In this document: piece after piece, positions 1 through 64,000 of the stretch
Position numbering within the stretch: the stretch's first letter is position 1
How the letters are laid out: the number at the start of each line of letters is the position of its first letter
Origin: Candidatus Falkowbacteria bacterium
GTDB taxonomy: Bacteria > Patescibacteriota > Patescibacteriia > Patescibacteriales > WJLG01
DNA length: 64,000 nucleotides
Assembly (NCBI GenBank): GCA_963747695.1
Contig: CAVVFV010000012.1
Coordinates: forward strand, 26,659-90,658
Reading direction: 5' to 3'
The notes under the pieces: generated by a model
Databases searched by the model: none
What the model saw: only the letters and a program-made list of their open reading frames with translations
What the model was told of the DNA's origin: nothing
Translations under genes and position numbers: made by a program

Positions 1-804
1 GACGATTGCCCTCAGGCGCTTAGCGACAACACCAAGGCGATTGCCTGGGGCGCGGGCAACAGCCTATTCTACGAGCAGCAATATCTGACCAATGGATTAA
101 CTTGTTTTGACCGCCTGCCGTTTGAGGATCAGCAAAAATTAAAGGATAATATGCTGCTGTATCTTGGTTGGCTGCCGGTGGATAAGTTTTTCGCTTTTGC
201 CGAGGTCAAAGCCAATGTCAGTGTGATGCTGGCCAGTTTTGATAAGATTTATTATCCGCAGGCCGAGGAAGATTTTGCCGCTCTAGCCAAAAAGTATCCG
301 ACGATCAGCATTATTTATCGCGATTGGGCGGACTTTGAATTGGCCAAGGGGGATTTTAGCCGGGCCATCGCGATCAGTAATCAGGGTTTAGGGACGTTGC
401 CGCTCAAGGAAATGGATCAACGGGGTTATTTCACTCATCGGCCGGTGATTGAATCCTGGCAGATCGATTTTTACGACATTATCGGCGATGCCTATGCAGG
501 CGAGCATGACTGGAATAACGCTTTGAGCTATTACGAAAACGGCGTCAAGCTCAATCCTTATTATCTTCCGGCCTATGGAAAGATTGCGGCGGTCTATGCG
601 GCGGAAAAGGATTGGGACAAGGCGATATGGTATAATAATAAGGCGTACCGGCTTAGCCCGAGTGACTATTCCTGGCCGCTCGCTATCGGGCATTTGGAAA
701 CCGAGAAGGGCGACAAAAAAACAGCCATTGATTATTTTAATCAAGTTTTGCAGTTGAATCCGGATAATAAGGATGCGCAGAGCGGCATTGCCAGCCTGCG
801 GTAG
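1..804 (+). CDS. TPR-repeat protein (5' end outside window; frame 1 open from base 1)
   Basis: Open frame from position 1 with no stop; TPR-like repeats (AYGEHDWNNALSYYENGVKLNP, AYGKIAAVYAAEKDWDKAIWYNNKAYRL); stop TAG 802-804 lies inside repeat family A. Confidence 0.6.
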   Translation, partial: DDCPQALSDNTKAIAWGAGNSLFYEQQYLTNGLTCFDRLPFEDQQKLKDNMLLYLGWLPVDKFFAFAEVKANVSVMLASFDKIYYPQAEEDFAALAKKYPTISIIYRDWADFELAKGDFSRAIAISNQGLGTLPLKEMDQRGYFTHRPVIESWQIDFYDIIGDAYAGEHDWNNALSYYENGVKLNPYYLPAYGKIAAVYAAEKDWDKAIWYNNKAYRLSPSDYSWPLAIGHLETEKGDKKTAIDYFNQVLQLNPDNKDAQSGIASLR

Positions 805-857
805 GAACGCAACACTTTGCGTTCTGATTGCGGGAAAGCAAGGTATTGCGTTCCTAT
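799..857. repeat. Repeat family A locus 1 (GTAGGAACGCAA..TTGCGTTCCTAC hairpin units, inverted pair)
   Basis: cggtaggaacgcaacactttgcgttc ... gcaaggtattgcgttcctat; same motif at 25115, 28599, 47678, 60233. Confidence 0.8.
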
Positions 858-1697
858 ATTGATTTATTTTTTATGTTTTATTATTTTACTTTTGTCGCTT
901 TTTTATTCGGCGCCGTAATCGGCAGTTTTACCAATTGTTTCGTCTGGCGGCTGTACGAAGATGAGACGCTTTGGGACAGGTCCTATTGTCCCAAATGCCG
1001 GAAGATGATCGCCTGGTACGACAATATCCCGATTTTGAGTTTTTTCTGCCTGGGCGGGCGCTGCCGGCAGTGCGGCAAACCGATCTCTTGGCAATATCCC
1101 TTAGTGGAATTCACCACGGCCTGCCTTTTTGCTTTATCTTTTTATCTTTCAGCCAAAGATATCATCGGGCCGGCGAGCCTGTCCGATTATCTTGATCTTC
1201 TTTCCGGCAACGCCTTTATCCTGGCACTCGCCAAGGATTGGTTGATGATCTTTGCTTTGACCGCACTCTTCATCTATGATTGGCGCTGGTATCTGATTCC
1301 CGATAAGATCGTGCTCCCCGCCGCGTTATTGGTTTTTTTACTTGACCTTTCCTTGGGCTATAATTGGCTGGTGCTATTGGTTTGCGCGCTGATCGGCGGC
1401 GGTTTTTTTCTGCTGCAATTTTTGGTTTCGCGCGGAAAATGGGTCGGCGGCGGCGACATCCGTCTGGGAATTCTCCTCGGTTTTTCTACCGGCCGTTACG
1501 CTGAATTGATCCTCGCGATCTTGCTGACATATTTTATCGGATCGATTATCGGCACGCTTTTGGTAATCTTTGGCAAAAAGCATTGGAGTTCCAAGGTGCC
1601 GCTGGGGGTTTTTATGGCGCCGGCTCTGTTAATTACTTTGTTTTGGGGCCCGGAAATCATCACTTGGTATCTGAATCTTTTCTGGATAATGCCCTAA
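828..1697 (+). CDS. pilD: Type IV prepilin peptidase (A24 family) with N-terminal Zn-binding CxxC..CxxC domain
   Basis: CPKCRKMIAWYDNIPILSFFCLGGRCRQCGKPISWQYPLVEF motif typical of PilD N-terminus; polytopic membrane protein; true start may be M at 873. Confidence 0.85.
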   Translation: MRESKVLRSYIDLFFMFYYFTFVAFLFGAVIGSFTNCFVWRLYEDETLWDRSYCPKCRKMIAWYDNIPILSFFCLGGRCRQCGKPISWQYPLVEFTTACLFALSFYLSAKDIIGPASLSDYLDLLSGNAFILALAKDWLMIFALTALFIYDWRWYLIPDKIVLPAALLVFLLDLSLGYNWLVLLVCALIGGGFFLLQFLVSRGKWVGGGDIRLGILLGFSTGRYAELILAILLTYFIGSIIGTLLVIFGKKHWSSKVPLGVFMAPALLITLFWGPEIITWYLNLFWIMP

Positions 1698-1746
1698 AAG
1701 ACGTGTTGGCAAGACAAGGAGGATATAGTATAATAGAGTAAGACCC

Positions 1747-1874
1747 GTGATGCGAATACTGCTAATTTTTCGCGAATACCGTGAACTATTTAGCGAATTA
1801 CTAAATATATTAAATAGATTATTTCGTTAAAGCTATTCGTAGTATTGGCGTATAATTCGTTGTATTCGCATTAT
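1747..1874. repeat. Repeat family C locus 1 (palindromic ~125 bp element, ATGCGAATAC...GTATTCGCAT)
   Basis: gtgatgcgaatactgctaatttttcgcgaataccgtgaactattta...ctattcgtagtattggcg...gtattcgcat; near-identical inverted copy at 9542-9648; relatives at 19862, 55091, 16361, 42345. Confidence 0.8.
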
Positions 1875-1909
1875 ATGATCAAGCTTATTAATTTCCAGAA
1901 AAGTTTTTT

Positions 1910-3172
1910 ATGAGAGAAGATTCAATTGTCGGCTTAGATATCGGTTCGACCGAAGTAAGATTGGTGGTCGGCCAAAGGAATGAGCAAAACGGCGGCCGAT
2001 TGCAGATAATCGGGGCGATCTCTTCGCCGTCCGAAGGCATCAATAAAGGAATGGTCAAAAGCATCGATGATACCACGTCTTCGATCTCTTCGCTTTTGGA
2101 AAAAGCTGAACGCTTGATCGGTTTGCCGATCAGCAATGTTTACGTCAGCGTCAACGATCCTTTTATCAGGTGTGAAAAAAGCAAAGGCGTGGTTGCGGTC
2201 GGCAAAAGCAATGGCGAAATCAGCCAGGAAGATGTGGAACGGGCGATCGAAGCGGCGCGGACTTTAAGTATGCCGCCTAACTATGAAATTCTCCACGTCA
2301 TTCCCATCAAATTCACGGTGGACAACCAGGAAGATATCAAAGATCCGATCGGGATGAGCGGCATCCGTCTGGAAGTCGAAGCTTTGATCGTTCAGGGGAT
2401 GACCAGCCAGATCAAGAATTTGACCAAGGCGATCTATCGCACCGGATTGAATATTGATGATTTGGTTTTATCGTCGCTCGCTTTGGGCGAGGCCGTGTTG
2501 AGCTCCAAGCAGAAAGATTTGGGAGTGGCTGTCGCCGGGATCGGCGCCTCCACGACGACGCTCGCGGTTTATGAAGAAGGTAAATTGATCCACGCCGCGG
2601 TCATTCCGATCGGCGCGGATCATATCACTTCCGACATCGCGATCGGTTTACGCTGCCCGATCAATCTGGCTGAACGGGTGAAGATCGAATATGGCAATGC
2701 CGTACCGAAAAATTTCTCCGGGAAGGAAGAAGTGGACATTTCCGAGCTGGCCAGGGAAGAAGAAGTGGAAGATGATATCAAGGAAATCTCCAAAAAATAC
2801 GTGGCGGAAATAATCGAGGCGCGCGCCGAAGAGATCTTTGACCGAATTGACGAACAATTGAAGAAAATCGACCGTTCCGGGTTGTTGCCGGCCGGTGTCG
2901 TTTTAGCCGGAGGCGGAGCTAAGCTGGCCGGTCTGGTCGAAGTGGCCAAGGATCGGCTGCGTTTGCCGGCCTCGGTGGGAATTTGCCGCAATGCCGAGAT
3001 TGTTTTTGACAAGGTTAACGATTCCAAATATCTAACCGCGCTGGGTCTGGTCATTTGGGGCAATACGTTCACCACCAAAAGAGTGGGCGGGGGAGCGATG
3101 GGCGGGATCAGCAATTTTTTTGACGATGCTAACAAGAAAATCAAAGAAATTTTTTCCCGATTCGCTCCGTGA
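1910..3172 (+). CDS. ftsA: Cell division protein FtsA (actin-like ATPase)
   Basis: IVGLDIGSTEVRLVVGQ N-terminus, actin-fold motifs, immediately upstream of ftsZ. Confidence 0.9.
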   Translation: MREDSIVGLDIGSTEVRLVVGQRNEQNGGRLQIIGAISSPSEGINKGMVKSIDDTTSSISSLLEKAERLIGLPISNVYVSVNDPFIRCEKSKGVVAVGKSNGEISQEDVERAIEAARTLSMPPNYEILHVIPIKFTVDNQEDIKDPIGMSGIRLEVEALIVQGMTSQIKNLTKAIYRTGLNIDDLVLSSLALGEAVLSSKQKDLGVAVAGIGASTTTLAVYEEGKLIHAAVIPIGADHITSDIAIGLRCPINLAERVKIEYGNAVPKNFSGKEEVDISELAREEEVEDDIKEISKKYVAEIIEARAEEIFDRIDEQLKKIDRSGLLPAGVVLAGGGAKLAGLVEVAKDRLRLPASVGICRNAEIVFDKVNDSKYLTALGLVIWGNTFTTKRVGGGAMGGISNFFDDANKKIKEIFSRFAP

Positions 3173-3301
3173 TTGAAATTGTCCGATTGTACAATTTTTT
3201 TATTCACCTGGCGGAACGATGATTTAGTAGGTTGATAAATAGGCTAAAATAAGCATAAATATCTGAAGATATTTAAGCCCCCCAAAGGCTTGATATTTTT
3301 T

Positions 3302-3329
3302 TTACAATAGGATAAACTTATAGTATAAT
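3302..3329 (+). promoter_or_regulatory. Putative sigma70-like promoter for ftsZ (TTACAA-16-TATAAT)
   Basis: ttacaa taggataaacttatag tataat in the 330-bp ftsA-ftsZ spacer. Confidence 0.35.
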
Positions 3330-3459
3330 ATTCTACTGTTCAATTAGTTTATACACTAAGGTTTAATTTGTAATATTTTTTGCGAGCGACGAGGTACACA
3401 TAATTGCGAGGGTCGGCCGGATAGTGGAGCGACCCGAGCCTCATTAGGAAGGGGGAGTC

Positions 3460-4695
3460 TTGAGGGGGAAACCCGTCAAGGGTTTCCCCCTCAAATTGCA
3501 TATGGCTGAAATAAAACCATTGGCTGAAACATTCGCCAAGATCAAAGTTGTCGGCGTGGGCGGCGGCGGCGGAAGCGCCATCCAAAGAATGATTGAAAAA
3601 GGAATTAGAGGCGTTGAATTTGTGGCCATCAATACTGATGTCCAGGCTTTGCATTACAATAAAGCCGGCGATAAATTGCATATCGGCAAATCGGTTACCC
3701 GCGGTTTGGGAGCCGGGATGAATCCGGAATTGGGCCGCCAGGCGGCGGAAGAATCACAGAATGAGATCAGGGACGTTTTGAAGGGTTCGGATATGGTGTT
3801 TATTACTTGCGGCTTAGGCGGCGGCACAGGCACGGGCGCGGCTCCGGTAGTCGCGGAAATTGCCCGCGATCTGGGCGCTTTGACTGTCGCGGTGGTAACC
3901 AGACCTTTTTCTTTTGAAGGCGGTCAGCGCAAGGCGATCGCCGAACGCGGTTTTGCCGAACTGGCCGACAAGTTGGATACGATCATCACTATCAATAATG
4001 ATAAGTTGTTACAAATTATCGATAAGAAAACTTCCTTGATGGAAGCTTTCTCGGTGGCGGATGATGTGCTGCGCCAGGGCGTGCAAGGCATTGCTGAAAT
4101 CATCACGATTCCCGGCTTGATCAACGTCGACTTCGCCGATGTGCGGGCGGTGATGCAGAATGCCGGTTCGGCTTTAATGGGCATCGGCCAGGCTTCCGGA
4201 GAAAATCGGGCGATCGAGGCGGCCAAAGCGGCAATCAATTCAACTCTGTTGGATATGTCAATCGATGGCGCCCGCGGCATCGTTTTCACGATCACCGGCG
4301 GACCGAGTTTGGGGATGACCGAAGTTTCCGAAGCGGCCAAGGTGATTACCGCCTCGGCGGATGCCGAAGCCAAGATTATTTTTGGCGCAGTCATTGACGA
4401 TAAATTGAAAGACGAAATAAAAGTTACGGTCGTGGCTACCGGTTTTGACGGCCAGGCCAGGGATATTACCAGCAAACAGATGCGGACGGCGTACACGCCG
4501 AACAGCTTTATCAGTTCGGCGGAAAAGGAAGATAAGAATCGCGGCTGGTTCGGCGGTAAATCCGATGCCTCATCCGACACAATCAAGAAAAGCAAGATTT
4601 CGCCGGTCAAAATGGCCCAGGAAGAATTGCCGGACGAAGAATCAGAAGAAGGCGAGCTCGGTATTCCGGCGTTTATTCGGAAAAAAATGAAATAG
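3460..4695 (+). CDS. ftsZ: Cell division GTPase FtsZ (start either TTG 3460 or ATG 3502)
   Basis: [30 protein letters not shown] tubulin signature; acidic/basic C-terminal tail. Confidence 0.95.
3462..3493 (+). promoter_or_regulatory. Perfect 13-bp-stem hairpin (GAGGGGGAAACCC gtcaag GGGTTTCCCCCTC) overlapping ftsZ translation start region
   Basis: Exact inverted repeat read directly; 5' arm contains SD-like GAGGGGG; ends 8 nt before ATG 3502. Confidence 0.6.
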
Positions 4696-4774
4696 CGTTA
4701 TCCCGCCGCGGCGGGACGGCACATCCGAATTAAGTTGAAAGTTGTAAAGTATTTTGGAAAATTTGCATAAAATA

Positions 4775-4807
4775 AAAAAGACGCGCTCAGTTGAGGCGTC
4801 TTTTTTG
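4775..4807. terminator. Bidirectional rho-independent terminator (ftsZ + / fba -)
   Basis: aaaaaa GACGCgctcagttgagGCGTC tttttt; A-run before, T-run after. Confidence 0.7.
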
Positions 4808-4820
4808 ATGGGATCAGGGC

Positions 4821-5804
4821 TTAAAACGATAGAGAGAGGAAGGATTTGAGTGATGAGCTTTTCGGCTTTGACTTGGTTTTCAGTTCCAGTTTGCCGAGAA
4901 AGATTTTGTAAGCGTTTTCGGCCGTGTAGTCGTAGAGAATGACCGCCGCAATGGCATTGGCCATGCGGATCGCTTCGGGAAGCGGACGCTGATAAATATT
5001 GCGCCCAACGGCGACTCCGCCGGTGCCGGAAATATGGATTTGATTGTGAAGTTGTTGGAGGAATTTTTTTTCCGCCATCTTGGTGCCGCCGATCGGAACT
5101 ACTTTGGATCGTCCGGCCGCTACCACGACTTCGCGGAATTTTTTGGCGGTTTCGACCGTCGGTTTGTCATAAGGATAGCTGATTTTGACGAAATCAGCGC
5201 CTAAACAGACAGCCACTCCGGCCCCGCCGGCCAATAAATGCAGATTGGTTTCATCCTTGACCGCTTTGCCGCGCGGGTACATCCAGATTACCGCGAGTAA
5301 TCCTTCCTGATGGGCATCGTAGATGATCCGAGCGGCCTGCCCGAAAGATTCCGACTCGAATTCGCTGCCGATATAAACCGTATAGCCGACGCCGATGATA
5401 TTCAAACCGGAATTTTTTTTGAATTTTATCACGTCATCCATCGGCAGCCAGCGGTTGGAAAATGGATCACGTTCCGCCTTGTTGATGAGATTAGTCTTGG
5501 AATTAGCTTTAATGAGGAACGGCACATTCGGGCAAATATCCGCGTATTTGGCAATCAAGCCTAATTGCGAGCCCAGGACTCCGATATGAGCTTGTTTGGC
5601 GATTTCAAAATAATGTTTGGGATCGGCTACCGAAGCATCCAGTCCCGGGCCGACAAAGTCATCGTTCAAATGCTCGACCTTCTGGTCGCAAGCATACATA
5701 AACAGCCTGCCGGTGCCGCGGGTGGCGATTTTCCAATTCTTCAAATATTCGGCGTGCTTGGCGCGAGGAACGTCGTAGGGAATGTGGATTTTTTGCATAG
5801 ACAT
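4821..5804 (-). CDS. Class I fructose-bisphosphate aldolase, archaeal type (DhnA/FbaB family)
   Basis: TIM-barrel aldolase pattern, Schiff-base lysine context GADFVKISYP, GRNIYQ motif; family assignment from recall. Confidence 0.65.
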   Translation of the reverse strand: MSMQKIHIPYDVPRAKHAEYLKNWKIATRGTGRLFMYACDQKVEHLNDDFVGPGLDASVADPKHYFEIAKQAHIGVLGSQLGLIAKYADICPNVPFLIKANSKTNLINKAERDPFSNRWLPMDDVIKFKKNSGLNIIGVGYTVYIGSEFESESFGQAARIIYDAHQEGLLAVIWMYPRGKAVKDETNLHLLAGGAGVAVCLGADFVKISYPYDKPTVETAKKFREVVVAAGRSKVVPIGGTKMAEKKFLQQLHNQIHISGTGGVAVGRNIYQRPLPEAIRMANAIAAVILYDYTAENAYKIFLGKLELKTKSKPKSSSLKSFLSLSF

Positions 5805-5883
5805 TTTTAAATAAAGGCGTTATATGATAAAATGTAATATAAATCAGTAATTATATTATACCATAAAAATTAAGATTGTTTAA

Positions 5884-5964
5884 TTGTTATATTGTCATAT
5901 TGCTATATTGTTAAAATGTATTGAATTGTTGTCTAGCAATATAACAATATGACAATATGGCAAT
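5884..5964. repeat. Repeat family B locus 1 (TTGTCATATTGCTATATTGTTA inverted pair)
   Basis: attgttatattgtcatattgctatattgtta ...spacer... tagcaatataacaatatgacaatatggcaat in divergent fba/gpmI spacer. Confidence 0.8.
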
Positions 5965-5978
5965 TTTAACGATAATGA

Positions 5979-7607
5979 TTGAAGTATCTTTTGTTTATGA
6001 CTGATATTAAGAAGAAAAAACCCATTGTTCTGGTAATCTTGGACGGCTGGGGTGAATGGGATATCGAGAAGGGCAACCCGATCGTGAAGTCCAAATTGCC
6101 GCTGATCGATAAATTAAACTCCCACTATCCCAAAACTTATCTGCAGGCGTCGGGCATGGCAGTTGGTTTGCCTTGGGGCGTTAGAGGCAATTCGGAAGTC
6201 GGCCACCAGACCATCGGTTCGGGCCAGATCGTCTTTCAGTTTTTGCCGACAATTTCCACGGCGATCACCGAAGGATCTTTTTTCAAGAACGAGGCGATCC
6301 TCGGCGCTTTTGACTGGGCGAAAAAAAATAATTCCAATCTGCACGTCCTGGGATTGCTTTCTGATGGATCAGTCCATTCCCACATCGAACATCTGTTCGC
6401 GCTTTTGGAGATGGCCAAGAACCGGGAAGTCAAAGAAGTTTATATCCATGCCGTGACCGATGGGCGTGACACGCACCCGCAAAGCGCTAAGCGATTTATT
6501 GAGCAGCTGGAAAATAAAATTAAAGAAATCGGCATCGGGAAAATTGCCACGCTAAGCGGCCGCTATTTCACCATGGATCGGAATAACAATTGGGACAGAG
6601 TGGAGAAAGCCTTCCTGGCAATCACCTCAGGCATCGGCATTCGAGAAAAAAATCCTCACCAGGCGGTGGATAACCAGTACGCCCGGAATATTTTTGATGA
6701 ATATTTGGAACCGGTCGTTTTAGAAGGGGATAACGGCGAACCGGTCGCGCTGATCAAGGATAACGACGCCGTGATTTGTTTCAACTTCCGCAAGGACCGT
6801 TCCCGCCAGATCACCAAGGCTTTCGTGCTGCCTAGTTTTAAAGAATTCAAACAAGCCAAGCCGCCGGCCAATCTCAAATATGTCTGCTTCGCGCCTTACG
6901 AAGAAGGACTTCCGGTTGACGTGGCTTTTCACGAGCAGCAGATCACTGTTCGTTTGGGTGAAATATTGGCCAAGAATTGGAAAAGGCAATTGCGCATTTC
7001 CGAAACGGAAAAATACGCGCACGTCACTTATTTTTTCAACGGCGGATTGGAAGAGCCGTATTTTTACGAGGACCGGATTTTGATCCCCTCCAAACGCGTG
7101 ACCACTTATGCGGATGCGCCGGAAATGAGCGCTACGGAAATCACCGATAAATTGCTGGAAGCGATGGAAAAAAATAATTATGATTTTATTTTGGTTAATT
7201 ATGCCAATTCCGATATGGTCGGCCACACGGGAAATTATCCGGCGGCCGTCAAAGCCCTGGAACACGTGGACGGTTGTCTGGCTCGATTGATTGAAGCCGT
7301 ATTTGCCAAAGGCGGAGAATTGATCATCACCGCCGATCACGGCAATGTCGAAGAGATGTTGAATATCTATACCGGCGAGCCGGACACCCAGCATTCCAAA
7401 AATGTGGTGCCCTGCTGGTATGTCAGCCCGGACAGCTGGATTGAAAGCTCGGAAAAACCCAAGAAGATCGAAGCCGGCGGTCTGCTGGTCGATCTGGCCC
7501 CGACCGTTCTGGATCTTCTCGGTTTTGAAAAACATCCGGCGATGGTCGGCTCAAGTTTGATCCGGCAATTCAAAAAGATGATGCCGGAAGAGGAAGAGGA
7601 AGAATGA
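5979..7607 (+). CDS. gpmI: 2,3-bisphosphoglycerate-independent phosphoglycerate mutase (iPGM)
   Basis: ILDGWG...RGNSEVGHQTIGSG N-terminal phosphatase-domain motifs, 542 aa. Confidence 0.9.
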   Translation: MKYLLFMTDIKKKKPIVLVILDGWGEWDIEKGNPIVKSKLPLIDKLNSHYPKTYLQASGMAVGLPWGVRGNSEVGHQTIGSGQIVFQFLPTISTAITEGSFFKNEAILGAFDWAKKNNSNLHVLGLLSDGSVHSHIEHLFALLEMAKNREVKEVYIHAVTDGRDTHPQSAKRFIEQLENKIKEIGIGKIATLSGRYFTMDRNNNWDRVEKAFLAITSGIGIREKNPHQAVDNQYARNIFDEYLEPVVLEGDNGEPVALIKDNDAVICFNFRKDRSRQITKAFVLPSFKEFKQAKPPANLKYVCFAPYEEGLPVDVAFHEQQITVRLGEILAKNWKRQLRISETEKYAHVTYFFNGGLEEPYFYEDRILIPSKRVTTYADAPEMSATEITDKLLEAMEKNNYDFILVNYANSDMVGHTGNYPAAVKALEHVDGCLARLIEAVFAKGGELIITADHGNVEEMLNIYTGEPDTQHSKNVVPCWYVSPDSWIESSEKPKKIEAGGLLVDLAPTVLDLLGFEKHPAMVGSSLIRQFKKMMPEEEEEE

Positions 7608-7610
7608 TTT

Positions 7611-7722
7611 TATTGCTATATTGTCATATTGTTATATTGATGCGCAACGATTTTAATCGATTAAGTTGTTTAATTCCGTTGCATAACAATATAACAATTT
7701 AGCAATATAATAATATGATAAT
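7611..7722. repeat. Repeat family B locus 2
   Basis: tattgctatattgtcatattgttatattg ...gcgcaacg..cgttgc... caatataacaatttagcaatataataat. Confidence 0.75.
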
Positions 7723-7735
7723 TAAACAATAAAAA

Positions 7736-7766
7736 ACGCCTTCTTTACGAAGACGTTTTTTAAAAT
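7736..7766. terminator. Bidirectional terminator-like hairpin (gpmI + / ferredoxin -)
   Basis: aaaaaacgccttctttacgaagacgtttttt; 8/9 bp stem, A-run and T-run flanks. Confidence 0.5.
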
Positions 7767-7773
7767 TCGACGG

Positions 7774-7950
7774 TTATTCCTCCACAAATATCGCTTCCAC
7801 CGGGCACTGGTCGGCAGCGGACATCGCACAGTCGTGATTGGCGCCGATGACGGTTGATTTTCCCATCTCATCAAGCTTAAAAGTATCGGGACAGACTTCG
7901 GTGCAGCGGCCGCAGCCGATGCATTTTTCTCGGTCAACTTTGATAAGCAT
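7774..7950 (-). CDS. Ferredoxin, single 4Fe-4S/3Fe-4S cluster type (58 aa; missed by ORF track, <60 aa)
   Basis: Translated by hand: MLIKVDREKCIGCGRCTEVCPDTFKLDEMGKSTVIGANHDCAMSAADQCPVEAIFVEE; CxxCxxC...CP motif. Confidence 0.75.
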   Translation of the reverse strand: MLIKVDREKCIGCGRCTEVCPDTFKLDEMGKSTVIGANHDCAMSAADQCPVEAIFVEE

Positions 7951-7979
7951 AAGATTGTTGATTAATTTTTTCTAGAAAA

Positions 7980-8156
7980 TTATTCGCTAATCGTGATGGC
8001 CGATACCGGGCATTGGTCGGCGGCTGACTGGGCGCAATCCGGATTGGCGCCGATGACGGTGGATTTGCCCATCTCGTCTAATTTAAAAGTATCCGGGCAA
8101 ACTTCGGTGCAACGGCCGCAGCCGATGCAAGTATCGCGGTCAATGTTGATGGTCAT
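7980..8156 (-). CDS. Ferredoxin paralog (58 aa), tandem duplicate
   Basis: MTININRDTCIGCGRCTEVCPDTFKLDEMGKSTVIGANPDCAQSAADQCPVSAITISE; ~75% identical to downstream copy. Confidence 0.75.
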   Translation of the reverse strand: MTINIDRDTCIGCGRCTEVCPDTFKLDEMGKSTVIGANPDCAQSAADQCPVSAITISE

Positions 8157-8346
8157 AATTTGTTGATTGGTTAATTTGTTAATTAGGTGATTGGTTTTAA
8201 TTATAGCATATCTTTTTTGTAGTATGTAGTAAGTAGTAGGCAGTATGGTTTTTGATAAAAAATTGATCGGTTGACAAAGTAATTTGATCGTGGTAATTTA
8301 TAATGTTCTTTTAAAAATCATAACATTAACCGAAAAGAGGTAAAAA

Positions 8347-8682
8347 ATGTTTAACAAAAACGGCCAAGAGGTTAAGCTTAAAGATGGTTGCTCTTTAGCC
8401 TTTAAAGAAGTTAATAAGGATGGAGTAATGGTTGTTTTACCGACACAACACACGCCTTTCTTGGAAGGCTACTATTGGGCGAAAGGTAATTTTAACAAGG
8501 CCCGTGTCGTGCTTAAGAATCGAGGAAGAGAAGTGGAGTATGGACATCCTACCATTTTATTAATATCTGAATCAATGGCTGCTATGGTGGGCATGGAAAT
8601 TGAAAAAAGAGATGATGGTCGGCCAAATCAATTCATAAGGGGTGATGATACCATCGTGGTGGTGTTGCAGAAGATCAAATAG
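8347..8682 (+). CDS. Hypothetical protein (111 aa), cargo of IR-bounded cassette
   Basis: RBS agagg 8 nt upstream; no recognisable domain. Confidence 0.5.
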   Translation: MFNKNGQEVKLKDGCSLAFKEVNKDGVMVVLPTQHTPFLEGYYWAKGNFNKARVVLKNRGREVEYGHPTILLISESMAAMVGMEIEKRDDGRPNQFIRGDDTIVVVLQKIK

Positions 8683-8705
8683 TGAAACATAGCTTGATTA
8701 TCTTA

Positions 8706-8730
8706 GGGGAGCAAGAGCTCCCCTTTTTTA
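8706..8730 (+). terminator. Rho-independent terminator
   Basis: GGGGAGC aag AGCTCCCC ttttttta. Confidence 0.8.
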
Positions 8731-9007
8731 TTCGATATACCATACTACATACTGCATACTACATCGATGCTCTTGACGAATTTTTTATATATGTTATTAT
8801 TGAATCAATCAAATAAAGCCATAGACAGTAGGCACAAACATAAGACCTACCGAGGCAAAAACATAGCTTAATCAATAAGCTTTTTGCAGTCTGTGGTTTC
8901 GGCCAGAGATTTTTTGTTTATAATGACAAATTACAAATTAGGAATTACAAATTTAGAAGATAAAATAATTTGTAATCCGTAATTTTTAATTTGTAATTGA
9001 TAAGAAT

Positions 9008-9535
9008 ATGCCTAAAACAAGAGCACAAAAGCAGGTGATCCTGGAAGGTTTGGCTGAGAAGGTGAAAGGTGCCAAGTCGGTTGTTTTCGCGAAGTTCGCC
9101 AAATTGGGCGCCAAGGAAAACGAAGATTTGCGCAAACGCCTCAAGGCCGAGGGCGGCGAATATTATGTCGCCAAAAAAACTTTGCTGAATCTGGCTTTCA
9201 AAAACAACAACCAAGAAGTGGATTTTAAGAATATGGATGGCCAAGTCGCCGCCGTGTTCGGCTACCAGGACGAAGTGGCTCCGGCCAAGATCGTCGATAC
9301 TTTCCGCAAGGAAATGGAAGAGCCGAAAATATTCTTCTTGGGCGGAATCTTGGAGAACAAGTTCATCTCCAAAGAAATGGTGGAAAGTCTGGCCAAACTT
9401 CCTTCGAAGAAGGAATTGTATGCCAAGCTGGTCGGTTCATTGAACGCTCCGGTTTCCGGATTCGTCAATGTCTTGGCCGGTAATCTCCGCGGATTGGTCA
9501 CCGTGCTAAAGGCGATTGGGGAGAAAAAAGTATAA
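9008..9535 (+). CDS. rplJ: 50S ribosomal protein L10
   Basis: L10 N-terminal pattern KQVILEGLAEKVKGAKSVVFAKF, precedes rplL. Confidence 0.9.
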   Translation: MPKTRAQKQVILEGLAEKVKGAKSVVFAKFAKLGAKENEDLRKRLKAEGGEYYVAKKTLLNLAFKNNNQEVDFKNMDGQVAAVFGYQDEVAPAKIVDTFRKEMEEPKIFFLGGILENKFISKEMVESLAKLPSKKELYAKLVGSLNAPVSGFVNVLAGNLRGLVTVLKAIGEKKV

Positions 9536-9541
9536 AATATA

Positions 9542-9648
9542 ATGCGAATACTACAAATTGTTCGCGAATACTACGAATAGATTTAACGAATTTAATTCGA
9601 TAAATAGTTCGCGGTATTCGCGAAAAATTCGCTGTATTCGCATCATGG
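9542..9648. repeat. Repeat family C locus 2 (inverted orientation relative to locus 1), inserted between rplJ and rplL
   Basis: atgcgaatactacaaattgttcgcgaatactacgaatag...cgcggtattcgcgaaaaattcgctgtattcgcatcatgg. Confidence 0.8.
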
Positions 9649-9725
9649 AATAAAGCTAATAAATCAAATATAAATAATTGGTTCATGATACATGATTCAT
9701 GTTACATGCTACCTGTAATAAAACT

Positions 9726-10121
9726 ATGGAAGACAAGAAAATTGAAGTTCCGGCCAAGTTTGAAAAATTGGTTTCGGAAATCGAAAAGATGAGCGTTCTG
9801 GATTTAGCCGAATTGGTTAAGATCCTCGAAGAGAAGTTCGGCGTTTCCGCCGCCGCCCCGATGATGGCCGCTGCCGCCGGTGCCGCTGCCGCAGCTCCGG
9901 AGGAAGAGAAGGATTCTTTCAATGTCGAATTGACTGAAGCCGGCCCCAACAAGATCGCCGTCATCAAGGCCGTCCGGACCGTTACCACTCTTGGTTTGAA
10001 GGAAGCCAAGGATTTGGTTGACGGAGCCCCGAAGATGGTGAAGGAAGGCGCCAAGAAAGACGAAGCCGAATCAATCAAGAAAACTCTGGAAACTGCCGGC
10101 GCGAAAGTCATCCTGAAGTAA
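9726..10121 (+). CDS. rplL: 50S ribosomal protein L7/L12 (start at ATG 9726 rather than track start 9699)
   Basis: Ala/Pro hinge [19 protein letters not shown] and C-terminal [27 protein letters not shown]. Confidence 0.9.
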
Positions 10122-10134
10122 ATACTTCTTCAAA

Positions 10135-10171
10135 TAAAAAAACGTCCTCGACTATGAGGACGTTTTTTTAT
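10135..10171 (+). terminator. Rho-independent terminator after rplL
   Basis: aaaaaACGTCCTCgactatGAGGACGTttttttt. Confidence 0.85.
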
Positions 10172-10189
10172 TAAAAATATAAATTACTT

Positions 10190-10443
10190 TATAGCGCGCA
10201 TTGGAAAATTTTGGATCAGACGCGCAGCGTGGAAACCGTGCAAAATTGCGTTGTCTGAGGAGGCGCCGCGCCGACGAGTATAGCAATTTTGCTAGGTTTC
10301 ATAGCGGAGCGTCCCAAAATTTGTCCAGCGCGCAGTTTTTTGCGCCACTTTTTTTAAAAAAAGTGGCAAAATACAGAATTAATAATGTTGGGAATGTACC
10401 CACCCGCCTCGCCGGGCTCGGCACCACTCCCGAGAGGGGATCC
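10190..10443 (+). ncRNA. Candidate structured ncRNA / complex repeat element, copy 1 (~255 nt; TATAAA-like box upstream, GC hairpin at 3' end)
   Basis: Homologous to 54220-54485 with compensatory substitutions in two helices; the 90-aa ORF across it is not conserved in copy 2. Confidence 0.4.
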
Positions 10444-10445
10444 TT

Positions 10446-12737
10446 CTATTTTATAACCGGAATAGGCATCTGATAAACCGAGTGATCGGCCAAGATATAA
10501 ATCTGCTTGTCCTTGTCGTTGACGGCAAAATCTTTGACATTATTAAGATCGGTGAAAATATATTGAGCCAGATAAGTGCCCTTGCTATTCCAGAGAATCA
10601 GCCGTTTGGCGGCGGGTTCGAACACGTAAAAATAATCGGCGGTGACGATCAGCCGGGTGGCGCCGGTAACGGGCGGATCGACCGCATCGAGAACCAGATC
10701 CTGTTTTTTGCCTTTGAGATATTTTTCAACCGTGCCGTTACTATATAAGACGTATAAATTTCCGTTATCATCGATATAAAGCGCGCTGGAAGAAGCAAGA
10801 TTGCCGGTCTGATTGAGCCATTTGGTGGGATTGACGAAAGCAGCGGCGCTGCGGGTGTAGCGGTAGATTTGCCCCAAGCTTTTATCCAGGACATACATCT
10901 TGTCGCTATAAGCTTCCAAACCGCCGATGTTTGCCGGCGTCGAAGGCAAGGCGATCGTCAGCAAGCTGGGTTGATCGGTTTTATCAAGTTGGAAGATATT
11001 ATTGCCGGATAAATAAAGAATATTATTATCCTGACCGGCCGAGGGGAGAGTGATTGGACCGGAAGTGGCGATACCCAGAGTATAATCCGCGGTTACGATG
11101 TTTTGTTTGACGTCGATTTTGAAGATCGCGTTATTCTGCGAATCCGCCGCGTAAACGATATTGTTGTTGAAAAAAATATTTTGCGGCTGAGCCGAGGCGG
11201 TCAGATTGGAAAAGTCGCCGATCTTATTCAAGCCGGAAATATTGTTGATGTTTTGGATTTTTAGCAATTGCTGTTTCTGTTTGTCGAAGAGAGCCTGGAC
11301 CGATTGCCTTTGGCTAGCTTCCGCGGCCGGTATTTGCGCCAGCAAGTCTTTATTTAAATTATAAAGTTGAGTGGCTTCCGTCTTGTTGCCGTAAACGAAA
11401 TCGGCATCGATCTTGTCCTGATTCTTGCCGATGGAAGCGACTAAGGCATTAAAATCGCGCAGCTTGGCGTCGGATTGATTTTTCTGATTAGTGAAGTATA
11501 AGCCGATAAAGAAGACGGCGATGCAGATGACAGCGACGACCAAGATTATTTTTATCTTCTTGCCGCTGATAACCAAAGGCTTTTTTTCCGCAGGCGTCGC
11601 CGGTTCGGCGGCCGGCATTTCGTCATCCGGCCGGCGTTGCAATATTTTGCCGATAAAGACGAAGAACGCCGCGATCAATTTACCTAATTTCTTGAAGAAA
11701 TCCTTGGTTTTTTCCGAAGAAATCAAACCATTCCTTTTTTTGAAGAAGATTTTTTCTTTCAAGAGGAACATTCCCCGCGACGATTTTGTTTCACGGGGTT
11801 CGGCTACGGTCGGCGACGGTTTGATTTTTTCGCTGATCGCTTTGGTCCATTTCTTCAGATTGACGATCCCGGCCGGAGTCATAATCTCCTCGGTTTTTTC
11901 TTCAGTGCGGACGATCTCCGGTTTATAATCATCGATTTTAATCTCTTCTTCCAGCCGACTTTTCAGTTCTTCGCCGGAAAGGGACATCGCCACCGTATTC
12001 TTAATGATAATTCCCAGAAAAGAAACATAAGAGTTGATCTGCTCGAGCAGATTGCGGATCTGTTCGGCGGCTCCGGTTGGGGAAAGCTTGGTAATGATCC
12101 TGATTAATTGCTTGTTGGACAGATATTCGGATAAAGCTTCGTTGATCACCAGAAAATATCCGCCGACCGGAATTTTGCCGCTCACCACATTGGAAAAGAG
12201 CTTGTTGATGTTCAAAGCTTCGCTTTCCGGAGCATCGCCGACATCAGAAATCTTGTATTCGATCTTTTCCGTTTCCGACGGCTCGCTTTCTTTTTGCTTG
12301 AGTGATGTTTTTTCCTTATAGATGAGGAGGGTCTTATTCTTGCCCGTGCCGGCAAAATATATTTCGTTTTTATAGAGTACGCAAATGCTGATATTGAAAG
12401 CGTAGGGGCTGATTTTCATCTTCTGCTGGGTGATGAATTCCGCCAAGTCCTTATTGGTTTTAGACAAGGCGCTTTCGAAGATGCTTTCCAGGGAGATCGA
12501 CTCGATTCTTTCCTTGAGGATGACTTTTTCGTTCTGGTAGTAGTTAAAGTTGATGTTATTTATCAAAAATTCCAGCAGTTTGGGAGCTTCCGAACCGGTT
12601 GACTGGATTTCCGCCAAAATAAAAAGCTTCCCGACCAGGGCTTCTTTCTGATTGTCAGGCTGGGCGATAAAAATGTCGCTGGCTGTGCCCGACTTCTGCT
12701 CATTATTCAATAAAATCGAAGCGATTTTGTAATACAT
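10446..12737 (-). CDS. Large membrane protein: cytoplasmic N-terminal domain, central TM helix, extracellular beta-propeller-like C-terminal repeats
   Basis: 763 aa; hydrophobic segment IILVVAVICIAVFFIGLYF; repeated NxxY/LYVL-type strands in C-terminus. Confidence 0.5.
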   Translation of the reverse strand: MYYKIASILLNNEQKSGTASDIFIAQPDNQKEALVGKLFILAEIQSTGSEAPKLLEFLINNINFNYYQNEKVILKERIESISLESIFESALSKTNKDLAEFITQQKMKISPYAFNISICVLYKNEIYFAGTGKNKTLLIYKEKTSLKQKESEPSETEKIEYKISDVGDAPESEALNINKLFSNVVSGKIPVGGYFLVINEALSEYLSNKQLIRIITKLSPTGAAEQIRNLLEQINSYVSFLGIIIKNTVAMSLSGEELKSRLEEEIKIDDYKPEIVRTEEKTEEIMTPAGIVNLKKWTKAISEKIKPSPTVAEPRETKSSRGMFLLKEKIFFKKRNGLISSEKTKDFFKKLGKLIAAFFVFIGKILQRRPDDEMPAAEPATPAEKKPLVISGKKIKIILVVAVICIAVFFIGLYFTNQKNQSDAKLRDFNALVASIGKNQDKIDADFVYGNKTEATQLYNLNKDLLAQIPAAEASQRQSVQALFDKQKQQLLKIQNINNISGLNKIGDFSNLTASAQPQNIFFNNNIVYAADSQNNAIFKIDVKQNIVTADYTLGIATSGPITLPSAGQDNNILYLSGNNIFQLDKTDQPSLLTIALPSTPANIGGLEAYSDKMYVLDKSLGQIYRYTRSAAAFVNPTKWLNQTGNLASSSALYIDDNGNLYVLYSNGTVEKYLKGKKQDLVLDAVDPPVTGATRLIVTADYFYVFEPAAKRLILWNSKGTYLAQYIFTDLNNVKDFAVNDKDKQIYILADHSVYQMPIPVIK

Positions 12738-12806
12738 TTTAACGAAAAATTAACCGCACAATGATTGACGGCTTCTCTATTATTATATTATACTATTGGT
12801 AAATAG

Positions 12807-12903
12807 GCAATTAGGTACTTAGGGATTAGGTGCTTAGGGGCCGTTTTAAATTGTTACGAGAAGGAATCAACAACCTAAGTACCTAGGCACCTAGGTTCCT
12901 AAT
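12807..12903. repeat. Repeat family F locus 1 (TTAGGTACTTAGG-based inverted repeat)
   Basis: ggcaattaggtacttagggattaggtgcttagggg ...35 bp... cctaagtacctaggcacctaggttcctaat. Confidence 0.8.
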
Positions 12904-12913
12904 AATCAATGTC

Positions 12914-13525
12914 ATGTTATCCAAATTATTCGGTTCAAATTCCCGGGTCAAGATCTTAAAAGCTTTTTTGTTCCACCCGGATGAAAGATATTATATCCGG
13001 CAGCTTAGCCGCGACCTTGCTTTGCAGGTAAATTCGGTGCGCCGTGAACTGGAAAATCTCGAAGATTTCGGCTTGTTGCTTTCGGAATCAAGCAGCGGCG
13101 CGGAAAATCCGGAGTCGCTCGAAGAAAAAAATTCCGACCGGCAGGAGAAAAAATATTTCCGCGTCAATAAGGATTTTCCGCTTTTCGAAGATGTCAAAGG
13201 CCTGATCGTTAAGTCGCAAATTTTGCATAAAGATGATTTTTCCCAGGATCTCTTGAAGGCCGGCAGCATTAAATTATTGGTCTTAACCGGAGTGTTTGTC
13301 AATGATTTCAAAGCGCCGACCGATATGCTGATCGTCGGCAAGATCAACAAGGACCGGCTTTTCAAGATTATCCGTGATCTGGAAAAGGAATTGGGCCGGG
13401 AAGTCAATTTCACTTTGTTAACAGCGGCGGAATTCAAATATCGCCGTGATATCGCCGACATATTTCTTTATGATCTTTTAGAAAAAGAAAAAATAATCGT
13501 CATTGATGAAATTGGAATAAGTTAA
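12914..13525 (+). CDS. Putative winged-helix (ArsR-like) transcriptional regulator with uncharacterised C-terminal domain
   Basis: KILKAFLFHPDERYYIRQLSRDLALQVNSVRRELENLEDFGLL HTH-like segment. Confidence 0.45.
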   Translation: MLSKLFGSNSRVKILKAFLFHPDERYYIRQLSRDLALQVNSVRRELENLEDFGLLLSESSSGAENPESLEEKNSDRQEKKYFRVNKDFPLFEDVKGLIVKSQILHKDDFSQDLLKAGSIKLLVLTGVFVNDFKAPTDMLIVGKINKDRLFKIIRDLEKELGREVNFTLLTAAEFKYRRDIADIFLYDLLEKEKIIVIDEIGIS

Positions 13526-13568
13526 TCAGATATTTTTTATTCCGTTCTTTCTATTTAAGGAGGTCGCA

Positions 13569-13760
13569 ATGTCAATTTTGGGAAATGACAAGCCAGCTGT
13601 TTATCCCTCGGCTTTTAAAAGAGTGTACGAGGGAATCTATGGTCGGCCAGTGACGCCGCTGCAATTATTGCGAGATAACTGCGTTCTTGCCCGGCGCGCG
13701 CTGGAAAAAAGGATCAGGGAACGGGCTTTGAAAAAGAGTGTGTCGAGGAGAAAGAATTGA
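13569..13760 (+). CDS. Small basic hypothetical protein (63 aa), starts MSIL
   Basis: Strong SD aaggaggt 7 nt upstream. Confidence 0.4.
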   Translation: MSILGNDKPAVYPSAFKRVYEGIYGRPVTPLQLLRDNCVLARRALEKRIRERALKKSVSRRKN

Positions 13761-13784
13761 AAAAACTTTTCCAGGAGGCTGGAT

Positions 13785-13979
13785 ATGTCGATTTTAACTG
13801 AAGAATGCGGATCGAATATTCCGCCTTGGTTCGGGAAGAACATCAAACCCCGACCAAGCGCTTTGGAACTAGTGATCAGTCATGCCAGGGAATTCCTAAA
13901 AGTCCATGAAACGGTAGTGATTCGGAGATATGGGAAGCGTCTGGCGGCCAAACCCAGAAAAAAAAGAAAAACAGGGTGA
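13785..13979 (+). CDS. Small basic hypothetical protein (64 aa), starts MSIL; tandem with previous
   Basis: SD caggaggc upstream; Lys/Arg-rich C-terminus. Confidence 0.4.
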   Translation: MSILTEECGSNIPPWFGKNIKPRPSALELVISHAREFLKVHETVVIRRYGKRLAAKPRKKRKTG

Positions 13980-14004
13980 CCGCCTAAGCCGGATCACCCT
14001 TTTA
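13974..14004 (+). terminator. Rho-independent terminator
   Basis: GGGTGAccgcctaagccggaTCACCCtttt overlapping stop codon. Confidence 0.6.
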
Positions 14005-14056
14005 TTTAAGCTTAATTCGACTATTCAGCTAGAAGTATGGCAAAAAATTTGGGTTA

Positions 14057-14085
14057 TTGACCAGTGTAAAAAAATTTGATAAAAT
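14057..14085 (+). promoter_or_regulatory. Putative sigma70-like promoter (TTGACC-17-TAAAAT) upstream of the atp operon
   Basis: ttgacc agtgtaaaaaaatttga taaaat. Confidence 0.4.
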
Positions 14086-14156
14086 GATTACTCAATGAAA
14101 ATAAATTAATCCGGCTCCGTTCGAGCAAAGGATTTTATTTTTGTTATAAAAAAAAT

Positions 14157-14447
14157 ATGGCAGTTGAAAAGACGGTCGTGGAAAAAGGCGCGAAAGATTT
14201 TGCCATCGGCATGGCCGTTTACAGCAGTGCTTCAGTCTTGGGACCGTTGATCATCTTCGGCGTCATCGGATATTTTTTAGACAAGGCTTATCATGGCCGG
14301 CATTTGATCCTGCTGATCTTTATCGGCATCGCTTTCATCATCAGCAATATTTTGATCTTCCGCAAAGCTTTCGCGATCACGGCCCAACTGAAAAATTTTA
14401 AAGGCAATGGCAAGAACGGATATGATGATGAAAATGACGATGATTGA
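14157..14447 (+). CDS. Small two-TM membrane protein, AtpZ/AtpI-like by position upstream of atpB
   Basis: Two hydrophobic helices, acidic tail; synteny only. Confidence 0.4.
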   Translation: MAVEKTVVEKGAKDFAIGMAVYSSASVLGPLIIFGVIGYFLDKAYHGRHLILLIFIGIAFIISNILIFRKAFAITAQLKNFKGNGKNGYDDENDDD

Positions 14448-14462
14448 TTACGCAGATAATCA

Positions 14463-14589
14463 TTTGTCATCCTGAGGCCCCTGGCCGAAGGATCTGATCC
14501 TTCCCGTGTAAAAAAAAGTTTGTTTTTAAGATAAATTTTGTGCGTCCTTGGAAGGAGCAGATCCTTCGCGCGGCGCTCAGGATGACAAA
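14463..14589. repeat. Repeat family K locus 1 (TTTGTCATCCTGAG...GAAGGATC / GATCCTTC...CTCAGGATGACAAA)
   Basis: Inverted arms at 14463-14494 and 14560-14589; relatives at 19925-20070 and 63091-63142. Confidence 0.8.
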
Positions 14590-14593
14590 ATAA

Positions 14594-15331
14594 ATGAAAT
14601 TAGAAATTTCCATATCTCCCGAAGCGGTATTTCACATCGGTTCCTTCCCAGTAACCAATTCTTTTTTATTGATGGTGATTGTAACCTTATTCTTGGTCGT
14701 CTGCGTGATTATTTTAAATAGAAAGATCAGAATGATCCCGAAAGGTTTTCAGAATCTGGTGGAAATGCTTTTTGAAGGCGCGCTGGATTTTGTCGACACG
14801 ATTATGCTGGATAAAGAGAAGTCGCGCAAGGTTTTCCCGTTTGTCTTTTCTTTGTTTATTTTTATTCTGATCGCCAATTTGGTTAATTTCATTCCCGGCC
14901 AGGCGGCCTTGACGATATATAACGGCGCGAAGTTCGTACCGGTTTTCCGCGGCGTGATGGCGGATTATGGCATGGTCTTCGTTCTGACGATGATTTCCTT
15001 TATCACTGTGCAGGTCGTCGGCGTGATGATGTGCGGTCCGTTCGGCTATTTGGGAAAATTTTTCAATTTCCATAGTCCGATCAAGCTTTTTGTCGGCATT
15101 CTGGAGTTGGTCGGCGAATTCGCCAAGATCCTTTCCTTGTCTTTCCGGTTGTTTGGAAATATCTTTGCTGGTGAAGTCTTGTTGTCAGTTTTCTTATTTT
15201 TATTTCCGTTTCTGCTGCCTTTGCCGTTCTTGGCCCTGGAATTGATCACCGCAGTCATTCAGGCGTTCGTCTTTGCCGTTTTGACCTTGGTATTCATCAA
15301 GATGGCGGGGGAGACGGCAGAAAGTCATTAA
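14594..15331 (+). CDS. atpB: F0F1 ATP synthase subunit a
   Basis: Polytopic; conserved Arg context LSLSFRLFGNIFAGEV. Confidence 0.9.
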   Translation: MKLEISISPEAVFHIGSFPVTNSFLLMVIVTLFLVVCVIILNRKIRMIPKGFQNLVEMLFEGALDFVDTIMLDKEKSRKVFPFVFSLFIFILIANLVNFIPGQAALTIYNGAKFVPVFRGVMADYGMVFVLTMISFITVQVVGVMMCGPFGYLGKFFNFHSPIKLFVGILELVGEFAKILSLSFRLFGNIFAGEVLLSVFLFLFPFLLPLPFLALELITAVIQAFVFAVLTLVFIKMAGETAESH

Positions 15332-15361
15332 GTAAAAAGTAATAAGTAAAAAGTAAAAAAT

Positions 15362-16033
15362 ATGGCAAACGTATTTAATGACGATGCCTATAAAAAAGAA
15401 ATCCAGACGAAAATTAAGCATGTTTTTGAAGAAAATGGCAAAATATGTGTCGATCTTGACGATAACATTTTTTATCCCAAGGGCGGAGGTCAGAAAGGCG
15501 ATAAGGGTGTTTTGATCTATGATGATAAACGGATAAAAGTTGTTGATACCATAAAAGATCAATATGATGAAGCTGGGGCAATATTGATAGTTGAAACAAA
15601 ACCAGAAGAGGGAATAATCGGAAAAGATATTACCGCCAAGATTGATTGGGAATTTAGGTACCGGCAAATGAAATTACACTCTGCACTTCATCTGTACCAT
15701 TGCTTGATTGAAAAAGTATTGGGTAAAAAGATTAATAATCCGATAACCGCTGATATTCAAGATTCATTTGCGTTTAGTCGTTATGAAAATCAAGATATTA
15801 CTGAAGAAGTTGTTAATTCTGCCACAAAGGAATTAGTTAATTTGATCAGTCCCGGGGCGGAAATAAAAACATATCCGGATCCGGAGAAAGCGGGTTGGCG
15901 ATGGTGGGAATGTCTGGGTTATAAAATTCCTTGCGGCGGAACGCACGTCAGAGATGCTAAAGAAATAGGTAATATTGAAGTAAAATTTTCAACGAAGAAA
16001 GGCAATCCCACGATAAATATTTCATTAATTTAA
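15362..16033 (+). CDS. AlaX-like tRNA editing domain protein (threonyl/alanyl-tRNA synthetase second additional domain), low-GC insertion in atp operon
   Basis: Zn-binding HxxxH (HSALHLYH) and CxxxH (CGGTHV) motifs; visibly AT-rich relative to neighbours. Confidence 0.6.
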   Translation: MANVFNDDAYKKEIQTKIKHVFEENGKICVDLDDNIFYPKGGGQKGDKGVLIYDDKRIKVVDTIKDQYDEAGAILIVETKPEEGIIGKDITAKIDWEFRYRQMKLHSALHLYHCLIEKVLGKKINNPITADIQDSFAFSRYENQDITEEVVNSATKELVNLISPGAEIKTYPDPEKAGWRWWECLGYKIPCGGTHVRDAKEIGNIEVKFSTKKGNPTINISLI

Positions 16034-16050
16034 TTTTATAAAATAATTAA

Positions 16051-16293
<243 letters not shown>

Positions 16294-16360
16294 AAAGCAG
16301 AGACGTTCAGCTCTCCGCTGAAAGCGCGAGGGCTGAATAACTTTATTTTTTAATTTTGAA

Positions 16361-16491
16361 AATGCTAATTAGTTATAATGCTAATTTTCGAATGATGCGA
16401 ATTTCGCGAATTCCCCTCTTGGGAGGGGTGCCGAGCCCGGCGAGGCGTGGTGGGTCATTCGTAGATTCGCATCATTCGTGAAATTAGCATT
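16361..16491. repeat. Family-C-like palindromic element with nested GC-rich hairpin module (16412-16454) identical to the 3' module of the 10190/54220 elements in reverse orientation
   Basis: aatgctaatt...gatgcgaatttcgcgaat TCCCCTCTTGGGAGGGGTGCCGAGCCCGGCGAGGCGTGGTGGGT cattcgtagattcgcatcattcgtgaaattagcatt. Confidence 0.7.
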
Positions 16492-16500
16492 GGAATTTAT

Positions 16501-16995
16501 ATGAAAATATTTTCCGCCTTTGGTTTGGATATCAAGATTTTGATCGCTCAGCTGATCAATTTTGCGATCCTGCTTTTTATCTTGTGGAAATTCGCCTATA
16601 AGCCGATGTTCAAGATTTTGGACGACCGCAAGAAGAAGATCGAAACCGGCATTGAGAATGCCGCTAAGGCTGAAGAAAAATTAAGAGAGATCGGCGAAGA
16701 AGAAAAGAAGATTTTGGTCGAAGCGAAAAGAGGGGCGGCGAAAATTCTGGATGATGCCCGTTTGATGGCCGAAGAAAGCCGCAAGAAGAATATTGACAAG
16801 ACCAAAGAAGAGATCGGCCAGCTGATCAATCAGGAAAAAGAAAGTATGCGTCAGGAAAAAGCGGAAATTCTGAAAAGCATCAACCGCGAAGTCGCGGATT
16901 TGGTGGTGGCGACGGTGGAGAAAGTTATCAATGAGAAAATGACCGGCGCTAAGGATGAAGAATTGATCAAAAAGGCGATTGGCAAATTAAAATAA
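16501..16995 (+). CDS. atpF: F0F1 ATP synthase subunit b
   Basis: N-terminal TM helix then long charged coiled coil; position in operon. Confidence 0.8.
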   Translation: MKIFSAFGLDIKILIAQLINFAILLFILWKFAYKPMFKILDDRKKKIETGIENAAKAEEKLREIGEEEKKILVEAKRGAAKILDDARLMAEESRKKNIDKTKEEIGQLINQEKESMRQEKAEILKSINREVADLVVATVEKVINEKMTGAKDEELIKKAIGKLK

Positions 16996-17003
16996 TTTTT
17001 TTA

Positions 17004-17408
17004 TTGTCATTCCCGCGCAGGCGGGAATCCAGTAACCTTGTCATTCCCGCGAAGGCGGGAATCCAGAAAATATGAAGGAGGGGAAAAGTTATTACGTTTA
17101 TATTTTAGCCGGCAATAGAAACGGCACGCTTTACACGGGCATTACCAATAGTTTGATTAGAAGAATTCAAGAACATAAAACAAAATACTTTAAAGGTTTT
17201 ACGGAAAAATATGGAGTTGATAAGTTAGTGTATTATGAAATTTATGGCAGTCCGAACGATGCGATTCATCGGGAGAAATGTATTAAAAAATGGAATAGAG
17301 ATTGGAAATTAAATTTAATAGAAAAGAATAATCCAACTTGGAAAGATTTATCAGTAGATTTATATTAACGTTTTTAATCTGGATTCCCGCCTTCGCGGGA
17401 ATGACGAA
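17004..17408. mobile_element. TIR-bounded mini-element carrying a GIY-YIG nuclease gene, inserted between atpF and atpH
   Basis: Two direct copies of TTGTCATTCCCGCG(C/A)AGGCGGGAATCCAG at 17004-17031 and 17038-17066; perfect inverted copy CTGGATTCCCGCCTTCGCGGGAATGACGAA at 17379-17408. Confidence 0.6.
17072..17368 (+). CDS. GIY-YIG nuclease family protein (YhbQ/UPF0213-like, 98 aa)
   Basis: SYYVYIL..GTLYTGITNSLIRRIQEH GIY-YIG core; low GC. Confidence 0.8.
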   Translation: MKEGKSYYVYILAGNRNGTLYTGITNSLIRRIQEHKTKYFKGFTEKYGVDKLVYYEIYGSPNDAIHREKCIKKWNRDWKLNLIEKNNPTWKDLSVDLY

Positions 17409-17413
17409 CTGTT

Positions 17414-17815
17414 ATGAAGATAACCGCTAAACAATATGCTACCGTCTTGCTGGAAAGTTTGGAAGGCAAGAACGAAAAACAAGCTGGTGTTACTATCAAG
17501 AAGTTCGCCGATGTTTTGCGTGCCAATAATCATTTGTCATTGCTCGGTGGCATCATCAGATTTTTCAATGAAGCTTGGGATAAGAAGAATAATACCGTGG
17601 AAGCGGAAATTGTGACGGCCAGAGCGATTAGTAAAGAAGCGATTGCTGAATTGGAAAAATTCATCAAAGCTCGTGCCGGTAGCGATAAGGTTGAAATGTC
17701 AGAAAAGATCGATCCCAGTTTGTTAGGCGGAGTAGTTTTAAGATATGGCAACAAATCACTGGATTTGAGTTTAAAAACGAAATTAGCGGATTTGAAGAGG
17801 CAGATTGTAAATTAA
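17414..17815 (+). CDS. atpH: F0F1 ATP synthase subunit delta (short OSCP form)
   Basis: 133 aa; C-terminal LLGGVVLRYGNKSLDLSLKTKL delta signature; operon position. Confidence 0.75.
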   Translation: MKITAKQYATVLLESLEGKNEKQAGVTIKKFADVLRANNHLSLLGGIIRFFNEAWDKKNNTVEAEIVTARAISKEAIAELEKFIKARAGSDKVEMSEKIDPSLLGGVVLRYGNKSLDLSLKTKLADLKRQIVN

Positions 17816-17850
17816 AAAAAGAGCGACTCAACCGGGGTGGTTAAGTCGCT
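17813..17850 (-). terminator. Rho-independent terminator for minus-strand gene 17864-18121
   Basis: Minus strand reads AGCGACTtaaccaccccggttgAGTCGCTctttttttaat. Confidence 0.65.
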
Positions 17851-17863
17851 AATGAGCTAGACT

Positions 17864-18121
17864 TTATTTCGCGGGGATTTCAGATATAGAGATGATGACG
17901 AAAATTATGAATGACATGAGAGTTATGATTGAAAATTTTTTCCGTTCAGCATCATTGCATATAATCGCTATGTAATTTAACGCAATAGTTGTTACTCCCG
18001 CGCTGAGGAGGGAGAGCATTATTATGCTGCGAGCATACTCGGGTTTGAAGTAACCAGCCATGGCTATTATGTAAACAGCAAGAGTGATTACTAAACCGGC
18101 AATGAAAGCTTTGCTGACCAT
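17864..18121 (-). CDS. Small hypothetical membrane protein (85 aa) on the opposite strand inside the atp operon
   Basis: Three hydrophobic helices; own terminator; AT-rich. Confidence 0.45.
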   Translation of the reverse strand: MVSKAFIAGLVITLAVYIIAMAGYFKPEYARSIIMLSLLSAGVTTIALNYIAIICNDAERKKFSIITLMSFIIFVIISISEIPAK

Positions 18122-18245
18122 GAATTTCTCCTAGGAAAAAGTTTATTGAAAAGGACGTTAGTTATTATCAAAATATCATATCATATTTTGTATATAATGT
18201 CAATAAGATTGAGATATAACCCAATAAAAAAGGCTTAAAATGTAT

Positions 18246-18320
18246 AATTAGTTCATTGGTCGATTAGTTAATTAGTTTTGTAGACTAAGTGACTAATCAA
18301 CTAATTAACTAATCAACTAA
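18246..18320. repeat. Repeat family E locus 1 (GATTAGTTAATTAGTT / AACTAATTAACTAATC inverted pair) with TATAAT boxes upstream of atpA
   Basis: Perfect 16-bp inverted arms; relatives at 44070-44190 and 37088-37121. Confidence 0.75.
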
Positions 18321-18326
18321 AAACAT

Positions 18327-19862
18327 ATGAGTAATACTAAAGATTTCATCATTGAAGAATTGAGAAAACGGATCGACGGTTTTAAATCCGAAGCCGGCGA
18401 AAAGACTTTCGGCCGCGTGATTTCCGTCGGCGACGGCATTGCCCGCGTATCCGGCTTAGGCGACGCGATGATGTCGGAAATGTTGGAATTCAAATCCGCT
18501 GCCGGTTCAAAGTTCGGCGTGGTTTTGAATCTTGAAGAGGACTCGGTCGGCGCGATTATTCTTGATGATACGGAAGGAATCAAGGAAGGGGATGAAGTCG
18601 TGGCTTTGAAGCGCATTTTGGAAGTTCCGGTTTCGGAAGCGATCATCGGCCGCGTTTTGAATCCGTTGGGTAAAGCTCTGGATGGCAAAGAAGAAATCAA
18701 AACAACTAAATTTTATCCGGTGGAAAAAGTCGCTCCGGGCGTTATCACCCGTGAATCCGTGAAAAAGCCGTTGCAGACCGGCATTAAAGCTATCGACGCG
18801 ATGATCCCGATCGGCCGCGGCCAGCGCGAACTAATCATTGGCGATCGTCAGATCGGTAAGACTGCTATCGCTATTGACACTATCATTAACCAGAAGGGCA
18901 AGAACGTTAAATGTATTTATGTTGCAATCGGTCAGAAGGAATCGAAGATCGCCGGCATCGTTGCCAAATTGAAAGAAGCAGGCGCGATGGAATATACCAC
19001 CGTTATTTTGGCGGGCGCTTCGGACCCAGCTTCTCTCTTATATATCGCTCCGTTTGCCGGTTCGGCTATGGCGGAATATTTCTTGGATAAAGGCGAGGAT
19101 GTTTTGATCGTTTATGATGACTTGACCAAGCACGCCGCGGCTTATCGCGAACTTTCTCTTTTGTTAAGAAGACCTCCGGGACGCGAGGCTTATCCGGGCG
19201 ACGTTTTTTATCTCCATTCTCGTTTATTGGAACGTGCTTGCAAATTGAACAAGGATTTTGGCGGCGGTTCCATTACCGCTTTGCCGGTTATTGAAACTCA
19301 GTCCGGCGACGTGTCCGCTTACATTCCGACCAATGTTATTTCCATTACCGACGGCCAGATTTATCTGGTTCCGGATTTATTTTATCAGGGCAATCGTCCG
19401 GCCGTGGATGCCGGTATTTCCGTTTCCCGTGTCGGTTCAGCCGCGCAGATCAAGGCGATGAAAAAAGTGGCCGGCAAGATGAGGTTGGAAGTGGCGCAAT
19501 ATCGCGAGCTGGCGGCTTTCGCCCAGTTCGGTTCGGATTTGGATGAAGATACAAAAAGAAAATTGGAACGCGGCAAGCGCATCGTGGAAATCTTGAAGCA
19601 AGGCCAGTATGTCCCGATGCCCGTGGAAGAGCAGGTGGCGATTTTCTTTGCCGTGACCAATGGCTTGATGGATAATGTGCCGGTGGAAAAGATCGTTGAA
19701 TTTGAACCGAAGATGGTTGAATATGTGAAGGCCCGCGGCGCAGATGTGTTGAAGGCGATCAAGACATCCGGTGAATTGACTGATGATACGAATGCAAAGT
19801 TGAAGAAGTTGATAGAGGATTTTAAGGACACATTAGAATATGTAGGGAAGTCGGGTATATAA
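18327..19862 (+). CDS. atpA: F0F1 ATP synthase subunit alpha
   Basis: P-loop [13 protein letters not shown] and alpha-specific motifs; 511 aa. Confidence 0.95.
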
Positions 19863-19915
19863 TGCGAATACTACGAATTGTACGCGAATACAACGAACAT
19901 TTATTTACGAAAGTT
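19862..19915. repeat. Partial family C copy
   Basis: aatgcgaatactacgaattgtacgcgaatacaacgaac. Confidence 0.6.
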
Positions 19916-19924
19916 TTTTAAATT

Positions 19925-20070
19925 TTTGTCATCCTGAGCGCCGCGCGAAGGATCTATTGTCCGAGAAGCTTTCAATTTATAGATAAAAAATTTTGATTGA
20001 ATAAAGTCGGCGTTCCTTCAATATAGATCCTTCGTCAGGGACTCCCTGGCCGGGCAGGCAGGATGACAAA
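19925..20070. repeat. Repeat family K locus 2
   Basis: tttgtcatcctgagcgccgcgcgaaggatc ... gatccttcgtcagggactccctggccgggcaggcaggatgacaaa. Confidence 0.8.
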
Positions 20071-20142
20071 AGAAAGAAGAATGGCAAAATAAAAAAAACG
20101 ACCCGTTGGAGATGAGCCGTTTTATAAAGACTTTTTTGTGGT

Positions 20143-20532
20143 TTAATAATTAGTAGATATGAGATGATAAATGATGTCAATTGAAAAAAATGCTACGATT
20201 ATTGCACCGATACCCAGAATATCCGCAATTTTTTTCCTTATCGGATAACATGCATCGATATTAGCCTGAAGCTCTAAGAAAAAATATATAATTCCGTTAA
20301 AGAGAGAAGCTGCCATTATGGAAATCAACAACGTAATGATCCAAAAATGAACCTTCTCGTATATAATAAGGGAATTGGCTGTTGTGCACTCTTCTCTGTA
20401 GACATACGACGAATTAGTCAGTTGAAGAAGGACAAAAAAGAAAAGCATGGAGATGGTGGATAAAATAATAGAACTTATAATCATGATATCATCCCGATAA
20501 TACCCCCAATACCAACGAATATTTTTGGTCAT
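20143..20532 (-). CDS. Hypothetical membrane protein (129 aa), AT-rich, opposite strand between atpA and atpG
   Basis: Three predicted TM helices; low GC vs flanks. Confidence 0.4.
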   Translation of the reverse strand: MTKNIRWYWGYYRDDIMIISSIILSTISMLFFFVLLQLTNSSYVYREECTTANSLIIYEKVHFWIITLLISIMAASLFNGIIYFFLELQANIDACYPIRKKIADILGIGAIIVAFFSIDIIYHLISTNY

Positions 20533-20608
20533 AATATCCCTCCAATTAAAATTTTTTTAAAGATCAATCAGTTTCAATTAAAATAAATAATTACATATTT
20601 AATAAGAG

Positions 20609-21606
20609 ATGTCAAGTACTAAGGAAATACAACGCAGAATAAAATCCATCGGCAATACTAAGAAAATCACCAAGGCGATGGAAATGGTCTCGGCCGCCAA
20701 GATGAGGAAAACCATCGAGGCGGTATTGAAGACGCGGTCATACGCCAATTTAAGCTGGATGACAGTTTTAAATATCGCTTCTTCGGTGCACGCCGGAAAA
20801 TATCTGCATCCGCTTTTGGCGACTCGCAAGGAAATAAAGCGCGAGGCGATAGTTCTTATCACTTCCAATCGCGGTCTTTGCGGCAGTTTCAATTCGGCCG
20901 TGATCGCCAAAGCGGTCAATTCGATCAAGAAACATCATGTTGAAGAAATAAAACTGACCGAGAGCGTAAGTGCTAAAGTTGATCGAGGAGTTGATTTTAT
21001 CTTGTTGGGCAAAAAAGGCATTTCGGTAAAATCCCGCTACAATTATAATATTGCCGCCGAATTCATCAAAGAAGACGTGGCCTATCAAGCTAAAGAAGTT
21101 GTGCCGGTCGCCAAGATGATCATCAATGATTTTCTTTCCGGAAAATATGATAAGGTGATGGTGGCTTATACCGATTTTGTCAGCCCGTCCAAGCAGATTC
21201 CCCGCGTCAAGCAGATCTTGCCGATCGATTTGGCAGCCAAGGATCATCATTTGGGAATCGTCGGTCAGGATCCGAAGATCGGCGCCGACGCTGAATTTAT
21301 CAAAGCCAAAGAAGAAAAATATTTGCACGATGAAAAGCACGAATCCTATGTTTTTACCTATGAACCGTCGGCCGAAGAAGTTTTGAATGAAATTTTGCCG
21401 AGATTGTTGGAAGTTCAGTTGTTCCAGGCTTTGTTGGAATCCAACGCCTCCGAGCATTCCGCCCGCATGGCCGCGATGCATAAAGCCACCGATGCCGCCA
21501 AAGATCTGGTCGCCGAGCTTACCTTATATTATAACAAGGCTAGGCAGGCGGCGATTACGAGAGAAATTTCAGAAATTAGTGCGGGCGTATCGGCCATGAA
21601 CAGTTA

Positions 21607-21607
<1 letters not shown>
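20609..21607 (+). CDS. atpG: F0F1 ATP synthase subunit gamma (long form, 332 aa)
   Basis: N-terminal KEIQRRIKSIGNTKKITKAMEMVSAAKMRK and C-terminal helix signature. Confidence 0.9.
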
Positions 21608-23416
<1,809 letters not shown>

Positions 23417-23518
23417 CCAATAAGAAATATCCAATAACCAAAAAATATTTAAATATTAAAATATTATAATATTTTTTTAAATATTGGTTATTAATTATTT
23501 GATATTATCAGATTTAGT

Positions 23519-23947
23519 ATGGATAAAGTTATAAAATTCGAAATAGTTACTCCCGAACGAACCGTCTTAAAAGAAGATGTGGTTGAGGTTACCATTCCGA
23601 CCTTGGAAGGGGAGGTGACGATCTTGCCGCATCACGCGCCGCTGGTCGCCACGCTCAAGGCGGGGGTTTTGGTTTTGAAGAAAGCGGATGGTAATGTCGA
23701 TGTCGCTTTTGTCGCCGGCGGATTTTTGGAAGTGCTCCGCAATAAAGTCGTGGTCTTGGCCGACACGGCCGAACGCGCCGAAGAAATTGATCTGGCCAAA
23801 GTCGAAGAAGCCAAAGCCAGAGCGGAAAAAGATATGAAGGAAGTCCGCCACGAGGATGCCGAAGAGTTCGCCCGGATCGCCGCCCAGCTGGAACATGAAC
23901 TCGCCAAAACCAGAGCGGTTAACCGCTGGCGCAACAGATCAAAATGA
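23519..23947 (+). CDS. atpC: F0F1 ATP synthase subunit epsilon
   Basis: Beta-sandwich N-terminus IVTPERTVLKEDVVEVTIPTLEGEVTILPHHAPLVATLK plus helical C-terminus. Confidence 0.85.
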   Translation: MDKVIKFEIVTPERTVLKEDVVEVTIPTLEGEVTILPHHAPLVATLKAGVLVLKKADGNVDVAFVAGGFLEVLRNKVVVLADTAERAEEIDLAKVEEAKARAEKDMKEVRHEDAEEFARIAAQLEHELAKTRAVNRWRNRSK

Positions 23948-24287
23948 ATGGTATCAAGCGCAGGGCAAGCCCTACGCCCATCTTTTTCAAAAGGTATCCC
24001 AGCCGCAAGCGGACGGGGTATTTTTTAATCGCTCGCTCGGAAATAATCGCAGCTTAGGCGCGGGATTATTTCGCTCGCTTCGCTTGAAAATAAACTAATT
24101 TTACATAAAAATAAGGCTCGAACGGCCTTGTTTTTTTGTTGGGCATTTCCTTAAGAATCGGGCAAAGCTTTTGGCGGCTGGAAATTGTTGACAAAAAATT
24201 GAATATATGCTATCTTAGTGAGTTAATTTATGTAGCCATTAAAAGCTTCAGTCTTTTCTAACAAGGAGGCTGACCGAAAATTACATT

Positions 24288-25112
24288 ATGAATATCCATC
24301 AATTTATAAGTTTGATCGGCAAAAAAAAGCAGACCATCGCGTCGATGCTGATTATTTTTTTAGCCGTGGCGGTAATTTTTTCCGCCGTGCAGCCGTTCAA
24401 ATATGACTCCAACATCCAGTTACTGACTATCATCAGTTTCAAGCAGGATGTTGATCCATATACGGCTTCCCGCTCCAATGAATATCTGAGCGGCTTGTTG
24501 GCGAACATCGTTTCTTCCGGATCTTTTTTCCAGCAGATCGAATCGTCCGGGTTTAACATTGATAAAAATTATTTTGCCGGCAGCGCCAAGCAACAGATGA
24601 AAAAATGGGACAAGACCGTCAAGGCGAAAAGCATCGCCGACACCGGTATAATTTCCATCGATGTTTATCACACTGATCGGGCGCAAGCCGAAGAGATCGC
24701 CAAAGCGGTCGCTTACACTTTGCAGACCACCAATTCGCAATACCACGGTTTCGGCGATGGCGTGCAGATCAAGATCATCGATCAGCCGATCACTTCTAAT
24801 TATCCGGTTCAGCCGAATTTACTTTTGAATTTGGGTTTGGCCGTGGCTTTCGCCTTGATCTTTTCCCTCTGCTATATTTATTTGTTCCCGGAAGAAAGAT
24901 ATGATTTGCGCCTGTGGCCGAAAAAAGCTAAGAATCAGGAATTTTCTTTTGCCGAGGAGCCGGCGGATGAAACTGCCAATGTTTTCTCTCCGGTAGTTGC
25001 TCAAGATGCGGAAACCGATTCTCCGCAAGATCAAGAACAAGATTTGACCAATGGCTACAATCCGGCTGATTATCAAGCTAACGGCAATATGAATAATATT
25101 TTGAAGAGATAA
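24288..25112 (+). CDS. Wzz/YveK-like chain-length determinant (polysaccharide co-polymerase) protein
   Basis: N- and C-terminal TM helices flanking a soluble domain; acidic tail. Confidence 0.45.
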   Translation: MNIHQFISLIGKKKQTIASMLIIFLAVAVIFSAVQPFKYDSNIQLLTIISFKQDVDPYTASRSNEYLSGLLANIVSSGSFFQQIESSGFNIDKNYFAGSAKQQMKKWDKTVKAKSIADTGIISIDVYHTDRAQAEEIAKAVAYTLQTTNSQYHGFGDGVQIKIIDQPITSNYPVQPNLLLNLGLAVAFALIFSLCYIYLFPEERYDLRLWPKKAKNQEFSFAEEPADETANVFSPVVAQDAETDSPQDQEQDLTNGYNPADYQANGNMNNILKR

Positions 25113-25114
25113 TT

Positions 25115-25176
25115 TCGTAGGAACGCAATATTTTGCGTTCCCGTTCGCCAGAACGCAAAATATTGCGCTCCTACGA
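25115..25176. repeat. Repeat family A locus 2 (inverted pair)
   Basis: tcgtaggaacgcaatattttgcgttc ... gaacgcaaaatattgcgctcctacga. Confidence 0.8.
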
Positions 25177-25314
25177 TGAAAATATATTTTGGGTTGTCTA
25201 ATCCGGGAGGTTGATCTCTAAAGCTCCCGGCATAGAGAATCTAATTTAATTGGATTCTTAATTAGGAAAGAACATTCACAATCAGATGCTCTAACGAGCA
25301 GAGAGGAGAAAACC

Positions 25315-27093
25315 ATGGGAAAGCAAAGCTTTTCCGCAATGCTGTTTTTGGTAGCCGTGTTTACGGTTGCCAGCGGCCAATGTGTCGACCCGTCTTATCA
25401 GCCGGGGCAGATAATCGTAATGGTACACAATACGACGATCTGCGACGAAGCCGTGAAGTGCGGCTTGGATTGTTCGGTGTTGGCCAAGTGTTTGGAAATG
25501 TTCCAGAACAAAAAAATTTCCGACCCGAACGCGTATGACACTTTGACTTTTTATGTACCCAAGCCTTATGAAGTAAAAGCCGCTGAAAAGGAATTGGGAA
25601 TAGGAACGGAGAAGACGATCGCAGTCGCGGTTGCACTCAAGAAGAAGTCGAAGCCGATTTCACATTTGTGGACGAAGAAATTCGCCGCCGCCAAGTACCA
25701 GGAAAAGTATTTGATGGAAAGGTACACGCTGCGGCCGGGAGAAAACATTTTTTCCGTCGGGCAAAGGTATCAGAAGAACCCGCAGGTGCTTGTTTGGTTC
25801 AATGGATTGAAAAATCCGGAGAGCCTGCACGCCGGCCAGACTATTAATATTCCCGATACGAGTAAAACGTATTGGATTAATCTGAGGGCCGCGCCTTTGG
25901 GTTCGTCGCTGATTCTCGATGCGCTAGCGGAATGCGATTTTCCTGATCCGGTGAAGGACACGATGGTGACCTTGATTCAAGCCGGAGTCAAAGAAGACGG
26001 ATGTATCGAGGATGGGCAGGAGCTTCAGACGATGGCTTCGGCGCCGCTCAATAAAAACGGTAAGCATCGGCTTAATACCGAGCGCCATGTCGTCGCGGTG
26101 TTCAATAACGGAGAGTGTTATCACTCGGAATTATACAAGGTTAGAGTTGGCGACCAGATTTTTGTCGGCGCCGACCCTGATGTCTGTGATAATTTCAGCA
26201 CCTGGACCGAATCGGTTCCGAAAATTCCGGATACGGTCCAAACCCCGCCTCCGCCGACCACTCCGCCTGTTTTGACGGAAAATCCGCCAGAGACTCCGCC
26301 GGTCGATACCGGTTGGGGCGCTCCGCCTGATACGTCCACCGCTTCGCCGGCAACGGAAGCCGCGGGAAGTCCGTTAATCAACAACCAGGAACTATTCGCC
26401 TGGGTCGGACATGCTTTCCCGCCGTACTTCGTTGACGGAGAAACCTATTATGGAGGAAGGTTCAATTACTTTTTCCGCGGAGTCTTCGGATTCAATCTGG
26501 AGGCTAACGGCTGGGACGGTTACGGTCCTCAGGTTTCCTGGTATCGCTATTTCGGATTCTGTCCCGCCATCGGGCCAAGTCTGCAGTGGGCGAACAATCG
26601 GATCAAGCTCACTCTGTTCGCGGACGTCGCCTGGCAGTATGATTACGGCTATAACAACAACTTCTACACCTCCAAGCAGTATTCCTGGTTTGTCTATCCC
26701 GGATTCACCTACCTGTTCGTGACCGGTAACGGCCATTGGCTGGAAGGTTATCTGGATTACAAGCAGGATGTCAGCCACCGGAGGGACGCTGAAGTCAGCG
26801 GCGCAGCGGTTGTCAATGCGCCGGTCGATAAGTCTTGCACTATTTTCGGAACCAGATGGTTTTTTATCTCTTTTCCGACCAAGACTCCGCTCGACGCCGG
26901 CCTGACCGCCAAAGCGATGTACCTCAACGAGGATCATCGAGTTGAAATGACAATCGGTCCGACGCTTTCGATCAACTATCATTTGAAGTTCGGGCTCGAG
27001 TACAAGCGCACGATCAATTCCAGCGATCCTTACAATAACGGGACTGTTTACGGCGCCTCGCTGGACGTCGATCTCTGGAACATTTTCCGTTGA
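25315..27093 (+). CDS. Secreted LysM-domain protein with Pro/Thr-rich linker and aromatic-rich beta C-terminal domain
   Basis: Signal peptide; LysM YTLRPGENIFSVGQRYQKNPQVLVWFNGLKNPESLHAGQTINIP; linker PPPPTTPPVLTENPPETPPVDT; C-terminus alternating aromatic strands. Confidence 0.55.
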   Translation: MGKQSFSAMLFLVAVFTVASGQCVDPSYQPGQIIVMVHNTTICDEAVKCGLDCSVLAKCLEMFQNKKISDPNAYDTLTFYVPKPYEVKAAEKELGIGTEKTIAVAVALKKKSKPISHLWTKKFAAAKYQEKYLMERYTLRPGENIFSVGQRYQKNPQVLVWFNGLKNPESLHAGQTINIPDTSKTYWINLRAAPLGSSLILDALAECDFPDPVKDTMVTLIQAGVKEDGCIEDGQELQTMASAPLNKNGKHRLNTERHVVAVFNNGECYHSELYKVRVGDQIFVGADPDVCDNFSTWTESVPKIPDTVQTPPPPTTPPVLTENPPETPPVDTGWGAPPDTSTASPATEAAGSPLINNQELFAWVGHAFPPYFVDGETYYGGRFNYFFRGVFGFNLEANGWDGYGPQVSWYRYFGFCPAIGPSLQWANNRIKLTLFADVAWQYDYGYNNNFYTSKQYSWFVYPGFTYLFVTGNGHWLEGYLDYKQDVSHRRDAEVSGAAVVNAPVDKSCTIFGTRWFFISFPTKTPLDAGLTAKAMYLNEDHRVEMTIGPTLSINYHLKFGLEYKRTINSSDPYNNGTVYGASLDVDLWNIFR

Positions 27094-27130
27094 TGATTTC
27101 AACCACCAACCTCAATAGAAAGGGGGAGTT

Positions 27131-27574
27131 ATGAAACTCTCCATCAAGTCAGGTGTTGTCGGTCTCATTCTGACCGCGATCGTCGCCTCTGCCTCCGCTT
27201 TCACTTCGCCCAACGGGGAACCTATGGGCGTTCTGTCGGACGGGACCTATTGGCTCGCCAAGAATCTCGTGGATCCGCTCGAAGGCAGCACGCCAAAACT
27301 CAAGTCCCTCGCGGATAACTGGGGTTTGCGCAAGATGACTCTTGACAATACCGGTAAGTATTACACCGTCAAGGGCAAACCGTGCAAAGCTGGCTTCACG
27401 ATGGATTACTGTTTTGACATCGGAGGGGATCATTTCATCCCTCACGCTCTGGTGCAGATCAGTGATCAGTCGCTGCTCGACAAGATCGGCGCGAATGAGA
27501 TCGTGCCCAATGGGAATGTGCAATTTCCCGGGTTCAATTTCCGAACAATCGTGGTAGCCGGAACGGGCAATTAG
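27131..27574 (+). CDS. Secreted hypothetical protein with conserved YCFDIGG..PH motif domain
   Basis: Signal peptide AIVASASA; motif YCFDIGGDHFIPHAL shared with 27742 paralog. Confidence 0.45.
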   Translation: MKLSIKSGVVGLILTAIVASASAFTSPNGEPMGVLSDGTYWLAKNLVDPLEGSTPKLKSLADNWGLRKMTLDNTGKYYTVKGKPCKAGFTMDYCFDIGGDHFIPHALVQISDQSLLDKIGANEIVPNGNVQFPGFNFRTIVVAGTGN

Positions 27575-27741
27575 AGCAAGCAAGTACGCAAGAGGAGGAG
27601 TGTTACAATAGCTTAGGCTGTTGTAACACTCCTCCAAATTCTTTATAATGAATAAGATTAAGCCTGGATCAAGATCTTGGTTTAAAGATTGTTCGTTATT
27701 TTTTAATCAATAAACAGTAAAACAATAAAACGGGAGGTATC

Positions 27742-28533
27742 ATGAAATCGATTTGGTTGATTGGTGTTTTTTTGTTGGCGGCGAATTTGTTCGCCAAAGA
27801 AAGCGGCAAGATCAATCTCGTTGAGCTTGACGTGGGCTATTTGATGAGTACCGCGGATTCGACCATCAGTTTCCGCTTTGCCGATGACCGTACTTGTACG
27901 ATCAGCACCAATTTTTTAAGGCAAGAGCTGAAAAAATCGACCAAGGTAGTCAAATTCAATGTCGATCGCGGTATTAAGTTCGTCGGATTCGATACGATAT
28001 CAGTCAAGCCGGCCGGTTGTGATCGGGCAAAAGTCGATTCAGTAGCCTGGGAAAGAGCCTGGGAAAAATCCGAAGCAGCGGCGCCGGATCGGGTTGTTCA
28101 ATGTTTTTCTCCCGAGCCTGATTATGCCTGGTTCACAGCTCCTTCGCCGGTGGCTGATTCTGCCGCGCCCGTGGCTGACACTGCTCTGCCATTGCACGGC
28201 GTTACCTTGAGCGGTATTTATTTCGTGGCGGTCGCTCTGGTGATGGCGGTCGATGGAAGCGCTCCGGCGGTTAAGTTCGAAACGAAGTGGGACCGGCATC
28301 CGATGACCAAGACAGGAGATTATTACGTCTTCAAGACTGGTCGACGGTTTATTCTACCGATGGCAAGCTATTGCTTCGATATCGGCGGCGGCGAATATCT
28401 GCCTCATGTTTTGAAAAAGGGCCGAGGCGGGGCCTACATTACTGCGGTCGATTCGCTGGCGATTATCGGAAACGGCGGACAAAACGGCTACAATTTCTAT
28501 ACCAAACCGATCAAAACCGATCGGTTCAAGTAG
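27742..28533 (+). CDS. Secreted hypothetical protein, paralog of 27131 (C-terminal YCFDIGG..PH domain)
   Basis: Signal peptide; TGDYYVFKTGRRFILPMASYCFDIGGGEYLPHVL aligns with TGKYYTVKGKPCKAGFTMDYCFDIGGDHFIPHAL. Confidence 0.45.
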   Translation: MKSIWLIGVFLLAANLFAKESGKINLVELDVGYLMSTADSTISFRFADDRTCTISTNFLRQELKKSTKVVKFNVDRGIKFVGFDTISVKPAGCDRAKVDSVAWERAWEKSEAAAPDRVVQCFSPEPDYAWFTAPSPVADSAAPVADTALPLHGVTLSGIYFVAVALVMAVDGSAPAVKFETKWDRHPMTKTGDYYVFKTGRRFILPMASYCFDIGGGEYLPHVLKKGRGGAYITAVDSLAIIGNGGQNGYNFYTKPIKTDRFK

Positions 28534-28554
28534 CCGGGATCTTCCGCAAAAAAC

Positions 28555-28595
28555 AAAGAGTCTTTTAACCTTACGGTTTCAAGACTCTTTTAATT
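28555..28595 (+). terminator. Rho-independent terminator
   Basis: AAAGAGTCTTttaaccttacggtttcAAGACTCTTTtaattt. Confidence 0.7.
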
Positions 28596-28598
28596 TGA

Positions 28599-28665
28599 GG
28601 TAGGAACGCAATACCTTGCGTTCTGATTCACGGCATTTATCGTAGGAACGCAATACCTTGCGTTC
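28599..28665. repeat. Repeat family A locus 3 (two direct units)
   Basis: ggtaggaacgcaataccttgcgttc ... cgtaggaacgcaataccttgcgttc. Confidence 0.8.
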
Positions 28666-28695
28666 TATCTTTGCAAGAATAATTCGAGAGTTAAT

Positions 28696-28724
28696 TTGAC
28701 AAATATCATTATTTTTGCTATAAT
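28696..28724 (+). promoter_or_regulatory. Consensus sigma70-like promoter (TTGACA-17-TATAAT) upstream of radical SAM gene
   Basis: ttgaca aatatcattatttttgc tataat. Confidence 0.6.
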
Positions 28725-28777
28725 TTTTAACGACTCAATTCAGATTAAAAATTGCTTTAAAGAATAATTTTTAAACA

Positions 28778-29887
28778 ATGTTCAGTTCTAATAAATTTAA
28801 GAAATATTTCCGTATCGCTCGGAAGAAGATCGGCAATCAGATTAAAGTCGGGATATTTTTGCGTACCGGATATTTCTTGCCGGTTCCGCAAAAAGTTTAT
28901 TATACCGTTTCCGACAAGTGCAATTTCCAGTGCCAGATGTGCGTCCAATGGCAGCGCGGCAAAAGTGAATCTTTAGCGACTCATATCAGTGAGGCGCGGA
29001 TGAAAGAACTGATCGACGAGATGGCCGAAGCGGGCGTCAGCGAATTCGGGATTTCCGGCGGCGAGCCGATGATCTTCCGGGAAAAGGTTTTCGAGCTTTT
29101 GGAATATGCCAACCGGAAAGGTTTATATACTCACTTCGTCACCAACGGCAGCCTCTTAACCCGCGAGCTGATGGATAAATATGAAAGCATCGGCGGCGGA
29201 CACATTTCGCTTTCGGTCGACGGCATCGGTGCGGCCCACGATAAGCTGCGCGGCGTTCCCGGCGCTTTTGCCGGCGTGGAAAAAGTTCTGCATAATTTCC
29301 GCGAGGGTAATTATCAGAATATCAATTTGAAGATCAATACGGTTTTATCAAATAAAAATTTGGACGAAGTCATTAATATCGCTAAACTGGCGATCGAAAA
29401 TAAGGCGCTGTTTTTCCTTCAGCCTTATGAGATTTACGACTTCGGTCATCAATATACTCCGGAAGAGAGAGAAGCGAATTTTTCTTTGTGGGTGAAGAAG
29501 GAAAATTATCCCAGGCTGAAAAACGTCTTGGCCGAATTGATCGCGCTCAAAGAAAAATATCCGGCGGTGATTTTGAATGAAAAAAAGCATTTAGAAGATA
29601 TGTATGATTATTTCACCGCTTACCTCGGCAAGCGGAAATGCTATGCCGGTTTGGATAATCTCTCCATCAACCAAGAGGGGAAAGTAACTTTCTGTAAATT
29701 CGGCGAACTGGCTGATTTAAAAGTTATGAGCTTGAAAGAATTTTTATCCAGCCCGAAAAGACTTTCGATCGTCAAGGCGAGCTTAGCTTGCCAGCACGGC
29801 TGCCTGATCGGCTGTATGTATCGCCCCGGATTGAAAGAAATGCTTATCAACGGCCCGAAACAGTTTTGGCGCTTGATCAAGAGTTAA
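28778..29887 (+). CDS. Radical SAM enzyme with C-terminal Cys-rich SPASM/twitch-like domain
   Basis: CNFQCQMC (Cx3Cx2C) near N-terminus; C-terminal Cys cluster CYAG..C..C..C..GC..C. Confidence 0.75.
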   Translation: MFSSNKFKKYFRIARKKIGNQIKVGIFLRTGYFLPVPQKVYYTVSDKCNFQCQMCVQWQRGKSESLATHISEARMKELIDEMAEAGVSEFGISGGEPMIFREKVFELLEYANRKGLYTHFVTNGSLLTRELMDKYESIGGGHISLSVDGIGAAHDKLRGVPGAFAGVEKVLHNFREGNYQNINLKINTVLSNKNLDEVINIAKLAIENKALFFLQPYEIYDFGHQYTPEEREANFSLWVKKENYPRLKNVLAELIALKEKYPAVILNEKKHLEDMYDYFTAYLGKRKCYAGLDNLSINQEGKVTFCKFGELADLKVMSLKEFLSSPKRLSIVKASLACQHGCLIGCMYRPGLKEMLINGPKQFWRLIKS

Positions 29888-29956
29888 TTCTAGCCAATTT
29901 TAAGGATATTAAATACCGCGATTTAATGAATAATTAAGCCGCGGTTTTAGTTTTTA

Positions 29957-29985
29957 TTGACAATTTATTTGAAATGTGATATAAT
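29957..29985 (+). promoter_or_regulatory. Consensus sigma70-like promoter (TTGACA-17-TATAAT)
   Basis: ttgaca atttatttgaaatgtga tataat, 60 nt before gene 30047. Confidence 0.65.
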
Positions 29986-30046
29986 GTTTTGTTGCTCTTT
30001 TTGATAATATTCTGTTAATTTTAAACCTTAGTGAGAGGAGTCTTGC

Positions 30047-30322
30047 ATGTTTTCACGTCTTTACCCTATCGCCATTGCCGTCTTTCTTTCCCTTTTTCTG
30101 ATTAGCTCCACTAATGCCGCAACGCCGGACAGCACAAAATCGGTCAAGACTTACTATCCGATTCAAAGAGCGGTACGCTTTCAGACCAACGATGTCGACG
30201 TAAAAATAAATAATTTTCTCGCTGACAATCCGATATACAAAAAAGTTGTTCTGATCGCCCGGTATGGAGGAGAGGTTAACTCTTCAGAGCATGAAACGTT
30301 AATCGTAATTTTTTCTAAGTAG
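30047..30322 (+). CDS. Small secreted hypothetical protein (91 aa) with own promoter and terminator
   Basis: RBS gaggag; signal peptide IAIAVFLSLFLISSTNA. Confidence 0.45.
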   Translation: MFSRLYPIAIAVFLSLFLISSTNAATPDSTKSVKTYYPIQRAVRFQTNDVDVKINNFLADNPIYKKVVLIARYGGEVNSSEHETLIVIFSK

Positions 30323-30361
30323 GTGGGCGATAACACTACCACAAAGGATCAATTACTCTGA

Positions 30362-30395
30362 GGCGCCGAAACCAATTCGGCGCCAATTTTTTTTG
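30362..30395 (+). terminator. Rho-independent terminator
   Basis: GGCGCCGAAaccaaTTCGGCGCCaatttttttt. Confidence 0.85.
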
Positions 30396-30531
30396 GCTAA
30401 ATCAACTAAAAAAAAAGGCGTAAAAAATTGCGTATTGACATTTTGTTTAATTTATGATAACGTGGTCTGTTCTGGTTTGATCATTATATATTGGAAAAAT
30501 CAATAATCATTTCTCTCAAGGAGGATCGAAA

Positions 30532-31647
30532 ATGCGCATTTTAAAGGCGGGAATCTTGATCTACGCGGCGTCGCTGATCGGCTGTTGCGGTCTGGCCCAA
30601 GTCAGGCTGCCGGAAAACCCGAAGATCGCGGCCTATTGGACTTCGCCGACGATGTCTCTGGAAGAAGCTGATTCGCTGGCCAAATTTCATCTGGTCATTG
30701 CCGATATGGAAAATATCGTCAACAATCGGCCAAGTCTGGTACAGTTGAAAAAGCGGAATCCCGAAGTGAAACTATTATGCTACTCCAATCCGATGGAGCT
30801 GTTCGAATTGAATGTCCTGGAAGCCGACCGGCCTTTGCAAAAAGAAGTTTATCAGGAGGTCGTCACCAACCGTTCCGGCTATTGGCTCTTGCAGCCATCC
30901 GGCGAACACGTGGTCTTCTGGAATCAGATGAAGATGATGAACTTGAGTACCAATTGCCCGGTCATCAACGGCGAAAAGTATAATCAGTTCATCGCGAAGT
31001 TTTTGCTGACCCGGGTTTTGAATGACAAGATCTGGGATGGCTACTTCGAAGACAACGCGACCGGGAATGTTTCCTGGATCGGTTCGCGCGGCGAGAACAA
31101 GGGCATTGATGCCGATAACGATAGCAGCAATGACGTTCCTGAAGTTCTTGATTCGGTTTGGTATGAAGGCGTGCACGAATTCATTTCGGCGATCCGCCAA
31201 GCCAAGGGTCCGAAATTTATTTTGATCGGGAACAAGGGTTCACGCGATTTCCTCGATGTCTTCGACGGGAAGATGTTCGAGGAGTTCCCTGATAATTATC
31301 TGGGAGATAAAAAGGCGAATGGCTGGTATCAGTGCGAAAGCAATTACCGCCAGACCGGACCATTTACGATCATCCAGGCCAAGCAGATCTGCAATGACCC
31401 GGCGCATCGGCTCTTCGTTCTGGCGAGCGCCTTGATGGGTGATGGTTATTACGCCTATGGCCAGGATTTATTCCGGTATTTTCCGGAATATAGCCGGGAC
31501 GTGGGCAAGCCGCTTGGTCCGCCGGAGGAAAAAGGATCATTTTGGGAGAGAAAATTCAGCAAAGCAAATGTGCGCGTGTTCCCCGAAGAAGAAAGGGGAG
31601 AAATAGAGTATCTGTCTGCTCCGCTGACCGATCTTTTCCAGAAGTAA
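30532..31647 (+). CDS. Putative lipoprotein (lipobox LIGC), hypothetical extracytoplasmic enzyme
   Basis: MRILKAGILIYAASLIGCCG signal/lipobox; 371 aa; no domain recognised. Confidence 0.45.
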   Translation: MRILKAGILIYAASLIGCCGLAQVRLPENPKIAAYWTSPTMSLEEADSLAKFHLVIADMENIVNNRPSLVQLKKRNPEVKLLCYSNPMELFELNVLEADRPLQKEVYQEVVTNRSGYWLLQPSGEHVVFWNQMKMMNLSTNCPVINGEKYNQFIAKFLLTRVLNDKIWDGYFEDNATGNVSWIGSRGENKGIDADNDSSNDVPEVLDSVWYEGVHEFISAIRQAKGPKFILIGNKGSRDFLDVFDGKMFEEFPDNYLGDKKANGWYQCESNYRQTGPFTIIQAKQICNDPAHRLFVLASALMGDGYYAYGQDLFRYFPEYSRDVGKPLGPPEEKGSFWERKFSKANVRVFPEEERGEIEYLSAPLTDLFQK

Positions 31648-31653
31648 TCTTCG

Positions 31654-31691
31654 GTGCCAGGCAGAGGAAATCCTCTGTCTGGCACTTTTTC
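31654..31691 (+). terminator. Rho-independent terminator
   Basis: GTGCCAGGCAGAGGAaatCCTCTGTCTGGCACttttt. Confidence 0.85.
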
Positions 31692-31744
31692 ATTTAAAAT
31701 TAGATATGTTATGATAATTAAAGCGGTCGTTTATTCATTAAAAA

Positions 31745-33160
31745 ATGCTTAATTTAAAATTACCAGAAAATAATAAAAATGTTGCCTGGCTGGTGATCGG
31801 CTGTTTGGCGGTTTTATTTTTGGCGGCGATGCTCTTGGCGCCCAGCCATCCGTCGCTGCTTTGGGTCATTGCCGTCCTCGGTTTTTTCGTCTTGCTTTGG
31901 AAAAAACCGCAATACGGTTTGTATCTGATGGCTTTTTTTCTGCCGGTTATCGGCTGGAATTTTAATTTTGTCGCGCTGAAAAATTTGGAAATTCCTTTCA
32001 TCGATCTGCTCTCGCTGGCCGTTTTCACCGCCTTTCTGCTCAAAACGCTTTATTTGTTGTTTTTCGACCGGAAAAAATTCCGTTTGAAATTTTCTTTATT
32101 GATCCCATTCTTATTTTTTTTCGCGAGCGTCACCGTTTCCAATCTTCTTTCCGATCAGGTGCTTTTGAACATCTGGTATTCGGTGCGCAATGTTTTGTTT
32201 TTTTATCTGATCTATCTGGTGATGCCGGTGAATATCATCAAGAATGAAAAGATTTTGAAAAATACTTTGCTCTGTTTCGCCGCTTCCGGCCTGGCTACCG
32301 CCGTGATGGGGGTGGTTTCCATCTTCGGCCAGGACTGGCATTATCAATTCGTCCGTTTTATGGATGTGCCGATTTTCGGGGTTTATCCGCTGGGCAATAA
32401 TCATAATCTCTTGGCGGAAGTTTTGATCGTGACGATATTTTTCACCCAAGCTTTGAAATATTGGTATCGCTCGGCTCGGGCCGGCCGCGTCATTAATCTC
32501 TTGTCGATATTTCAAGTTTTGGTTTTGTTGGGAACTTTTTCCCGCGCCGCCTGGATCGCCCTGGCCGCGCAGGTGATCCTTTTTCTGGCTTATACCGATA
32601 AAGCGACGCGCCGCCGCTGGCTGGTGGTTTTATTTTTTTGCGTCATCTTATTGTCGCCGCTGGCGCTTTATATGTACCGGCTGCAGAGTGAATTTTCGAT
32701 CGGCGGCAGCTCGACTGAGAATCGCCTGATTATGACGGAAATCGCTTGGGATAAATTCATTGAAAGGCCGATCTTCGGTTATGGGAGCGGCCAGTTCGTC
32801 AATCTGATCGGAGACGACATCCGCTTCATCGCCAAATACGGCGCGCCGCTTGATTCGCACGGCGTCTGGCAGAAGATCTTGGCTGAGAACGGTTTGTTCG
32901 GCGTTTTTACCTTTGCCTTATTTTTTGGCAGCATCCTGGTGGTCTTTCACCGGACGCTCCAGCGGAAATGGGCCGAGCGGGAATTGCTGCTGCCGATTTT
33001 TTTGGGCGGCGTGGGAATGTTCGTCATCCAATTTTTCAATACTTCTTATTATAAGGGAAAGTTATGGCTGCCCATCGCTTTAGGCTTGGCGGCGATCAGC
33101 CTGGCCCGCGAAAAAGCCCGGGCGAAAAATAAGAGCCAGCTTGATAAATTGCTTTCTTGA
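31745..33160 (+). CDS. O-antigen ligase / Wzy-like polytopic membrane protein
   Basis: About 10-12 TM helices; SRAAWIALAAQVILFLAY segment typical of Wzy_C/O-antigen ligase family. Confidence 0.55.
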   Translation: MLNLKLPENNKNVAWLVIGCLAVLFLAAMLLAPSHPSLLWVIAVLGFFVLLWKKPQYGLYLMAFFLPVIGWNFNFVALKNLEIPFIDLLSLAVFTAFLLKTLYLLFFDRKKFRLKFSLLIPFLFFFASVTVSNLLSDQVLLNIWYSVRNVLFFYLIYLVMPVNIIKNEKILKNTLLCFAASGLATAVMGVVSIFGQDWHYQFVRFMDVPIFGVYPLGNNHNLLAEVLIVTIFFTQALKYWYRSARAGRVINLLSIFQVLVLLGTFSRAAWIALAAQVILFLAYTDKATRRRWLVVLFFCVILLSPLALYMYRLQSEFSIGGSSTENRLIMTEIAWDKFIERPIFGYGSGQFVNLIGDDIRFIAKYGAPLDSHGVWQKILAENGLFGVFTFALFFGSILVVFHRTLQRKWAERELLLPIFLGGVGMFVIQFFNTSYYKGKLWLPIALGLAAISLAREKARAKNKSQLDKLLS

Positions 33161-33166
33161 GCTAAT

Positions 33167-34255
33167 ATGAATAAAGTTAAAGTTTTGCATATTATTCATG
33201 CTCTTCATGGCGGCGGCGCCGAAAGATTCGCCGTGGCTTTGGTGAAAAATTTGGATCGCGATAAATTCGAAGCCGAGGTGGTCTGCTTGCGCGATGAAGG
33301 TAATTGGCGGAAAGAATTAAATGACCGGGGAATAAAAATCACGGTGCTGGGCGGCATCCGCGGCTTATCTTTTTTGAGTTTTTTCAAATTATGGCGGGCG
33401 GTGAAAAATTCCGCTCCCGCCATCGTCCATACTCATCTTTTCTGGGGGGATTTTTTCGGCCGGATCGCGGCGAAACTGGCCGGCGTCAAAATCATCGTTT
33501 CCACCGAACAGAATCTTAATTATTCCGAAGGATTGCTGAAGCGGCTGGGTAAGATGATGACCGCCCGGTTAGCGAACGTTATTGTCGCTATTTCGCTCGC
33601 GGTAAAGAATTATGCTATGCAGAACGAAGGAGCGAAAGAAAAACAGATCGTCATAATCCCCAATGGCTTGGAAGTTGAAAAGTTTTTGAATAATTCCCGC
33701 GCTTACGATCAAGATAACCGCGAGTTGCTGATCGGTTCGATCGGCCGCCTGGTTCGGCAAAAAGGTTTTGATTGTTTGATCAGGGCGATGGCCGGAGTTT
33801 CCGGTCAAGTAAAATGCCTAATCGCCGGCGAGGGGGAAAAGAGAACTGAATTGCAAAAATTAATCGACCGATTAAAACTGGCCGAAAAAGCCAAGTTGGT
33901 CGGCTGGCAGGATGATGTCAAAAAATTCCTCGACGGATTGGATATTTTCGTTCTGCCGTCGCGCTGGGAAGGATTGGGAATGGTTATTTTGGAAGCCGGA
34001 CTGGCCGGGTTGCCGGTGATCGGCAGCAAGGTCGATGGCATTGCCGAAATCATCGCTGACGGCGAAGATGGATTATTGTTTGAGTCGGGAAATGCCGCTG
34101 AGCTGGCCGAAAAAATAAAAAGTTTGCGGGACGATCAATCGGAACGGATGCGCTTGGGGAAAAATCTTCAGAAAAAAGTCGCGGCGGATTATTCCATTGA
34201 GCGGATCACACGGCAGTATGAAGCGTTATATTTTAAGATTTTGGGCAGCCGATAA
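33167..34255 (+). CDS. Glycosyltransferase family 4 (GT-B)
   Basis: N-terminal VLHIIHALHGGGAE; C-terminal EGLGMVILEAGLAGLPVIGS. Confidence 0.8.
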   Translation: MNKVKVLHIIHALHGGGAERFAVALVKNLDRDKFEAEVVCLRDEGNWRKELNDRGIKITVLGGIRGLSFLSFFKLWRAVKNSAPAIVHTHLFWGDFFGRIAAKLAGVKIIVSTEQNLNYSEGLLKRLGKMMTARLANVIVAISLAVKNYAMQNEGAKEKQIVIIPNGLEVEKFLNNSRAYDQDNRELLIGSIGRLVRQKGFDCLIRAMAGVSGQVKCLIAGEGEKRTELQKLIDRLKLAEKAKLVGWQDDVKKFLDGLDIFVLPSRWEGLGMVILEAGLAGLPVIGSKVDGIAEIIADGEDGLLFESGNAAELAEKIKSLRDDQSERMRLGKNLQKKVAADYSIERITRQYEALYFKILGSR

Positions 34256-34261
34256 TCATTT

Positions 34262-35494
34262 ATGAAAATTCTCTTGATAAATAAATTTCATTATTGCCGC
34301 GGCGGAGCCGAGCGGGCGTATTTTGATCTGGCCAAAATTTTAACCGATCACGGCCACGAAGTCGCATTTTTTTCGATGCGGCACCCGTTGAACCTGCCGA
34401 CCAAATGGTCAAAATATTTCATTGACAACGTCGATTATTTCGACCAGAAGTTGAGTTGGGGAAAAAAGATAATCGCCGTATTTAATTTTTGGTATAATTT
34501 CCAGGCGGCGCGAAGACTGCGCGCCTTATTGAAAGAATTCCGGCCCGACGTCGCCCATCTCCATAACATCTATCATCAGCTTTCGCCTTCGATAATCGAC
34601 GTGCTCGCCCGCGAGAAGATCCCGATGGTCATGACTTTGCACGATTATAAGCTGGTCAGCCCTAACTATAAATTGCTGGCGCGGGGCGAAGTTTGGGAAA
34701 GAAGCAAGCCGGATAAGTTTTATCGCTGCCTGATTGATAAGTGCGTGGAAGACAGCTATGCCTGGAGTTTGATCTGCACGATTGAAGCTTATCTGCACCG
34801 GCTGCTGAAGATTTATCAAAAAATCAACCTGTTTATTTCACCAAGCAAATTTTTACAGGATAAATTCAAAGAATACCGGTTCCGGTCCGAGATCGTTTAT
34901 CTGCCCAATCCGATTTTTTTGGATCAGTCGACGTTAAGCGGCGGCCAACCGGACGGAGATAAATATATTTTATATTTTGGACGATTGAGCCGCGAAAAGG
35001 GGATCGTCGATCTGTTGCGCGCCCACAGCCGGCTGGAGACAAAAATCAAGCTGAAGATCGTCGGCGCCGGTCCGCAAATGGCGGAGCTGCAAAAAATAGT
35101 CGCTGAGGAAAAATTTTCCCACGTCGAATTATTAGGATATCAGGCCGGCGACGAACTTTGGCGGCAAGTCCGCGGCGCTGAAACCGTGATCGTTCCGTCG
35201 CGCTGGTACGAGAACGCGCCTTATAGCGTGATCGAAGCTATGGCGATGGGGAAGGTTGTCATCGCCTCCAATTTTGGCGGACTGACCGAATTGATCGACG
35301 ACGGGACAACCGGTTTTCTTTTTAAGCCGGGCGATGTCGCTGATTTGCAAACTAAAATAGATTTTATTTTATCTCATCCGGAATTGAAAGAATCGATCGG
35401 CGCCCGCGCGGCGGCGGCGGTCAAAGCGAAAAATGATCCGGAAATATTCTATCAAGCCGTCTTGGCTCTCTATCAGCGGCTCGCCAAAGTGTAA
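34262..35494 (+). CDS. Glycosyltransferase family 4 (GT-B)
   Basis: ENAPYSVIEAMAMGKVVIASNFGGLTELIDDGTTGFLF. Confidence 0.8.
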   Translation: MKILLINKFHYCRGGAERAYFDLAKILTDHGHEVAFFSMRHPLNLPTKWSKYFIDNVDYFDQKLSWGKKIIAVFNFWYNFQAARRLRALLKEFRPDVAHLHNIYHQLSPSIIDVLAREKIPMVMTLHDYKLVSPNYKLLARGEVWERSKPDKFYRCLIDKCVEDSYAWSLICTIEAYLHRLLKIYQKINLFISPSKFLQDKFKEYRFRSEIVYLPNPIFLDQSTLSGGQPDGDKYILYFGRLSREKGIVDLLRAHSRLETKIKLKIVGAGPQMAELQKIVAEEKFSHVELLGYQAGDELWRQVRGAETVIVPSRWYENAPYSVIEAMAMGKVVIASNFGGLTELIDDGTTGFLFKPGDVADLQTKIDFILSHPELKESIGARAAAAVKAKNDPEIFYQAVLALYQRLAKV

Positions 35495-35628
35495 TTTTTA
35501 TAATTTTTTGCCGTTTAAGTTAAGGGTTGGCAGTGCGGCGAAGAGTTGGTAAAGAAGCTTTAAAATGTTGTTAAATTTGGCTAATCAAGGCCAATTTTTT
35601 GGAGTATTAATCCAACGCCCAAAAAGCA

Positions 35629-35657
35629 TTGACATTTATTATCATTTATGCTACTAT
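35629..35657 (+). promoter_or_regulatory. Putative sigma70-like promoter (TTGACA-17-TACTAT)
   Basis: ttgaca tttattatcatttatgc tactat. Confidence 0.45.
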
Positions 35658-35705
35658 CATAGGATTATCTAATTTATATTTATTATTTAAAAGACCATAC
35701 AATCT

Positions 35706-36974
35706 ATGAAAAAAGTTTTGATTATCGCTGTTTTGTTCGCCGTTTTGGGTGCTGCGCTTTTGATGCAGCCGACTGCCGGCAAAACCAAACCTTATTACTC
35801 CGGCAAGACCGTGAGTTATAACGGAACGTTTTATGTCGGTACCGTCAACACCGGCAACTTTGAGCTGTTCGCTTTAACCAATGGCCAGCTCGCTAAGGTG
35901 ACTTCCATTCAATCGCTCGATATGGGCTACCAGAATTTTGGCGATCTGCTTTTTGATCAAGCCGACGGCAATCTTTACGTCTATCTGGTCAATGGCCGTT
36001 ACTTGTACAAGTATGACATTTCCAATCCGGAAATTCCGGCGGTTTTGTTCAAGATCAAAGACAATTCCGGAGATTGGTTCGCCCGCGTCGAAATGGTCAA
36101 TGGTAATCTGGTTACCATCGGCAGCAAGGGCATCAAGGTCTGGAACCAGAATATGCAGGTCATCAATGCTTACGCGATGATCAACAATATGTCTTCCGGA
36201 GATTCCCAATTCGTCGATAATGGACAAATGCTTATCTCGATGAACGATAAATTGGATGTTTACAATACCGCTTCCCGCCAAAAAGTTTCCGAGTATTCCA
36301 TCGCTACGACTGATGCCAACACCACCCGGGCGATCACCAGCGATGATAATCTGATCTATCTGGTCGATGACCAGTCCTTGAAGGCGGTTAATTTTTCGGG
36401 ACAGGTCGTGAATCAATTCACCCATGCCGGGACGACCGGCTATGACGTGATCGATTCGACCGACCCCAATTATCTTTATTTCTCCGACGGTCTCGGTATC
36501 GTCAAAGTCGATAAGGAAACCCTTAAGCCCGTTAGCTGGGATTGGACCACGAACTCCGGTCCGGCCGGAAGCTGGGCGATGGGAATCAGCTCCGCCAATG
36601 ATACCACTGGCGAAAAGATCGCGATCTTCAACGGTTCGAATATCATGGTACTTGATCAAAATATGAAGACCGTCGCCACTTACCAATCAGTGGAAAAAGA
36701 TACCCGTCCTGCTGCTCCGTTAAGCTTGAACATCGACCGGAATTTCGCCGCGGCTAATTCACAGGTCAATATCAGCGGCACCGGTTTCGCCCTGGGTGAA
36801 GCTTTGCAGGTCAAATTCGACAAGATAGTAGTTGCTGAAGTCAAAGCCGACGATAGCGGCAGTTTTACCGCCGTGATCACGGTTCCGAATGTTAAAGGTC
36901 CGCTCAATACTGATATCAAGGTCACGGGTGAAAGCTCCAAACTGACCTACAGCACTTCATTCAAAATTGAATAA
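35706..36974 (+). CDS. Secreted beta-propeller-like protein with C-terminal Ig-like domain
   Basis: Signal peptide; repeated LYVYLVNGRYLYKYD-type blades; C-terminal beta-sandwich. Confidence 0.45.
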   Translation: MKKVLIIAVLFAVLGAALLMQPTAGKTKPYYSGKTVSYNGTFYVGTVNTGNFELFALTNGQLAKVTSIQSLDMGYQNFGDLLFDQADGNLYVYLVNGRYLYKYDISNPEIPAVLFKIKDNSGDWFARVEMVNGNLVTIGSKGIKVWNQNMQVINAYAMINNMSSGDSQFVDNGQMLISMNDKLDVYNTASRQKVSEYSIATTDANTTRAITSDDNLIYLVDDQSLKAVNFSGQVVNQFTHAGTTGYDVIDSTDPNYLYFSDGLGIVKVDKETLKPVSWDWTTNSGPAGSWAMGISSANDTTGEKIAIFNGSNIMVLDQNMKTVATYQSVEKDTRPAAPLSLNIDRNFAAANSQVNISGTGFALGEALQVKFDKIVVAEVKADDSGSFTAVITVPNVKGPLNTDIKVTGESSKLTYSTSFKIE

Positions 36975-37121
36975 TATTTTTCAAGTTCTTATAAATTTCT
37001 CATCTGTCCGCGGACAGGTGGGAAATAATAAGAAAATTGAATAATAGTTACTTAGTTGTCTTGCTGGCCAAGATAAATCGAATCCCAAACTAATTAACCA
37101 ATTAACTAATTCACTAATATA

Positions 37122-38294
37122 ATGAAAATCGCCATAATCGGACAAAAAGGAATTCCCAGCCGTTCGGGCGGGATCGAAAAACACGTGGAAGATCTGTCGG
37201 TCCGCTTGGTTAAGGCTGGTCATGAAGTTTATGTCTATACCCGTCCCAATTATACCGATAAAAATTTGCAAGAATTCCAAGGCGTGAAATTAGTGTCATT
37301 GCCTTCGATCGCTACCAAGCATTTGGACGCGATCTCTCATACTTTTCTGGCTTGTCTCGATGTTGCCAAACGGGATGTCGATGTGATCCATTTCCATTCC
37401 ATCGGTCCGTCGTCCTTAATTTGGCTGATGAAAATTTTGAAACCGGGCGTGCCGATTGTCGCGACTTATCACAGCCCTTGCTATAAGCATCAGAAATGGG
37501 GACTGTTCGCCAAAGCTTATCTTAAATTCGGCGAATTTTTCGCTTGCCGCGTGGCCGATAAGACCATCGCTGTCTCTAAAGTTTTGAAAGAATTCGCCGC
37601 CAAGCAATACGGCCGCGTTCCCGAATATATTCCCAATGGCGTGGTGGAAGGAAACAATACCGCGGCTAAGAATATCAAATATTTCGGTCTGAAGAAAGAC
37701 GGCTACATTCTCGCCGTGGGCCGGTTAGTGAAGCACAAGGGTTTTGAATATTTAATTAAAGCTTTCCGCAACGTGAAAACCGACAAGAAATTGGTCATCG
37801 CCGGCGGCAGCGCTTTCACGGATAAATATGTTCGCCGTCTGCAGGATTTGGCGGCCGGCGATAAGCGGATCGTTTTTACCGGCGCGCAGACCGGCCGGAC
37901 TTTGGCGGAACTTTTTTCCAACGCCTATCTTTTCGTCCAGCCGTCCGAATCGGAAGGCTTGTCGATCGCTTTGCTGGAAGCGATGGCTTACGGCAAGGCC
38001 ACTTTGGTTTCGGATATCCCGGCCAACCGCGAGGCGATTTCTTACACCGGTTATACTTTCCGCAATATGAATGTCGCCGATCTGACCGGCAAATTGAACG
38101 GCTTGTTGCGCAATCCGGAAATCGTCAGCGCCATGGGTGAGATGCAGAAAAAAAGAGTGTTGAAAGAGTATGATTGGGAAGCGATCGTTCGGAGTACTGA
38201 AAAAGTTTATCATGCCGCGCTGCAGAAAAAACCGGTAGTGATCAAAGTCCGCAAGCTGAAATTCGCGCAAAGATTTTTGAATATATTCTTTTAA
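37122..38294 (+). CDS. Glycosyltransferase family 4 (GT-B)
   Basis: MKIAIIGQKGIPSRSGGIEKHVEDL; ESEGLSIALLEAMAYGKATLVSDIPANRE. Confidence 0.8.
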   Translation: MKIAIIGQKGIPSRSGGIEKHVEDLSVRLVKAGHEVYVYTRPNYTDKNLQEFQGVKLVSLPSIATKHLDAISHTFLACLDVAKRDVDVIHFHSIGPSSLIWLMKILKPGVPIVATYHSPCYKHQKWGLFAKAYLKFGEFFACRVADKTIAVSKVLKEFAAKQYGRVPEYIPNGVVEGNNTAAKNIKYFGLKKDGYILAVGRLVKHKGFEYLIKAFRNVKTDKKLVIAGGSAFTDKYVRRLQDLAAGDKRIVFTGAQTGRTLAELFSNAYLFVQPSESEGLSIALLEAMAYGKATLVSDIPANREAISYTGYTFRNMNVADLTGKLNGLLRNPEIVSAMGEMQKKRVLKEYDWEAIVRSTEKVYHAALQKKPVVIKVRKLKFAQRFLNIFF

Positions 38295-38446
38295 TATCGT
38301 CACTCATTCTCAACCGCCGGTAAAACGGTTGAAAGATGAGCCGGAGATGTTTTCAGCGTAAAATATTTCCGGCCCATCTTCCCGAAACCAAAGGGATCAA
38401 TGGATGTCCTTATTCAACTTATCCACCTTTTAGAAAGGGGGGCTCA

Positions 38447-39772
38447 ATGAGCTCCAAGCGCGTTTTGTTTCTGTTGTCGGCTTTTGCCGTGATGGTCATG
38501 TGGGGATGCTCAAGCATGCCCGCTCCGACCCAAGTGAAATCCCAGGATGGGAATTCCGGCTTCGTGATGTCCGCCGCCCTGACTCCGGGCGCGGCTCTCA
38601 CTCCCGCCAGCGCCACCGACACTTTTCCCGTCGGCGCGATGGTCAACTACGGAATCATCGATCAGCGACCCGATTCCGTTAAGATCAAGAATCCCGTGGT
38701 AAGCACTACGTGGTATTACTACGGCATCACGACGATGAACACCGATAGCTCGAAATTCGGGCCCGGTCTCACCGAAGGAATGCACCGGTATCTGATCGCG
38801 GAAACCATCAATGTCACCGCTTTCGTCGCTCTGCAATCCGGCCAGTCGGTTCCCGTGTACCATGAGATAGTTTTCATCATGGGCGTGGGCGTAATTACGC
38901 TGAGCCAGGACTCATTGCTTGTCGTCAATCAGGGAACTCCCGTCGCCGGCCAAACGAATACCTATTCGGTGCCGCTGATGGTGGAGATGGCCAATGTTTC
39001 GAACATTGCCAGCCCCAGTCCCTTCATGTGCGGACCGACGAACTATCTCTGGCAGTGGGCGAATACTACGCTCCTTGCCGGCGCCAGCAAGACCGCGAAT
39101 GGAAAATTTGCCATCGTGACCAGCAATCTGGTCGGCGGACAAATTTACGTCGTCGATCTCGGCAAGAAGTTCATTCTGGCTGACAAAGGCGGCTCCACCT
39201 GGATGCTCCCGTCGGAAATGATGTACAACCGTTACTATGTCGATACGCTGCATCAGAAAGACGGATCAATCGCGACTCATCTGCTCGCCTTCTATCTCGG
39301 TTACAATGGAACATCGTATCGCGTGGATTCGATTCCCGCCGATTCCGGAGTAGCGCCGGTCATTGTGGACACGACGATCGTCGGTGTCTATGGCGACCCC
39401 TATCCCAACTGGCGGAACCGGTTCACGGACATTGGAACCGACAGTGCGATCGAGTACTGCAATTTCAACGGCCTCGCGGACACGACGTCGGTGATGAACC
39501 TGAATTCCAATATTTCGGGTAAAGCCACCGTCGCGTTGACCCAGGTTGCCGGCAAGAAGATCGGTTGGACCAAAGTGGCTAAGAGCGATATTCCGGCCAT
39601 CGGCTATCTTTGGACTTACGGACGCGGGGCAGTGGTTGACACGGCCTTTATGTCGGTAAGTACCTACTGGTCATCGACTCAGGGCGCCGACTGGGCTGTC
39701 TGGAAGACGATCGGCCTTTCCAAAAAGCTGGCCGGTTCTGTCTCCGGTTCGCTCAAGCCCGCCGGTAGGTGA
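38447..39772 (+). CDS. Putative lipoprotein, paralog family ending ...PAGR (start at ATG 38447 after SD AAAGGGGGG)
   Basis: Signal/lipobox VMVMWGCSS; C-terminal ~150 aa align with 40002 protein. Confidence 0.45.
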   Translation: MSSKRVLFLLSAFAVMVMWGCSSMPAPTQVKSQDGNSGFVMSAALTPGAALTPASATDTFPVGAMVNYGIIDQRPDSVKIKNPVVSTTWYYYGITTMNTDSSKFGPGLTEGMHRYLIAETINVTAFVALQSGQSVPVYHEIVFIMGVGVITLSQDSLLVVNQGTPVAGQTNTYSVPLMVEMANVSNIASPSPFMCGPTNYLWQWANTTLLAGASKTANGKFAIVTSNLVGGQIYVVDLGKKFILADKGGSTWMLPSEMMYNRYYVDTLHQKDGSIATHLLAFYLGYNGTSYRVDSIPADSGVAPVIVDTTIVGVYGDPYPNWRNRFTDIGTDSAIEYCNFNGLADTTSVMNLNSNISGKATVALTQVAGKKIGWTKVAKSDIPAIGYLWTYGRGAVVDTAFMSVSTYWSSTQGADWAVWKTIGLSKKLAGSVSGSLKPAGR

Positions 39773-39795
39773 TTCAAGAAGTCAAGTAAGCACAC

Positions 39796-39837
39796 ATACC
39801 CTTTTTTCAGATTTTTCTGAAACGAGGGTATTTTTTT
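39796..39837 (+). terminator. Terminator-like hairpin with T-run
   Basis: ATACCCttttttcagatttttctgaaacgaGGGTATttttttt. Confidence 0.45.
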
Positions 39838-40001
39838 AATATTAAATTAATTTTATCTCATAATTGACAAAAAAATCAGGCAATGCGATAATTGCCTGTT
39901 AATCGATTTTAAAGAATGAATTCGTTATTTATCAGTAATTTCATTATTGTTTTTAAAAATAAGCGGTACATTCACACTAACATTTTTCCCAAGGAGGCCT
40001 T

Positions 40002-40925
40002 ATGAGGTCGACGTTGTTCATCTCGTCGGTTCTGGTACTACTGGTCGGTTCCTTGCTGCTTTGTTCCAAAAAACCGGCGCCGACGCAACCGGCCGGAACC
40101 GAGCCGCAGGATTCATTGCTCCTAGTGTTCAATGGCACGCCCATTCCCGGTGACGACAGTCTTTTTTTAGTGCCGATCTGGGTGAGAATCGCCAATGTGG
40201 CAGGCAAGGATCCGTTTATGAAGGGGCCGACGTCAAGCGATTGGTCGGGGCATATTTCTCTGTTCGCGGTGGACAAGAATTCGAGCGGCAGCCATTATGT
40301 CGTTTACCGTACTTTGCCGCCCGGGGATTACCAGGTTGATTTGGGCAAAGACTGGGGAGCCAACGATTGGCTCGACACGGTCGAACAAGCCGGCTGCCAA
40401 TATTATGATTCGCTGGGCAACGGGATGAAGTGGCGGGTGATGTCTGACGGTTCGGTGCTAACTTGGAGAAATGCCATTCCGTCGTTTGACACCGGTCATC
40501 TGGTTCCCCCTTATCCCGACTCGCTTTATCCGGCGGGGTATGGCGATGCGGGCATAAACTGGCGGACTCGTTTCCGCGACATCATTCACGGCAACGGTCG
40601 GGACAGCGAGATGATTTTTGGCAATTTTGCCGGCTTAGGCAATGAAAATTTGCCGATGCGGATGCAGACTAATATCACCGGCAAGCCGCTGATCAATCTG
40701 TCGGCCTATTCTTCGTCGGTGGGCTACACGATCATCGCCGTCGCGGATATTCCCGATCTTGGTTTGATCTGGACCTATGGCCGGGGAAATATTATCAATA
40801 ATGATTTCCTCTCCCTCGGCAAATACTGGTCAACAAGTCAAAACGCTTTCTGGGCGGTTTGGAAATTCGTCAGCCTGGCAAAGATGACAGCGGCTGGAAA
40901 TCATTTCGCTCCGGCTGGCCGATAA
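40002..40925 (+). CDS. Secreted hypothetical protein, paralog of 38447 (shared C-terminal domain ending PAGR)
   Basis: SD aaggagg; LIWTYGRGNIIN...YWSTSQNAFWAVWKF...APAGR vs YLWTYGRGAVVD...YWSSTQGADWAVWKT...KPAGR. Confidence 0.45.
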   Translation: MRSTLFISSVLVLLVGSLLLCSKKPAPTQPAGTEPQDSLLLVFNGTPIPGDDSLFLVPIWVRIANVAGKDPFMKGPTSSDWSGHISLFAVDKNSSGSHYVVYRTLPPGDYQVDLGKDWGANDWLDTVEQAGCQYYDSLGNGMKWRVMSDGSVLTWRNAIPSFDTGHLVPPYPDSLYPAGYGDAGINWRTRFRDIIHGNGRDSEMIFGNFAGLGNENLPMRMQTNITGKPLINLSAYSSSVGYTIIAVADIPDLGLIWTYGRGNIINNDFLSLGKYWSTSQNAFWAVWKFVSLAKMTAAGNHFAPAGR

Positions 40926-40948
40926 AAGATCTTTTTTTGTAGTAAGCG

Positions 40949-40980
40949 GCTCCGTTGGACTTAGGTTCAACGGAGTTTTT
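40949..40980 (+). terminator. Rho-independent terminator
   Basis: CTCCGTTGgacttaggttCAACGGAGtttttc. Confidence 0.8.
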
Positions 40981-41063
40981 CTTTACAAAAAAATCCAATC
41001 TTGTTATATTGCTATATTGTAAGATTGCCGGGCTATGGAAAGAAGCGGAGTAAAATATTATTT

Positions 41064-41420
41064 ATGATTTTGTCTATCAATACGATTGGTCAACCGGGGA
41101 TCGAGATCGGCCTGAAAGAAGCGGATAAATTTATCGCGCAAAAAAAGATTGAACCTGGACGAGTGCAGGCGGAAAAATTATTAGCGGCGGTCGAGGCTGT
41201 TTTAAAAATGAAAAAGATCAAGCTGAAGGATATCGAAGCGATCGAGGTAGAAAATAGGGGAGGCAGTTTCACTTCTCTGCGCATCGGCGTGGCCGTGGCT
41301 AATGCCCTCGGGTTTGCCTTGGGAATACCGGTCAAGGGAACGGCCGGACCGGCCAAGATGGTCGAACAGATCAGTATTGTTGAGCCGATGTATGATCGGG
41401 AGCCTGATATCGGGATTTAG
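41064..41420 (+). CDS. TsaB-like (inactive Kae1/YeaZ-type) N-terminal domain protein, short form
   Basis: ILSINTIGQPGIEIGL...GGSFTSLRIGVAVANALGFALGIPV resembles TsaB N-terminus. Confidence 0.5.
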   Translation: MILSINTIGQPGIEIGLKEADKFIAQKKIEPGRVQAEKLLAAVEAVLKMKKIKLKDIEAIEVENRGGSFTSLRIGVAVANALGFALGIPVKGTAGPAKMVEQISIVEPMYDREPDIGI

Positions 41421-41525
41421 TATTTCGTATTTGGTATATCGTATTTCGTATATTTTTTAAAATTTAGGTAATTTGTTAAATTTTTTGGGCGAAATACCAA
41501 ATACGAGATACGAAATACGAATCGC
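41419..41525. repeat. Repeat family D locus 1 (TATTTCGTATTTGGTAT-based inverted repeat)
   Basis: tagtatttcgtatttggtatatcgtatttcgtata ... gaaataccaaatacgagatacgaaatacgaatcgc. Confidence 0.8.
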
Positions 41526-41649
41526 TGTGCATTACCTGTTAATAACACTTATCCACCTTAAATTTATTTATCAATCGTCCCGTGAGGGCGGTTTTTTTAT
41601 TGGCTAATTTTAAATAACAACCTGCTTGGGGAAAATTAGTCCAAAGTGT

Positions 41650-41678
41650 TTGACGATGGCGGTTTAGTGGTGTACAAT
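41650..41678 (+). promoter_or_regulatory. Putative sigma70-like promoter (TTGACG-17-TACAAT) for mraZ operon
   Basis: ttgacg atggcggtttagtggtg tacaat. Confidence 0.5.
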
Positions 41679-41718
41679 TATAGTATGTTGGTGAAAAGTG
41701 GGGAAAGGAGGTGAAATT

Positions 41719-41896
41719 GGTATTTCGTATCCCGTATTTAGTATTTCGTAATATTACGAAAGAACGCAGAAAAAAATACTACGCATTTTGCGGGGGTATC
41801 TTTTAAAAAAGATGAGGCGAGTGCCTGCGCCGCTGTTGAATCGCATTTATTTGTTTCGAAGTTTTAAAGTATATACGAAATACCAAATACGAAATT
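41719..41896. repeat. Repeat family D locus 2 enclosing the mraZ 5' leader
   Basis: ggtatttcgtatcccgtatttagtatttcgtaatattacgaaag ... tatacgaaataccaaatacgaaattt, ending 1 nt before mraZ ATG. Confidence 0.7.
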
Positions 41897-41897
41897 T

Positions 41898-42329
41898 ATG
41901 TTTATTGGCGAATATAGCCACAATTTGGATAGCAAAGGCAGAATTGCCGTACCGGCTAAATTTAGGAATATGCTGGAAAAAGGGGCAGTTGTCACGAAAG
42001 GACTGGATAACTGTCTTTTTCTGTATCCAAAAACCAAATGGGAAGAGATAGCGCAAAAATTCGCCAATTTGCCGGTTAGCCAGGCCAAGGCCAGAGCTTT
42101 TGCCCGCCATATGCTGGCCGGGGCGATGAATGTTGAGTTTGATAACCAGGGCCGAATAAATTTACCTGAATATTTAAGAAAATTTGCTAATTTGAAAAAG
42201 GAAACCATCATTGCCGGCTTGTTCGATCGGCTCGAGATCTGGGATGAAGCGGCCTGGAATAAATATAAAACAGCGACTGATAAAGATTCTGGCCAGATTG
42301 CTGAAGCTTTAGGGGAACTTGGGGTATAG
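41898..42329 (+). CDS. mraZ: Transcriptional regulator MraZ
   Basis: MFIGEYSHNLDSKGRIAVPAKFR and second DxxxR repeat. Confidence 0.9.
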   Translation: MFIGEYSHNLDSKGRIAVPAKFRNMLEKGAVVTKGLDNCLFLYPKTKWEEIAQKFANLPVSQAKARAFARHMLAGAMNVEFDNQGRINLPEYLRKFANLKKETIIAGLFDRLEIWDEAAWNKYKTATDKDSGQIAEALGELGV

Positions 42330-42344
42330 AAGATCTGTGAATAT

Positions 42345-42463
42345 AATCCGAATGCTACGAATGTCAATCCGAATCTACAAATGACATCCGAATTATCCGA
42401 ATAGGTTTATTATCCATTCGGATGATATTCGTAGATTCGCCGAAAATTCGTAGATTCGAATTA
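42345..42463. repeat. Family-C-related inverted repeat (CCGAATCTACAAAT / ATTCGTAGATTCG) between mraZ and rsmH
   Basis: aatccgaatgctacgaatgtcaatccgaatctacaaatgacatccgaatta...ccattcggatgatattcgtagattcgccgaaaattcgtagattcgaatta. Confidence 0.7.
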
Positions 42464-42469
42464 AATTTT

Positions 42470-43405
42470 ATGGAGTATCAACACACCCCGGTAATGCTAA
42501 AAGAGGTAACGGAATATCTGAAACCCGAACCAGGAGGATATTTCATTGATGGCACGCTGGGCGGCGGCGGATATACCGAGGCATTGTCGAAAATTATCGG
42601 GGCGGACGGAAAAATTTTGGCAATCGATCTGGATCAACAAGCTATTGATAATACCGCCCGAAAAAAATTAAGCAACGTAGTTTTAGTTAAAGATAATTTT
42701 GCTAATTTATCGGCGATCATTGCCGAAACCGTGGAACCGGGAAAATTATTCGACGGGTTTGTTCTGGATTTGGGCCTTTCCTCGTTTCAGCTGGCCGATC
42801 TGCGACGCGGTTTTTCTTTCCGAGAAGATTCTCCGCTGGATATGGCTTTCGCTTCCGATGGCGGCGATCACAAAACTCGGGACCTCGTAAATAACTGGCG
42901 CGAAGAGGATCTCCAAAGGATAATTTTCGCTTACGGCGAAGAAAAAAATGCGCGGCGGATCGCCAAGGGGATCGTGGAACGCCGGAAATCCGGCCGGATC
43001 GAAACGACCGGGGATCTGGTGGAGATCATAAAAAAAGCTATTCCGCGCCGTTTGTGGAGCGCTAAAGTCCATCCGGCCACCAAAACATTCCAGGCCTTGC
43101 GGATCGCCGTCAACCATGAATTGGAAAGTTTAGAGAAGGTTTTGCCACAGGCAACGGCGGCCTTAAAAAGCGGCGGCCGTCTAGTGATAATTTCCTTTCA
43201 CAGTCTCGAAGACCGGATCGTTAAAGACTACTTCAGACAGGAAAGCCGTGATTGCCTTTGCCCGCCGGAAATTCCAATCTGCCGTTGCGGCCATCTTGCC
43301 TCGATCAGAATAATCACCAAAAAACCCGTCCCGCCGAGCGAGGGAGAAATTGAGCTCAATCCGCGCAGTCGCAGCGCGAAGATGAGGGTGGCAGAGAAGA
43401 TATAA
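42470..43405 (+). CDS. rsmH: 16S rRNA (cytosine1402-N4)-methyltransferase RsmH (start ATG 42470)
   Basis: HTPVMLKEV...DGTLGGGGYTEAL...GFVLDLGLSSFQL motifs. Confidence 0.9.
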   Translation: MEYQHTPVMLKEVTEYLKPEPGGYFIDGTLGGGGYTEALSKIIGADGKILAIDLDQQAIDNTARKKLSNVVLVKDNFANLSAIIAETVEPGKLFDGFVLDLGLSSFQLADLRRGFSFREDSPLDMAFASDGGDHKTRDLVNNWREEDLQRIIFAYGEEKNARRIAKGIVERRKSGRIETTGDLVEIIKKAIPRRLWSAKVHPATKTFQALRIAVNHELESLEKVLPQATAALKSGGRLVIISFHSLEDRIVKDYFRQESRDCLCPPEIPICRCGHLASIRIITKKPVPPSEGEIELNPRSRSAKMRVAEKI

Positions 43406-43451
43406 AAAATTTTTGCATTGAAAAAAAACTTAAGATCATTCGTCGAACTTT

Positions 43452-43587
43452 AAAATCCGAAGCACAAAATCCTAAATCCTAAACAAATCCAAAGGTTCAA
43501 AATCCTAAATCTGAAACAATTTTTAATTTTTGACATTTGAATTTTTAATTTGTTTCGGATTTCGTGCTTAGAATTTCGGATTTAGCC
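43452..43587. repeat. Repeat family H (AATCCTAAATCCTAA / GATTTCGTGCTTAGAATTTCGGATTTAG inverted pair)
   Basis: Read directly in rsmH-ftsL spacer. Confidence 0.7.
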
Positions 43588-43663
43588 ATAGCCCTTGCAT
43601 GCAAGTATTCCAAGGATTTAAGCAAATTTAATAATATATTTAAATAAAAACAAAAATAAAACC

Positions 43664-44005
43664 ATGACACAAAAGTACGACGGGGTTTACTCCCAAAAAA
43701 TCGAAAAGAACCAGCCGCAATGGATGAATATCAGAACCGTGAATTTTTTGTTGCTGACTTTAATTATCGCGGGCGCTTTGTATTATGTAACCGGAATCAA
43801 TGATTTGGTGGTAAAGGGCTTCACCTTGCAGGAGTTGAAAGCAAAAGTCAACCTACTCCAGGAGGAAAACCAGAACTTAACGGTGCAAACCGCGTCTTTG
43901 CAGTCATACAATGATTTGGCTAAAAGGATTGCCGATTTAAAGATGGTGGCCGTTGACAATGTCGATTATCTAAAAGTCGGTTCCGGAGTGGCTATGGCAC
44001 GATAG
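43664..44005 (+). CDS. FtsL-like cell division protein (TM helix + coiled coil)
   Basis: TM LLLTLIIAGALYYV then heptad-rich LQELKAKVNLLQEENQNL; position between rsmH and ftsI. Confidence 0.55.
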   Translation: MTQKYDGVYSQKIEKNQPQWMNIRTVNFLLLTLIIAGALYYVTGINDLVVKGFTLQELKAKVNLLQEENQNLTVQTASLQSYNDLAKRIADLKMVAVDNVDYLKVGSGVAMAR

Positions 44006-44069
44006 CAGAGAGCAGAGGAACAAAGAGCATAGAGCAGGGTTAATATTCGAGCCCGACATTACAAGCAAG

Positions 44070-44190
44070 CTTAATTAGTCGATTAGTTAATTGGTTAATT
44101 AGTTTTATTGCAAAAAAGTTTCGGCTAATTTTATTATCGAAGCCTAATTTTACTAAAACTAAGCACCTAATTAACTAAGCAACTAATGAC
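44070..44190. repeat. Repeat family E locus 2
   Basis: cttaattagtcgattagttaattggttaattagtttt ... aactaagcacctaattaactaagcaactaatgac. Confidence 0.75.
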
Positions 44191-44223
44191 ATTGTTTATT
44201 GTTGAAAATCAAAAATTCGGACA

Positions 44224-46302
44224 ATGCTAAAAAACAGGCGCGACAATCGAAATTCTGCCCACAATAATCGCATTAATATTTTAATCGCGATTGTTTTTTT
44301 ATTCGGCGCTGCCATCGTCGGCCGGCTGTTTTATCTGCAGGTTTTAAAGCACGGGTTCTATCTGGCCGAAGCAAACAGCCAGCAGCAGACCGAAACCACT
44401 CTGATTCCGGATCGGGGAAAAATTTACCTTGAAGACCAGCCCAGTAAAACGACCGGCGAAGTTTTATATCCCTTGGCCACCAATAAGCAATTCGCCTTGC
44501 TTTATGCGATTCCCCGCGACATCAAGAGCCAGGCGGAAGCCGCGGATATCGCCGGCAAACTTTTTTTTGTCTTTGACGAGGCCAACGCGGGAAAACAAGT
44601 CGATGATAGCTTCGTCCAAACCGATCAGGCCGAGCTGGCGGCTGAGTTGGCGCCGACTGCTTCGCTGCCGGCGGACCAAAAGAAGATCCAGGCCGCCGAG
44701 ATCACTCACCAATATAATTTGCTTCACGCCGATAAGACTTGGCTCGCTAACCGGGCCAAGAAACGCGATGAAGCGATCCAGAATATCAAAGACGCGGATA
44801 TCGCCGCCTACCTGGCAATTTTAAGCCGGAGCGATTCGCAATACGCGCCTTTGGAAAAAAAAGTCAGCGAGGATGATTTGAAAAGATTCTACTCGCTATT
44901 CCTTGATCCGGACGGCCAACAGATAGTTTATGACAAATTAGAAATCAATAACGGCAAGGTCGAGGAAATACTTGCCGATAACAGCCAAAGAGAAATCCAT
45001 CCCAACGGCATCTATCATTCAATGCAGACTTATCGTTTTTATCCGGAAAATGACGTCGGCTCGCAGCTCTTGGGTTTCGTGCGTTCGGATAATAATACGC
45101 TCACCGGAAATTACGGCTTGGAAGGTTTTTTTGACAAAGAGTTAGCCGGCGTCAACGGCTATATCAAATCGGATATCGGAGCCGGATCGGATGTCGGCAT
45201 CCTTAACGGGCAGGAATACGTCAAACCGACCAATGGCTCCGACTTGATCCTGACGATCGATCGCTCGATTGAATTTTATGCCTGCGAACAATTGAAAGAA
45301 GCGGCGCAGCTGCATCAATCGGATTCGGCCAGCCTGGTGGCGGTCGATCCCAAAACAGGAGCGATCATCGCTATGTGCAACTGGCCGGATTTTGATCCGA
45401 ACAATTATCAGTCAGTAACCGATATGAATGTGTTTAACGATCCGATCGTCTTCCAGCAGTACGAACCCGGTTCGGTTTTTAAAGCGGTTACCATGGCGGC
45501 TGCCTTGAACGAAGGCAAGGTCACCCCGGATACGACTTATGAGGATAAGGGATTTGTAATGGAAAAAGGTTGGAAACAGCCGATCAAAAATGCTGAAGCC
45601 GGCGCGCACGGAGTAGTAACTATGACTTACGTCTTGGAGGAATCTTTGAATACTGGCGCGATTTTCGCCATGCAGCAGATCGGCGCCCCGACCTTTGCCA
45701 AATACGTGCAAGCCTTCGGGTTTGGCGTGCGTTCCGGAGTGGAACTGGAATCGGAAAGTCCCGGCAATATCAACAATCTGCTGGTGAAGAAAATCAATGA
45801 TCTGGACGCGGATACTGCTTCTTTCGGGCAGGGTTTGAGCACTACGCCCTTGCAAATGCTCATGGCATACGCGGCGATCGCCAATGGCGGCATGTTAATG
45901 AAGCCTTATGTGGTCAAAGACATTGTCGATCCTGCCGGTAACCGCGCGGAAACCAAGCCGGTTACAGTCCGACAAGTAATCTCTGAACAAACCGCCAATC
46001 TTTTAACGGGAATGCTGATCTCCGACGTCGAGAGCGGTAATTCGCAAAAAACCAAGATCTCCGGTTATTATGTGGCCGGTAAGACCGGCACGGCGCAGAT
46101 CCCTGATAAGGGCGGCTATCTGCTTAATCAGACGATTCATACTTTTATCGGTTTTGCTCCGGCGGACGATCCGAAATTCGTTATGCTGGTCAAATTTGAT
46201 AATCCCAAAGATTTCCCGTATGCTGATTATACGGCCACCCCGTTATTCAAAACAGTCGCCGATTTTATGCTGCAGTATTACCAAGTGCCTAAGGAGCGGT
46301 AA
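44224..46302 (+). CDS. ftsI: Penicillin-binding protein 2 / FtsI transpeptidase (with insertion in N-terminal domain)
   Basis: N-terminal TM; transpeptidase motifs SVFK, SLNT, KTGTA. Confidence 0.85.
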   Translation: MLKNRRDNRNSAHNNRINILIAIVFLFGAAIVGRLFYLQVLKHGFYLAEANSQQQTETTLIPDRGKIYLEDQPSKTTGEVLYPLATNKQFALLYAIPRDIKSQAEAADIAGKLFFVFDEANAGKQVDDSFVQTDQAELAAELAPTASLPADQKKIQAAEITHQYNLLHADKTWLANRAKKRDEAIQNIKDADIAAYLAILSRSDSQYAPLEKKVSEDDLKRFYSLFLDPDGQQIVYDKLEINNGKVEEILADNSQREIHPNGIYHSMQTYRFYPENDVGSQLLGFVRSDNNTLTGNYGLEGFFDKELAGVNGYIKSDIGAGSDVGILNGQEYVKPTNGSDLILTIDRSIEFYACEQLKEAAQLHQSDSASLVAVDPKTGAIIAMCNWPDFDPNNYQSVTDMNVFNDPIVFQQYEPGSVFKAVTMAAALNEGKVTPDTTYEDKGFVMEKGWKQPIKNAEAGAHGVVTMTYVLEESLNTGAIFAMQQIGAPTFAKYVQAFGFGVRSGVELESESPGNINNLLVKKINDLDADTASFGQGLSTTPLQMLMAYAAIANGGMLMKPYVVKDIVDPAGNRAETKPVTVRQVISEQTANLLTGMLISDVESGNSQKTKISGYYVAGKTGTAQIPDKGGYLLNQTIHTFIGFAPADDPKFVMLVKFDNPKDFPYADYTATPLFKTVADFMLQYYQVPKER

Positions 46303-46381
46303 GCAGAAGTAAGAAGTATGAAGTTAGAAGTAAGAAGTTTTTATAAGATTTCTTACTTCTAACTTTTTACTTCTAACTTTC
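46303..46381. repeat. Repeat family I (AGAAGTAAGAAGT / ACTTCTTACTTCT palindrome)
   Basis: gcagaagtaagaagtatgaagttagaagtaagaagt...atttcttacttctaactttttacttctaactttc. Confidence 0.8.
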
Positions 46382-46387
46382 TAATCT

Positions 46388-47683
46388 ATGTTTAAAAAAA
46401 TAATATTATTAAAATTGAAGTGGCTGGCTAAAATGATTTTAGCTAAATACAAGCCAAAAATAGTCGGCATTACCGGCAGCGTAGGAAAGACCAGCACCAA
46501 GGATGCGGTTTTTTGCGTGCTCAAAACCAAATTCCGCGTCCGGGCGAGCATTAAGAATTATAACAATGAATTCGGTTTGCCGTTGTCGGTGATCGGGTCT
46601 GATTCGCCCGGGAAAAATTTTTTCGGTTGGCTGGCGGTTTTTTGGCAAGCTTATTGGCTGATCCTTTTTTTCGCCAAGGATTATCCCGAAGTGTTGATTT
46701 TGGAAATGGGCGTCGATAAGGTCGGCGATATGGATTATCTGACCAGCATCGTCAAGTGCGATGTGGGGGTGATCACGGGGATCGGCGAAGCGCATTTGGA
46801 AGCTTTTGGTTCGGTTGATAAGATCCAACTGGAAAAAGGAAAGCTGTTGAAAAAATTGGCCAAGAATGGCTGGGCAATCCTCAATTTTGACGATGAGAAG
46901 ACTAAGGCGCTCGCCGCCGAAAGCAAAGTCCGGGTTTTGGGTTATGGATTCAATCCCGGCGCCGAAGTCAGCGGCAGTAATCTGCAATTCAAATTCGAAG
47001 AGTCGAGGAACTTGGATAATTTGCTCGGTCTGACTTTTAAAGTTAGTTATGAAGGTTCGATGGTTCCGGTGGTCTTACCCGAAGTCATCGGCGGCGGCGC
47101 AGTTTACGCGGCGCTGGCGGCGATCGCGGTCGGACTGACCTTCAAGATCAATCTGGTGGAGATTGCGGCGGCCTTGCAGAAATTCGTTTCACCCAAAGGT
47201 CGAATGAAATTGATCGACGGGATCAAGCATACTTTATTGATTGACGATTCTTATAATTCTTCGCCGCAATCTTCGCTCGCGGCGATTGATTTCATCAAGC
47301 GGATCGAAACCGACCAGCCCTTCCGCAAGATCGCCGTTATGGGCGATATGCTGGAATTAGGTACTTACTCTGAAGCCGGACATCGCGAAGTCGGCCGTGC
47401 CGTAGCTGTTGCCAAATTCGATTTGCTCGTCACGGTAGGCGAGCGGGCGAGAGAGATTAGCCATGGCGCCAAGGCGGCCGGGTTGGCTGATGATCAAATA
47501 TTCAGTTTTTCTCATAACGCCGAAGCCGGTTTGTTCGTCCAGGATCGTTTAAAAGCCGGCGACCTGGTCTTGATCAAAGGATCGCAAGGCGCCCGGATGG
47601 AACAGGTCGTCAAGGAACTGATGGCAAATCCGCTCGAGGCCGGCATTCTGCTGGTTCGCCAGGGAGCCGAGTGGAGCGCGTAG
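46388..47683 (+). CDS. murF: UDP-N-acetylmuramoyl-tripeptide--D-alanyl-D-alanine ligase
   Basis: Mur ligase P-loop GITGSVGKTSTKD; Mur ligase central/C-terminal domains. Confidence 0.85.
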   Translation: MFKKIILLKLKWLAKMILAKYKPKIVGITGSVGKTSTKDAVFCVLKTKFRVRASIKNYNNEFGLPLSVIGSDSPGKNFFGWLAVFWQAYWLILFFAKDYPEVLILEMGVDKVGDMDYLTSIVKCDVGVITGIGEAHLEAFGSVDKIQLEKGKLLKKLAKNGWAILNFDDEKTKALAAESKVRVLGYGFNPGAEVSGSNLQFKFEESRNLDNLLGLTFKVSYEGSMVPVVLPEVIGGGAVYAALAAIAVGLTFKINLVEIAAALQKFVSPKGRMKLIDGIKHTLLIDDSYNSSPQSSLAAIDFIKRIETDQPFRKIAVMGDMLELGTYSEAGHREVGRAVAVAKFDLLVTVGERAREISHGAKAAGLADDQIFSFSHNAEAGLFVQDRLKAGDLVLIKGSQGARMEQVVKELMANPLEAGILLVRQGAEWSA

Positions 47684-47743
47684 GAACGCAATATTTTGCG
47701 TTCAAAATAAATCGCAGGAACGCAAGATATTGCGTTCCTACAG
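47678..47743. repeat. Repeat family A locus 4; murF stop codon TAG is part of the repeat
   Basis: gcgtaggaacgcaatattttgcgttc ... gcaggaacgcaagatattgcgttcctacag. Confidence 0.8.
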
Positions 47744-47783
47744 TTTTATATGTCACAAAATTGAAGTAAAACCGTTAATATAT

Positions 47784-48353
47784 ATGAACGAAGAAATGAG
47801 TAAAATCGAGCCGAGCGTACTGATGCAAAGAGCTCAGAATGGCGATAAAGAAGCGTTTGGCTTGATTTATGAGTCTTATTTTAGCCATATTTATCGGTAT
47901 ATTTATTTCCGGGTGCAGAGCAAGGCAGTGGCGGAAGATATCACTCAGACAGTTTTCTTAAAAGTTTTTGAAAAATTATCTTCCTATCGGGAAAAATCGC
48001 GACCGCCCTTGGCTTATTTGTTCACTGTGGCGAGAAATAAAGTAATCGACTATTGGCGGAAAAATAAACAGACGGTTCAAGATCCGGAAAAGGATCTGAG
48101 CAAAATTCCCGAAACAGTCGATTCGGCTGCTGAAATAATTTCGCGGACCATCGCCATGGAAAAGATCAGCGCGGCTTTGGAAAATATTCCCGGAGATCAG
48201 CGCGATGTGATAATTTTTAAATATCTTAACCAGTTATCTTATCCGGAAATCGCCAAACTGCTAAAGAAAAAAGAAGCGGCAATCCGAAAATTGGCCAGCC
48301 GGGGATTAAATAGTTTACGAGAATATTTTAAAGGAATTGATCTATATGACTGA
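47784..48353 (+). CDS. ECF-type sigma-70 family RNA polymerase sigma factor
   Basis: Region 2 FGLIYESYFSHIYRYIYFRV...AEDITQTVFLKVF; region 4 LSYPEIAKLLKKKEAAIRKLASRGL. Confidence 0.8.
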   Translation: MNEEMSKIEPSVLMQRAQNGDKEAFGLIYESYFSHIYRYIYFRVQSKAVAEDITQTVFLKVFEKLSSYREKSRPPLAYLFTVARNKVIDYWRKNKQTVQDPEKDLSKIPETVDSAAEIISRTIAMEKISAALENIPGDQRDVIIFKYLNQLSYPEIAKLLKKKEAAIRKLASRGLNSLREYFKGIDLYD

Positions 48354-48861
48354 AGCGGGTTGGGAAAAATTAATTGCGGATAGTTTGCGGGAAGCGGATC
48401 GGAATATTGCGCCGCGCCGCGAATTGTTGTCGGAAATTATCAAGTCGGCCGGGAAGCCCGCGATTTTAAGGCCGTCGATTCGCGCTAACCAAGCTTGGAA
48501 AATCTTTTCAAGTTTTTCTTTAGGCCAGCAAATATTCGCGGCAGTCGGAGCAGTAATGATCATCGCCGCTGTCCTGGTGTCACTGCCCGGAAATTTAAAT
48601 AAGCTTAATCAATCTGCCACCAGTCAGCCCACGGTTAGCCAGGCTTCTCCGGCTCAACCTACGGTGATTGCGGCAGTTCAAGATATTAATAATGAAACGC
48701 CCACCAGCGATGATGTTGATGCGGCGGTGACCGCCATTTTAGCTTCCGTTTCCGATGAGGATTCAACGTTAACCAATGAGGTAAGCGATGAATCATTGTC
48801 TGATGACGACAGCGCGACGGTCAATAATTTAATCCAAAATTATGATCAAGATGAATTCTAG
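48346..48861 (+). CDS. Putative anti-sigma factor (single TM), translationally coupled to sigma gene (ATGA overlap)
   Basis: Start overlaps sigma stop; TM IFAAVGAVMIIAAVLVSL. Confidence 0.45.
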   Translation: MTEAGWEKLIADSLREADRNIAPRRELLSEIIKSAGKPAILRPSIRANQAWKIFSSFSLGQQIFAAVGAVMIIAAVLVSLPGNLNKLNQSATSQPTVSQASPAQPTVIAAVQDINNETPTSDDVDAAVTAILASVSDEDSTLTNEVSDESLSDDDSATVNNLIQNYDQDEF

Positions 48862-49636
48862 AGTGATCATTCCGGTCGTAGCCGGATTAGTGCTGGGAGT
48901 GTCGCTTTACGCTTCCGCGGCTCTCGCGGATACGGCCACCGGCACAAGCCCGGCATTGACCAAGCCGACTCCGCCGAAGACCACTTGTAACGTCTATTCG
49001 GACAAAGCGGCTAAAGCGGTGCAGAATCTGGCGAACAAACAAGCCAAGCTTGATTCCAATCGGGTAAAGCAGCTCTCCCGATTGAACATTAATCGCGCCA
49101 CCAATGATCAGAAATTAGCGGACAGCCGTTTGAACGCCGATCAGAAACGGGCCGATGCCATTGCCAAGCTGGAAGGCAAGAATTTGACGGACGCTCAAAA
49201 AGCCGCCGTGACCGCTTTTCAGACCGCGGTTACCCAGGCTGTCGCTACCCGCCAGGCCGCCGTTGATGCCGCCATCGCCGCTTATCGGACGGCGTTAGAT
49301 CAGGCGATCAGTTCTCAGGGAACCGGCATTAACACGGCGACGACCACTTACGCGGCTGCCGTGCAAGCGGCTTACGCCAAAGCCCTTTCCGATTGTCAAT
49401 CTAATGTCGCTCCCAAGACCGTCCGCGCGAATTTGAATGCGGCTCTCAAGGCTGCCAAGCAAGCATTTACTGCCAGCCGCCAAAGTGTCACCAAACTTTC
49501 GGCGACCATCAGTCCCTTGGCTAAAACCCGCCAGCAGGCGATCACCGCCGCTGAAACCGCTTTTAAAACCGCTATTACTTCGGCCACCGCTACTTTGAAA
49601 GCGGCTTTCCCGGCCAAAACGAAAACAACGAAATAA
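48842..49636 (+). CDS. Secreted Ala/Thr-rich helical protein
   Basis: Signal peptide; low-complexity AxxA/T repeats. Confidence 0.4.
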   Translation: MIKMNSRVIIPVVAGLVLGVSLYASAALADTATGTSPALTKPTPPKTTCNVYSDKAAKAVQNLANKQAKLDSNRVKQLSRLNINRATNDQKLADSRLNADQKRADAIAKLEGKNLTDAQKAAVTAFQTAVTQAVATRQAAVDAAIAAYRTALDQAISSQGTGINTATTTYAAAVQAAYAKALSDCQSNVAPKTVRANLNAALKAAKQAFTASRQSVTKLSATISPLAKTRQQAITAAETAFKTAITSATATLKAAFPAKTKTTK

Positions 49637-49654
49637 TAATTTAGAATAATCACG

Positions 49655-49682
49655 AAGAGGCCGCCCGGCCTCTTTTGTGTTG
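49655..49682. terminator. Bidirectional terminator hairpin
   Basis: AAGAGGCCGcccGGCCTCTTttgtgtt. Confidence 0.7.
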
Positions 49683-49742
49683 GAGATAAAAAAAGGAGTG
49701 TCGCTCTCGACACTCCGGCTATTTTGATTTGGGCAATGATTG

Positions 49743-50618
49743 TTATTCAGTTTTGGGAGCAGGCAATGCCTTGGCTATATCGATCATCGAGAAAACCTCG
49801 CCCTTTTTTCCGAGCTCCATCTGTTCACGGAGAAACAAGAAAGCCTGTTTTGCACCTTCGGCGTAAGGTTCGCGGCCATTGATGTTGTGAATGATTCGGA
49901 AGAACATGATGTCGCCGAGAGCCAGGATGTATGAATGCCATCCGTGGCCGTCAAGATATTTTTTCGCAACACCCATTTTGTATTGTTCATACTTATCACG
50001 AACCATCTCGATGCCTCCCTCGAGTATGGCGCCCAAAGCCTTGAAATATCCGACCATGGCTTTGGCCGTGCCGCTCGTTTCCTGACCCTTTGATTCCTGA
50101 TGACTTTCTTTGACCTTCAGAGAAAAATCTTTGAAGGCGTTGGGAAAAGTCTCGGCGCCGTATTTCATCATGGCTTGCAGTGCCACCACTTGTAGGCACA
50201 TATTCGGCGCGACAACCGCGCAGATTTCTGACCGCTTTACCAATTCCGTGATCTCGGCAAGATCGCCACCGACGGCTCCCAGGACAAAAGGGATTTTATA
50301 GGTACAGTAGAATTCCACATTGCTCCGGATGCTTTCCGCGCGCTTTTTAAGATCGGCTGACCGTGAAAAATCAATCACGTAAACATTCCATCCGCCGATT
50401 CTTTCTTGTTCCACGAACCAGGGCCATTTTTCGCGCTGAAGTAATCCGATCTTGGCGCCGCCGATCGTGACGGTTTTATCGGTTATTTCCGGCCCGGTAA
50501 AGGCGTTCCGCGAAAGGAGATAATTCTTCCAGCTGTCTTCCGCGGCCAATATTTTTTCTGCCGCCGCGGTCGGCATTTTCCCCGGCAAACCTGCGATAAT
50601 AACGATTGGCCTGCTCAT
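49743..50618 (-). CDS. DapB-like NAD(P)-dependent reductase (4-hydroxy-tetrahydrodipicolinate reductase family)
   Basis: N-terminal Rossmann IVIIAGLPGKM; ESHQESKGQETSGTA matches DapB E-HH-K-DAPSGTA motif. Confidence 0.5.
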   Translation of the reverse strand: MSRPIVIIAGLPGKMPTAAAEKILAAEDSWKNYLLSRNAFTGPEITDKTVTIGGAKIGLLQREKWPWFVEQERIGGWNVYVIDFSRSADLKKRAESIRSNVEFYCTYKIPFVLGAVGGDLAEITELVKRSEICAVVAPNMCLQVVALQAMMKYGAETFPNAFKDFSLKVKESHQESKGQETSGTAKAMVGYFKALGAILEGGIEMVRDKYEQYKMGVAKKYLDGHGWHSYILALGDIMFFRIIHNINGREPYAEGAKQAFLFLREQMELGKKGEVFSMIDIAKALPAPKTE

Positions 50619-50780
50619 AATTTAATCCGCCTTTCTGGTTAATATTATTGATTGGAATGTACTAAAGTTATGACTTCGTAATATACCACAAATAACGGTT
50701 ATGTCAAATGGCGGGGTGGATTTTATTTTTTGGCCGTGATATGATATTTTTAATGATTAGTATAAATATTTTTAACTAAT

Positions 50781-51503
50781 ATGAGAGGAATAATTCTTTC
50801 CGGAGGAGCGGGAACGCGTCTCCGACCATTGACCTATATCACTTCAAAACAACTTTTGCCGGTTTATAACAAACCGATGATTTATTATCCGCTTAATACT
50901 TTGCTTAAAGCGGGGATCAAGGAAATATTGATCATCGTGGCGCCGGAGCGGGCTGGCGATTATTCCAATCTGCTTGGTTCGGGCAAAGAATTCGGCGCGA
51001 AATTCACATATGAGGTCCAGGATGAGCCAAGGGGTTTGGCAGACGCGCTGATCATCGGCGATAATTTCATCGATCAGGAAAATATCGCCTTGATTTTAGG
51101 CGATAATATTTTTGAAGATGATTTTACCGACGAGATTAAGAAATTCAAAAGCGGCGGAAAAATTTTCGCCAAGCAAGTCAAAGATCCGGAACGTTTCGGC
51201 GTGGTGGAATTTGCCGGCAGCAAGGCCAAGCGAATCGTGGAAAAACCCAAGGAACCGGTCAGCGATTATGCTGTTACCGGATTGTACCTCTATGATTATC
51301 GCGCCGTTCAAGTTGCCAAGGACCTCAAGCCTTCGCCTCGGGGCGAATTGGAAATCACCGACGTGAATAATTGGTATTTGGAGAAAGGGGAGTTGGAAGT
51401 GGCCAAGATCAGCGGCGCCTGGCTGGATGCCGGAACCTTTGACAGCTTGCTGGAAGCGCAGAATCTGGCCAAGGAAAAATTGGCCGGAAAAATGGTGATA
51501 TAA
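50781..51503 (+). CDS. Sugar-phosphate nucleotidyltransferase, RmlA-like (glucose-1-phosphate thymidylyltransferase short form)
   Basis: MRGIILSGGAGTRLRPLTYITSKQLLPVYNKPMIYYPL. Confidence 0.75.
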   Translation: MRGIILSGGAGTRLRPLTYITSKQLLPVYNKPMIYYPLNTLLKAGIKEILIIVAPERAGDYSNLLGSGKEFGAKFTYEVQDEPRGLADALIIGDNFIDQENIALILGDNIFEDDFTDEIKKFKSGGKIFAKQVKDPERFGVVEFAGSKAKRIVEKPKEPVSDYAVTGLYLYDYRAVQVAKDLKPSPRGELEITDVNNWYLEKGELEVAKISGAWLDAGTFDSLLEAQNLAKEKLAGKMVI

Positions 51504-51611
51504 TTGTCATATTGTCATATTGTCATATTGCTATATTGTTACGCTACGAAATTAATTAGCTGTGTATTGAAAACGTTGCGCAACAATATAACAATATAGC
51601 AATATAACAAT
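51504..51611. repeat. Repeat family B locus 3 (three tandem TTGTCATA units in left arm)
   Basis: attgtcatattgtcatattgtcatattgctatattgtta ...ttgcgcaac... caatataacaatatagcaatataacaat. Confidence 0.8.
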
Positions 51612-51618
51612 AAATCCG

Positions 51619-52551
51619 ATGAGAACATTAATTGGTTTTATTATTTTCGGCGACACCACGGCAAAATATCTGCCGTTTTTTTTGCCGTCGCTTTCCAATC
51701 AGACGGCCAAGGATTTTAAGATAATCGCTTTTAACAACGGTGAGGCGGATGATGCCAACGTCAGATATTTAAGAGCCAATTTTCCCGAGATCGAAATTAT
51801 CGGCGGCGGCGTAAATCTCGGATTTGCCGCAGCTTATAACCGGATGATCGCCCGGGCTCAGCAAGATCGGGCTGATTATTTTTTAATGACTAATTCGGAT
51901 GTCATATTTGAGCCGGATGTTTTGGAAAAATTGGCGCGGCGATTGGATGCCGACCAAGAGCTTGGCTCGGTTTGCCCGAAGATACTTAAATGGGGCTTTA
52001 GCGATAATAAAAAAACGGATATCGTCGATTCTTACGGCATCGGCTTGAAAAGCGGTTTGCGTTTTTTCGATGTCGGCCAGGGGAAAAAAGATGCTCAGCA
52101 TTTTCGGTATTCGCGGATCATCGGTCCTTCCGGAGCTTGCGGATTATTCCGGATGGCGGCTTTGGAAAAAATCAAAGAGCAAGGAAAATATCTGGACGAG
52201 CGGATGTTTATGTACAAGGAAGATTGCGACCTGGATTACCGGCTGTATTTAATTCATCAGGAATCGGCTTGCTTTCCCGAGGCGGTGGTTTATCATGACC
52301 GCACGGCGGCCGGAATCGGCAGCGGCGATTTGGCGGCGATTCGATCAAGAAAAAATAAAAGCCGCGAGGTCAAGCGCCAGTCGCTCGCCAATCAGCAGTT
52401 GATTTTTAAGAAATATTGGCACTTGCAGAATTTTATTTCCCGGCTGAATATATTTTTTTATCTCCTTAAATCATTTTTATACAGTTTGTTTTTTGAGCAA
52501 TATCTTTTGTCCGTCAGCTTGACATTTTTTAAAAAAGGCAGTAAATTATAG
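51619..52551 (+). CDS. Glycosyltransferase family 2
   Basis: GT-A fold N-terminus; DxD-containing segment, CGLFRMAALEKI. Confidence 0.75.
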   Translation: MRTLIGFIIFGDTTAKYLPFFLPSLSNQTAKDFKIIAFNNGEADDANVRYLRANFPEIEIIGGGVNLGFAAAYNRMIARAQQDRADYFLMTNSDVIFEPDVLEKLARRLDADQELGSVCPKILKWGFSDNKKTDIVDSYGIGLKSGLRFFDVGQGKKDAQHFRYSRIIGPSGACGLFRMAALEKIKEQGKYLDERMFMYKEDCDLDYRLYLIHQESACFPEAVVYHDRTAAGIGSGDLAAIRSRKNKSREVKRQSLANQQLIFKKYWHLQNFISRLNIFFYLLKSFLYSLFFEQYLLSVSLTFFKKGSKL

Positions 52552-52592
52552 CAAAATTTAACAGTCCAACTTTTTATCATTGGGAGGTCGTA

Positions 52593-52946
52593 ATGGATTG
52601 TACCTTTAAGGCGGTTCCGCCGACGGACAATTTCTGTGTCAAACGGGAGACGGGAATCGATGAAAATTCGGTATTTATGAAATTAATCGAACCGATGGCT
52701 GTCGAGCCGGGCGAACGAATCCTCGCGATTGATACTGCTGGTAATGAATTGTATTTTGCCGCGCAAGGAGGCGAAGCGGTTAATGCTTTCGGTCCGGGAT
52801 TGGTGCTGGTTTCCTTCTCGGATGAAACTTTGGTCCAGACCCTGCCCGAATCGGAAGCTGATCTGCTCGCGAGCTTTTGCGATCTTTTCCTTAATGTGGA
52901 AAAGAAACCGAAATCGGTTAAAAAAGCTAGTAAGGTAACCAAATAG
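52593..52946 (+). CDS. Hypothetical protein (117 aa)
   Basis: ORF with plausible RBS gggagg; no domain recognised. Confidence 0.35.
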   Translation: MDCTFKAVPPTDNFCVKRETGIDENSVFMKLIEPMAVEPGERILAIDTAGNELYFAAQGGEAVNAFGPGLVLVSFSDETLVQTLPESEADLLASFCDLFLNVEKKPKSVKKASKVTK

Positions 52947-52949
52947 AGG

Positions 52950-53156
52950 AGGGTAGCAGTTTGACTTTTGAACGACGCAACCAGTGCAACAAGATATCAA
53001 ACAGAAAAGCTTTTTTAAGGCCAAAGGTGGTAGTCCGCAGCCGGCAAAATATCGGTCTATCTCCGGCCGGTATGAAAATGGCCGAGATTCCGGTCGATCG
53101 ATCTGCCAAAAAAAGTTGGCGTTAGCGACAGGGGCGATCAGTACGCCCCTTTTTTG
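52950..53156 (+). ncRNA. Candidate small RNA or long structured 3' UTR ending in a strong intrinsic terminator (53131-53156)
   Basis: GC-rich self-complementary segments; GGGGCGatcagtaCGCCCCtttttt. Confidence 0.3.
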
Positions 53157-53164
53157 TTGGCATC

Positions 53165-53192
53165 TTGACTTTTTCTTGATTTTTACTATAAT
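53165..53192 (+). promoter_or_regulatory. Putative sigma70-like promoter (TTGACT-16-TATAAT) for rplU
   Basis: ttgact ttttcttgatttttac tataat. Confidence 0.55.
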
Positions 53193-53242
53193 TATAATCT
53201 AGCTTATCAGAGCTATTTTTATTTAAATAAATTACATATTTT

Positions 53243-53551
53243 ATGGCTAAAATTGCCGTGATCAAGACTGGCGGAAAACAATATAAAGTTACCGATGGTC
53301 AGTTGCTAAACATTGAAAAATTGGAAAAAAAACAAGGCGATAAGGTTAAATTCGAAACCCTTTTGATCGCCGACGAAAAGGATTTGCAAATCGGCAAACC
53401 CGGTTTGGGCGAGAAAGTCGAAGCTGAAGTTATCGAGCAGGGCCGCCACGATAAGATTGCCGTGGTCAAGTTCAAGAACAAGACCCGCTATACCAGGAAC
53501 CGCGGCCATCGCCAACCGTTCACCAAAGTTAAAATTACTGCCATTGCCTAA
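53243..53551 (+). CDS. rplU: 50S ribosomal protein L21
   Basis: MAKIAVIKTGGKQYKV...HRQPFTKVKI. Confidence 0.9.
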   Translation: MAKIAVIKTGGKQYKVTDGQLLNIEKLEKKQGDKVKFETLLIADEKDLQIGKPGLGEKVEAEVIEQGRHDKIAVVKFKNKTRYTRNRGHRQPFTKVKITAIA

Positions 53552-53558
53552 ACAATAA

Positions 53559-53584
53559 AAGCAGGCCCTAGAGCCTGCTTTTTT
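53559..53584 (+). terminator. Rho-independent terminator
   Basis: AGCAGGCcctagaGCCTGCTttttt. Confidence 0.85.
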
Positions 53585-53634
53585 AAATGGAGGCAATGTG
53601 ATAAAATAAAAAAATAAATTATAAAAAGCGATAT

Positions 53635-54147
53635 ATGATTGAATTAGAAAAAACATATTTAGCAAAGTTTTTGCCACCCGACTTAGTCAACAGCGATTAT
53701 TCAGAAATGCTCGACGTATATTTGCCAATCTCAAGCAGCCATCCGCATTTAAGGTTGCGAAAGAAGGGGGATAAACTCGAAATTACTAAGAAGACGTTGG
53801 TTGATCGGGGAGATGCGTCTAAGCAGCTTGAGCAGACGATTATTTTAGAGCCAGAAGAGTTTAACGCTTTAGTGCAGGTAAAAGGCAAACGAGTGAGCAA
53901 AAAAAGGTATCGCCTTAAACGAGAAAATCGTATTATCGAAGTTGATGTATTTCAGGATGCTTTGGCTGGTTTGGTTTTGGTTGACGTGGAGTTCGATTCA
54001 GTTGAAGAAAAAGAAAAATTTCTCATGCCGGATTTTTGTCTGGTTGAAGTGACTCAAAAAGATTTTTTGGCAGGCGGAATGCTTTGTGGAAAAAGTTATG
54101 GCGACATTGAAGCGGAGCTGAATGAATGTGGTTACAGTCGGCTTTAA
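53635..54147 (+). CDS. CYTH-domain protein (triphosphate tunnel metalloenzyme)
   Basis: EIEKTYL N-terminal motif, alternating charged beta-strand pattern. Confidence 0.55.
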   Translation: MIELEKTYLAKFLPPDLVNSDYSEMLDVYLPISSSHPHLRLRKKGDKLEITKKTLVDRGDASKQLEQTIILEPEEFNALVQVKGKRVSKKRYRLKRENRIIEVDVFQDALAGLVLVDVEFDSVEEKEKFLMPDFCLVEVTQKDFLAGGMLCGKSYGDIEAELNECGYSRL

Positions 54148-54219
54148 TTTTCTGTTATATAGAATGCGAATTTTTTTAATTGGTTTTTTTGTTAATTTAT
54201 AATCTTCCTTATAGCGCGC

Positions 54220-54485
54220 ATTGGGAAATTTCCGTAATCACGCAGCGTAGAAGCCGTGCAAAAGTTGCGTTGTCCGAAGCCCGCTTCATTATTATAAAAA
54301 TTATAAATAAAGGCGGGCAAGAATAGCAATTTTGCTAGGCTTCCTAGCGGAGTGATAGGAAATTTTCCCTGCGCGCAGTTTTTTGCGCTACTTTTTCTAA
54401 AAAAAGTAGCAAAGATTTTGAAATAATGTCAGGAATATACCCACCCCGCCTCGCCGGGCTCGGCACCCCTCCCAAGAGGGGATTT
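54220..54485 (+). ncRNA. Candidate structured ncRNA / complex repeat element, copy 2 (~265 nt; TATAAT at 54198-54203; 3' GC hairpin + T-run)
   Basis: Homolog of 10190-10443; CCCCTCccaaGAGGGGattttt 3' end abuts recR stop. Confidence 0.4.
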
Positions 54486-55084
54486 TTAAACTTCATTTCT
54501 GTTCTTTAAGGCGTTATTCAAAGTTATTTCGTCCGCGTATTCGATATCCGAACCCATCGGCAGGCCGCGGGCTAGACGAGTCGTTTTTATTTTGAGCGGT
54601 TTGATTATTTTGGCCAGATACATCGAAGTCGTTTCGCCTTCCAGGGTGGGGGAGAGTGCTAAGATAACTTCTTTGATTTTTCCCTGCTTAAGGCGAGTTT
54701 CCAGCTTGGCAATGTTGGATGTTTCGACGCTGACGCCGGTTTGCGGGCGCAAGTTCCGGCCCAAAAGAAAATATAAGCCGTTATATTTTTTGGTCGTTTC
54801 GATGGCGAGCATTTCCGGTTGCGTGGCGATCACGCAGAGTGTCGAAGCATCGCGAGCCGGATCAGAGCAGAGCGGACACGGATCAGTCTCGGCGACTGCC
54901 AAACAAGTACTGCAAATCTTTAAATTTTTTTTCAGGCTGACGATGTCGGTGGCGATTTTAGTCAGAAATTCTTTGGGCTGTTTGAGCAGATAAAAAGCAT
55001 ACCGTTGCGCCGTTTTCGGCCCAACGGTAGGAATCTCCGACTTAGATCATCGATCAAATTTTGAATAGCCTGGGGGAATTTCAT
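54486..55084 (-). CDS. recR: Recombination protein RecR with apparent frameshift near 55030-55040
   Basis: C4 zinc finger CSTCLAVAETDPCPLC and Toprim domain in one frame; N-terminus MKFPQAIQNLIDDLSRR from ATG 55084 in another. Confidence 0.7.
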
Positions 55085-55090
55085 TAAAGT

Positions 55091-55206
55091 ATGCGAATAT
55101 CGCGAATTAATCGCGAATACTGCAAAAAATACGATATAATGACTCGAAGGAAATATGTTATTCGCGGTTTTCGTGGCATTCGCGTTTATTCGTAGATTCG
55201 CATCAT
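55091..55206. repeat. Repeat family C locus 3, fills recR-ybaB spacer
   Basis: atgcgaatatcgcgaattaatcgcgaatactgc...ttattcgcggttttcgtggcattcgcgtttattcgtagattcgcatcatt. Confidence 0.75.
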
Positions 55207-55208
55207 TA

Positions 55209-55481
55209 TTACATTCCGGGTAGTCCGCCCATCGCTCTCATTTTTTCCGCCATCACCCGCTGCGTTTTTTTGACCGCGTCATTAATGGCGTCGGGTAATT
55301 TTTTTTCCAATTCGTCCTTAGTCATTTCCTTTTCCAGGGTAACGGCCGAGACATTCATATTGCCGTCCATCACGATCTTGATTCCGTTCTTCTCGGCAGT
55401 AATCGTCTCCGCTCCCAAAGCATTTTGCAAAGTCTTGGCCTTGCTGCGCAAGTCTTTGAGTTGCTTTAATTTTTCAAACAT
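55209..55481 (-). CDS. ybaB: Nucleoid-associated protein YbaB/EbfC
   Basis: 90 aa; ending MRAMGGLPGM; synteny with recR. Confidence 0.85.
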   Translation of the reverse strand: MFEKLKQLKDLRSKAKTLQNALGAETITAEKNGIKIVMDGNMNVSAVTLEKEMTKDELEKKLPDAINDAVKKTQRVMAEKMRAMGGLPGM

Positions 55482-55483
55482 AA

Positions 55484-55637
55484 ATTAGGTACTTAGTTGA
55501 TTAGGTACTTAGGCCTACCTATTCAAGCTCATTTATTTTATAATCTTTACGCATTAAATTATGAGTTCGTTTATTAAAATAGAAGAAATTATCCATACTA
55601 CTACTAAGTACCTAATATACTAAGTGCCTAATTAACC
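55484..55637. repeat. Repeat family F locus 2
   Basis: aattaggtacttagttgattaggtacttaggcctacc ... ctactaagtacctaatatactaagtgcctaattaacc. Confidence 0.8.
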
Positions 55638-55640
55638 AAA

Positions 55641-57035
55641 CTAGAATTCCGGCACTGCTTCGCCGTAGTCCTGTTTTTGTAGATTTTTAAAGCTGACGGT
55701 ATCGTGGTCGAAGAAGAGATTGACCGAGCCGGTCGGGCCGTTGCGGTGTTTGGCCACGTAAATTTTCGCCGAATTCTTATCTTCCTCCGTCAAAGATTCG
55801 AAATCATAACCGCGGTCGGCGGCTTTGCGATAAACGAACATTACCACGTCGGCGTCCTGTTCGATCGAACCGGATTCGCGCAAGTGGGAAAGTTTCGGGA
55901 TGGCCGGTTTTTCCAACTCAACGGCGCGGGCTAATTGTGAAAGCGCCACCACCGGGACATTCAGCTCTCTGGCAATTCCCTTGAGACCGCGAGTGATTTC
56001 GGCGACTTCCTGGACGCGATTATCGCCGTATTTGCCCCGCCCTTCCATTAATTGCAGATAGTCGACAATGATCAAGCCCAAGCCTTTGTCCATCTTCAAG
56101 CGGCGGGCCTTGGCGCGGATTTCCATAATTGAGGTGGTGGCCGAGTCGTCGATGAAGATCGGCGCCTCGGACAATTGTCCCATCGCTTCGCCGATCCGGG
56201 CAAAATCATTGTCATCTTCACGATCGGACAATTTGCCGGTACGCATTTTCCATAAAGAAACTCCGGCCTGGGCGCAAAGCATTCTGTCGACCAATTGCTC
56301 TTTGCTCATTTCCAAAGAAAAAACTCCGACCGGTTCGCGGCTTTTAACCGCCACCTGCCGGGCAAAATCCATCGCCAAGGAAGTCTTGCCGACCGAAGGG
56401 CGCGCGGCCAGAATGATCAGATCGGATTTCTGCAAGCCGGCCAAAAGCTTGTCCAAGTCGGTGAAGCCGGTGGGCAAGCCGCGCAATTTTCCCGATTGTT
56501 TGTGCAATTCGTCGATGCGTTCGAAAGCTTCGGTCAGAAGATTATCGATTGAAACAAAAGCGGTCTTCGAATAATTCTGCGAGATCTGAAAGATCTTTTT
56601 TTCCGTTTCGTCCAAGATCAGATCGACATCCTCGTCTTCGTTGAAACTTAAGTCGGAAATTTCGCTGGCTGCTTGCTGCAAACGGCGCAAAGTCGCTTTA
56701 TGCTGGATGATCTTAGCATAATTTTCCACGTTGGAAGCGGTGGCGACGAAATTGGAAAGCTGGGCCAGATAAGTCCGGCCGCCGATCGCCGCCAGCTTCC
56801 CTTTGGCGTCGAGACGGTTGGACAATGTCAAAATATCGATCGGTTCCTGACGGGAAAATAATTCTTTGATCGTTTCGTAGATGATGAAGTGCGCGTCTTT
56901 GTAGAAATCTTTTTCCGAGAGCGTGTCGACGACCTTGACGATCGCGTTTTTTTCCAAAAGCAAACAAGAAAGCAGGCACTGTTCGGCCTCGATGTTTTGT
57001 GGCGGCAATTTACCGATGATATTCTGCTCCGGCAT
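55641..57035 (-). CDS. dnaB: Replicative DNA helicase DnaB
   Basis: Walker A ARPSVGKTSLAMD, Walker B LIIVDYLQLM, N-terminal DnaB domain. Confidence 0.9.
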   Translation of the reverse strand: MPEQNIIGKLPPQNIEAEQCLLSCLLLEKNAIVKVVDTLSEKDFYKDAHFIIYETIKELFSRQEPIDILTLSNRLDAKGKLAAIGGRTYLAQLSNFVATASNVENYAKIIQHKATLRRLQQAASEISDLSFNEDEDVDLILDETEKKIFQISQNYSKTAFVSIDNLLTEAFERIDELHKQSGKLRGLPTGFTDLDKLLAGLQKSDLIILAARPSVGKTSLAMDFARQVAVKSREPVGVFSLEMSKEQLVDRMLCAQAGVSLWKMRTGKLSDREDDNDFARIGEAMGQLSEAPIFIDDSATTSIMEIRAKARRLKMDKGLGLIIVDYLQLMEGRGKYGDNRVQEVAEITRGLKGIARELNVPVVALSQLARAVELEKPAIPKLSHLRESGSIEQDADVVMFVYRKAADRGYDFESLTEEDKNSAKIYVAKHRNGPTGSVNLFFDHDTVSFKNLQKQDYGEAVPEF

Positions 57036-57235
57036 AGATTCTCGCTCTTAAAATGATTAAATAATATTATCTCATTGCGGTTGATTTAGCAAGCGCGGAA
57101 AATGCACATTTAATCCACTGCTTCAGGCGATATTTTCCGGTATACTCGACCTCAATTCACGATTGACAGGATTAATGAGGAATGGTATAACGGTATTACT
57201 ATTTTGAATCTCGATCTTTAAAACAAGGGGGAAAT

Positions 57236-57505
57236 ATGGCGGGATCATACAAAGCCAAAAGATTGTTGAGAGATGACGATAATATGCTGGAACTGAAGGC
57301 CGAAGGCGCGCTGTTCTGCGTGAAAGATGAAAATGTGGGTCTGCTCGTCGCTGAAAATGCCAGCGGGATATCAGTAATGGCCGGAAGAAATGGCAAGATA
57401 ACGCTTTGCGGACAAAGTCAAAATTTACGTAATCTGCTAAACGCGATCGGTCCGCACCGCATCAATCTTGCGCCCCTGCAGACGTATACCGACAAGAGAA
57501 AATAA
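57236..57505 (+). CDS. Small hypothetical protein (89 aa)
   Basis: RBS aggggg; weak similarity to next ORF. Confidence 0.35.
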   Translation: MAGSYKAKRLLRDDDNMLELKAEGALFCVKDENVGLLVAENASGISVMAGRNGKITLCGQSQNLRNLLNAIGPHRINLAPLQTYTDKRK

Positions 57506-57544
57506 CCTCGAGCCGGGACGCCCATTTAAACAAGGAGAAAGAAA

Positions 57545-57826
57545 ATGGATCAAGCAACAAGCATAAAAGTCGAAAGTCTGAAAAGAATCAAAGGCACGCA
57601 TTATGGCCTGACCATCAACAAGCTGGAAGGCAAAGAGGAAGTTAAGGTCTGGGCAGGGTGGGACGGGATGGTTATCCTTAAGGTATTGGGGGATGCAGAA
57701 TCCGTTTTCGCCGCAATTCAGCCGGATAATTCGGTAATGCTTTGGGGGACGAAAGAGAAACTGCGCGATCTGCTTACCTCAATCGGTCACAATGTGATCG
57801 AGGATCTCGCGTTGTCGGATCACTAA
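57545..57826 (+). CDS. Small hypothetical protein (93 aa), tandem paralog of 57236
   Basis: RBS aaggag; shared C-terminal pattern with upstream ORF. Confidence 0.35.
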   Translation: MDQATSIKVESLKRIKGTHYGLTINKLEGKEEVKVWAGWDGMVILKVLGDAESVFAAIQPDNSVMLWGTKEKLRDLLTSIGHNVIEDLALSDH

Positions 57827-57963
57827 CGAGTTTCGATCGGATAGAACTGTTTGCCAAGACAGTTCTTTTTTTGCTTTTATAGTCCATCGATAGTATAATT
57901 TAAATGAAACATCGGCCTATGTTTCATTTTAAGATTGGCCAAAAAAACAATTCCTGCGAATCA

Positions 57964-59265
57964 ATGATAAATATATTTAAGAATAATACCTTTGCCAGAA
58001 ACAGCGTGATTTTGTTCGCCGGATCGATCGCCGCCAACTTGATGAATTATTTTTTTCATCTGGCGATCGGCCGGATGGTCAGCGCGGAAATTTACGGCCA
58101 GACCGAATCGCTTATTTCGCTGATCGCCATAATTTCCGTGCCAGCGGCTACGCTTGGCCTCGTCGCGACTAAATTCGCGGCGGCGAGCAAGGCGGAAAAT
58201 AATCCTTCCGGCAGCCTGGGGCTGATGAAATATCTTAACCGCCAAGTGGTCATTTTCGGTTTGCCGATTTTTTTGATTGCTTTGGCGCTCACGCCGCTCG
58301 TCGCCAATTTTTTAAAGATCGGCAGCCTTTGGCCTTTGGTGATAATATGGGCGCTGATGTTCTTGTCTTTTTTCAGCGCGATTAATCTGGGAATCTTGGG
58401 CGGCTGGCAAAAATTCGTCGCGGTCAGCTGGAACGGCGTCATCGGGACGCTGGGCAAACTGATCTTTGGCGTTGGTTTGGTCGGTTTAGGTTTCGCATTG
58501 AATAGTATCGTGGGCAGTTTCTTGATCGGCGGCGTGATCGCTTATGCCGCTTCTATCATAATGCTGAAATTTTTAAAAAAGGGAGCGGGTGAGGTTAAAG
58601 GCAGCGGGATCAGCGGCATTAATTTTTCATCGGTTAAAAGCTATGTCTTCCCGGCTTTTGCCGGCAGTCTGGCCATCAACCTGCTGGGTAATATCGATAT
58701 GATTTTAGCCAAACACAATCTTGACTCGGTCTTGGCGGGCGGTTACGGCGCGCTGAACGTGATTTCCAAGATAATTTTTTTCGTCACCGGCATCCTGGCT
58801 TCCGTGCTTTTCGCTATGGCCGCCGAGCATGCCCATAAAAAAACCGACTCCGCGCCGATTTTGAAAACAGCGATCTGGCTGACGGTTATTTTCTGTCTGG
58901 CAGCGACCGTTTTTTATTTTTTGTTTCCGCATTTGATTCTGGAGATATTTTTCGGCGCCAAATATTTGGGCGTCGCCGCCTATCTGGGCTGGTTCGCGAT
59001 CAGTGTTTCGTTATTTTCGTTGGCCAATCTGATCTTGCAATATCTGTTGTCGATCCATGAGACTAGGATCGCTTATTTTTTCCTGATTATTTCGGCCCTG
59101 GCCGCCGTTTTTATCTTATTGCTTGGCAAGACTATTTTTGCTATCTTGATTATGATCAGCCTGAGCAATCTGGCCGGTGTTTTGATTGGCGCGATTTTTC
59201 TGTATCGTAAGCGATTTTCCGCGATAGTCGAGGAAACTACGCCGATAATTAATTACATTGAATAA
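57964..59265 (+). CDS. Wzx-like polysaccharide flippase (MOP superfamily)
   Basis: About 12-14 TM helices, polysaccharide biosynthesis protein pattern; alternate start 57904. Confidence 0.55.
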   Translation: MINIFKNNTFARNSVILFAGSIAANLMNYFFHLAIGRMVSAEIYGQTESLISLIAIISVPAATLGLVATKFAAASKAENNPSGSLGLMKYLNRQVVIFGLPIFLIALALTPLVANFLKIGSLWPLVIIWALMFLSFFSAINLGILGGWQKFVAVSWNGVIGTLGKLIFGVGLVGLGFALNSIVGSFLIGGVIAYAASIIMLKFLKKGAGEVKGSGISGINFSSVKSYVFPAFAGSLAINLLGNIDMILAKHNLDSVLAGGYGALNVISKIIFFVTGILASVLFAMAAEHAHKKTDSAPILKTAIWLTVIFCLAATVFYFLFPHLILEIFFGAKYLGVAAYLGWFAISVSLFSLANLILQYLLSIHETRIAYFFLIISALAAVFILLLGKTIFAILIMISLSNLAGVLIGAIFLYRKRFSAIVEETTPIINYIE

Positions 59266-59267
59266 AC

Positions 59268-60224
59268 GTGAATTATATGAATGAGAAAAAGTTGATTTCT
59301 TTGGTTGTGCCGATCTATAACGAAGAAAAAAATATCAACCTTTTTTATCAAGCTTTGTCCGGAATTTTAAATAGTTCGGCGGCGAATTTTGATTGGGAAT
59401 TGATCCTGGTCAACGATGGTTCAACCGATCAAGGCGCGGTCTTGATCGAGCAATTGGCGCGGACCGATAAGCGGATAAAATATTTGGAATTCTCCCGCAA
59501 CTTCGGCAAAGAGATCGCGACGACCGCCGGTTTGAACAATGCCCGCGGCGCGGCGGCGATTATGATCGATGCCGACCTGCAGCATCCGGTCGAACTGATT
59601 CCGGAATTGATCGCCAAATGGCAGAGCGGCGCGGAAGTCGTGATCGGCGTGCGCAAAAGTAATCGGGGCGAGGGGATAGTTAAGAAACTCGGTTCGGGAC
59701 TTTTTTATCAGATCATCAATAATATCGCGGAGATAAAAATCATTCCCCAAGCCACCGATTTTCGGCTGATCGATCGCGCCGTGATCGATGAGTTCAACCG
59801 CTTCAGCGAAAATAACCGGATGACCCGGGCCTTGATCGATTGGCTCGGTTTTAAGCGTGATTATATTTATTTTGACGCCCGCGAACGGACCGACGGCCAG
59901 GCCAAGTATGGTTTTTGGAAACTTTTTCATCTGGCGGTTTCCAGTTTTGTCTCCTTAAGCCTGTTGCCTTTGAAATTGGCCGGTTATCTGGGCATCTTGA
60001 TCGTTTTTTTCTCCGGCATTTTAGGAATATATATCCTGTTCGGCAAATATGTTTTTCATCTGGCTAACCCTTCGAGTTTTTCCGGCACAGCCCAGCTCGG
60101 TATCTTGATCATCTTTCTGGTGGGCATAATTTTAATCTCCCTGGGCTTGATCGCTTTGTACATCGCCAACATCCACGGCGAAGTCACGCACCGGCCGCTT
60201 TATGTGATCAGAAAAAGAAAATAA
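59268..60224 (+). CDS. GT2 polyprenol-phosphate glycosyltransferase (DPM1/GtrB/ArnC-like) with C-terminal TM helices
   Basis: LISLVVPIYNEEKNI...LILVNDGSTDQ...IMIDADLQHP. Confidence 0.75.
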   Translation: MNYMNEKKLISLVVPIYNEEKNINLFYQALSGILNSSAANFDWELILVNDGSTDQGAVLIEQLARTDKRIKYLEFSRNFGKEIATTAGLNNARGAAAIMIDADLQHPVELIPELIAKWQSGAEVVIGVRKSNRGEGIVKKLGSGLFYQIINNIAEIKIIPQATDFRLIDRAVIDEFNRFSENNRMTRALIDWLGFKRDYIYFDARERTDGQAKYGFWKLFHLAVSSFVSLSLLPLKLAGYLGILIVFFSGILGIYILFGKYVFHLANPSSFSGTAQLGILIIFLVGIILISLGLIALYIANIHGEVTHRPLYVIRKRK

Positions 60225-60232
60225 AATTAGAT

Positions 60233-60290
60233 CGTAGGAACGCAATATTTTGCGTTCAAATCATTAGAACGCAAAGTATTGCGTTCCTAC
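60233..60290. repeat. Repeat family A locus 5 (inverted pair) immediately upstream of next gene
   Basis: cgtaggaacgcaatattttgcgttc ... gaacgcaaagtattgcgttcctac. Confidence 0.8.
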
Positions 60291-60294
60291 CATT

Positions 60295-61269
60295 ATGGTT
60301 AAATACAGTTTTATCATTCCGGTCAAAGAGATCAATGATTATATCCGCGAAGCGATTCCGAAAATTTTGGCGATCAAACGCGATGATTTTGAGCTGATCA
60401 TTTATCCCGATATGGTCAGCGTTGAAAAATGGGACAAGACCAAACAGATTCCGGTGGCGGGCGGACCGGCGGCGAAAAGAACGCACGCGATCAAAGACGC
60501 GGCCGGTGAGATAATTATTTTTATCGATGACGATGCTTATCCGGCGGAAAATTATCTGGCCGTCTTGGACGAAGATTTCAAGGATGAAAAAGTCAAAGCC
60601 GTCGGCGGACCGGCGATCACGCCACCCGAGGACGGTTTTTGGCAAAAGGTTTCCGGCGCGGTTTTCTTGAGTTTTTATTCGGGCGGCAATCCGGAACGCT
60701 ACGCTTCCCGGGGAGGAAAATGTTCCGTCGACGATTGGCCGAGCGTTAATTTTGCGATCCGGAAGGCGCCTTTTGCCGAATTGGGCGGATTTCAAAGCGA
60801 ATTCTGGCCAGGAGAAGATACCAAATTGTGCCACGATTTAAATAATAAGTATCCCCAAAGCATAATCTATGATCCGGCGCTTGTCGTTTATCACCACCGC
60901 CGTCCCGGCCTTTTGCAACATCTCCGGCAGGTCGGCGCCTATGGTTTGCACCGCGGTTATTTTGTCAAACATTATCCGGAAACCTCTTTAAAATTAAAAT
61001 ATTTTCTCCCAGCGTTATTTTTAATTTTCATCATCATTGGCGCTCTTTTAAGCCTGATTGATCCGTTTTTCCTGATGATTTATTTATTCGGCTGGCTGGC
61101 TTATTTCTTGGCTTTGGCCAAAGCCATCCGCGATATCCGTCGCTCCGAAAAAAATCCGCTGGTCATCGCCAACGCAGTTTATTATATTCTCCTAACCCAC
61201 TTGACTTACGGGTTTTATTTTATCAAAGGTTTGATATTTACGAAGGAGTTGAAAAGTAAATTACGATAA
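60295..61269 (+). CDS. Glycosyltransferase family 2 with C-terminal TM region
   Basis: FSFIIPVKEINDYI...IIFIDDDAYP...EDTKLCHDL. Confidence 0.65.
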   Translation: MVKYSFIIPVKEINDYIREAIPKILAIKRDDFELIIYPDMVSVEKWDKTKQIPVAGGPAAKRTHAIKDAAGEIIIFIDDDAYPAENYLAVLDEDFKDEKVKAVGGPAITPPEDGFWQKVSGAVFLSFYSGGNPERYASRGGKCSVDDWPSVNFAIRKAPFAELGGFQSEFWPGEDTKLCHDLNNKYPQSIIYDPALVVYHHRRPGLLQHLRQVGAYGLHRGYFVKHYPETSLKLKYFLPALFLIFIIIGALLSLIDPFFLMIYLFGWLAYFLALAKAIRDIRRSEKNPLVIANAVYYILLTHLTYGFYFIKGLIFTKELKSKLR

Positions 61270-61561
61270 AAAATCCCCCTCTCGAGATGGGTGTCCGCCC
61301 CGGTTTGTCCGCCTCGGACGGAGCCGAACGGGGAGGTTTAGAAAAAAAGTCCCCTCCACGGGAGGGGTGGACAGTCCCTGACTGGACGGGGAGGGTCTAT
61401 TCCTGACATTATTATATTATTTTAAATAAGTCGGAAGGAATAATAATTTTAATATATTTACGTTTGCCTAATGAAAAATAAAGAATCAGGAATAATAATA
61501 GACCCACCCCGCCCTCGCTAATCACTCGGGCACCCCTCCCGTGGAGGGGACAAATTTAATT
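61270..61561. repeat. GC-rich hairpin modules in inverted orientation around an AT-rich core
   Basis: GTCCCCTCCACGGGAGGGGTG at 61349-61369 and its exact reverse complement CACCCCTCCCGTGGAGGGGAC at 61531-61551; inner arms gggtctattcctgacattatt / aataataatagaccc. Confidence 0.7.
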
Positions 61562-63016
61562 ATGAAAATCGCTATTTCTTTTCCGCCGCTAGAATCGCCC
61601 AAGGGCACGCCGCTCTTGACGCAGAACCGCCAATTCCAATGGTTCAATAGCCCTACATATATCTATCCGGTCATTCCGGCTTATTTGGCGACTTTATTGA
61701 AGCAAAACGGTCAGGAAGTCATTTGGGACGACGCTATCGCCGAAGGTTTAAGCTACGAGCAATGGCAGAAGAGAATAATTGAGCAAAAGCCGGACGTCGT
61801 CGTTATGGAAACAAAAACCCCGGTCATAAAAAGGCACTGGCAGATTATCAATCAATTAAAAATTAAAAATGAAAAATTAAAAATTATTTTAGTTGGGGAT
61901 CATATTACCGCTTTGCCGGATGAAAGTTTTGCTAATTCTCAGGTTGATTATACGGTCGCGGGCGGGGATTATGATTTTATCGTTGCTTCGATCATCAAAA
62001 AATTAAATAATCAGGGCGAGATGGAAGGCGGAGTTTATTGGCGCGAAAACGGATTAATCAAAAATTCAGGTAGCTATGATCCGAAAAAGCATTCGCTCGA
62101 CGAATTGCCGCTGATTGACCGCGAGTTAACGAAATGGAAATTATACGCTTACAAAAATGGCAATTTTAAATACACGCCCGGAACTTATCTGATGTCCGGC
62201 CGGGATTGCTGGTGGGGAAAATGTACCTTCTGTTCCTGGACCACGATGTTTCCGGGAAATTGTTTCCGTGTCCGTTCGGCCAAATTGGCTCTTGATGAAG
62301 TCGGGCATTTGATTGATCTCGGCGTCAAAGAAATTATGGAAGATTCCGGCAGCTTGCCGATCGGCGCCTGGCTGGAAGAATTCTGCCAGGGTATGATCGA
62401 TCGTGGCTATAATAAGAAAATTACGTTAAGCTGCAATATGCGGCTCAATGGCATCAGGGATGAAAAAATCTGGCAATTGATGAAGCGCGCCGGTTTCCGC
62501 TTTGTCTTGTTCGGTTTGGAATCGGCCAATCAGGCCACGCTGGATAAAATAAATAAAGGTTTGAAAGTCGAAGAAATCGAACCTGGTTTAAGAATGTGTA
62601 AAGCCGCCGGACTGGAACCGCATATCACCGCGATGATCGGTTATCCCTGGGAAACTTATGCTGATGCCAAGCGAACCGTCGATCTGGCCAAAGATTTATT
62701 TAAAAAGGATCTGGTGGATACTCTGCAGGCGACAATTTTGATTCCCTATCCGGGCACGCCGCTGTATAATTATTGCCAAGAGAATGATTTGTTGAATTTC
62801 ACCGATTATGATAGGTTTGATCAGCGCGAGCAAGTGATGAAAAGCCCGCTCACCACCGAGCAGGTCAAAGAATTAACCCAAGGTTTATACAAATCTTTTC
62901 TATCTCCTAAATTCATTATCAATAAAATTTTATCAATCCGCAATTTCGATGACATAAAATTCCTCTGCCGCTCCGGCCTAAAAGTCCTTGGGCATTTAAC
63001 TGATTTTGGGAAATAA
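61562..63016 (+). CDS. B12-binding domain radical SAM protein (class B)
   Basis: N-terminal B12-binding-like domain; CWWGKCTFC (Cx4Cx2C) cluster motif; start ATG 61562. Confidence 0.75.
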   Translation: MKIAISFPPLESPKGTPLLTQNRQFQWFNSPTYIYPVIPAYLATLLKQNGQEVIWDDAIAEGLSYEQWQKRIIEQKPDVVVMETKTPVIKRHWQIINQLKIKNEKLKIILVGDHITALPDESFANSQVDYTVAGGDYDFIVASIIKKLNNQGEMEGGVYWRENGLIKNSGSYDPKKHSLDELPLIDRELTKWKLYAYKNGNFKYTPGTYLMSGRDCWWGKCTFCSWTTMFPGNCFRVRSAKLALDEVGHLIDLGVKEIMEDSGSLPIGAWLEEFCQGMIDRGYNKKITLSCNMRLNGIRDEKIWQLMKRAGFRFVLFGLESANQATLDKINKGLKVEEIEPGLRMCKAAGLEPHITAMIGYPWETYADAKRTVDLAKDLFKKDLVDTLQATILIPYPGTPLYNYCQENDLLNFTDYDRFDQREQVMKSPLTTEQVKELTQGLYKSFLSPKFIINKILSIRNFDDIKFLCRSGLKVLGHLTDFGK

Positions 63017-63090
63017 AAATTTTTCACCTCCTTTCTCCCACTCCTCTGGCGCTCCGAGGGACAGGCAAGGATAGGCGTAGGGACAGTTGC

Positions 63091-63142
63091 TTTTTTGTCA
63101 TCCCGAGTGCCGCGCGAGGGATCTATTTCCGAGGACAGGGAT
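63091..63142. repeat. Partial family K copy
   Basis: ttttttgtcatcccgagtgccgcgcgagggatctatttccgaggacagggat. Confidence 0.6.
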
Positions 63143-63212
63143 TATCTACGAAAAATCCTACCGTTGATTGCCGCAAATATTTTTGAGATTATTGTTTGAT
63201 AAATTGAAATAT

Positions 63213-64000
63213 ATGCCTAATCCTTCAGTAAGCATTGTCATTCCCACCAAAAACGAAGAAAAAAATATTGAGAACTGCCTGCAATCAATCCAGGCACAGA
63301 GTTATTCCAATCTTGAAATCATCGTTATTGATAATAATTCCGATGATAGAACCAAAGAAATCGTCTCTTCGTTTTGTCATTCTCGCGCCGGCGGCTTGCC
63401 TGCCGGTCAGGCAGGGAATCCAGGATGTCCGCCGGTAAGTTTTTTTAATTATGGTCCCGAGCGATCAGCGCAAAGGAATTACGGCCTGATTCAAAAGGCG
63501 AAAGGGGAGTATGCCATGTTCCTGGACGCCGATATGACTTTATCGCCCGATTTAATAAAATGTTGTGTGGAATTTATCACCAAGAGCAATTGCGTCGCCT
63601 TACATATCAGCGAAATAGTTTTAGGTAATAGTTTTTGGTCACGAGTCCGCCGGTTTGAAAGATCCTTTTACGATGGTACAGTGATTGACGGCGCCCGCTT
63701 TTTCCGGCGTGATGTTTTTGCTCAAGTTGGAGGATTTGATGAAACGATGAGCGGCCCGGAAGATTGGGATCTGGATAAGAAATTAAAACAAATCGGCACC
63801 ACCGGCCTGGTTCCGTCTAACAATAACCAAGCGGTAATCTATCACAACGAAGCTGAGTTTGATCTAAAAAAATATCTAAGCAAAAAAAGTTACTATGCCG
63901 CCAGTTTTGCCGCTTATATCGATAAATGGAGCAAGAATGATCCGGATGTGCGTAAACAATTTAGCTTCAGTTACCGTTATTTTGGCGTTTTTTGGGAAAA
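63213..64000 (+). CDS. Glycosyltransferase family 2 (3' end outside window; not in ORF track because no stop in window)
   Basis: Hand translation: MPNPSVSIVIPTKNEEKNIENCLQSIQAQSYSNLEIIVIDNNSDDRTKEIV...GEYAMFLDADM...; open to window end. Confidence 0.7.
   Translation, partial: MPNPSVSIVIPTKNEEKNIENCLQSIQAQSYSNLEIIVIDNNSDDRTKEIVSSFCHSRAGGLPAGQAGNPGCPPVSFFNYGPERSAQRNYGLIQKAKGEYAMFLDADMTLSPDLIKCCVEFITKSNCVALHISEIVLGNSFWSRVRRFERSFYDGTVIDGARFFRRDVFAQVGGFDETMSGPEDWDLDKKLKQIGTTGLVPSNNNQAVIYHNEAEFDLKKYLSKKSYYAASFAAYIDKWSKNDPDVRKQFSFSYRYFGVFWE
63374..63424 (+). repeat. Family-L-like element with internal palindromic expansion, embedded in frame within GT2 coding sequence
   Basis: ttgtcattctcgcgccggcggcttgcctgccggtcaggcagggaatccagg (51 bp = 17 codons, encodes CHSRAGGLPAGQAGNPG). 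Confidence 0.6.

Follow-up and report, generated by a model that had tools for sequence, protein, structure and literature searches.

Family A, a short repeat, occurs at five loci in the window, by which we mean the whole 64-kb stretch of DNA analysed here. A search with the tag-free core GAACGCAA-N4-TTGCGTTC, allowing up to three mismatches, recovered 10 units, and these form the complete set; all of them were intergenic or touched only a stop codon. This copy count covers the 64-kb window of the genome. When GTAGGAACGCAA was searched in the window with up to two mismatches, 12 matches were obtained against 4.4 expected, and 12 was reached in 0 of 100 shuffles. An nhmmer profile made from the units detected no additional, more diverged copy in the window, its next matches having E > 0.5. 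The five loci, which a sequence-only reading of the same DNA had picked out, were real, and their positions lay within 1–2 nt of those claimed. At gathering thresholds, no Rfam family matched any of the five loci. A tRNA scan of the window found none. The single Rfam match in the window was an L10 leader at 8801–8924.

Each unit consisted of a GTAG tag, an 8-bp stem (GAACGCAA/TTGCGTTC) and a 4-nt loop. The stem was perfect in eight of the 10 units in the window and had one mismatch in the other two. In all 10 the tag stood on one side only, as GTAG in nine and as ATAG in one. The loop, read in tag orientation, was TAYY, and its sequence tracked the direction of the tag. With a one-sided tag and an orientation-linked loop, the unit is thus an asymmetric 24-mer and no simple palindrome. 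A 28-nt consensus with GTAG and CTAC on one hairpin, which had been proposed earlier, was absent as a single unit from the window, where each unit carried one tag. A single unit folded as single-stranded DNA with −8.4 kcal/mol (z −7.3), and the 8-bp stem and 4-nt loop bore out the claim of a hairpin per unit. Family A has the features of a canonical GTAG REP, namely a short stem-loop palindrome with an unpaired 5' GTAG foot on one side.

All five loci lay between co-directional genes of the plus strand. At the first locus, between genes for a TPR protein and a prepilin peptidase, both the core search and nhmmer located the unit GTAGGAACGCAACACTTTGCGTTC, with GTAG tag and hairpin, at 801–824 on the plus strand. 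It forms the left arm of an inverted pair, the right arm of which (834–857, minus strand) is a degenerate unit with an ATAG tag, read as CTAT on the plus strand, and one stem mismatch. The RNA of this pair (801–857) folded with −32.5 kcal/mol. The TPR-repeat gene (ORF 151–804, plus strand) stops at 802–804 with the TAG inside the GTAG tag of the left arm. The second locus, between genes for a GNVR-like protein and a LysM protein, contained a left arm at 25117–25140 (plus strand), starting 4 nt past the stop of ORF 24288–25112, and a right arm at 25151–25174 (minus strand) with one stem mismatch (GAGCGCAA). Pair 2 (25117–25174) folded with −38.1 kcal/mol as RNA and with −27 to −30 kcal/mol as single-stranded DNA of either strand. 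The third locus, between genes for an unknown protein and a radical-SAM protein, held a direct, head-to-tail pair of units on the plus strand (28600–28623 and 28642–28665), which began 66 nt past the stop of ORF 27742–28533. A sigma-70-like promoter of full consensus was present at 28696–28724, 3' of the direct pair.

The fourth locus lay between a murF-like Mur ligase gene (ORF 46388–47683) and a gene for an ECF sigma factor. Its left arm occupied 47680–47703 on the plus strand, and the TAG stop of the Mur ligase gene (47681–47683, plus strand) again stood inside the GTAG tag. The right arm (47714–47741, minus strand) had CTAC on its right and, on the inner side, GCAG as the vestige of a second tag. 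At the fifth locus, between two family-2 glycosyltransferase (GT2) genes, the left arm (60234–60257, plus strand) started 9 nt past the stop of the GT2 gene 59268–60224. The right arm (60267–60290, minus strand) ended 4 nt before 60295, where the ATG of the second GT2 gene is located, which places the ribosome-binding region of that gene inside the hairpin. Two listed ORFs, starting from TTG 828 and TTG 47730, began within the repeat, and their Pfam domains started past the ATG codons at 873 and 47784; these two TTG starts are artefacts.

The layout at the five loci was as had been claimed: units were inverted with GTAG outside at four loci and direct at one (28600–28665). The inverted pairs formed hairpins of 24–28 bp, with RNA folds of −32 to −40 kcal/mol (z −5.4 to −11.6) and single-stranded DNA folds of −27 to −30 kcal/mol for either strand. 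Bertels and Rainey, in 2011, are said to have described the REPIN as two inverted REPs with a short spacer, the pair being the replicating unit. This layout, with both units folding into one long hairpin, was found at four of the five window loci. The spacers of the four inverted pairs measured 9–14 nt and were unlike in both length and sequence, and we thus make no claim that the pairs were copied whole, as one unit.

The repeat was widespread beyond the window. The exact sequence GTAGGAACGCAA-N4-TTGCGTTC was found at 36 loci in a genome collection and at a minimum of 120 metagenome loci, and the 20-nt core was present in at least 156 other public contigs. A viral contig collection gave no exact match, so nothing points to carriage by phages. 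Of the 36 genome loci, none was orthologous to a window locus or came from the window's own genome. In the pooled set, 224 of 234 units carried the tag, and 36 of the 234 carried it on both sides as a ‘double foot’ (GTAG...CTAC). Neighbouring pooled units were inverted with tags outside in 35 cases, inverted with tags inside in 0 and direct in seven, with spacers of 7–45 nt. We then compared the stems of 241 units, taken from the window and the 156 loci with up to three mismatches. Among the 15 units with two stem changes, 13 had perfect Watson–Crick compensations and one more had a double wobble. Double changes were almost always compensatory, which indicates from the comparison of copies that the stem is kept by selection. 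Among single stem changes, six of 11 were G-T wobbles.

To the genes around the repeat we applied a regular expression (HUH...Y..NP) and then tblastn. A RAYT-like ORF of about 180–200 aa was found in 14 of the 156 loci fetched with the repeat, and every one of the 14 had family A inside it or within about 350 nt. The repeat was in or near RAYT genes far more often than expected by chance. For the proteins of three of these loci (L002, L008 and L020), the sole NCBIfam match was NF047646, ‘REP-associated tyrosine transposase’ (E about 4e-15 to 4e-17); the scores of 56–63 bits were below the curated equivalog cut-off of 80. Pfam Y1_Tnp matches to these proteins were weak and under threshold. Their sole PDB match was E. 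coli TnpA_REP (4ER8, E 0.006), in which HUH and WQPRF...YI.NP were aligned. Several of about 8000 homologues had been named ‘REP element-mobilizing transposase RayT’ by JGI. Judged by these sequence matches, the protein linked to family A elsewhere is an HUH/Tyr (Y1) enzyme of the TnpA_REP type.

Family A also lies in frame within the RAYT gene itself, where it is translated as VGTQN...FAFL; this was found at L002, L008, L020 and L165 and in 39 of the 120 best homologues. The in-frame insert often came with tandem 15-nt half-units (VGTQN x n), and many RAYT genes had a further insertion site before the HuH motif. A RAYT lineage with a compensatory stem variant carried that same variant in frame. 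At the corresponding positions, more distant RAYT homologues had repeats of other types (VETQNFASLQ, RDAKSCVST and VGTGQCPVPT). The TATT-loop variant of the window (VGTQY...) was seen in none of the 120 best homologues. Within the 64-kb window itself, the HUH...Y..NP expression, tblastn with three RAYTs and a Pfam search of 10 small repeat-flanked ORFs detected no RAYT, and a cognate enzyme in this organism is thus a putative one. The genome would carry such a RAYT outside the window, and the units would be mobile now or would once have been.

Classical bacterial MITEs, such as the Correia elements of Neisseria, originate from DDE insertion sequences and show target-site duplications. The sequence-only reading had called family A MITE-like, and there are resemblances: the repeat is small, non-coding and co-transcribed, its multiple copies are dispersed between genes, and its pairs have inverted-repeat ends with terminal symmetry (GTAGGAACGC...GCGTTCCTAC). 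However, the four inverted pairs had flanks of ctgcg/attga, tttc/gatg, gcgc/agtt and gatc/catt, with no direct repeat and hence no target-site duplication at any of them, indicating that family A is no classical MITE. Single units and direct pairs occurred too, and among the ORFs examined in the 156 loci no DDE transposase stood beside the repeat. The sole recurrently linked gene encoded the HUH/Tyr transposase, a single-strand enzyme and not a DDE one. The label therefore had to be dropped in its classical sense, and an origin from, or movement by, a DDE-type insertion sequence is extremely improbable.

We also considered a site for another DNA-binding protein, either an operator palindrome or the hairpin motif of the GIY-YIG nuclease family Ssn. 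SsnA is a GIY-YIG single-strand nuclease, and NTS/Ssn-related hairpin motifs have been described (Nat Commun 2025, PMC11893778). The core of family A is a perfect 8+8 palindrome, as an operator might be, and small GIY-YIG ORFs were common in the loci fetched with it. Like the NTS/Ssn motifs, the repeat is a tagged, oriented hairpin in many copies that flanks the gene of a small enzyme recognising single-stranded DNA. Moreover, positions 17004–17405 of the window are occupied by an Ssn-type cassette that has tagged hairpins of its own; these are a different repeat, with the CGTC-type tag and the small GIY-YIG flank of Ssn motifs. Unlike those motifs, which are CGTC- or TGTC-tagged and flank ssn, family A is tagged with GTAG, its enzyme is HUH/Tyr and not GIY-YIG, and no GIY-YIG ORF flanked it in the checked loci. 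The GIY-YIG ORF next to the repeat at L065 was an insertion splitting a RAYT gene. A GIY-YIG protein as the enzyme of family A was rejected on these grounds, the tag and neighbourhood being wrong and the L065 ORF being itself an insertion. An operator, for its part, would be expected upstream of regulated genes and not on stop codons, in frame in tRNA synthetase genes or as tail-facing pairs. A site for another protein is thus highly unlikely.

The GTAG foot with its hairpin, the REPIN-type pairing and the RAYT genes physically tied to the repeat in other genomes all uphold the earlier description of family A as REP-like. We consider it probable (about 0.8) that family A is a GTAG-tagged REP, arranged mostly in REPIN or ‘HH dimer’ pairs and spread by a RAYT (TnpA_REP).

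We then analysed the stop codons and gene 3' ends. The ORF ends agreed with the claim that both the TPR gene and murF stop at the TAG within GTAG. The murF-like protein ends in ...LLVRQGAEWSA, and 54 Mur ligase homologues shared a conserved ...LLVRQGxEW end followed by 1–4 variable residues. The window protein thus ends within the variable tail (...EWSA), indicating that the repeat's TAG has taken the place of the native stop to within 1–2 codons and alters the tail alone. The best named homologues of this Mur ligase, at 79% identity, came from ‘Patescibacteria group bacterium’ MAGs. Comparison of orthologous gene ends, a check suggested with the earlier reading, yielded three syntenic relatives (MurF 75–79% identical) in which the family A unit was absent between murF and the sigma gene. 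At the same spot, the three relatives had other, unrelated hairpin-forming repeats upstream of a conserved promoter-like motif. The absence from these relatives indicates that the element at murF is a lineage-specific arrival or replacement. As for the window's own organism, a Logan contig of run ERR11748453, the only second sample, was 100% identical over 8 kb, so there was no insertion polymorphism to see.

At the other window loci the repeat lay 4, 9 and 66 nt past a stop codon. Elsewhere, based on crude ORF calls, 91 pooled cases were adjacent to a gene 3' end; in 16 of them the tag supplied its TAG as the stop, and 40 were within 15 nt of the stop. Median distances in co-directional spacers were 25 nt on the stop side and 73 nt on the start side. 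The proposed enrichment at 3' ends showed a trend alone: of the clusters in these spacers, 35 lay closer to the stop of the upstream gene and 22 to the start of the downstream gene (p = 0.11). The preference for the stop side was non-significant. In the pooled sample from elsewhere, 69 of 183 clusters (about 38%) lay in frame inside ORFs. These ORFs encoded valyl- and leucyl-tRNA synthetases, PheS, MnmA, Dus and a Mur ligase, and had Pfam domains on both sides of the copy. The repeat is tolerated in frame in the essential genes among them (ValRS, LeuRS, PheS, MnmA and Mur ligase). Di Nocera et al. [quoted passage not shown] Stop donation, closeness to 3' ends and in-frame copies being already published for GTAG REPs, the finding for family A is real but ordinary.

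A gene-end position would also suit an RNA element evolved by the host, a terminator or mRNA stabiliser spread by selection with no transposase. The five loci are all transcribed from the strand of the upstream gene, their RNA folds are very stable, and the closeness to stops in those 40 of 91 cases and the six G-T wobbles among 11 single stem changes, which RNA tolerates, are consistent with it. In E. coli, REPs near stop codons affect translation, with ribosome stalling at distances of up to 15 nt (Liang et al., 2015, as summarised in PMC12306157). However, a terminator scan accepted only one of the five loci (locus 4, 47716–47739, with a T-rich tail) and none of the other four, and the suggestion that family A acts as a terminator therefore fails as a property of the family. 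The GTAG foot and the orientation-linked loop would be useless to a simple terminator, yet they are the features by which RAYTs recognise REPs. The excess of copies in and beside RAYT genes, the in-frame clusters and the non-significant stop-side preference also argue against a host RNA element, which fits a secondary role and leaves the origin and spread of the repeat unexplained. We regard it as unlikely to be the primary explanation.

For a GTAG REP spread by a RAYT, a mechanism can be drawn by homology from characterised REP systems. When the DNA becomes single-stranded, each unit would fold as a hairpin, and the RAYT (TnpA_REP, HUH-Tyr) would recognise both this hairpin and its GTAG foot. 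Cleavage of single-stranded REPs by TnpA_REP depends on GTAG in E. coli and S. maltophilia (PMC8266576). By cutting beside the unit and rejoining strands, the enzyme would copy a unit or a pair to new sites with no target-site duplication. The single strand GTAGGAACGCAATATTTTGCGTTC is a candidate substrate for the RAYT of this clade. Copies would persist where their cost is small, which in a gene-dense genome means the short gaps between genes. As the tag contains TAG, a copy that lands in the final codons of a gene in the right frame, or drifts onto them, would become the stop codon of that gene.

Effects of family A at the RNA level are possible as secondary ones. A pair transcribed with its upstream gene would give a very stable 3' hairpin, which may shield the mRNA from 3' exonucleases. 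E. coli REPs are the analogy for such an RNA-stability role, which is plausible for family A. By the same analogy, a hairpin within about 15 nt of a stop may slow terminating ribosomes. Pair 5 could possibly occlude the region around the start of the second GT2 gene (60295).

Most of the checkable hosts of family A were Patescibacteria, and it may be largely a Patescibacteria family. Host loci spanned 30–48% GC, and the 20-nt core was kept across this range in hosts whose housekeeping proteins were just 50–80% identical. MAG labels of many phyla hinted at horizontal transfer across phyla, a candidate explanation that was weakened when two labels were checked. The MnmA of the ‘Gammaproteobacteria’ MAG CAYPKD01 matched a Patescibacteria protein at 84% identity, and its next matches were from Parcubacteria and Falkowbacteria. 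A ‘Nanoarchaeia’ label stood on a bacterial MurF 75% identical to that of the window. Further labels were Bacteroidota, Bdellovibrionales and Ktedonobacteraceae; the check covered Gammaproteobacteria and Nanoarchaeia, and, both checked labels being doubtful, spread across phyla is not established.

More tentatively, a REPIN-RAYT system made up of family A and its RAYT clade may pervade the Patescibacteria (candidate phyla radiation), a possibility that we consider rather doubtful. If true, either the enzyme would have co-maintained the repeat over a very long time or transfer among lineages would have been frequent. Together with the other families of hairpin repeats that fill the spacers of this genome, it could also make structured repeats a main intergenic constituent in this group. 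To our knowledge, REPIN-RAYT systems are not expected in the ultra-small, gene-dense genomes of Patescibacteria. For annotation, family A explains odd gene ends, including stops in the repeat and the spurious TTG starts, as well as contig breaks in assemblies of the organism. For biochemistry, GTAGGAACGCAA-N4-TTGCGTTC could serve as a defined substrate, and P0001 and P0012 are among the candidate enzymes.

In comparison with known systems, family A shares with GTAG REPs and REPINs (E. coli REP/BIME, Pseudomonas REPINs and S. maltophilia SMAG/REPSm) the unpaired 5' GTAG foot and the short perfect hairpin. The closest match in anatomy is to S. maltophilia REPSm, in which GTAG precedes an 8-bp stem with a 3-nt loop, against 8 bp and 4 nt in family A (PMC8266576). 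Inverted pairs with GTAG outside, intergenic positions near the upstream 3' end, TAG stops and in-frame copies are shared as well (PMC3733652), and so is the linked HUH/Tyr transposase gene (PMC8266576), which for family A is found in other genomes. Unlike the known GTAG REPs, family A has as its host a Patescibacterium, with a small, gene-dense genome outside the surveys of 2013 and 2018, which found RAYTs mainly in larger genomes (PMC3733652, PMC6006769). A host from the candidate phyla radiation thus joins the range of REPs and RAYTs, which the surveyed literature ties mostly to larger genomes. In the literature searched, we found no paper linking REPs or RAYTs with Patescibacteria or the candidate phyla radiation. 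No record of the family A stem GAACGCAA turned up in the literature that could be searched, and the exact repeat matched unrelated primers alone. Family A opens no new question, since its mechanism, stop donation and in-frame copies are known from other REP families; new here are the stem sequence, relative to the searchable literature, and the Patescibacterium host.

Subclass 2.4 of TnpA_REP, as described by Quentin et al. (2018, PMC6006769), is patchily distributed and abundant in Cyanobacteria and Bacteroidetes; it has REPs of the double-foot kind, and its genes carry REPs inserted in frame between HuH and Tyr. The family A RAYT genes likewise carry the repeat in frame between the HuH and Tyr motifs, the 36 double-foot units mentioned above have the same form, and W-Q-R of the GTAG-contacting region is present in the family A RAYTs (WQPRF). 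Unlike subclass 2.4, family A has mostly Patescibacteria among its checkable hosts, and many of its RAYTs have the second insertion site ahead of HuH and the tandem 15-nt half-units. Judged by shared traits and not by the authors' profiles, these likenesses suggest that the family A RAYTs are a subclass 2.4 system.

Outside the window, the family A repeat, a REP hairpin tagged with GTAG, was found in frame within housekeeping genes, namely those for ValRS, LeuRS, PheS, MnmA, Dus and a Mur ligase. These intragenic copies, which comprised both single units and whole inverted pairs, were located in the public contigs L001 (606-633), L083 (2903-2930), L100 (1723-1750), L049 (2770-2797), L035 (6775-6802), L075 (2886-2943) and L078 (4570-4639). 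The peptides that they encode were VGTQNFAFL or of the CRNAKSCVPT type, and the site in ValRS was seen again in L055, L118 and L150. Some public MAGs, those with L001, L023 and L029 (DATJQC01) and with L035 (CAYPKD01), appear to carry a wrong taxonomic label. A bacterial MurF with 75% identity to that of the window bears the label 'Candidatus Nanoarchaeia archaeon', and the MnmA of an 'uncultured Gammaproteobacteria' MAG showed 84% identity to a Patescibacteria protein.

A GTCACAAA ... CGTTAAT motif a short way upstream of the gene for the ECF sigma factor was conserved between the window (47752-47779) and three syntenic relatives, L038 (11363-11392), L040 (11413-11441) and L042 (11432-11460). 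It was located immediately after the repeat pair and looks like an autoregulated ECF-type promoter.

Many intergenic spacers of the window were filled with short tandem arrays of 7-8-nt units (e.g. ACTAATTA, TATTGTCA, ATTTCGT and AGAAGTA), at 5875-5964, 7603-7731, 8156-8184, 18245-18320, 37088-37118, 41415-41521, 44071-44187, 46305-46384, 51503-51612 and 55485-55632. Downstream of each array lay an inverted copy of it, and the two form long A+T-rich hairpins. The orthologous spacer between murF and the sigma-factor gene carried a different array, CATAGAGC, in L040 (11296-11410) and an array of the ACTAATCA type in L042 (11340-11430); what is conserved is the arrangement, while the sequence turns over. 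To our knowledge, such paired inverted arrays of 7-8-nt units in spacers have not been described previously. A gene for a 119-aa '23S rRNA-intervening sequence protein' (21642-22001; Pfam PF05635) was also bracketed by heptamer arrays inverted relative to each other, with (AAATTAT)n on one side (21607-21639) and (AATTTAT)n on the other (21993-22024), and the gene together with its arrays (21607-22024) looks like an inserted cassette.

Further repeats were dispersed over the window, in which no tRNA genes were found along its 64 kb. A third tagged hairpin family, TTTTGTCATCCTGAGCGCCGCGCGAAGGATCT, carried a TGTC tag and had three copies that were 91-100% alike (14559-14590, 19924-19955 and 63093-63124), two of them inverted with 5.3 kb between them; a similar repeat flanked a GIY-YIG ORF in L098. 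Copies of a 47-49-nt repeat, AATTCCCCTCTTGGGAGGGGTGCCGAGCCCGGCGAGGCGTGGTGGGT, occurred in both orientations at 10392-10440, 16409-16460 and 54439-54485 and were 86-96% alike; this repeat was also present in L024 and L029, which belong to other Patescibacteria MAGs. Composite repeats of GCGAATAC-like units (1745-1876, 9537-9648, 19857-19897, 42341-42393 and 55086-55201) formed inverted pairs of 41-56 nt with 89-91% complementarity across distant loci. Two direct repeats were longer. Upstream of the L10 leader region, 154 nt recurred at a distance of 206 nt with 81% identity (7799-7952 and 8005-8158), and elsewhere 101 nt recurred 44 kb away with 82% identity (10270-10370 and 54313-54413).

In contig L065 (225-1075), an inserted GIY-YIG ORF of 86 aa (698-958) appears to split the gene of a REP-associated tyrosine transposase (RAYT). 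The RAYT N-terminus (MKIYKDKKQYRYKGYD) lay upstream of the insert, directly after a double-foot family A unit, with tags on both sides of one hairpin; the rest of the gene lay downstream and contained an in-frame REP variant with a longer stem (NRRNAPRRVPTG).

Between atpF and atpH, the window itself contained an inserted, stand-alone GIY-YIG ORF of 98 aa (17072-17368). Upstream of it (17004-17069), TTGTCATTCCCGCGmAGGCGGGAATCCAG was present in two direct copies, and an inverted copy, reading CGTCATTCCC... on the minus strand, was located downstream (17378-17405); the 28-nt arms around the ORF showed 100% complementarity. GIY-YIG homologues in L013, L035, L058, L067 and L098 also had inverted tagged hairpins on either side, with differing stems. 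The repeats at 17004-17405 agreed with the consensus of NTS, the tagged hairpin repeat of Neisseria (CGTCATTCCCGCGMAVGCGGGAATCYRG; PMC11893778), and the cassette had the same layout, NTS-ssnA-NTS, as in the family of Ssn single-strand nucleases (PMC11893778).

Follow-up and report, generated by a model that had tools for sequence, protein, structure and literature searches.

The two related intergenic elements in the analysed stretch of DNA (64 kb at its full length, hereafter the window) are best read, at a probability of roughly 55%, as copies of a lineage-specific, multi-copy, structured intergenic repeat of the BOX/ERIC/bcr1 kind, the core, which often lies beside a separate GC-rich repeat. 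In the initial annotation these elements were presented as two copies of a candidate structured ncRNA family. A two-copy RNA gene has not been borne out: the repeat is dispersed, with at least 30 copies, and neither of the two window sites is occupied by a core in close relatives. The wider claim of a structured ncRNA family survives in part: the core is non-coding and forms a conserved hairpin with covariation that is constrained in place, but it is most probably an intergenic repeat and not a conventional RNA gene with a single purpose. The caveat added at the time, that the elements may represent a complex MITE, is near to what the data favour. Moreover, the flagged unit is a composite: the core and a distinct repeat, the GC module, stand side by side, each of them dispersed in intergenic DNA.

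The homology of the two intergenic stretches has been confirmed. The copies at 10190-10443 and 54210-54485 show 82% column identity over ~330 nt (MAFFT), and both are recovered by the family profile in nhmmer (E = 1.8e-56 and 7.3e-65, respectively). The second copy starts at 54210 and not, as first given, at 54220. All quoted shared blocks were found, and exact 17-19-mers are restricted to these copies, against ~0-0.3 expected from shuffles. Both strands of the window copies fold far more stably than shuffled sequences (z -5.3 to -7.6). The elements were also rightly called non-coding, since the 90-aa ORF in copy 1 (10201-10473) has no counterpart in copy 2. A conserved small ORF or a type I toxin-antitoxin system was rejected, this ORF being unique to copy 1; the length variation of the apex and of the GC hairpin does not follow multiples of 3, and the candidate ATGs are unconserved.

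The core is ~190 nt long, or up to ~280 nt with long apices, and begins with an AT-rich lead; then come the P1-P5 rod, whose apex is hypervariable, the T-run and finally a palindrome of 24 nt. All these parts lie on the + strand in both window copies. In copy 1 the AT-rich 5' lead (10173..10193; family consensus ATAAATAAATTTCCTTRTA) contains a -10-like hexamer, TAAATT, at 10180-10185, and is followed by the long rod hairpin (10194..10333), delimited by the MFE fold, RNAalifold on 29 copies and pair counts. The rod is closed by P1, GCGCGC, in which 10194-10199 pairs with 10328-10333; it comprises the P2/P3 arm version 'a', the internal loops GCAGCGUG / AUAGCGGA, P4, P5 (GCAAAAUUGC / GCAAUUUUGC) and the apical hairpin version i (GGCGCCGCGCC, 10262-10272). 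The T-run (U6, 10336..10341), present in nearly all copies of alignment A2, is located 2 bases past P1, and hairpin 2, the 24-nt palindrome GCCACTTTTTTTAAAAAAAGTGGC, occupies 10344..10367. Copy 2 has the same organization: a conserved 5' lead (54197..54213) with TATAAT at 54198-54203, a long rod hairpin (54214..54376) with P1 formed by 54214-54219 and 54371-54376 and the P2/P3 arm version 'b', an apical hairpin of version iii (54279-54318), a T-run past P1 (54379..54384) and hairpin 2 in the compensated variant GCTAC..GTAGC (54387..54410). P1, a small alternative hairpin (GCGCAG..UUGCGC) with the T-run, and hairpin 2 mutually overlap.

The covariation reported for the hairpin is exactly as noted, with GCGCCAC..GTGGC (10342-10367) in copy 1 and GCGCTAC..GTAGC (54385-54410) in copy 2, and in alignment A2 the pair 324-344 of hairpin 2 is mostly C-G (26 copies), with two cases of U-A and one of A-U. 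The long-range covariation requires a different reading: the arms do differ between the two copies, but the change is a swap of two discrete versions, a and b, each seen in many other copies as well, and not a series of independent events. The apex of the core is one of at least eight unrelated hairpins of 11-110 nt (versions i-viii), and the arm version, the apex version and the GC module are shuffled among copies. CCTGCCTGCCGGCAGGCAGG is inserted at two different core sites and is present elsewhere too, and at locus L021 the centre of one copy is replaced by NTS-like palindromes. An origin as inserted dispersed palindromes, confirmed for CCTGCCTGCCGGCAGGCAGG, was rejected for apex versions ii-v and viii, which in 235 kb were confined to cores. 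RNAalifold also proposed a helix 6 (UUGUC with GRCAA), but this is doubtful: column 200 instead covaries with base 1 of the apical stem.

The GC module (~60 nt) is a separate dispersed repeat, with five copies in the window, two adjoining the cores and three solo. The module adjoining copy 1 (10381..10440, + strand), located by nhmmer with the GC-module profile, consists of AATAATGTYRGGAAT..CCCACCC, a GC hairpin, CCAC(T/C)CCC, N4 and GAGGGGA. The one adjoining copy 2 (54422..54482, + strand) is terminator-like, with a CCCCTC-CCAA-GAGGGG hairpin followed by ATTTTT. The first solo module (16412..16460, - strand) lies without a core in the atpE-atpF interval, antisense to both genes, and interrupts another palindromic repeat at its centre. 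The second is found at 61351..61413 (- strand) and the third at 61492..61549 (+ strand), where its GGAGGGGA stops 13 nt short of the ATG at 61563, probably the start of a radical-SAM gene for which the ORF listing calls a GTG at 61541. The terminator-like 3' end described for the elements is correct insofar as a GC hairpin is present at both copies, but the T-run is clear in copy 2 only. The module is also no part of the core: it occurs independently as solo copies, many cores lack it, and in another core it stands inverted within the T-run. As a SPRITE-like, terminator-like repeat in its own right, it supplies a hairpin with a T-run in only some copies. The likeness to SPRITE of the pneumococcus (PMC3049150) concerns the GC module only and lies in a short, dispersed intergenic repeat with a G+C-rich stem, often with a U-rich tract, beside other repeats. 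In contrast to SPRITE, the GC module has an unrelated sequence, two hairpins (one variable), many copies without a T-run, and an SD/anti-SD-like CCCCUCC..GGAGGGG pairing.

A total of ~33 core copies has been found in two MAGs and 24 metagenome contigs. The exact-pattern search of 185,579 species genomes returned seven matches, in only two genomes, and that of metagenomes 26 matches on 24 contigs; these patterns demanded exact conserved blocks, so the invariance of the blocks is partly a product of retrieval. More diverged copies were added by the nhmmer profile, and locus L007 carries three copies within 2.7 kb. No core was matched in the phage, plasmid and viral collections by blastn or by either exact pattern. 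The core family is lineage-specific and belongs to a narrow group of Patescibacteria, with one copy in every 30-80 kb or so of a small genome. Within a genome the copies are old, having diverged to 70-90% identity, and give no sign of a recent burst, which is a point against reading the core as a repeat.

Core occupancy at orthologous sites differs among close relatives, as indicated by comparing the window with L006 and with L033-L036. L006, collinear with window positions 2170-10912, has no core after rplL and carries one where the window has none, and in four relatives with 81-95% identical DnaB the recR-rplU interval is devoid of a core. Because other repeats fill the 'empty' sites of the relatives, these sites gave no clean alignment for defining the ends; the core boundaries are AT-rich and fuzzy, and no target-site duplication could be defined. 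Nor could terminal inverted repeats be defined at the core ends. The inverted arms (P1-P5) are internal, and conservation extends ~17 nt 5' of P1 and ~50 nt 3' (T-run, hairpin 2, AAAGATNTTTGA) without a matching inverse. Disrupted copies are present at L021, L025 and L031.

Clustering of 203 flanking ORFs gave no recurrent family beyond orthologous contexts, hence no partner gene. There was no Pfam match to a transposase, integrase or reverse transcriptase among the ~58 ORFs of the window, and no mobilising enzyme for the core was identified in the window and the loci. Relative to the genes around them the cores take all orientations, and each of the two window copies faces a convergent gene. 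A rough automated call puts the downstream gene on the opposite strand for ~19 of the 28 copies that could be scored; by the same call, among copies with both neighbours co-stranded, 11 are antisense and 8 sense, a count based on the longest flanking ORFs and including at least one known miscall.

No family of Rfam 15 matches either copy at the gathering threshold, and the matches at E <= 10 in the stretches searched are weak and far below gathering, mostly at the rplL terminator, with a few chance-level ones on the copies. The claim that the elements fit no known class is thereby upheld by the Rfam check, with no relevant match at either level. The only gathering-level match in the window is an L10 leader at 8801-8924. 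ARAGORN found 0 tRNA or tmRNA genes in the window. In its rod-like, covarying intergenic fold of 150-260 nt the core resembles Rfam 15 families such as 6S, SRP, RNase P, tmRNA, OLE, ROOL, GOLLD and raiA, but it differs from the housekeeping RNAs among them in copy number and in variable occupancy between close relatives. Literature on repeats and ncRNAs of Patescibacteria yielded only unrelated TIGR-Tas papers. Integron attC sites, recognised by one-orientation arrays beside intI and by R''/R' sites (RYYYAAC / GTTRRRY), were rejected: the copies are dispersed in mixed orientation, have no integrase and end in GCGCGC, not in AAC/GTT.

The core possesses the general traits of MITEs, being multi-copy, non-coding, under ~300 bp, highly base-paired and intergenic; no terminal inverted repeats are definable at its ends, and the window and loci gave no cognate transposase or IS. 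It also possesses those of BOX/ERIC/bcr1-type repeats: occupancy varying between relatives, and a stem-loop that is conserved, shows compensatory changes and has a centre that is modular or variable. The BOX element of Streptococcus pneumoniae and S. suis is similarly dispersed, modular and intergenic, with outer modules that pair and an inner one that varies without disturbing the fold, and both repeats are clustered with, and inserted into, other repeat families (PMC3049150). BOX is confined to a narrow clade, is expressed as a structured RNA and has no settled mobilising enzyme; pneumococcal repeats in general insert into one another and are expressed (PMC3049150). However, the two share no sequence similarity, and the variable part of BOX is a tandem boxB array, whereas the apex of the core is drawn from unrelated hairpins. 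Unlike BOX, the core has two alternative arm versions, a constant 3' palindrome and a Patescibacterium host. The bcr1 repeat of the Bacillus cereus group and ERIC of Enterobacteriaceae are imperfect intergenic palindromes of ~125-155 bp with an unconserved distribution, and are transcribed; ERIC affects mRNA stability when co-transcribed (PMC3184786). They differ from the core in the 5-bp direct repeats of bcr1 and in the ERIC-type terminal inverted repeats with TA flanks, neither of which is definable for the core (PMC3184786). Most likely, the general kind to which the core belongs is already known from BOX, ERIC and bcr1, while the core itself has no sequence match to BOX or Rfam.

The pairing of the core is strongly maintained. 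In the structure consensus, built from the 29-copy alignment, 99% of cells are paired, against ~45% with the partners slid, and double-sided changes are present in 8 of 50 pairs. The covariation expected among collected homologs was found above shuffled background (score 0.145 against 0.078, a value of 0.145 being reached by 0 of 500 shuffles), with point covariation in P4, P5, a loop pair and hairpin 2. In two orthologous pairs the arms are 97-98% identical, or show only compensated differences, where third codon positions are 54-63% identical. In one of them, L007m/L027, the arms match at 65/67 and 90/92 positions, against 63% at third codon positions and ~60% in spacers, and are better conserved even than second codon positions. 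Compared with neutral sites, the hairpin and several of the loop and P5 sequences are thus far better kept, and these two pairs indicate that they are constrained where they sit. Arm conservation of this degree exceeds what a purely parasitic repeat would predict and fits a function at the host level, an RNA gene included. As regards the strand, G·U (6) is not commoner than A·C (5) with helix 6 excluded, so wobble pairs give no RNA-specific signal. P1 reads GCGAGC on both arms in 9 copies, which produces tandem G·A on the + strand, and the + strand has the lower MFE in 24 of 29 copies. Among wobbles and mismatches, only the purine·purine (G·A) bias favours the + strand.

For the dispersed repeat, the following course can be proposed. 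The core would spread and be reshuffled when copies recombine or undergo gene conversion with one another or, alternatively, through an enzyme, encoded elsewhere, with the folded single strand as its target. It would act when its + strand is single-stranded, most likely as RNA derived from read-through of a neighbour or from its own weak -10-like box. The rod, closed by the G+C-rich P1 and followed by U5-6, would end, attenuate or stabilise transcripts, and the purine-rich internal loops with their G·A pairs would serve as a protein-binding platform.

The same features could instead belong to independently transcribed, multi-copy sRNA genes, each with its own -10, a start just before P1 and an end at the U-run or the GC module. 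They would act in trans via P5 and the conserved, purine-rich loops, the swappable apex being the module that varies or gives specificity. This is possible, although rather unlikely. In the upstream alignment (30 distinct copies) only positions ~-17 to -1 are conserved, and 17 of the 30 copies have TANNNT starting at -15..-13, a TAAATT/TATAAT-like hexamer 8-9 nt ahead of P1. However, the hexamer sits in a broadly A/T-rich conserved lead, -35 boxes are not enriched (2/30 copies against a background of 4.5), and a consensus promoter scan found no + strand promoter at either window copy. Of the promoter originally assigned to the 5' end, the -10-like AT hexamer is real, but it has no enriched -35 partner. 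At the other end, nearly all copies have U5-6 behind a G+C-rich P1, although the stem measures 140-250 nt. Genes for sRNAs would also be consistent with the covariation-supported structure, with loop and P5 sequences invariant across species whose synonymous sites are near-saturated, with the identity of orthologous copies, with the tandem G·A and stabler fold of the + strand, and with the existence of copies, both window copies among them, that have no same-strand gene downstream. The parity of G·U and A·C among single-sided changes argues against them, and the density, variable occupancy, disrupted copies and invasion by other repeats would be unusual for an essential sRNA. A bolder form, which we regard as unlikely, is a structured RNA of Patescibacteria that forms a class of its own, present in many copies and transcribed independently: a mobile 'RNA gene' whose G·A-rich loops and P5 would form an invariant protein-binding core and whose exchangeable apex and arms would be specificity modules (guide-like or decoy), under locus-wise purifying selection.

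It is improbable that the core is an ssDNA recognition site, its folded + strand hairpin being acted on by a nuclease or recombinase whose gene lies elsewhere, with a role in DNA uptake, replication or recombination, on the model of the NTS/SRM hairpins of Ssn GIY-YIG nucleases or the REP sequences of RAYT. The window contains a textbook Ssn module, with three SRM/NTS hairpins around a 98-aa GIY-YIG ORF at 17072-17368 (PMC11893778), and it is therefore plausible that hairpin repeats read as ssDNA are used in this genome. Conserved mismatches and bulges, the strand-specific purine·purine bias and sequence-specific loops fit recognition of a folded single strand by a protein, and the lack of orientation bias relative to transcription is in keeping with this reading. 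Like the NTS/SRM repeats of the ssDNA nuclease SsnA, the core and the GC module are intergenic hairpins in many copies with sequence-specific stems, but they are 2-8 times longer and unlinked to a GIY-YIG gene (PMC11893778). A canonical NTS/SRM example spans 17005-17406. The SRM/NTS motif HGTCWYN(0-2)YYVSBRHN(0-5)WNVSBRGN(0-2)RNCYNB matches only 17005-17032, 17039-17066 and 17379-17406, and neither the core nor the GC module conforms to it. No candidate enzyme is linked to the core, known repeats recognised as ssDNA measure 20-40 nt against 150-250 nt here, and the conserved U-run and -10-like box would be left unexplained.

A riboswitch-like leader or attenuator controlling the downstream gene in cis is very improbable: elements of L019/L024 and L007m/L027 do lie 17-100 nt ahead of a same-strand start codon and are retained in orthologues, and P1, the small alternative hairpin with the T-run and hairpin 2 overlap like attenuator alternatives, but both window copies and most others are convergent-facing or antisense to both neighbours, the downstream genes are unrelated, and the alternative hairpin is weak in several variants.

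Patescibacteria have very small genomes, usually described as poor in repeats and mobile DNA, and are thought to depend on DNA uptake. In the intergenic DNA analysed here, several families of hairpin repeat form a mosaic, among them the core, the GC module, NTS/SRM repeats accompanied by an Ssn-type nuclease gene, and a 20-nt palindrome. For calling a trans-acting ncRNA, compensated changes between two copies are insufficient, as dispersed palindromic repeats give the same signal; compensatory changes that preserve an RNA hairpin are documented in the MITE-like bcr1 and are by themselves no proof of a trans-acting RNA (PMC3184786). The strong constraint on the core in place points to a function, possibly in transcript ending or stability or in ssDNA handling. 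Should the minority reading as an RNA gene be true, the core would represent a new class of structured RNA with exchangeable modules.

The two elements, copy 1 at 10190-10443 and copy 2 at 54210-54485, are homologous, as the initial annotation had proposed, with 82% identical columns in a MAFFT alignment and every quoted sequence block present. The start of copy 2 is moved from 54220 to 54210. The 17-19-mers common to both are confined to these copies (shuffles expect 0-0.3), and each strand of each copy folds far better than shuffled sequence (z -5.3 to -7.6). The common fold is composed, from 5' to 3', of a long rod hairpin with GCGCGC at its base, a T-run with a 24-nt palindrome (hairpin 2) and a GC-rich 3' part. 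Copy 2 has nothing that corresponds to the 90-aa ORF of copy 1, and no known RNA class was recognized: Rfam matches were absent at gathering score and not meaningful at E ≤ 10, and ARAGORN found none. On the strength of these checks, the descriptive part of the initial finding is correct.

A repeat scan found the GC-rich 3' part alone at 16412-16460, between atpE and atpF, where it is on the opposite strand. A profile search of the window and the fetched loci revealed 32 copies of this GC module, many of them solo; five lie in the window, at 10381-10440, 54422-54482 and 61492-61549 on the plus strand and at 16412-16460 and 61351-61413 on the minus strand. Many cores (the ~190-nt hairpin repeat) are found without the module, and in locus L025 an inverted module lies within the T-run of a core. 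The GC module is therefore an independent repeat of about 60 nt and the flagged unit is composite. The module is built of AATAATGTCAGGAATAGACCCnCCCCG, a variable GC hairpin and CCACCCCTCCC-N3-4-GGAGGGGA, with a T-run in only some copies; its terminator, previously taken for the element's own 3' end, does not belong to the core.

The core is a multi-copy family and not a two-copy element. An exact-pattern scan of 185,579 species genomes returned seven matches in only two MAGs, JAQUPS01 (a Patescibacteria bacterium) and DATJQC01, and the metagenome scan returned 26 matches on 24 contigs. A search with an nhmmer profile extended the set to diverged or disrupted copies, and placed three copies inside 2.7 kb in locus L007; it found no further core in the window, and the phage, plasmid and viral collections gave no match. 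Deposited as “Candidatus Nanoarchaeia archaeon SMAG_U14930”, DATJQC01 (loci L002, L003, L004 and L007) is almost certainly a mislabelled Patescibacterium, since its DnaB (protein P0004) is bacterial, 95% identical to the window DnaB, and its repeat families are the same as those of the window.

The anatomy of the core, drawn from 29 distinct copies, comprises: a conserved AT-rich lead, ATAAATAAATTTCCTTRTA, followed by P1; P2/P3 in two discrete versions, a (UUUUGG..GACGC paired with GCGUCCCAAAA) and b (UUUCCGUAAUCAC paired with GUGAUAGGAAA); internal loops GCAGCGUA and CUAGCGGA; P4, in which GAARCC pairs with GGYUUC; P5, which is nearly invariant (GCAAAAUUGC paired with GCAAUUUUGC); a junction, GUUGUCCGAAG .. 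CAAGUAUA; an apical hairpin of 11-110 nt in at least eight unrelated versions; and a 3' end in which the P1 3' strand is followed by U5-6, the palindrome GCCAC-U7-A7-GUGGC and AAAGAUNUUUGA. Copies combine arm version, P4 state, apex version and GC module in many different ways. In locus L021 the centre of one copy is replaced by NTS-like palindromes, and L031 carries a large insertion in the apex. This insert of several hundred nucleotides (~1231-700, minus strand) begins with ACCTGAGGGTGCCATAGTGTCTCGACGCGAGACC.., possesses strongly self-complementary GC-rich segments and may be another mobile or structured element. The perfect 20-nt palindrome CCTGCCTGCCGGCAGGCAGG is dispersed in related contigs (L007 3579-3598, L023 and L032; L016 10177-10196; L020 2032-2051 and 5358-5377; L025 2031-2050). 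It is inserted at two different positions of the core, in different copies, and is also found elsewhere in the loci, so that it seems to be a mobile palindrome of very small size.

RNAalifold analysis of the core alignment gave 50 pairs, with standard pairs in 99% of cells versus about 36-46% with partners slid. Double-sided changes occur in 8 of the 50, and the covariation score of 0.145 (0.078 in shuffles) was reached by 0 of 500 shuffles. Both arms of the long-range pair do change together, as first reported; however, five of the eight covarying pairs reflect the a/b swap, effectively one event. The compensated change in hairpin 2 is upheld (C-G in 26 copies, U-A in 2, A-U in 1). Point events are also seen in P4 (A-U in 14 copies, G-C in 12, irrespective of arm type), in a loop pair (C-G in 26, U-A in 2) and in P5 of L007 4835-5016 (G-C to U-A). 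Both arms of P1 read GCGCGC in 18 copies and GCGAGC in nine, the latter giving a tandem G·A pair on the plus strand; one copy combines GCGAGC with GCUCGC, and mixed arms are found only in the a/b chimera L021. Non-standard cells are mostly purine·purine on the plus strand, where the MFE is lower in 24 of 29 copies. Single-sided intermediates number six G·U versus five A·C, so wobble pairs do not single out RNA. The core hairpin is under selection, and the plus strand is the likelier folded strand, as RNA or single-stranded DNA.

Occupancy comparisons indicate that gains and losses of the core occur on the time-scale on which close relatives diverge. Window 2170-10912 is collinear with the JAQUPS01 locus L006 (77-86% identity), which has a different AT-rich inverted repeat after rplL in place of copy 1, and its own core at a site where the window (4714-4821) has none. 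The recR-rplU interval, the site of copy 2, is without a core in four relatives with DnaB 95, 88, 87 and 81% identical; in the two more distant of these four the spacer is only 151 and 37 nt. The recR gene itself (54486-55046, minus strand) encodes 138 aa from the first ATG/GTG/TTG (54902) in a frame open for 186 codons, while RecR of relatives has 198-238 aa with an N-terminal HhH domain; a non-standard start could account for the short gene, as could a frameshift or truncation. Among the flanking ORFs of the loci no gene family accompanies the core, and none of the ~58 window ORFs is a transposase, an integrase or a reverse transcriptase. Where both neighbours share a strand, 11 copies are antisense and eight sense, by a rough automated call that uses the longest flanking ORFs and has at least one known miscall; convergent and divergent settings occur too, and contigs end near many copies.

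Two contig pairs share a core at the same site. In L007m/L027, upstream of the same glyoxalase-like gene, the core arms are identical at 65/67 and 90/92 positions, against 63% for third codon positions and ~60% for spacers; the apex versions differ, and only one of the two has the GC module. In L019/L024, where hairpin 2 ends 17-19 nt before the start codon, the conserved blocks are identical against 54% for third codon positions, and the differences in P1, P2/P3, P4, hairpin 2 and apex all keep pairing. Such a pattern shows that same-site cores are not inserted parasites in neutral decay; it reflects either selection on each resident copy, or gene-conversion replacement of whole modules with the family consensus constrained.

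At the proposed promoter-like 5' end, TANNNT begins at -15 to -13 from P1 in 17 of 30 copies, within the conserved A/T-rich lead, but a -35 element is not enriched (2 of 30 copies vs background 4.5) and a consensus scan found no plus-strand promoter at either window copy. The succession of P1 and U5-6 is conserved and resembles a terminator, and the scan flags a small alternative hairpin, GCGCAG..UUGCGC, then a T-run, competing with P1 and hairpin 2.

We consider the core, with a probability of about 0.55, to be a family of structured intergenic repeats, lineage-specific and of the BOX/ERIC/bcr1 kind, beside a terminator-like repeat, the GC module, which resembles SPRITE in this respect. BOX is modular and its variable centre leaves the fold undisturbed; the repeats of pneumococcus are found clustered and inserted in each other, and BOX elements of large size are expressed (PMC3049150). 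The bcr1 element is transcribed, its position is not conserved and compensatory changes are seen (PMC3184786). The core family appears undescribed, since Rfam gave no match and literature searches on Patescibacteria repeats or ncRNAs gave nothing relevant; the kind of element is known. A plus-strand transcript would arise by read-through or from its own weak promoter, and fold to the rod closed by P1 with the U-run, thereby ending, attenuating or stabilising transcripts, while the G·A-rich loops may offer a protein platform. That the core is an independent RNA gene, supported mainly by conservation in place and the invariant loops, is less probable. The presence of an Ssn module in this window suggests recognition as a single-stranded DNA site, but the core does not match the SRM motif, and this role is improbable. 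A general leader or riboswitch has very little probability.

The Ssn-like module interrupts the ATP synthase operon, with atpF (16501-16995) on one side and atpH (17414-17815) on the other. It comprises tandem hairpin repeats TGTCATTCCCGCG[C/A]AGGCGGGAATCCAG (17005-17032, 17039-17066), a single-domain GIY-YIG ORF of 98 aa (17072-17368) and an inverted CGTCATTCCCGCGAAGGCGGGAATCCAG (17379-17406) equal to the Neisseria NTS consensus. The whole, 17005-17406, looks like a canonical Ssn module, arranged like the NTS-ssnA-NTS described, without mention of Patescibacteria, in PMC11893778. Repeats of the “GTCAT + GC palindrome” type, e.g. TTTTGTCATCCTGAGCGCCGCGCGAAGGATCT (14559-14590, 19924-19955, 20043-20075, 63092-63127, 63374-63405), resemble variant Ssn-related motifs but fall outside the SRM regex as published. 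The operon has a second small insert of foreign appearance, the gene for a 119-aa “23S rRNA-intervening sequence protein” (PF05635) between atpG and atpD (21642-22001). An ordinary ribosomal protein L10 leader (RF00557, 49 bits, above gathering) precedes rplJ/rplL at 8801-8924, and the non-coding stretch upstream of it holds a 154-nt direct repeat (7799-7952 and 8005-8158, 81% identical, 206 nt apart).

The window contains at least four additional families of short intergenic repeats, direct or inverted (CGTAGGAACGCAATATTTTGCGTTC, ATGCGAATACTACAAATTGTTCGCGAATAC, TATTGTCATATTGCTATATTG, ACTAATTAACTAATCAACT). Their sites, examples out of many intergenic regions, form four groups: 800-867, 25116-25173, 28599-28668, 47679-47751 and 60233-60300; 1745-1876, 9537-9648 and 19857-19897; 5880-5968, 7603-7723 and 51499-51614; and 8156-8199, 18245-18334, 37081-37131 and 44072-44192. 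One such repeat encloses the solo GC module (16412-16460) in its centre. In this small genome, the intergenic DNA forms a mosaic of repeats.

Follow-up and report, generated by a model that had tools for sequence, protein, structure and literature searches.

How did the gene for a small GIY-YIG nuclease, enclosed by inverted hairpin repeats, come to lie between atpF and atpH in the ATP synthase operon of a Falkowbacteria-like member of the Patescibacteria, and what do the gene and its repeats make up together? Our analysis of the 64-kb stretch of DNA around this locus (the window) indicates that the 402-bp unit at 17005-17406 is very probably a canonical NTS-ssn-NTS module, which we read as an acquired, selfish or semi-selfish cassette that would relocate occasionally. 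Judged by sequence, the gene with its hairpins falls within the Ssn family published in 2025 and is no novel type of element. This identification is routine, as both parts fit the published family; what is newly added is the comparative evidence of module turnover at the atpF-atpH junction.

A GIY-YIG gene and three hairpin repeats lie between atpF and atpH

The gene, ssn (17072-17368, forward strand), encodes a predicted 98-residue single-domain GIY-YIG protein. It is placed between atpF, the upstream host gene for ATP synthase subunit b (16501-16995, forward strand; Pfam ATP-synt_B, E 5e-25), and atpH, the downstream gene for the delta/OSCP subunit (17414-17815, forward strand; Pfam OSCP, E 1.7e-27), and is co-oriented with the atp genes. 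Two direct copies of the hairpin repeat precede it and one inverted copy follows. The outer left copy, TGTCATTCCCGCGCAGGCGGGAATCCAG (17005-17032, forward strand), begins 9 nt past the atpF stop codon, and the inner left copy, TGTCATTCCCGCGAAGGCGGGAATCCAG (17039-17066, forward strand), lies 5 nt 5' of the ssn ATG. The right copy, reading CGTCATTCCCGCGAAGGCGGGAATCCAG on the reverse strand, occupies 17379-17406. The sequence-only reading had described a GIY-YIG gene bracketed by repeats between these two atp genes, and all the features that it described are present with small corrections: the inverted copy before atpH is confirmed, with a gap of 7 nt rather than 5 nt to the atpH ATG at 17414.

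The base composition of ssn (30.3% GC, GC3 29%) is far below that of atpF (42.8%, GC3 58%) and atpH (39.8%, GC3 43%), as had been claimed, and the atp genes overall range from 40 to 53% GC. This marks ssn as foreign to the operon. Neither a promoter nor a terminator of its own was seen in the module sequence.

The direct repeats at 17004-17035 and 17038-17069 are 94% identical across 32 nt. Between the inner left copy and the right copy there is a perfect inverted match of 28 nt (17040-17067 versus 17378-17405, 100%) that runs from GTCAT onward, while the outer left copy matches the inverted right copy over 27 nt (96%). Perfect inverted repeats of 29 bp had been proposed; the perfect match exists, but that length is one base too long, because GTCAT is preceded by T in the left copies and by C in the right copy. 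Every copy can form an 8-bp stem with a 4-nt loop, in agreement with the earlier view of each repeat as a hairpin. Folded alone as ssDNA, the right copy reaches -8.9 kcal/mol on the reverse strand (z -3.3) and -8.7 kcal/mol on the forward strand (z -2.8), and the stretch with both left copies reaches -18.1 kcal/mol (z -4.4).

The hairpin core ATTCCCGC-N4-GCGGGAAT, searched with up to two mismatches, occurs only at these three sites in the 64 kb (0.09 in shuffled sequences). Similarly, the published SRM search pattern, HGTCWYN(0-2)YYVSBRHN(0-5)WNVSBRGN(0-2)RNCYNB, matches the window only at 17005-17032 and 17039-17066 on the forward strand and at 17379-17406 on the reverse strand, versus 0.12 matches in shuffles. 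Compared with the strict Neisseria NTS consensus, CGTCATTCCCGCGMAVGCGGGAATCYRG, the 3' copy agrees at 28/28 positions and both 5' copies at 27/28.

The protein resembles SsnA of Neisseria

The Ssn family, with its NTS-ssnA-NTS architecture, was described from SsnA of Neisseria meningitidis, in which residues Y6, Y17 and E64 were shown to be essential, their mutation being inactivating (Chenal et al., Nat Commun 2025; PMC11893778). As a reference for SsnA we used a 94-aa gonococcal protein from a PLSDB record (L124). We infer that it is the SsnA orthologue from its length and its Y6/Y17/E64 numbering, which are as in the paper, from its being the only match in the chromosome, and from the NTS arrays around it. 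In BLASTP, the window protein is 53% identical to this reference over 89 aa without gaps (E 7e-36). Its residues Y10, Y21 and E68 align with gonococcal Y6, Y17 and E64, and Y10, Y21, R31, H35, E68 and N87 are invariant among 30 homologues. The catalytic residues are thus intact on alignment, contrary to the possibility, raised beforehand, of a protein without them. With dN/dS values of 0.06-0.17, ssn is under purifying selection. The assignment to the canonical NTS-ssn-NTS architecture follows from the fit of the repeats to the NTS consensus, the 53% identity to the SsnA orthologue and the retention of the essential residues.

Pfam detects GIY-YIG (PF01541, E 3.2e-15) at residues 7-81 and no second domain in the 98 aa; consistently, the AF2 model consists of one compact domain with the GIY-YIG fold (pLDDT 86.9). 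The nearest solved structure by sequence is the UPF0213/YhbQ protein BH0048 (PDB 1zg2; 25 bits, E 1.3e-4), which Foldseek also retrieves (E 2.3e-4, 29% identity), and the Slx1 nuclease domain gives TM-scores of 0.56-0.59. The earlier label of a YhbQ/Slx1-like protein therefore fits the fold and nothing closer, the identity being only about 20-29%; in CDD, UPF0213/YhbQ and the Slx1 nuclease domain are classed in another family than Ssn (PMC11893778). The NCBIfam search with the ssn protein returned no family, and Pfam gives the superfamily domain only. A phage collection yielded only two weak matches (36-40% identity), with no sign of a phage origin in these sequence searches, and the plasmid matches are mostly large replicons or mislabelled chromosomes.

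Hairpins flank ssn homologues in many phyla

Across 80 homologue loci, the published SRM pattern is found on both sides of the gene in only 17. Because this pattern is strict, a relaxed hairpin criterion and a control at displaced positions were added. By this criterion, GTCRT-anchored hairpins in the canonical orientation are present on both sides at 51/80 loci and on one side at 19/80, in many phyla; the displaced control positions (n=264) gave no two-sided and 23 one-sided occurrences. SRM density is 1.44 per kb beside ssn versus 0.03 per kb farther off, about 48-fold, and the orientation is strongly biased (24 forward and 4 reverse upstream; 25 reverse and 4 forward downstream). Within the hairpins, stem positions 7/22 and 10/19 covary, and there is no variation in GTC, CC, GG or the C that follows the stem. 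Both neighbouring genes are co-oriented with ssn at half of the loci (40/80), which we do not judge to be distinct from ordinary gene order.

A target-site duplication, which the sequence-only reading had advised checking for and had not obviously seen in the flanks, was not found: comparison of the 14 nt beyond the outer hairpin on each side showed no direct repeats, in the window or at 51 other loci. Some families, such as IS200/IS605, make no target-site duplication, so mobility is compatible with this result.

Occupancy of the atpF-atpH spacer varies among relatives

The closest relative (AtpA 98% identical) has a gene-less inverted doublet of SRM hairpins at the same atpF-atpH junction, and no ssn there. 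In other relatives this spacer holds unrelated palindromic cassettes; occupants other than ssn were found in L082/L088, in L083/L086/L089 and in L087. In a more distant relative (AtpA 85%) the atp operon is compact, with a spacer of 22 bp, and in L129 and L091-L108 the spacer measures 10-30 bp. Empty sites, which the sequence-only reading had advised looking for, are therefore to be found among the more distant relatives, and the truly empty alleles of L129 and L091 have no recognition hairpin.

At least three related genomes keep ssn at atpF-atpH, and the genomes that bear it are not monophyletic in atpF and atpH trees. Relatives without the gene lack this module's repeats, so the hairpins go with the GIY-YIG gene and not with the atp operon. 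Conservation of the repeats with the atp genes in all relatives, which would have spoken for operon signals, is contradicted by the other spacer occupants of near relatives. The doublets of the relatives have stems CCGGCG and CCCGGG, versus CCCGCG in this module, and since the stems differ, these doublets are not simple recent deletion products of it. The orthologous modules at atpF-atpH share 87-88% nucleotide identity, with dS of about 0.5-0.7. Third-position identity is higher in ssn (0.75-0.78) than in the flanks (0.53-0.69); this is a hint only, as AT bias could account for it instead of recent transfer.

The nearest ssn homologues (64-79% identical) reside elsewhere, at atpD|atpC, DUF4186|ruvB, helicase|DUF4186 and murB|cca, and NTS are present on both sides at 3/3 of those sites with retrievable DNA. 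A second doublet, in L125, has one arm that is identical at 29/29 positions to the SRM beside an ssn gene on a contig co-occurring with it in three assemblies. The L125, L117 and L120 contigs were put into one organism solely by co-occurrence.

Taken together, these comparisons show a module that was in all likelihood acquired, and a spacer in which several small cassettes or gene-less doublets appear to replace each other.

Proposed mechanism

Characterised Ssn enzymes cut only ssDNA, beside the hairpin, and cut neither dsDNA nor RNA (PMC11893778). For the N. meningitidis, N. elongata, N. wadsworthii and Wolbachia proteins, cleavage is confined to one strand and falls a few nucleotides to the 5' side of the motif, and the activity is a hydrolytic cut at one side of the hairpin, with neither a covalent intermediate nor joining (PMC11893778). 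By homology, the 98-aa protein is predicted to be a Mg-dependent site-specific ssDNA endonuclease. It would bind the flanking 28-nt hairpin motif extruded in ssDNA, only on the (C/T)GTCAT...CCAG strand, and cut a few nucleotides 5' of it, ignoring dsDNA, RNA and the complementary strand. The predicted cuts lie just outside the unit, near 17001/17002 on the forward strand and near 17409/17410 on the reverse strand, positions extrapolated from oligonucleotide mapping in Neisseria with characterised proteins about 53% identical to this one. Given its co-orientation with the atp genes and the lack of a visible promoter or terminator, transcription reading through the atp operon probably accounts for the expression of ssn.

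The cassette would be inherited mostly vertically and relocate occasionally; we read it as selfish or semi-selfish because the comparative data point to acquisition and to mutual replacement within the spacer. Any spread of the module would depend on ssDNA nicking at its own hairpins together with recombination or repair by the host, much as in REPIN-RAYT systems. GIY-YIG nucleases are hydrolases with no known DNA-joining activity, so any movement would have to rely on host functions. More tentatively, NTS-ssn-NTS units might be genuine mobile elements in which a GIY-YIG ssDNA nickase takes the place of a Y1 transposase, with gene-less doublets as non-autonomous derivatives or landing pads, and might have colonised essential-operon spacers of Patescibacteria by moving, or 'homing', between hairpin-marked sites; we consider this broader proposal possible and somewhat doubtful.

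Alternative explanations

The most serious alternative, although we favour it less than the relocating cassette, is that ssn is a domesticated host factor, now immobile, which modulates natural transformation or recombination by cleaving incoming NTS-bearing ssDNA, its place among the atp genes being incidental. Cleavage of such incoming DNA by Neisseria Ssn is the only function shown in vivo for any member of the family (PMC11893778), and both the strong purifying selection on ssn and the location common to at least three related genomes would suit a resident gene. The dispersed target is scarce, however: the only hairpins in the window are the three beside the gene, whereas the 40 kb around gonococcal ssnA hold 19 dRS3 and 11 strict NTS. 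The lack of ssn at atpF-atpH in the closest relative, and a composition foreign to the operon, also speak against it.

We regard it as unlikely that the unit is an autonomous DNA transposon or an insertion sequence whose transposase, the GIY-YIG protein, cuts out the stretch delimited by the inverted repeats and inserts it again. Its form is suggestive: terminal inverted hairpin repeats with a perfect 28-nt match enclose a single ORF, close homologues occupy different insertion sites, the atpF-atpH spacer is polymorphic in occupancy among relatives, and gene-less doublets look like non-autonomous derivatives. The likeness of NTS-ssn-NTS to insertion sequences was raised, as a hypothesis only, by the authors of the Ssn study (PMC11893778). 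Against this stand the missing target-site duplication in the window and at the 51 other loci, the single ssn copy in the 64-kb window, in which no further one was found, and the one-sided hydrolytic ssDNA cut of the family, which proceeds with neither covalent intermediate nor joining. Moreover, the 87-88% identity and the dS between modules at the same site suggest long residence and not recent hops. A small selfish or mobile element, or a homing-endonuclease-like cassette, had been the sequence-only proposal. The foreign GC and the varied spacer occupants agree with its first part; since the family cuts ssDNA only, a homing endonuclease acting on dsDNA does not, and the term transposon stays conjectural because no strand-transfer activity is known for a hydrolytic nuclease with a single domain of 98 aa.

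It is improbable that a RAYT encoded elsewhere has spread the hairpins as REPIN-type repeats, with the GIY-YIG gene merely caught between two of them. The Neisseria core ATTCCCGCGCAGGCGGGAATC, which is the same as here, has been analysed as a REPIN of a Group 2 RAYT, but the hairpins are concentrated beside ssn across phyla in fixed orientation, the repeat has no other copies in the window, and a crude scan of the window ORFs for HUH-plus-tyrosine motifs gave no candidate.

Even less probable is that the hairpins serve the atp operon as RNA or transcription signals (a terminator, a processing site or an mRNA stabiliser), with the ORF as a passenger. The hairpins do lie in co-transcribed operon spacers, and every close relative has some palindromic element in the spacer. 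Yet no T-run follows the stems and a terminator scan scored none of them as terminator-like. At Rfam gathering thresholds no family matches the hairpins, the sole match in the window being an L10 leader elsewhere, and a tRNA search of the window found none. The hairpins are also missing where ssn is missing, present with ssn at unrelated loci, and one relative has a fully compact operon.

Finally, a classical free-standing GIY-YIG homing endonuclease cutting an empty dsDNA allele can be set aside with near certainty: the GIY-YIG domain, the compact intergenic cassette and the same site filled in non-sister genomes recall one, but the 98 aa hold a catalytic domain with no DNA-binding domain, characterised Ssn members do not cut dsDNA (PMC11893778), and the empty alleles of L129 and L091 bear no recognition hairpin.

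Implications

This lineage offers the module, a gene-less doublet, an unrelated cassette and nothing at all at one spacer, together with sister copies elsewhere, which makes mobility testable. If the reading as a mobile element is true, the atpF-atpH spacer would be a natural allelic series of filled, doublet and empty states. That a protein sharing just 53% identity with the Neisseria enzyme goes with an identical 28-nt motif bears on the recognition code and on how Ssn enzymes might be used as tools for ssDNA. In these reduced genomes, the ATP synthase operon tolerates repeated insertion of cassettes between its genes.

Comparison with known systems

Among solved structures, UPF0213/YhbQ (1zg2) and Slx1 come closest to the protein in structure and sequence, although they have no known tie to hairpin repeats and share only that 20-29% identity. 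I-TevI and the Seg homing endonucleases have the same catalytic fold in a small, selfish-looking intergenic gene, but they bind DNA through a domain of its own and cleave dsDNA target alleles, whereas here the catalytic domain stands alone in a family that cuts ssDNA only. The dRS3 repeats and NIMEs of Neisseria have an identical core, ATTCCC-N8-GGGAAT; there, hundreds of copies lie at the borders of mosaic elements and act as integration sites for phages, in contrast to the three copies that bracket ssn. REP/REPIN-RAYT systems, with their Y1 transposases derived from IS200/IS605, are similar in the single-copy gene between inverted hairpin repeats, in the gene-less inverted doublets in other intergenic spacers of related genomes, in the mostly vertical inheritance and in the recognition of hairpins in ssDNA. 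They differ in their enzyme, which here is a GIY-YIG hydrolase and not an HUH/Y1 protein, with a one-sided cut and no covalent-intermediate chemistry.

The closest counterpart is SsnA of Neisseria. The host here is a member of the Patescibacteria, the hairpins number three in 64 kb, all beside the gene, versus the Neisseria arrays, and the module, compact and duplicated at its left end, lies co-oriented within the ATP synthase operon. In both systems the GIY-YIG protein consists of one domain of roughly 94-98 aa, the catalytic residues (Tyr, Tyr and Glu) agree, and the order is NTS-gene-NTS, built here with a 28-nt motif whose 3' copy is identical to the Neisseria consensus.

Identification of an NTS-ssn-NTS module between atpF and atpH

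The spacer between atpF (16501-16995; Pfam ATP-synt_B, E 5e-25) and atpH (17414-17815; Pfam OSCP, E 1.7e-27) contains a 98-residue open reading frame (17072-17368) matching the Pfam GIY-YIG family (E 3.2e-15). It is preceded by two direct repeats (17004-17035 and 17038-17069, 94% identity) and followed by an inverted copy, an arrangement that the sequence-only reading had described correctly, except that the perfect inverted repeat is 28 nt long (17040-17067 and 17378-17405), one base shorter than claimed, and that a few coordinates were off. The outer left copy matches the inverted copy over 27 nt (96%). Folding of each copy as single-stranded DNA gives a hairpin with an 8-bp stem and a 4-nt loop, with energies for the right copy alone of -8.9 kcal/mol (z -3.3) on the - strand and -8.7 kcal/mol (z -2.8) on the + strand, and of -18.1 kcal/mol (z -4.4) for the stretch with both left copies. 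Allowing up to two mismatches, the repeat core occurs at only three sites in 64 kb, all at this gene (0.09 expected from shuffles), and the 64-kb window holds no second GIY-YIG gene.

The repeat sequence was traced by full-text search to Chenal et al. 2025 (Nat Commun 16:2388, PMC11893778), who give the name Neisseria Transformation Sequence (NTS) to CGTCATTCCCGCGMAVGCGGGAATCYRG, a longer, oriented motif enclosing the classic dRS3 core ATTCCC-N8-GGGAAT. NTS-like motifs (SRM) flank homologues of ssnA, a 94-aa single-domain GIY-YIG gene, in many phyla (PMC11893778). Binding of SsnA to the motif is restricted to single-stranded DNA, and cleavage falls a few nucleotides to its upstream side, leaving the complementary strand, dsDNA and RNA uncut; cutting is abolished by Y6A, Y17A and E64A and depends in part on the three bases before the palindrome, and the C after the palindrome plays a part in binding (PMC11893778). 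In the window, the published SRM search pattern matches only 17005-17032 (+), 17039-17066 (+) and 17379-17406 (-), compared with 0.12 matches in shuffles. The right copy fits the strict Neisseria NTS consensus at 28/28 positions and both left copies at 27/28.

As SsnA reference we used an intact 94-aa N. gonorrhoeae orthologue with Y6, Y17 and E64, taken from a chromosome labelled as a plasmid in PLSDB. The window protein shares 53% identity with it over 89 residues without gaps (E 7e-36), its Y10, Y21 and E68 aligning with Y6, Y17 and E64; these three residues and R31, H35 and N87 are invariant across 30 homologues. The AlphaFold model displays one GIY-YIG domain (pLDDT 86.9), with UPF0213 BH0048 and the Slx1 nuclease domain as nearest solved structures; the PDB copy searched held no Ssn structure. 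Taken together, the SRM match, the SsnA homology, the catalytic residues and the fold identify the element, at the sequence level, as a canonical NTS-ssn-NTS module with predicted protein activity. PLSDB lists two 2.17-Mb N. gonorrhoeae chromosomes (NZ_CP119142.1 and NZ_CP119140.1) as plasmids; strain 2022NG-0076 has an intact ssnA orthologue, and in strain 2022NG-0032 the 5' end of the gene is disrupted, with the reading frame from the start codon ending after 10 codons.

The module is set 9 nt after the stop codon of atpF and 7 nt before the start codon of atpH, and ssn has the same orientation as the atp operon. None of the three hairpins has a T-run after its stem, and a terminator scan made no terminator-like call for them. 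Read-through of the operon is the simplest reading of ssn expression. The GC content of ssn is 30.3% (GC3 29%), against 40-53% (GC3 43-66%) for the atp genes. GC skew is positive across the entire window, so the + strand is probably the leading-strand sequence, hence the lagging-strand template, and the two left hairpins would be exposed as ssDNA during replication.

Conservation of the architecture across phyla

More than 1,296 relatives of the window protein are present in a metagenomic protein collection, the best 120 at 60-93% identity. From a single-species genome collection came 588 confirmed stretches spanning many phyla, 80 of which were fetched and analysed. A GTCRT-anchored perfect hairpin in canonical orientation lies on both sides of ssn at 51 of these 80 loci, on one side at 19 and on neither at 10, versus 0, 23 and 241 of 264 control positions displaced by 1.5 or 2.5 kb. 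By the stricter published pattern, SRM density in the 80 loci is 1.44/kb beside ssn and 0.03/kb further away, with + orientation in 24/28 upstream and - orientation in 25/29 downstream motifs. Among 76 distinct 30-nt arms, G2 T3 C4, T6, C8 C9, A15, G20 G21 and C25 are invariant, a pattern that agrees with the SsnA mutagenesis of PMC11893778. Stem positions covary at 7/22 (T-A 62, C-G 12) and 10/19 (C-G 55, T-A about 15); as the arms were chosen for pairing, this illustrates covariation without testing it independently.

Turnover of the atpF-atpH spacer

The window AtpA shares 82-85% identity with proteins labelled Patescibacteria group or Candidatus Falkowbacteria, and the same operon was gathered from relatives (L-numbers denote their loci, P-numbers their contigs) for comparison of the spacer. 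NTS-ssn-NTS is found in the window, L081, L084/L085/L128 and the P0001 contig. The closest relative (L125-L127, AtpA 98%) carries, at the same junction after TAATTTTTTT, a gene-less inverted SRM doublet in a 96-bp spacer (TGTCATTCCGGCGAAAGCCGGAATCCAG, 23 nt, CTGGATCCCGGGTCAGGGCCCGGGATGACA), and L082 and L088 a longer SRM-like inverted pair, also without a gene. An unrelated palindromic element occupies the spacer of L083, L086 and L089, in L089 with a truncated PD-(D/E)XK ORF, and another palindrome that of L087. The spacer measures only 10-30 bp in L091-L108 and in L129 (AtpA 85%), whose operon is wholly compact, with every spacer at 11-29 bp. A distant relative, L107, has in its atpE-atpF spacer (2927-2988) two SRM-like hairpins, GTCATCCCAGCGAAAGCTGGGATCCAG and the reverse complement of GTCATTCCTGCGAAAGCAGGAATCCAC, which form a gene-less inverted pair separated by 8 nt.

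Neighbour-joining trees of atpF and atpH place the window with L082/L088 and L084 with L083, suggesting, with the limited support of such short sequences, that the ssn-bearing genomes are not one clade. The nearest ssn homologues sit at other sites, each co-oriented with its neighbours: DUF4186/ssn/ruvB (79% identical), atpD/ssn/atpC (77%), helicase-nuclease/ssn/DUF4186 (77%) and murB/ssn/cca (64%), the last on one 153-kb contig with the helicase copy. NTS-type hairpins flank on both sides every such homologue with DNA at hand. L125 has a second gene-less doublet 3' of atpA. Of its arms, one belongs to the CCCGCG type flanking the first of two ssn genes on co-occurring contigs, and the other is identical (29/29) to the SRM adjoining the second of these genes; as these contigs co-occur in three independent assemblies, they and the L125 contig probably come from one organism. 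The spacer states, trees, other ssn sites and doublets, taken together, show by comparison of sequences both acquisition of the module and turnover of the spacer's occupants, leaving aside the route.

The ssn gene is under purifying selection (dN/dS 0.06-0.17). Third-codon-position identity between ssn-bearing genomes is higher for ssn (0.75-0.78) than for the flanking atpF/atpH segments (0.53-0.69), which may reflect a younger common ancestor or simply AT bias.

Other elements in the operon and the window

A second palindromic element, unrelated to SRM, lies in the atpE-atpF spacer (16377-16492; arms GCTAATTTTCGAATGATGCGAAT, core CCTCTTGGGAGGGGTGCCGAGCCCGGCGAGGCG), its core recurring at 10405-10437 (-) and 54447-54479 (-) for three copies in the window; the 140-nt stretch containing it (16356-16495) folds as ssDNA at -36.4 kcal/mol (z -7.9). 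This family also occupies the atpF-atpH spacer of L083 and L086 and encloses the nuclease ORF of L089 (PF13366, E 1.2e-7); it resembles a further nuclease cassette, one with derivatives that lack the gene. Between atpG and atpD, a 119-aa '23S rRNA-intervening sequence protein' is inserted (21642-22001, +; PF05635, E 1.6e-28; GC 34%), with homologues at atpD-atpC in L128 and atpG-atpD in the P0005 contig. Between atpB and atpE lies a 223-aa AlaX-like alanyl-tRNA editing domain protein (15362-16033, +; GC3 31%; partial NF040865 match, E 1.7e-32, under cut-off); this spacer is only about 120-150 bp in L082 and L125. Opposite-strand ORFs of 85 aa (17864-18121, -; atpH-atpA) and 129 aa (20143-20532, -; atpA-atpG) gave no family match, and a terminator-like hairpin (17822-17850, - strand) and a strong promoter-like site (18203-18175, -) lie nearby; both spacers are 28-29 bp in L129.

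AT-rich palindromes at 5894-5953 and 7623-7695 also start with TGTCAT (TGTCATATTGCTATATTG...CAATATAACAATATGACA), sharing the terminal hexamer with SRM hairpins, with unrelated stems. When compared in translation, a non-coding stretch of about 230 nt (54204-54431) downstream of a RecR-like ORF (54486-54902, -) shows about 74% conservation, over several frames, with an intergenic stretch of a distant locus (L115, 2485-2712); it matches no Rfam family at gathering score and may be an undescribed RNA. The window's only Rfam match is a ribosomal protein L10 leader (RF00557, 49 bits; 8801-8924, +).

Proposed mechanism and alternatives

Given the homology to characterised enzymes, the intact residues and the cognate motif, we propose that the Ssn protein recognises, in single-stranded form, the hairpins on either side of its gene and nicks on their 5' side. 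Judging from the oligonucleotide lengths in PMC11893778, cutting is predicted to occur about 3 nt before the 28-nt motif, near 17001/17002 (+) and 17409/17410 (-), which on both strands lies immediately beyond the module. By analogy with Neisseria, the protein may restrict incoming NTS-bearing ssDNA; this role would have little dispersed target here, with 3 hairpin targets in the 64-kb window versus 19 dRS3 in 40 kb around gonococcal ssnA.

An autonomous transposon would fit the architecture and the spacer polymorphism, but seems rather unlikely: the window holds a single copy, the protein offers no plausible joining chemistry, and no target-site duplication was seen in the window or in the 14 nt beyond the outermost hairpins of 51 loci. 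An origin of the hairpins through a REP-associated tyrosine transposase (RAYT), a proposal already made for this core in Neisseria, is improbable, as it leaves their tight, oriented tie to ssn across phyla unexplained. That they are an RNA signal of the atp operon is more doubtful still, being contradicted by the fact that they track ssn and not atp. A classical dsDNA homing endonuclease is contradicted by the single-domain protein and the ssDNA specificity of the family and can practically be dismissed.

The Ssn family is already known, and the added value lies in a natural allelic series at one exactly defined site (filled, doublet, other cassette, empty), which could make the published 'IS-like' hypothesis testable. 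Under the proposed hairpin nicking, the module would survive in operon spacers as a cassette of selfish or semi-selfish character, and cassette and gene-less doublets would be gained, lost or converted when nicked ssDNA is processed by host recombination or fork repair, much as in REPIN-RAYT systems.
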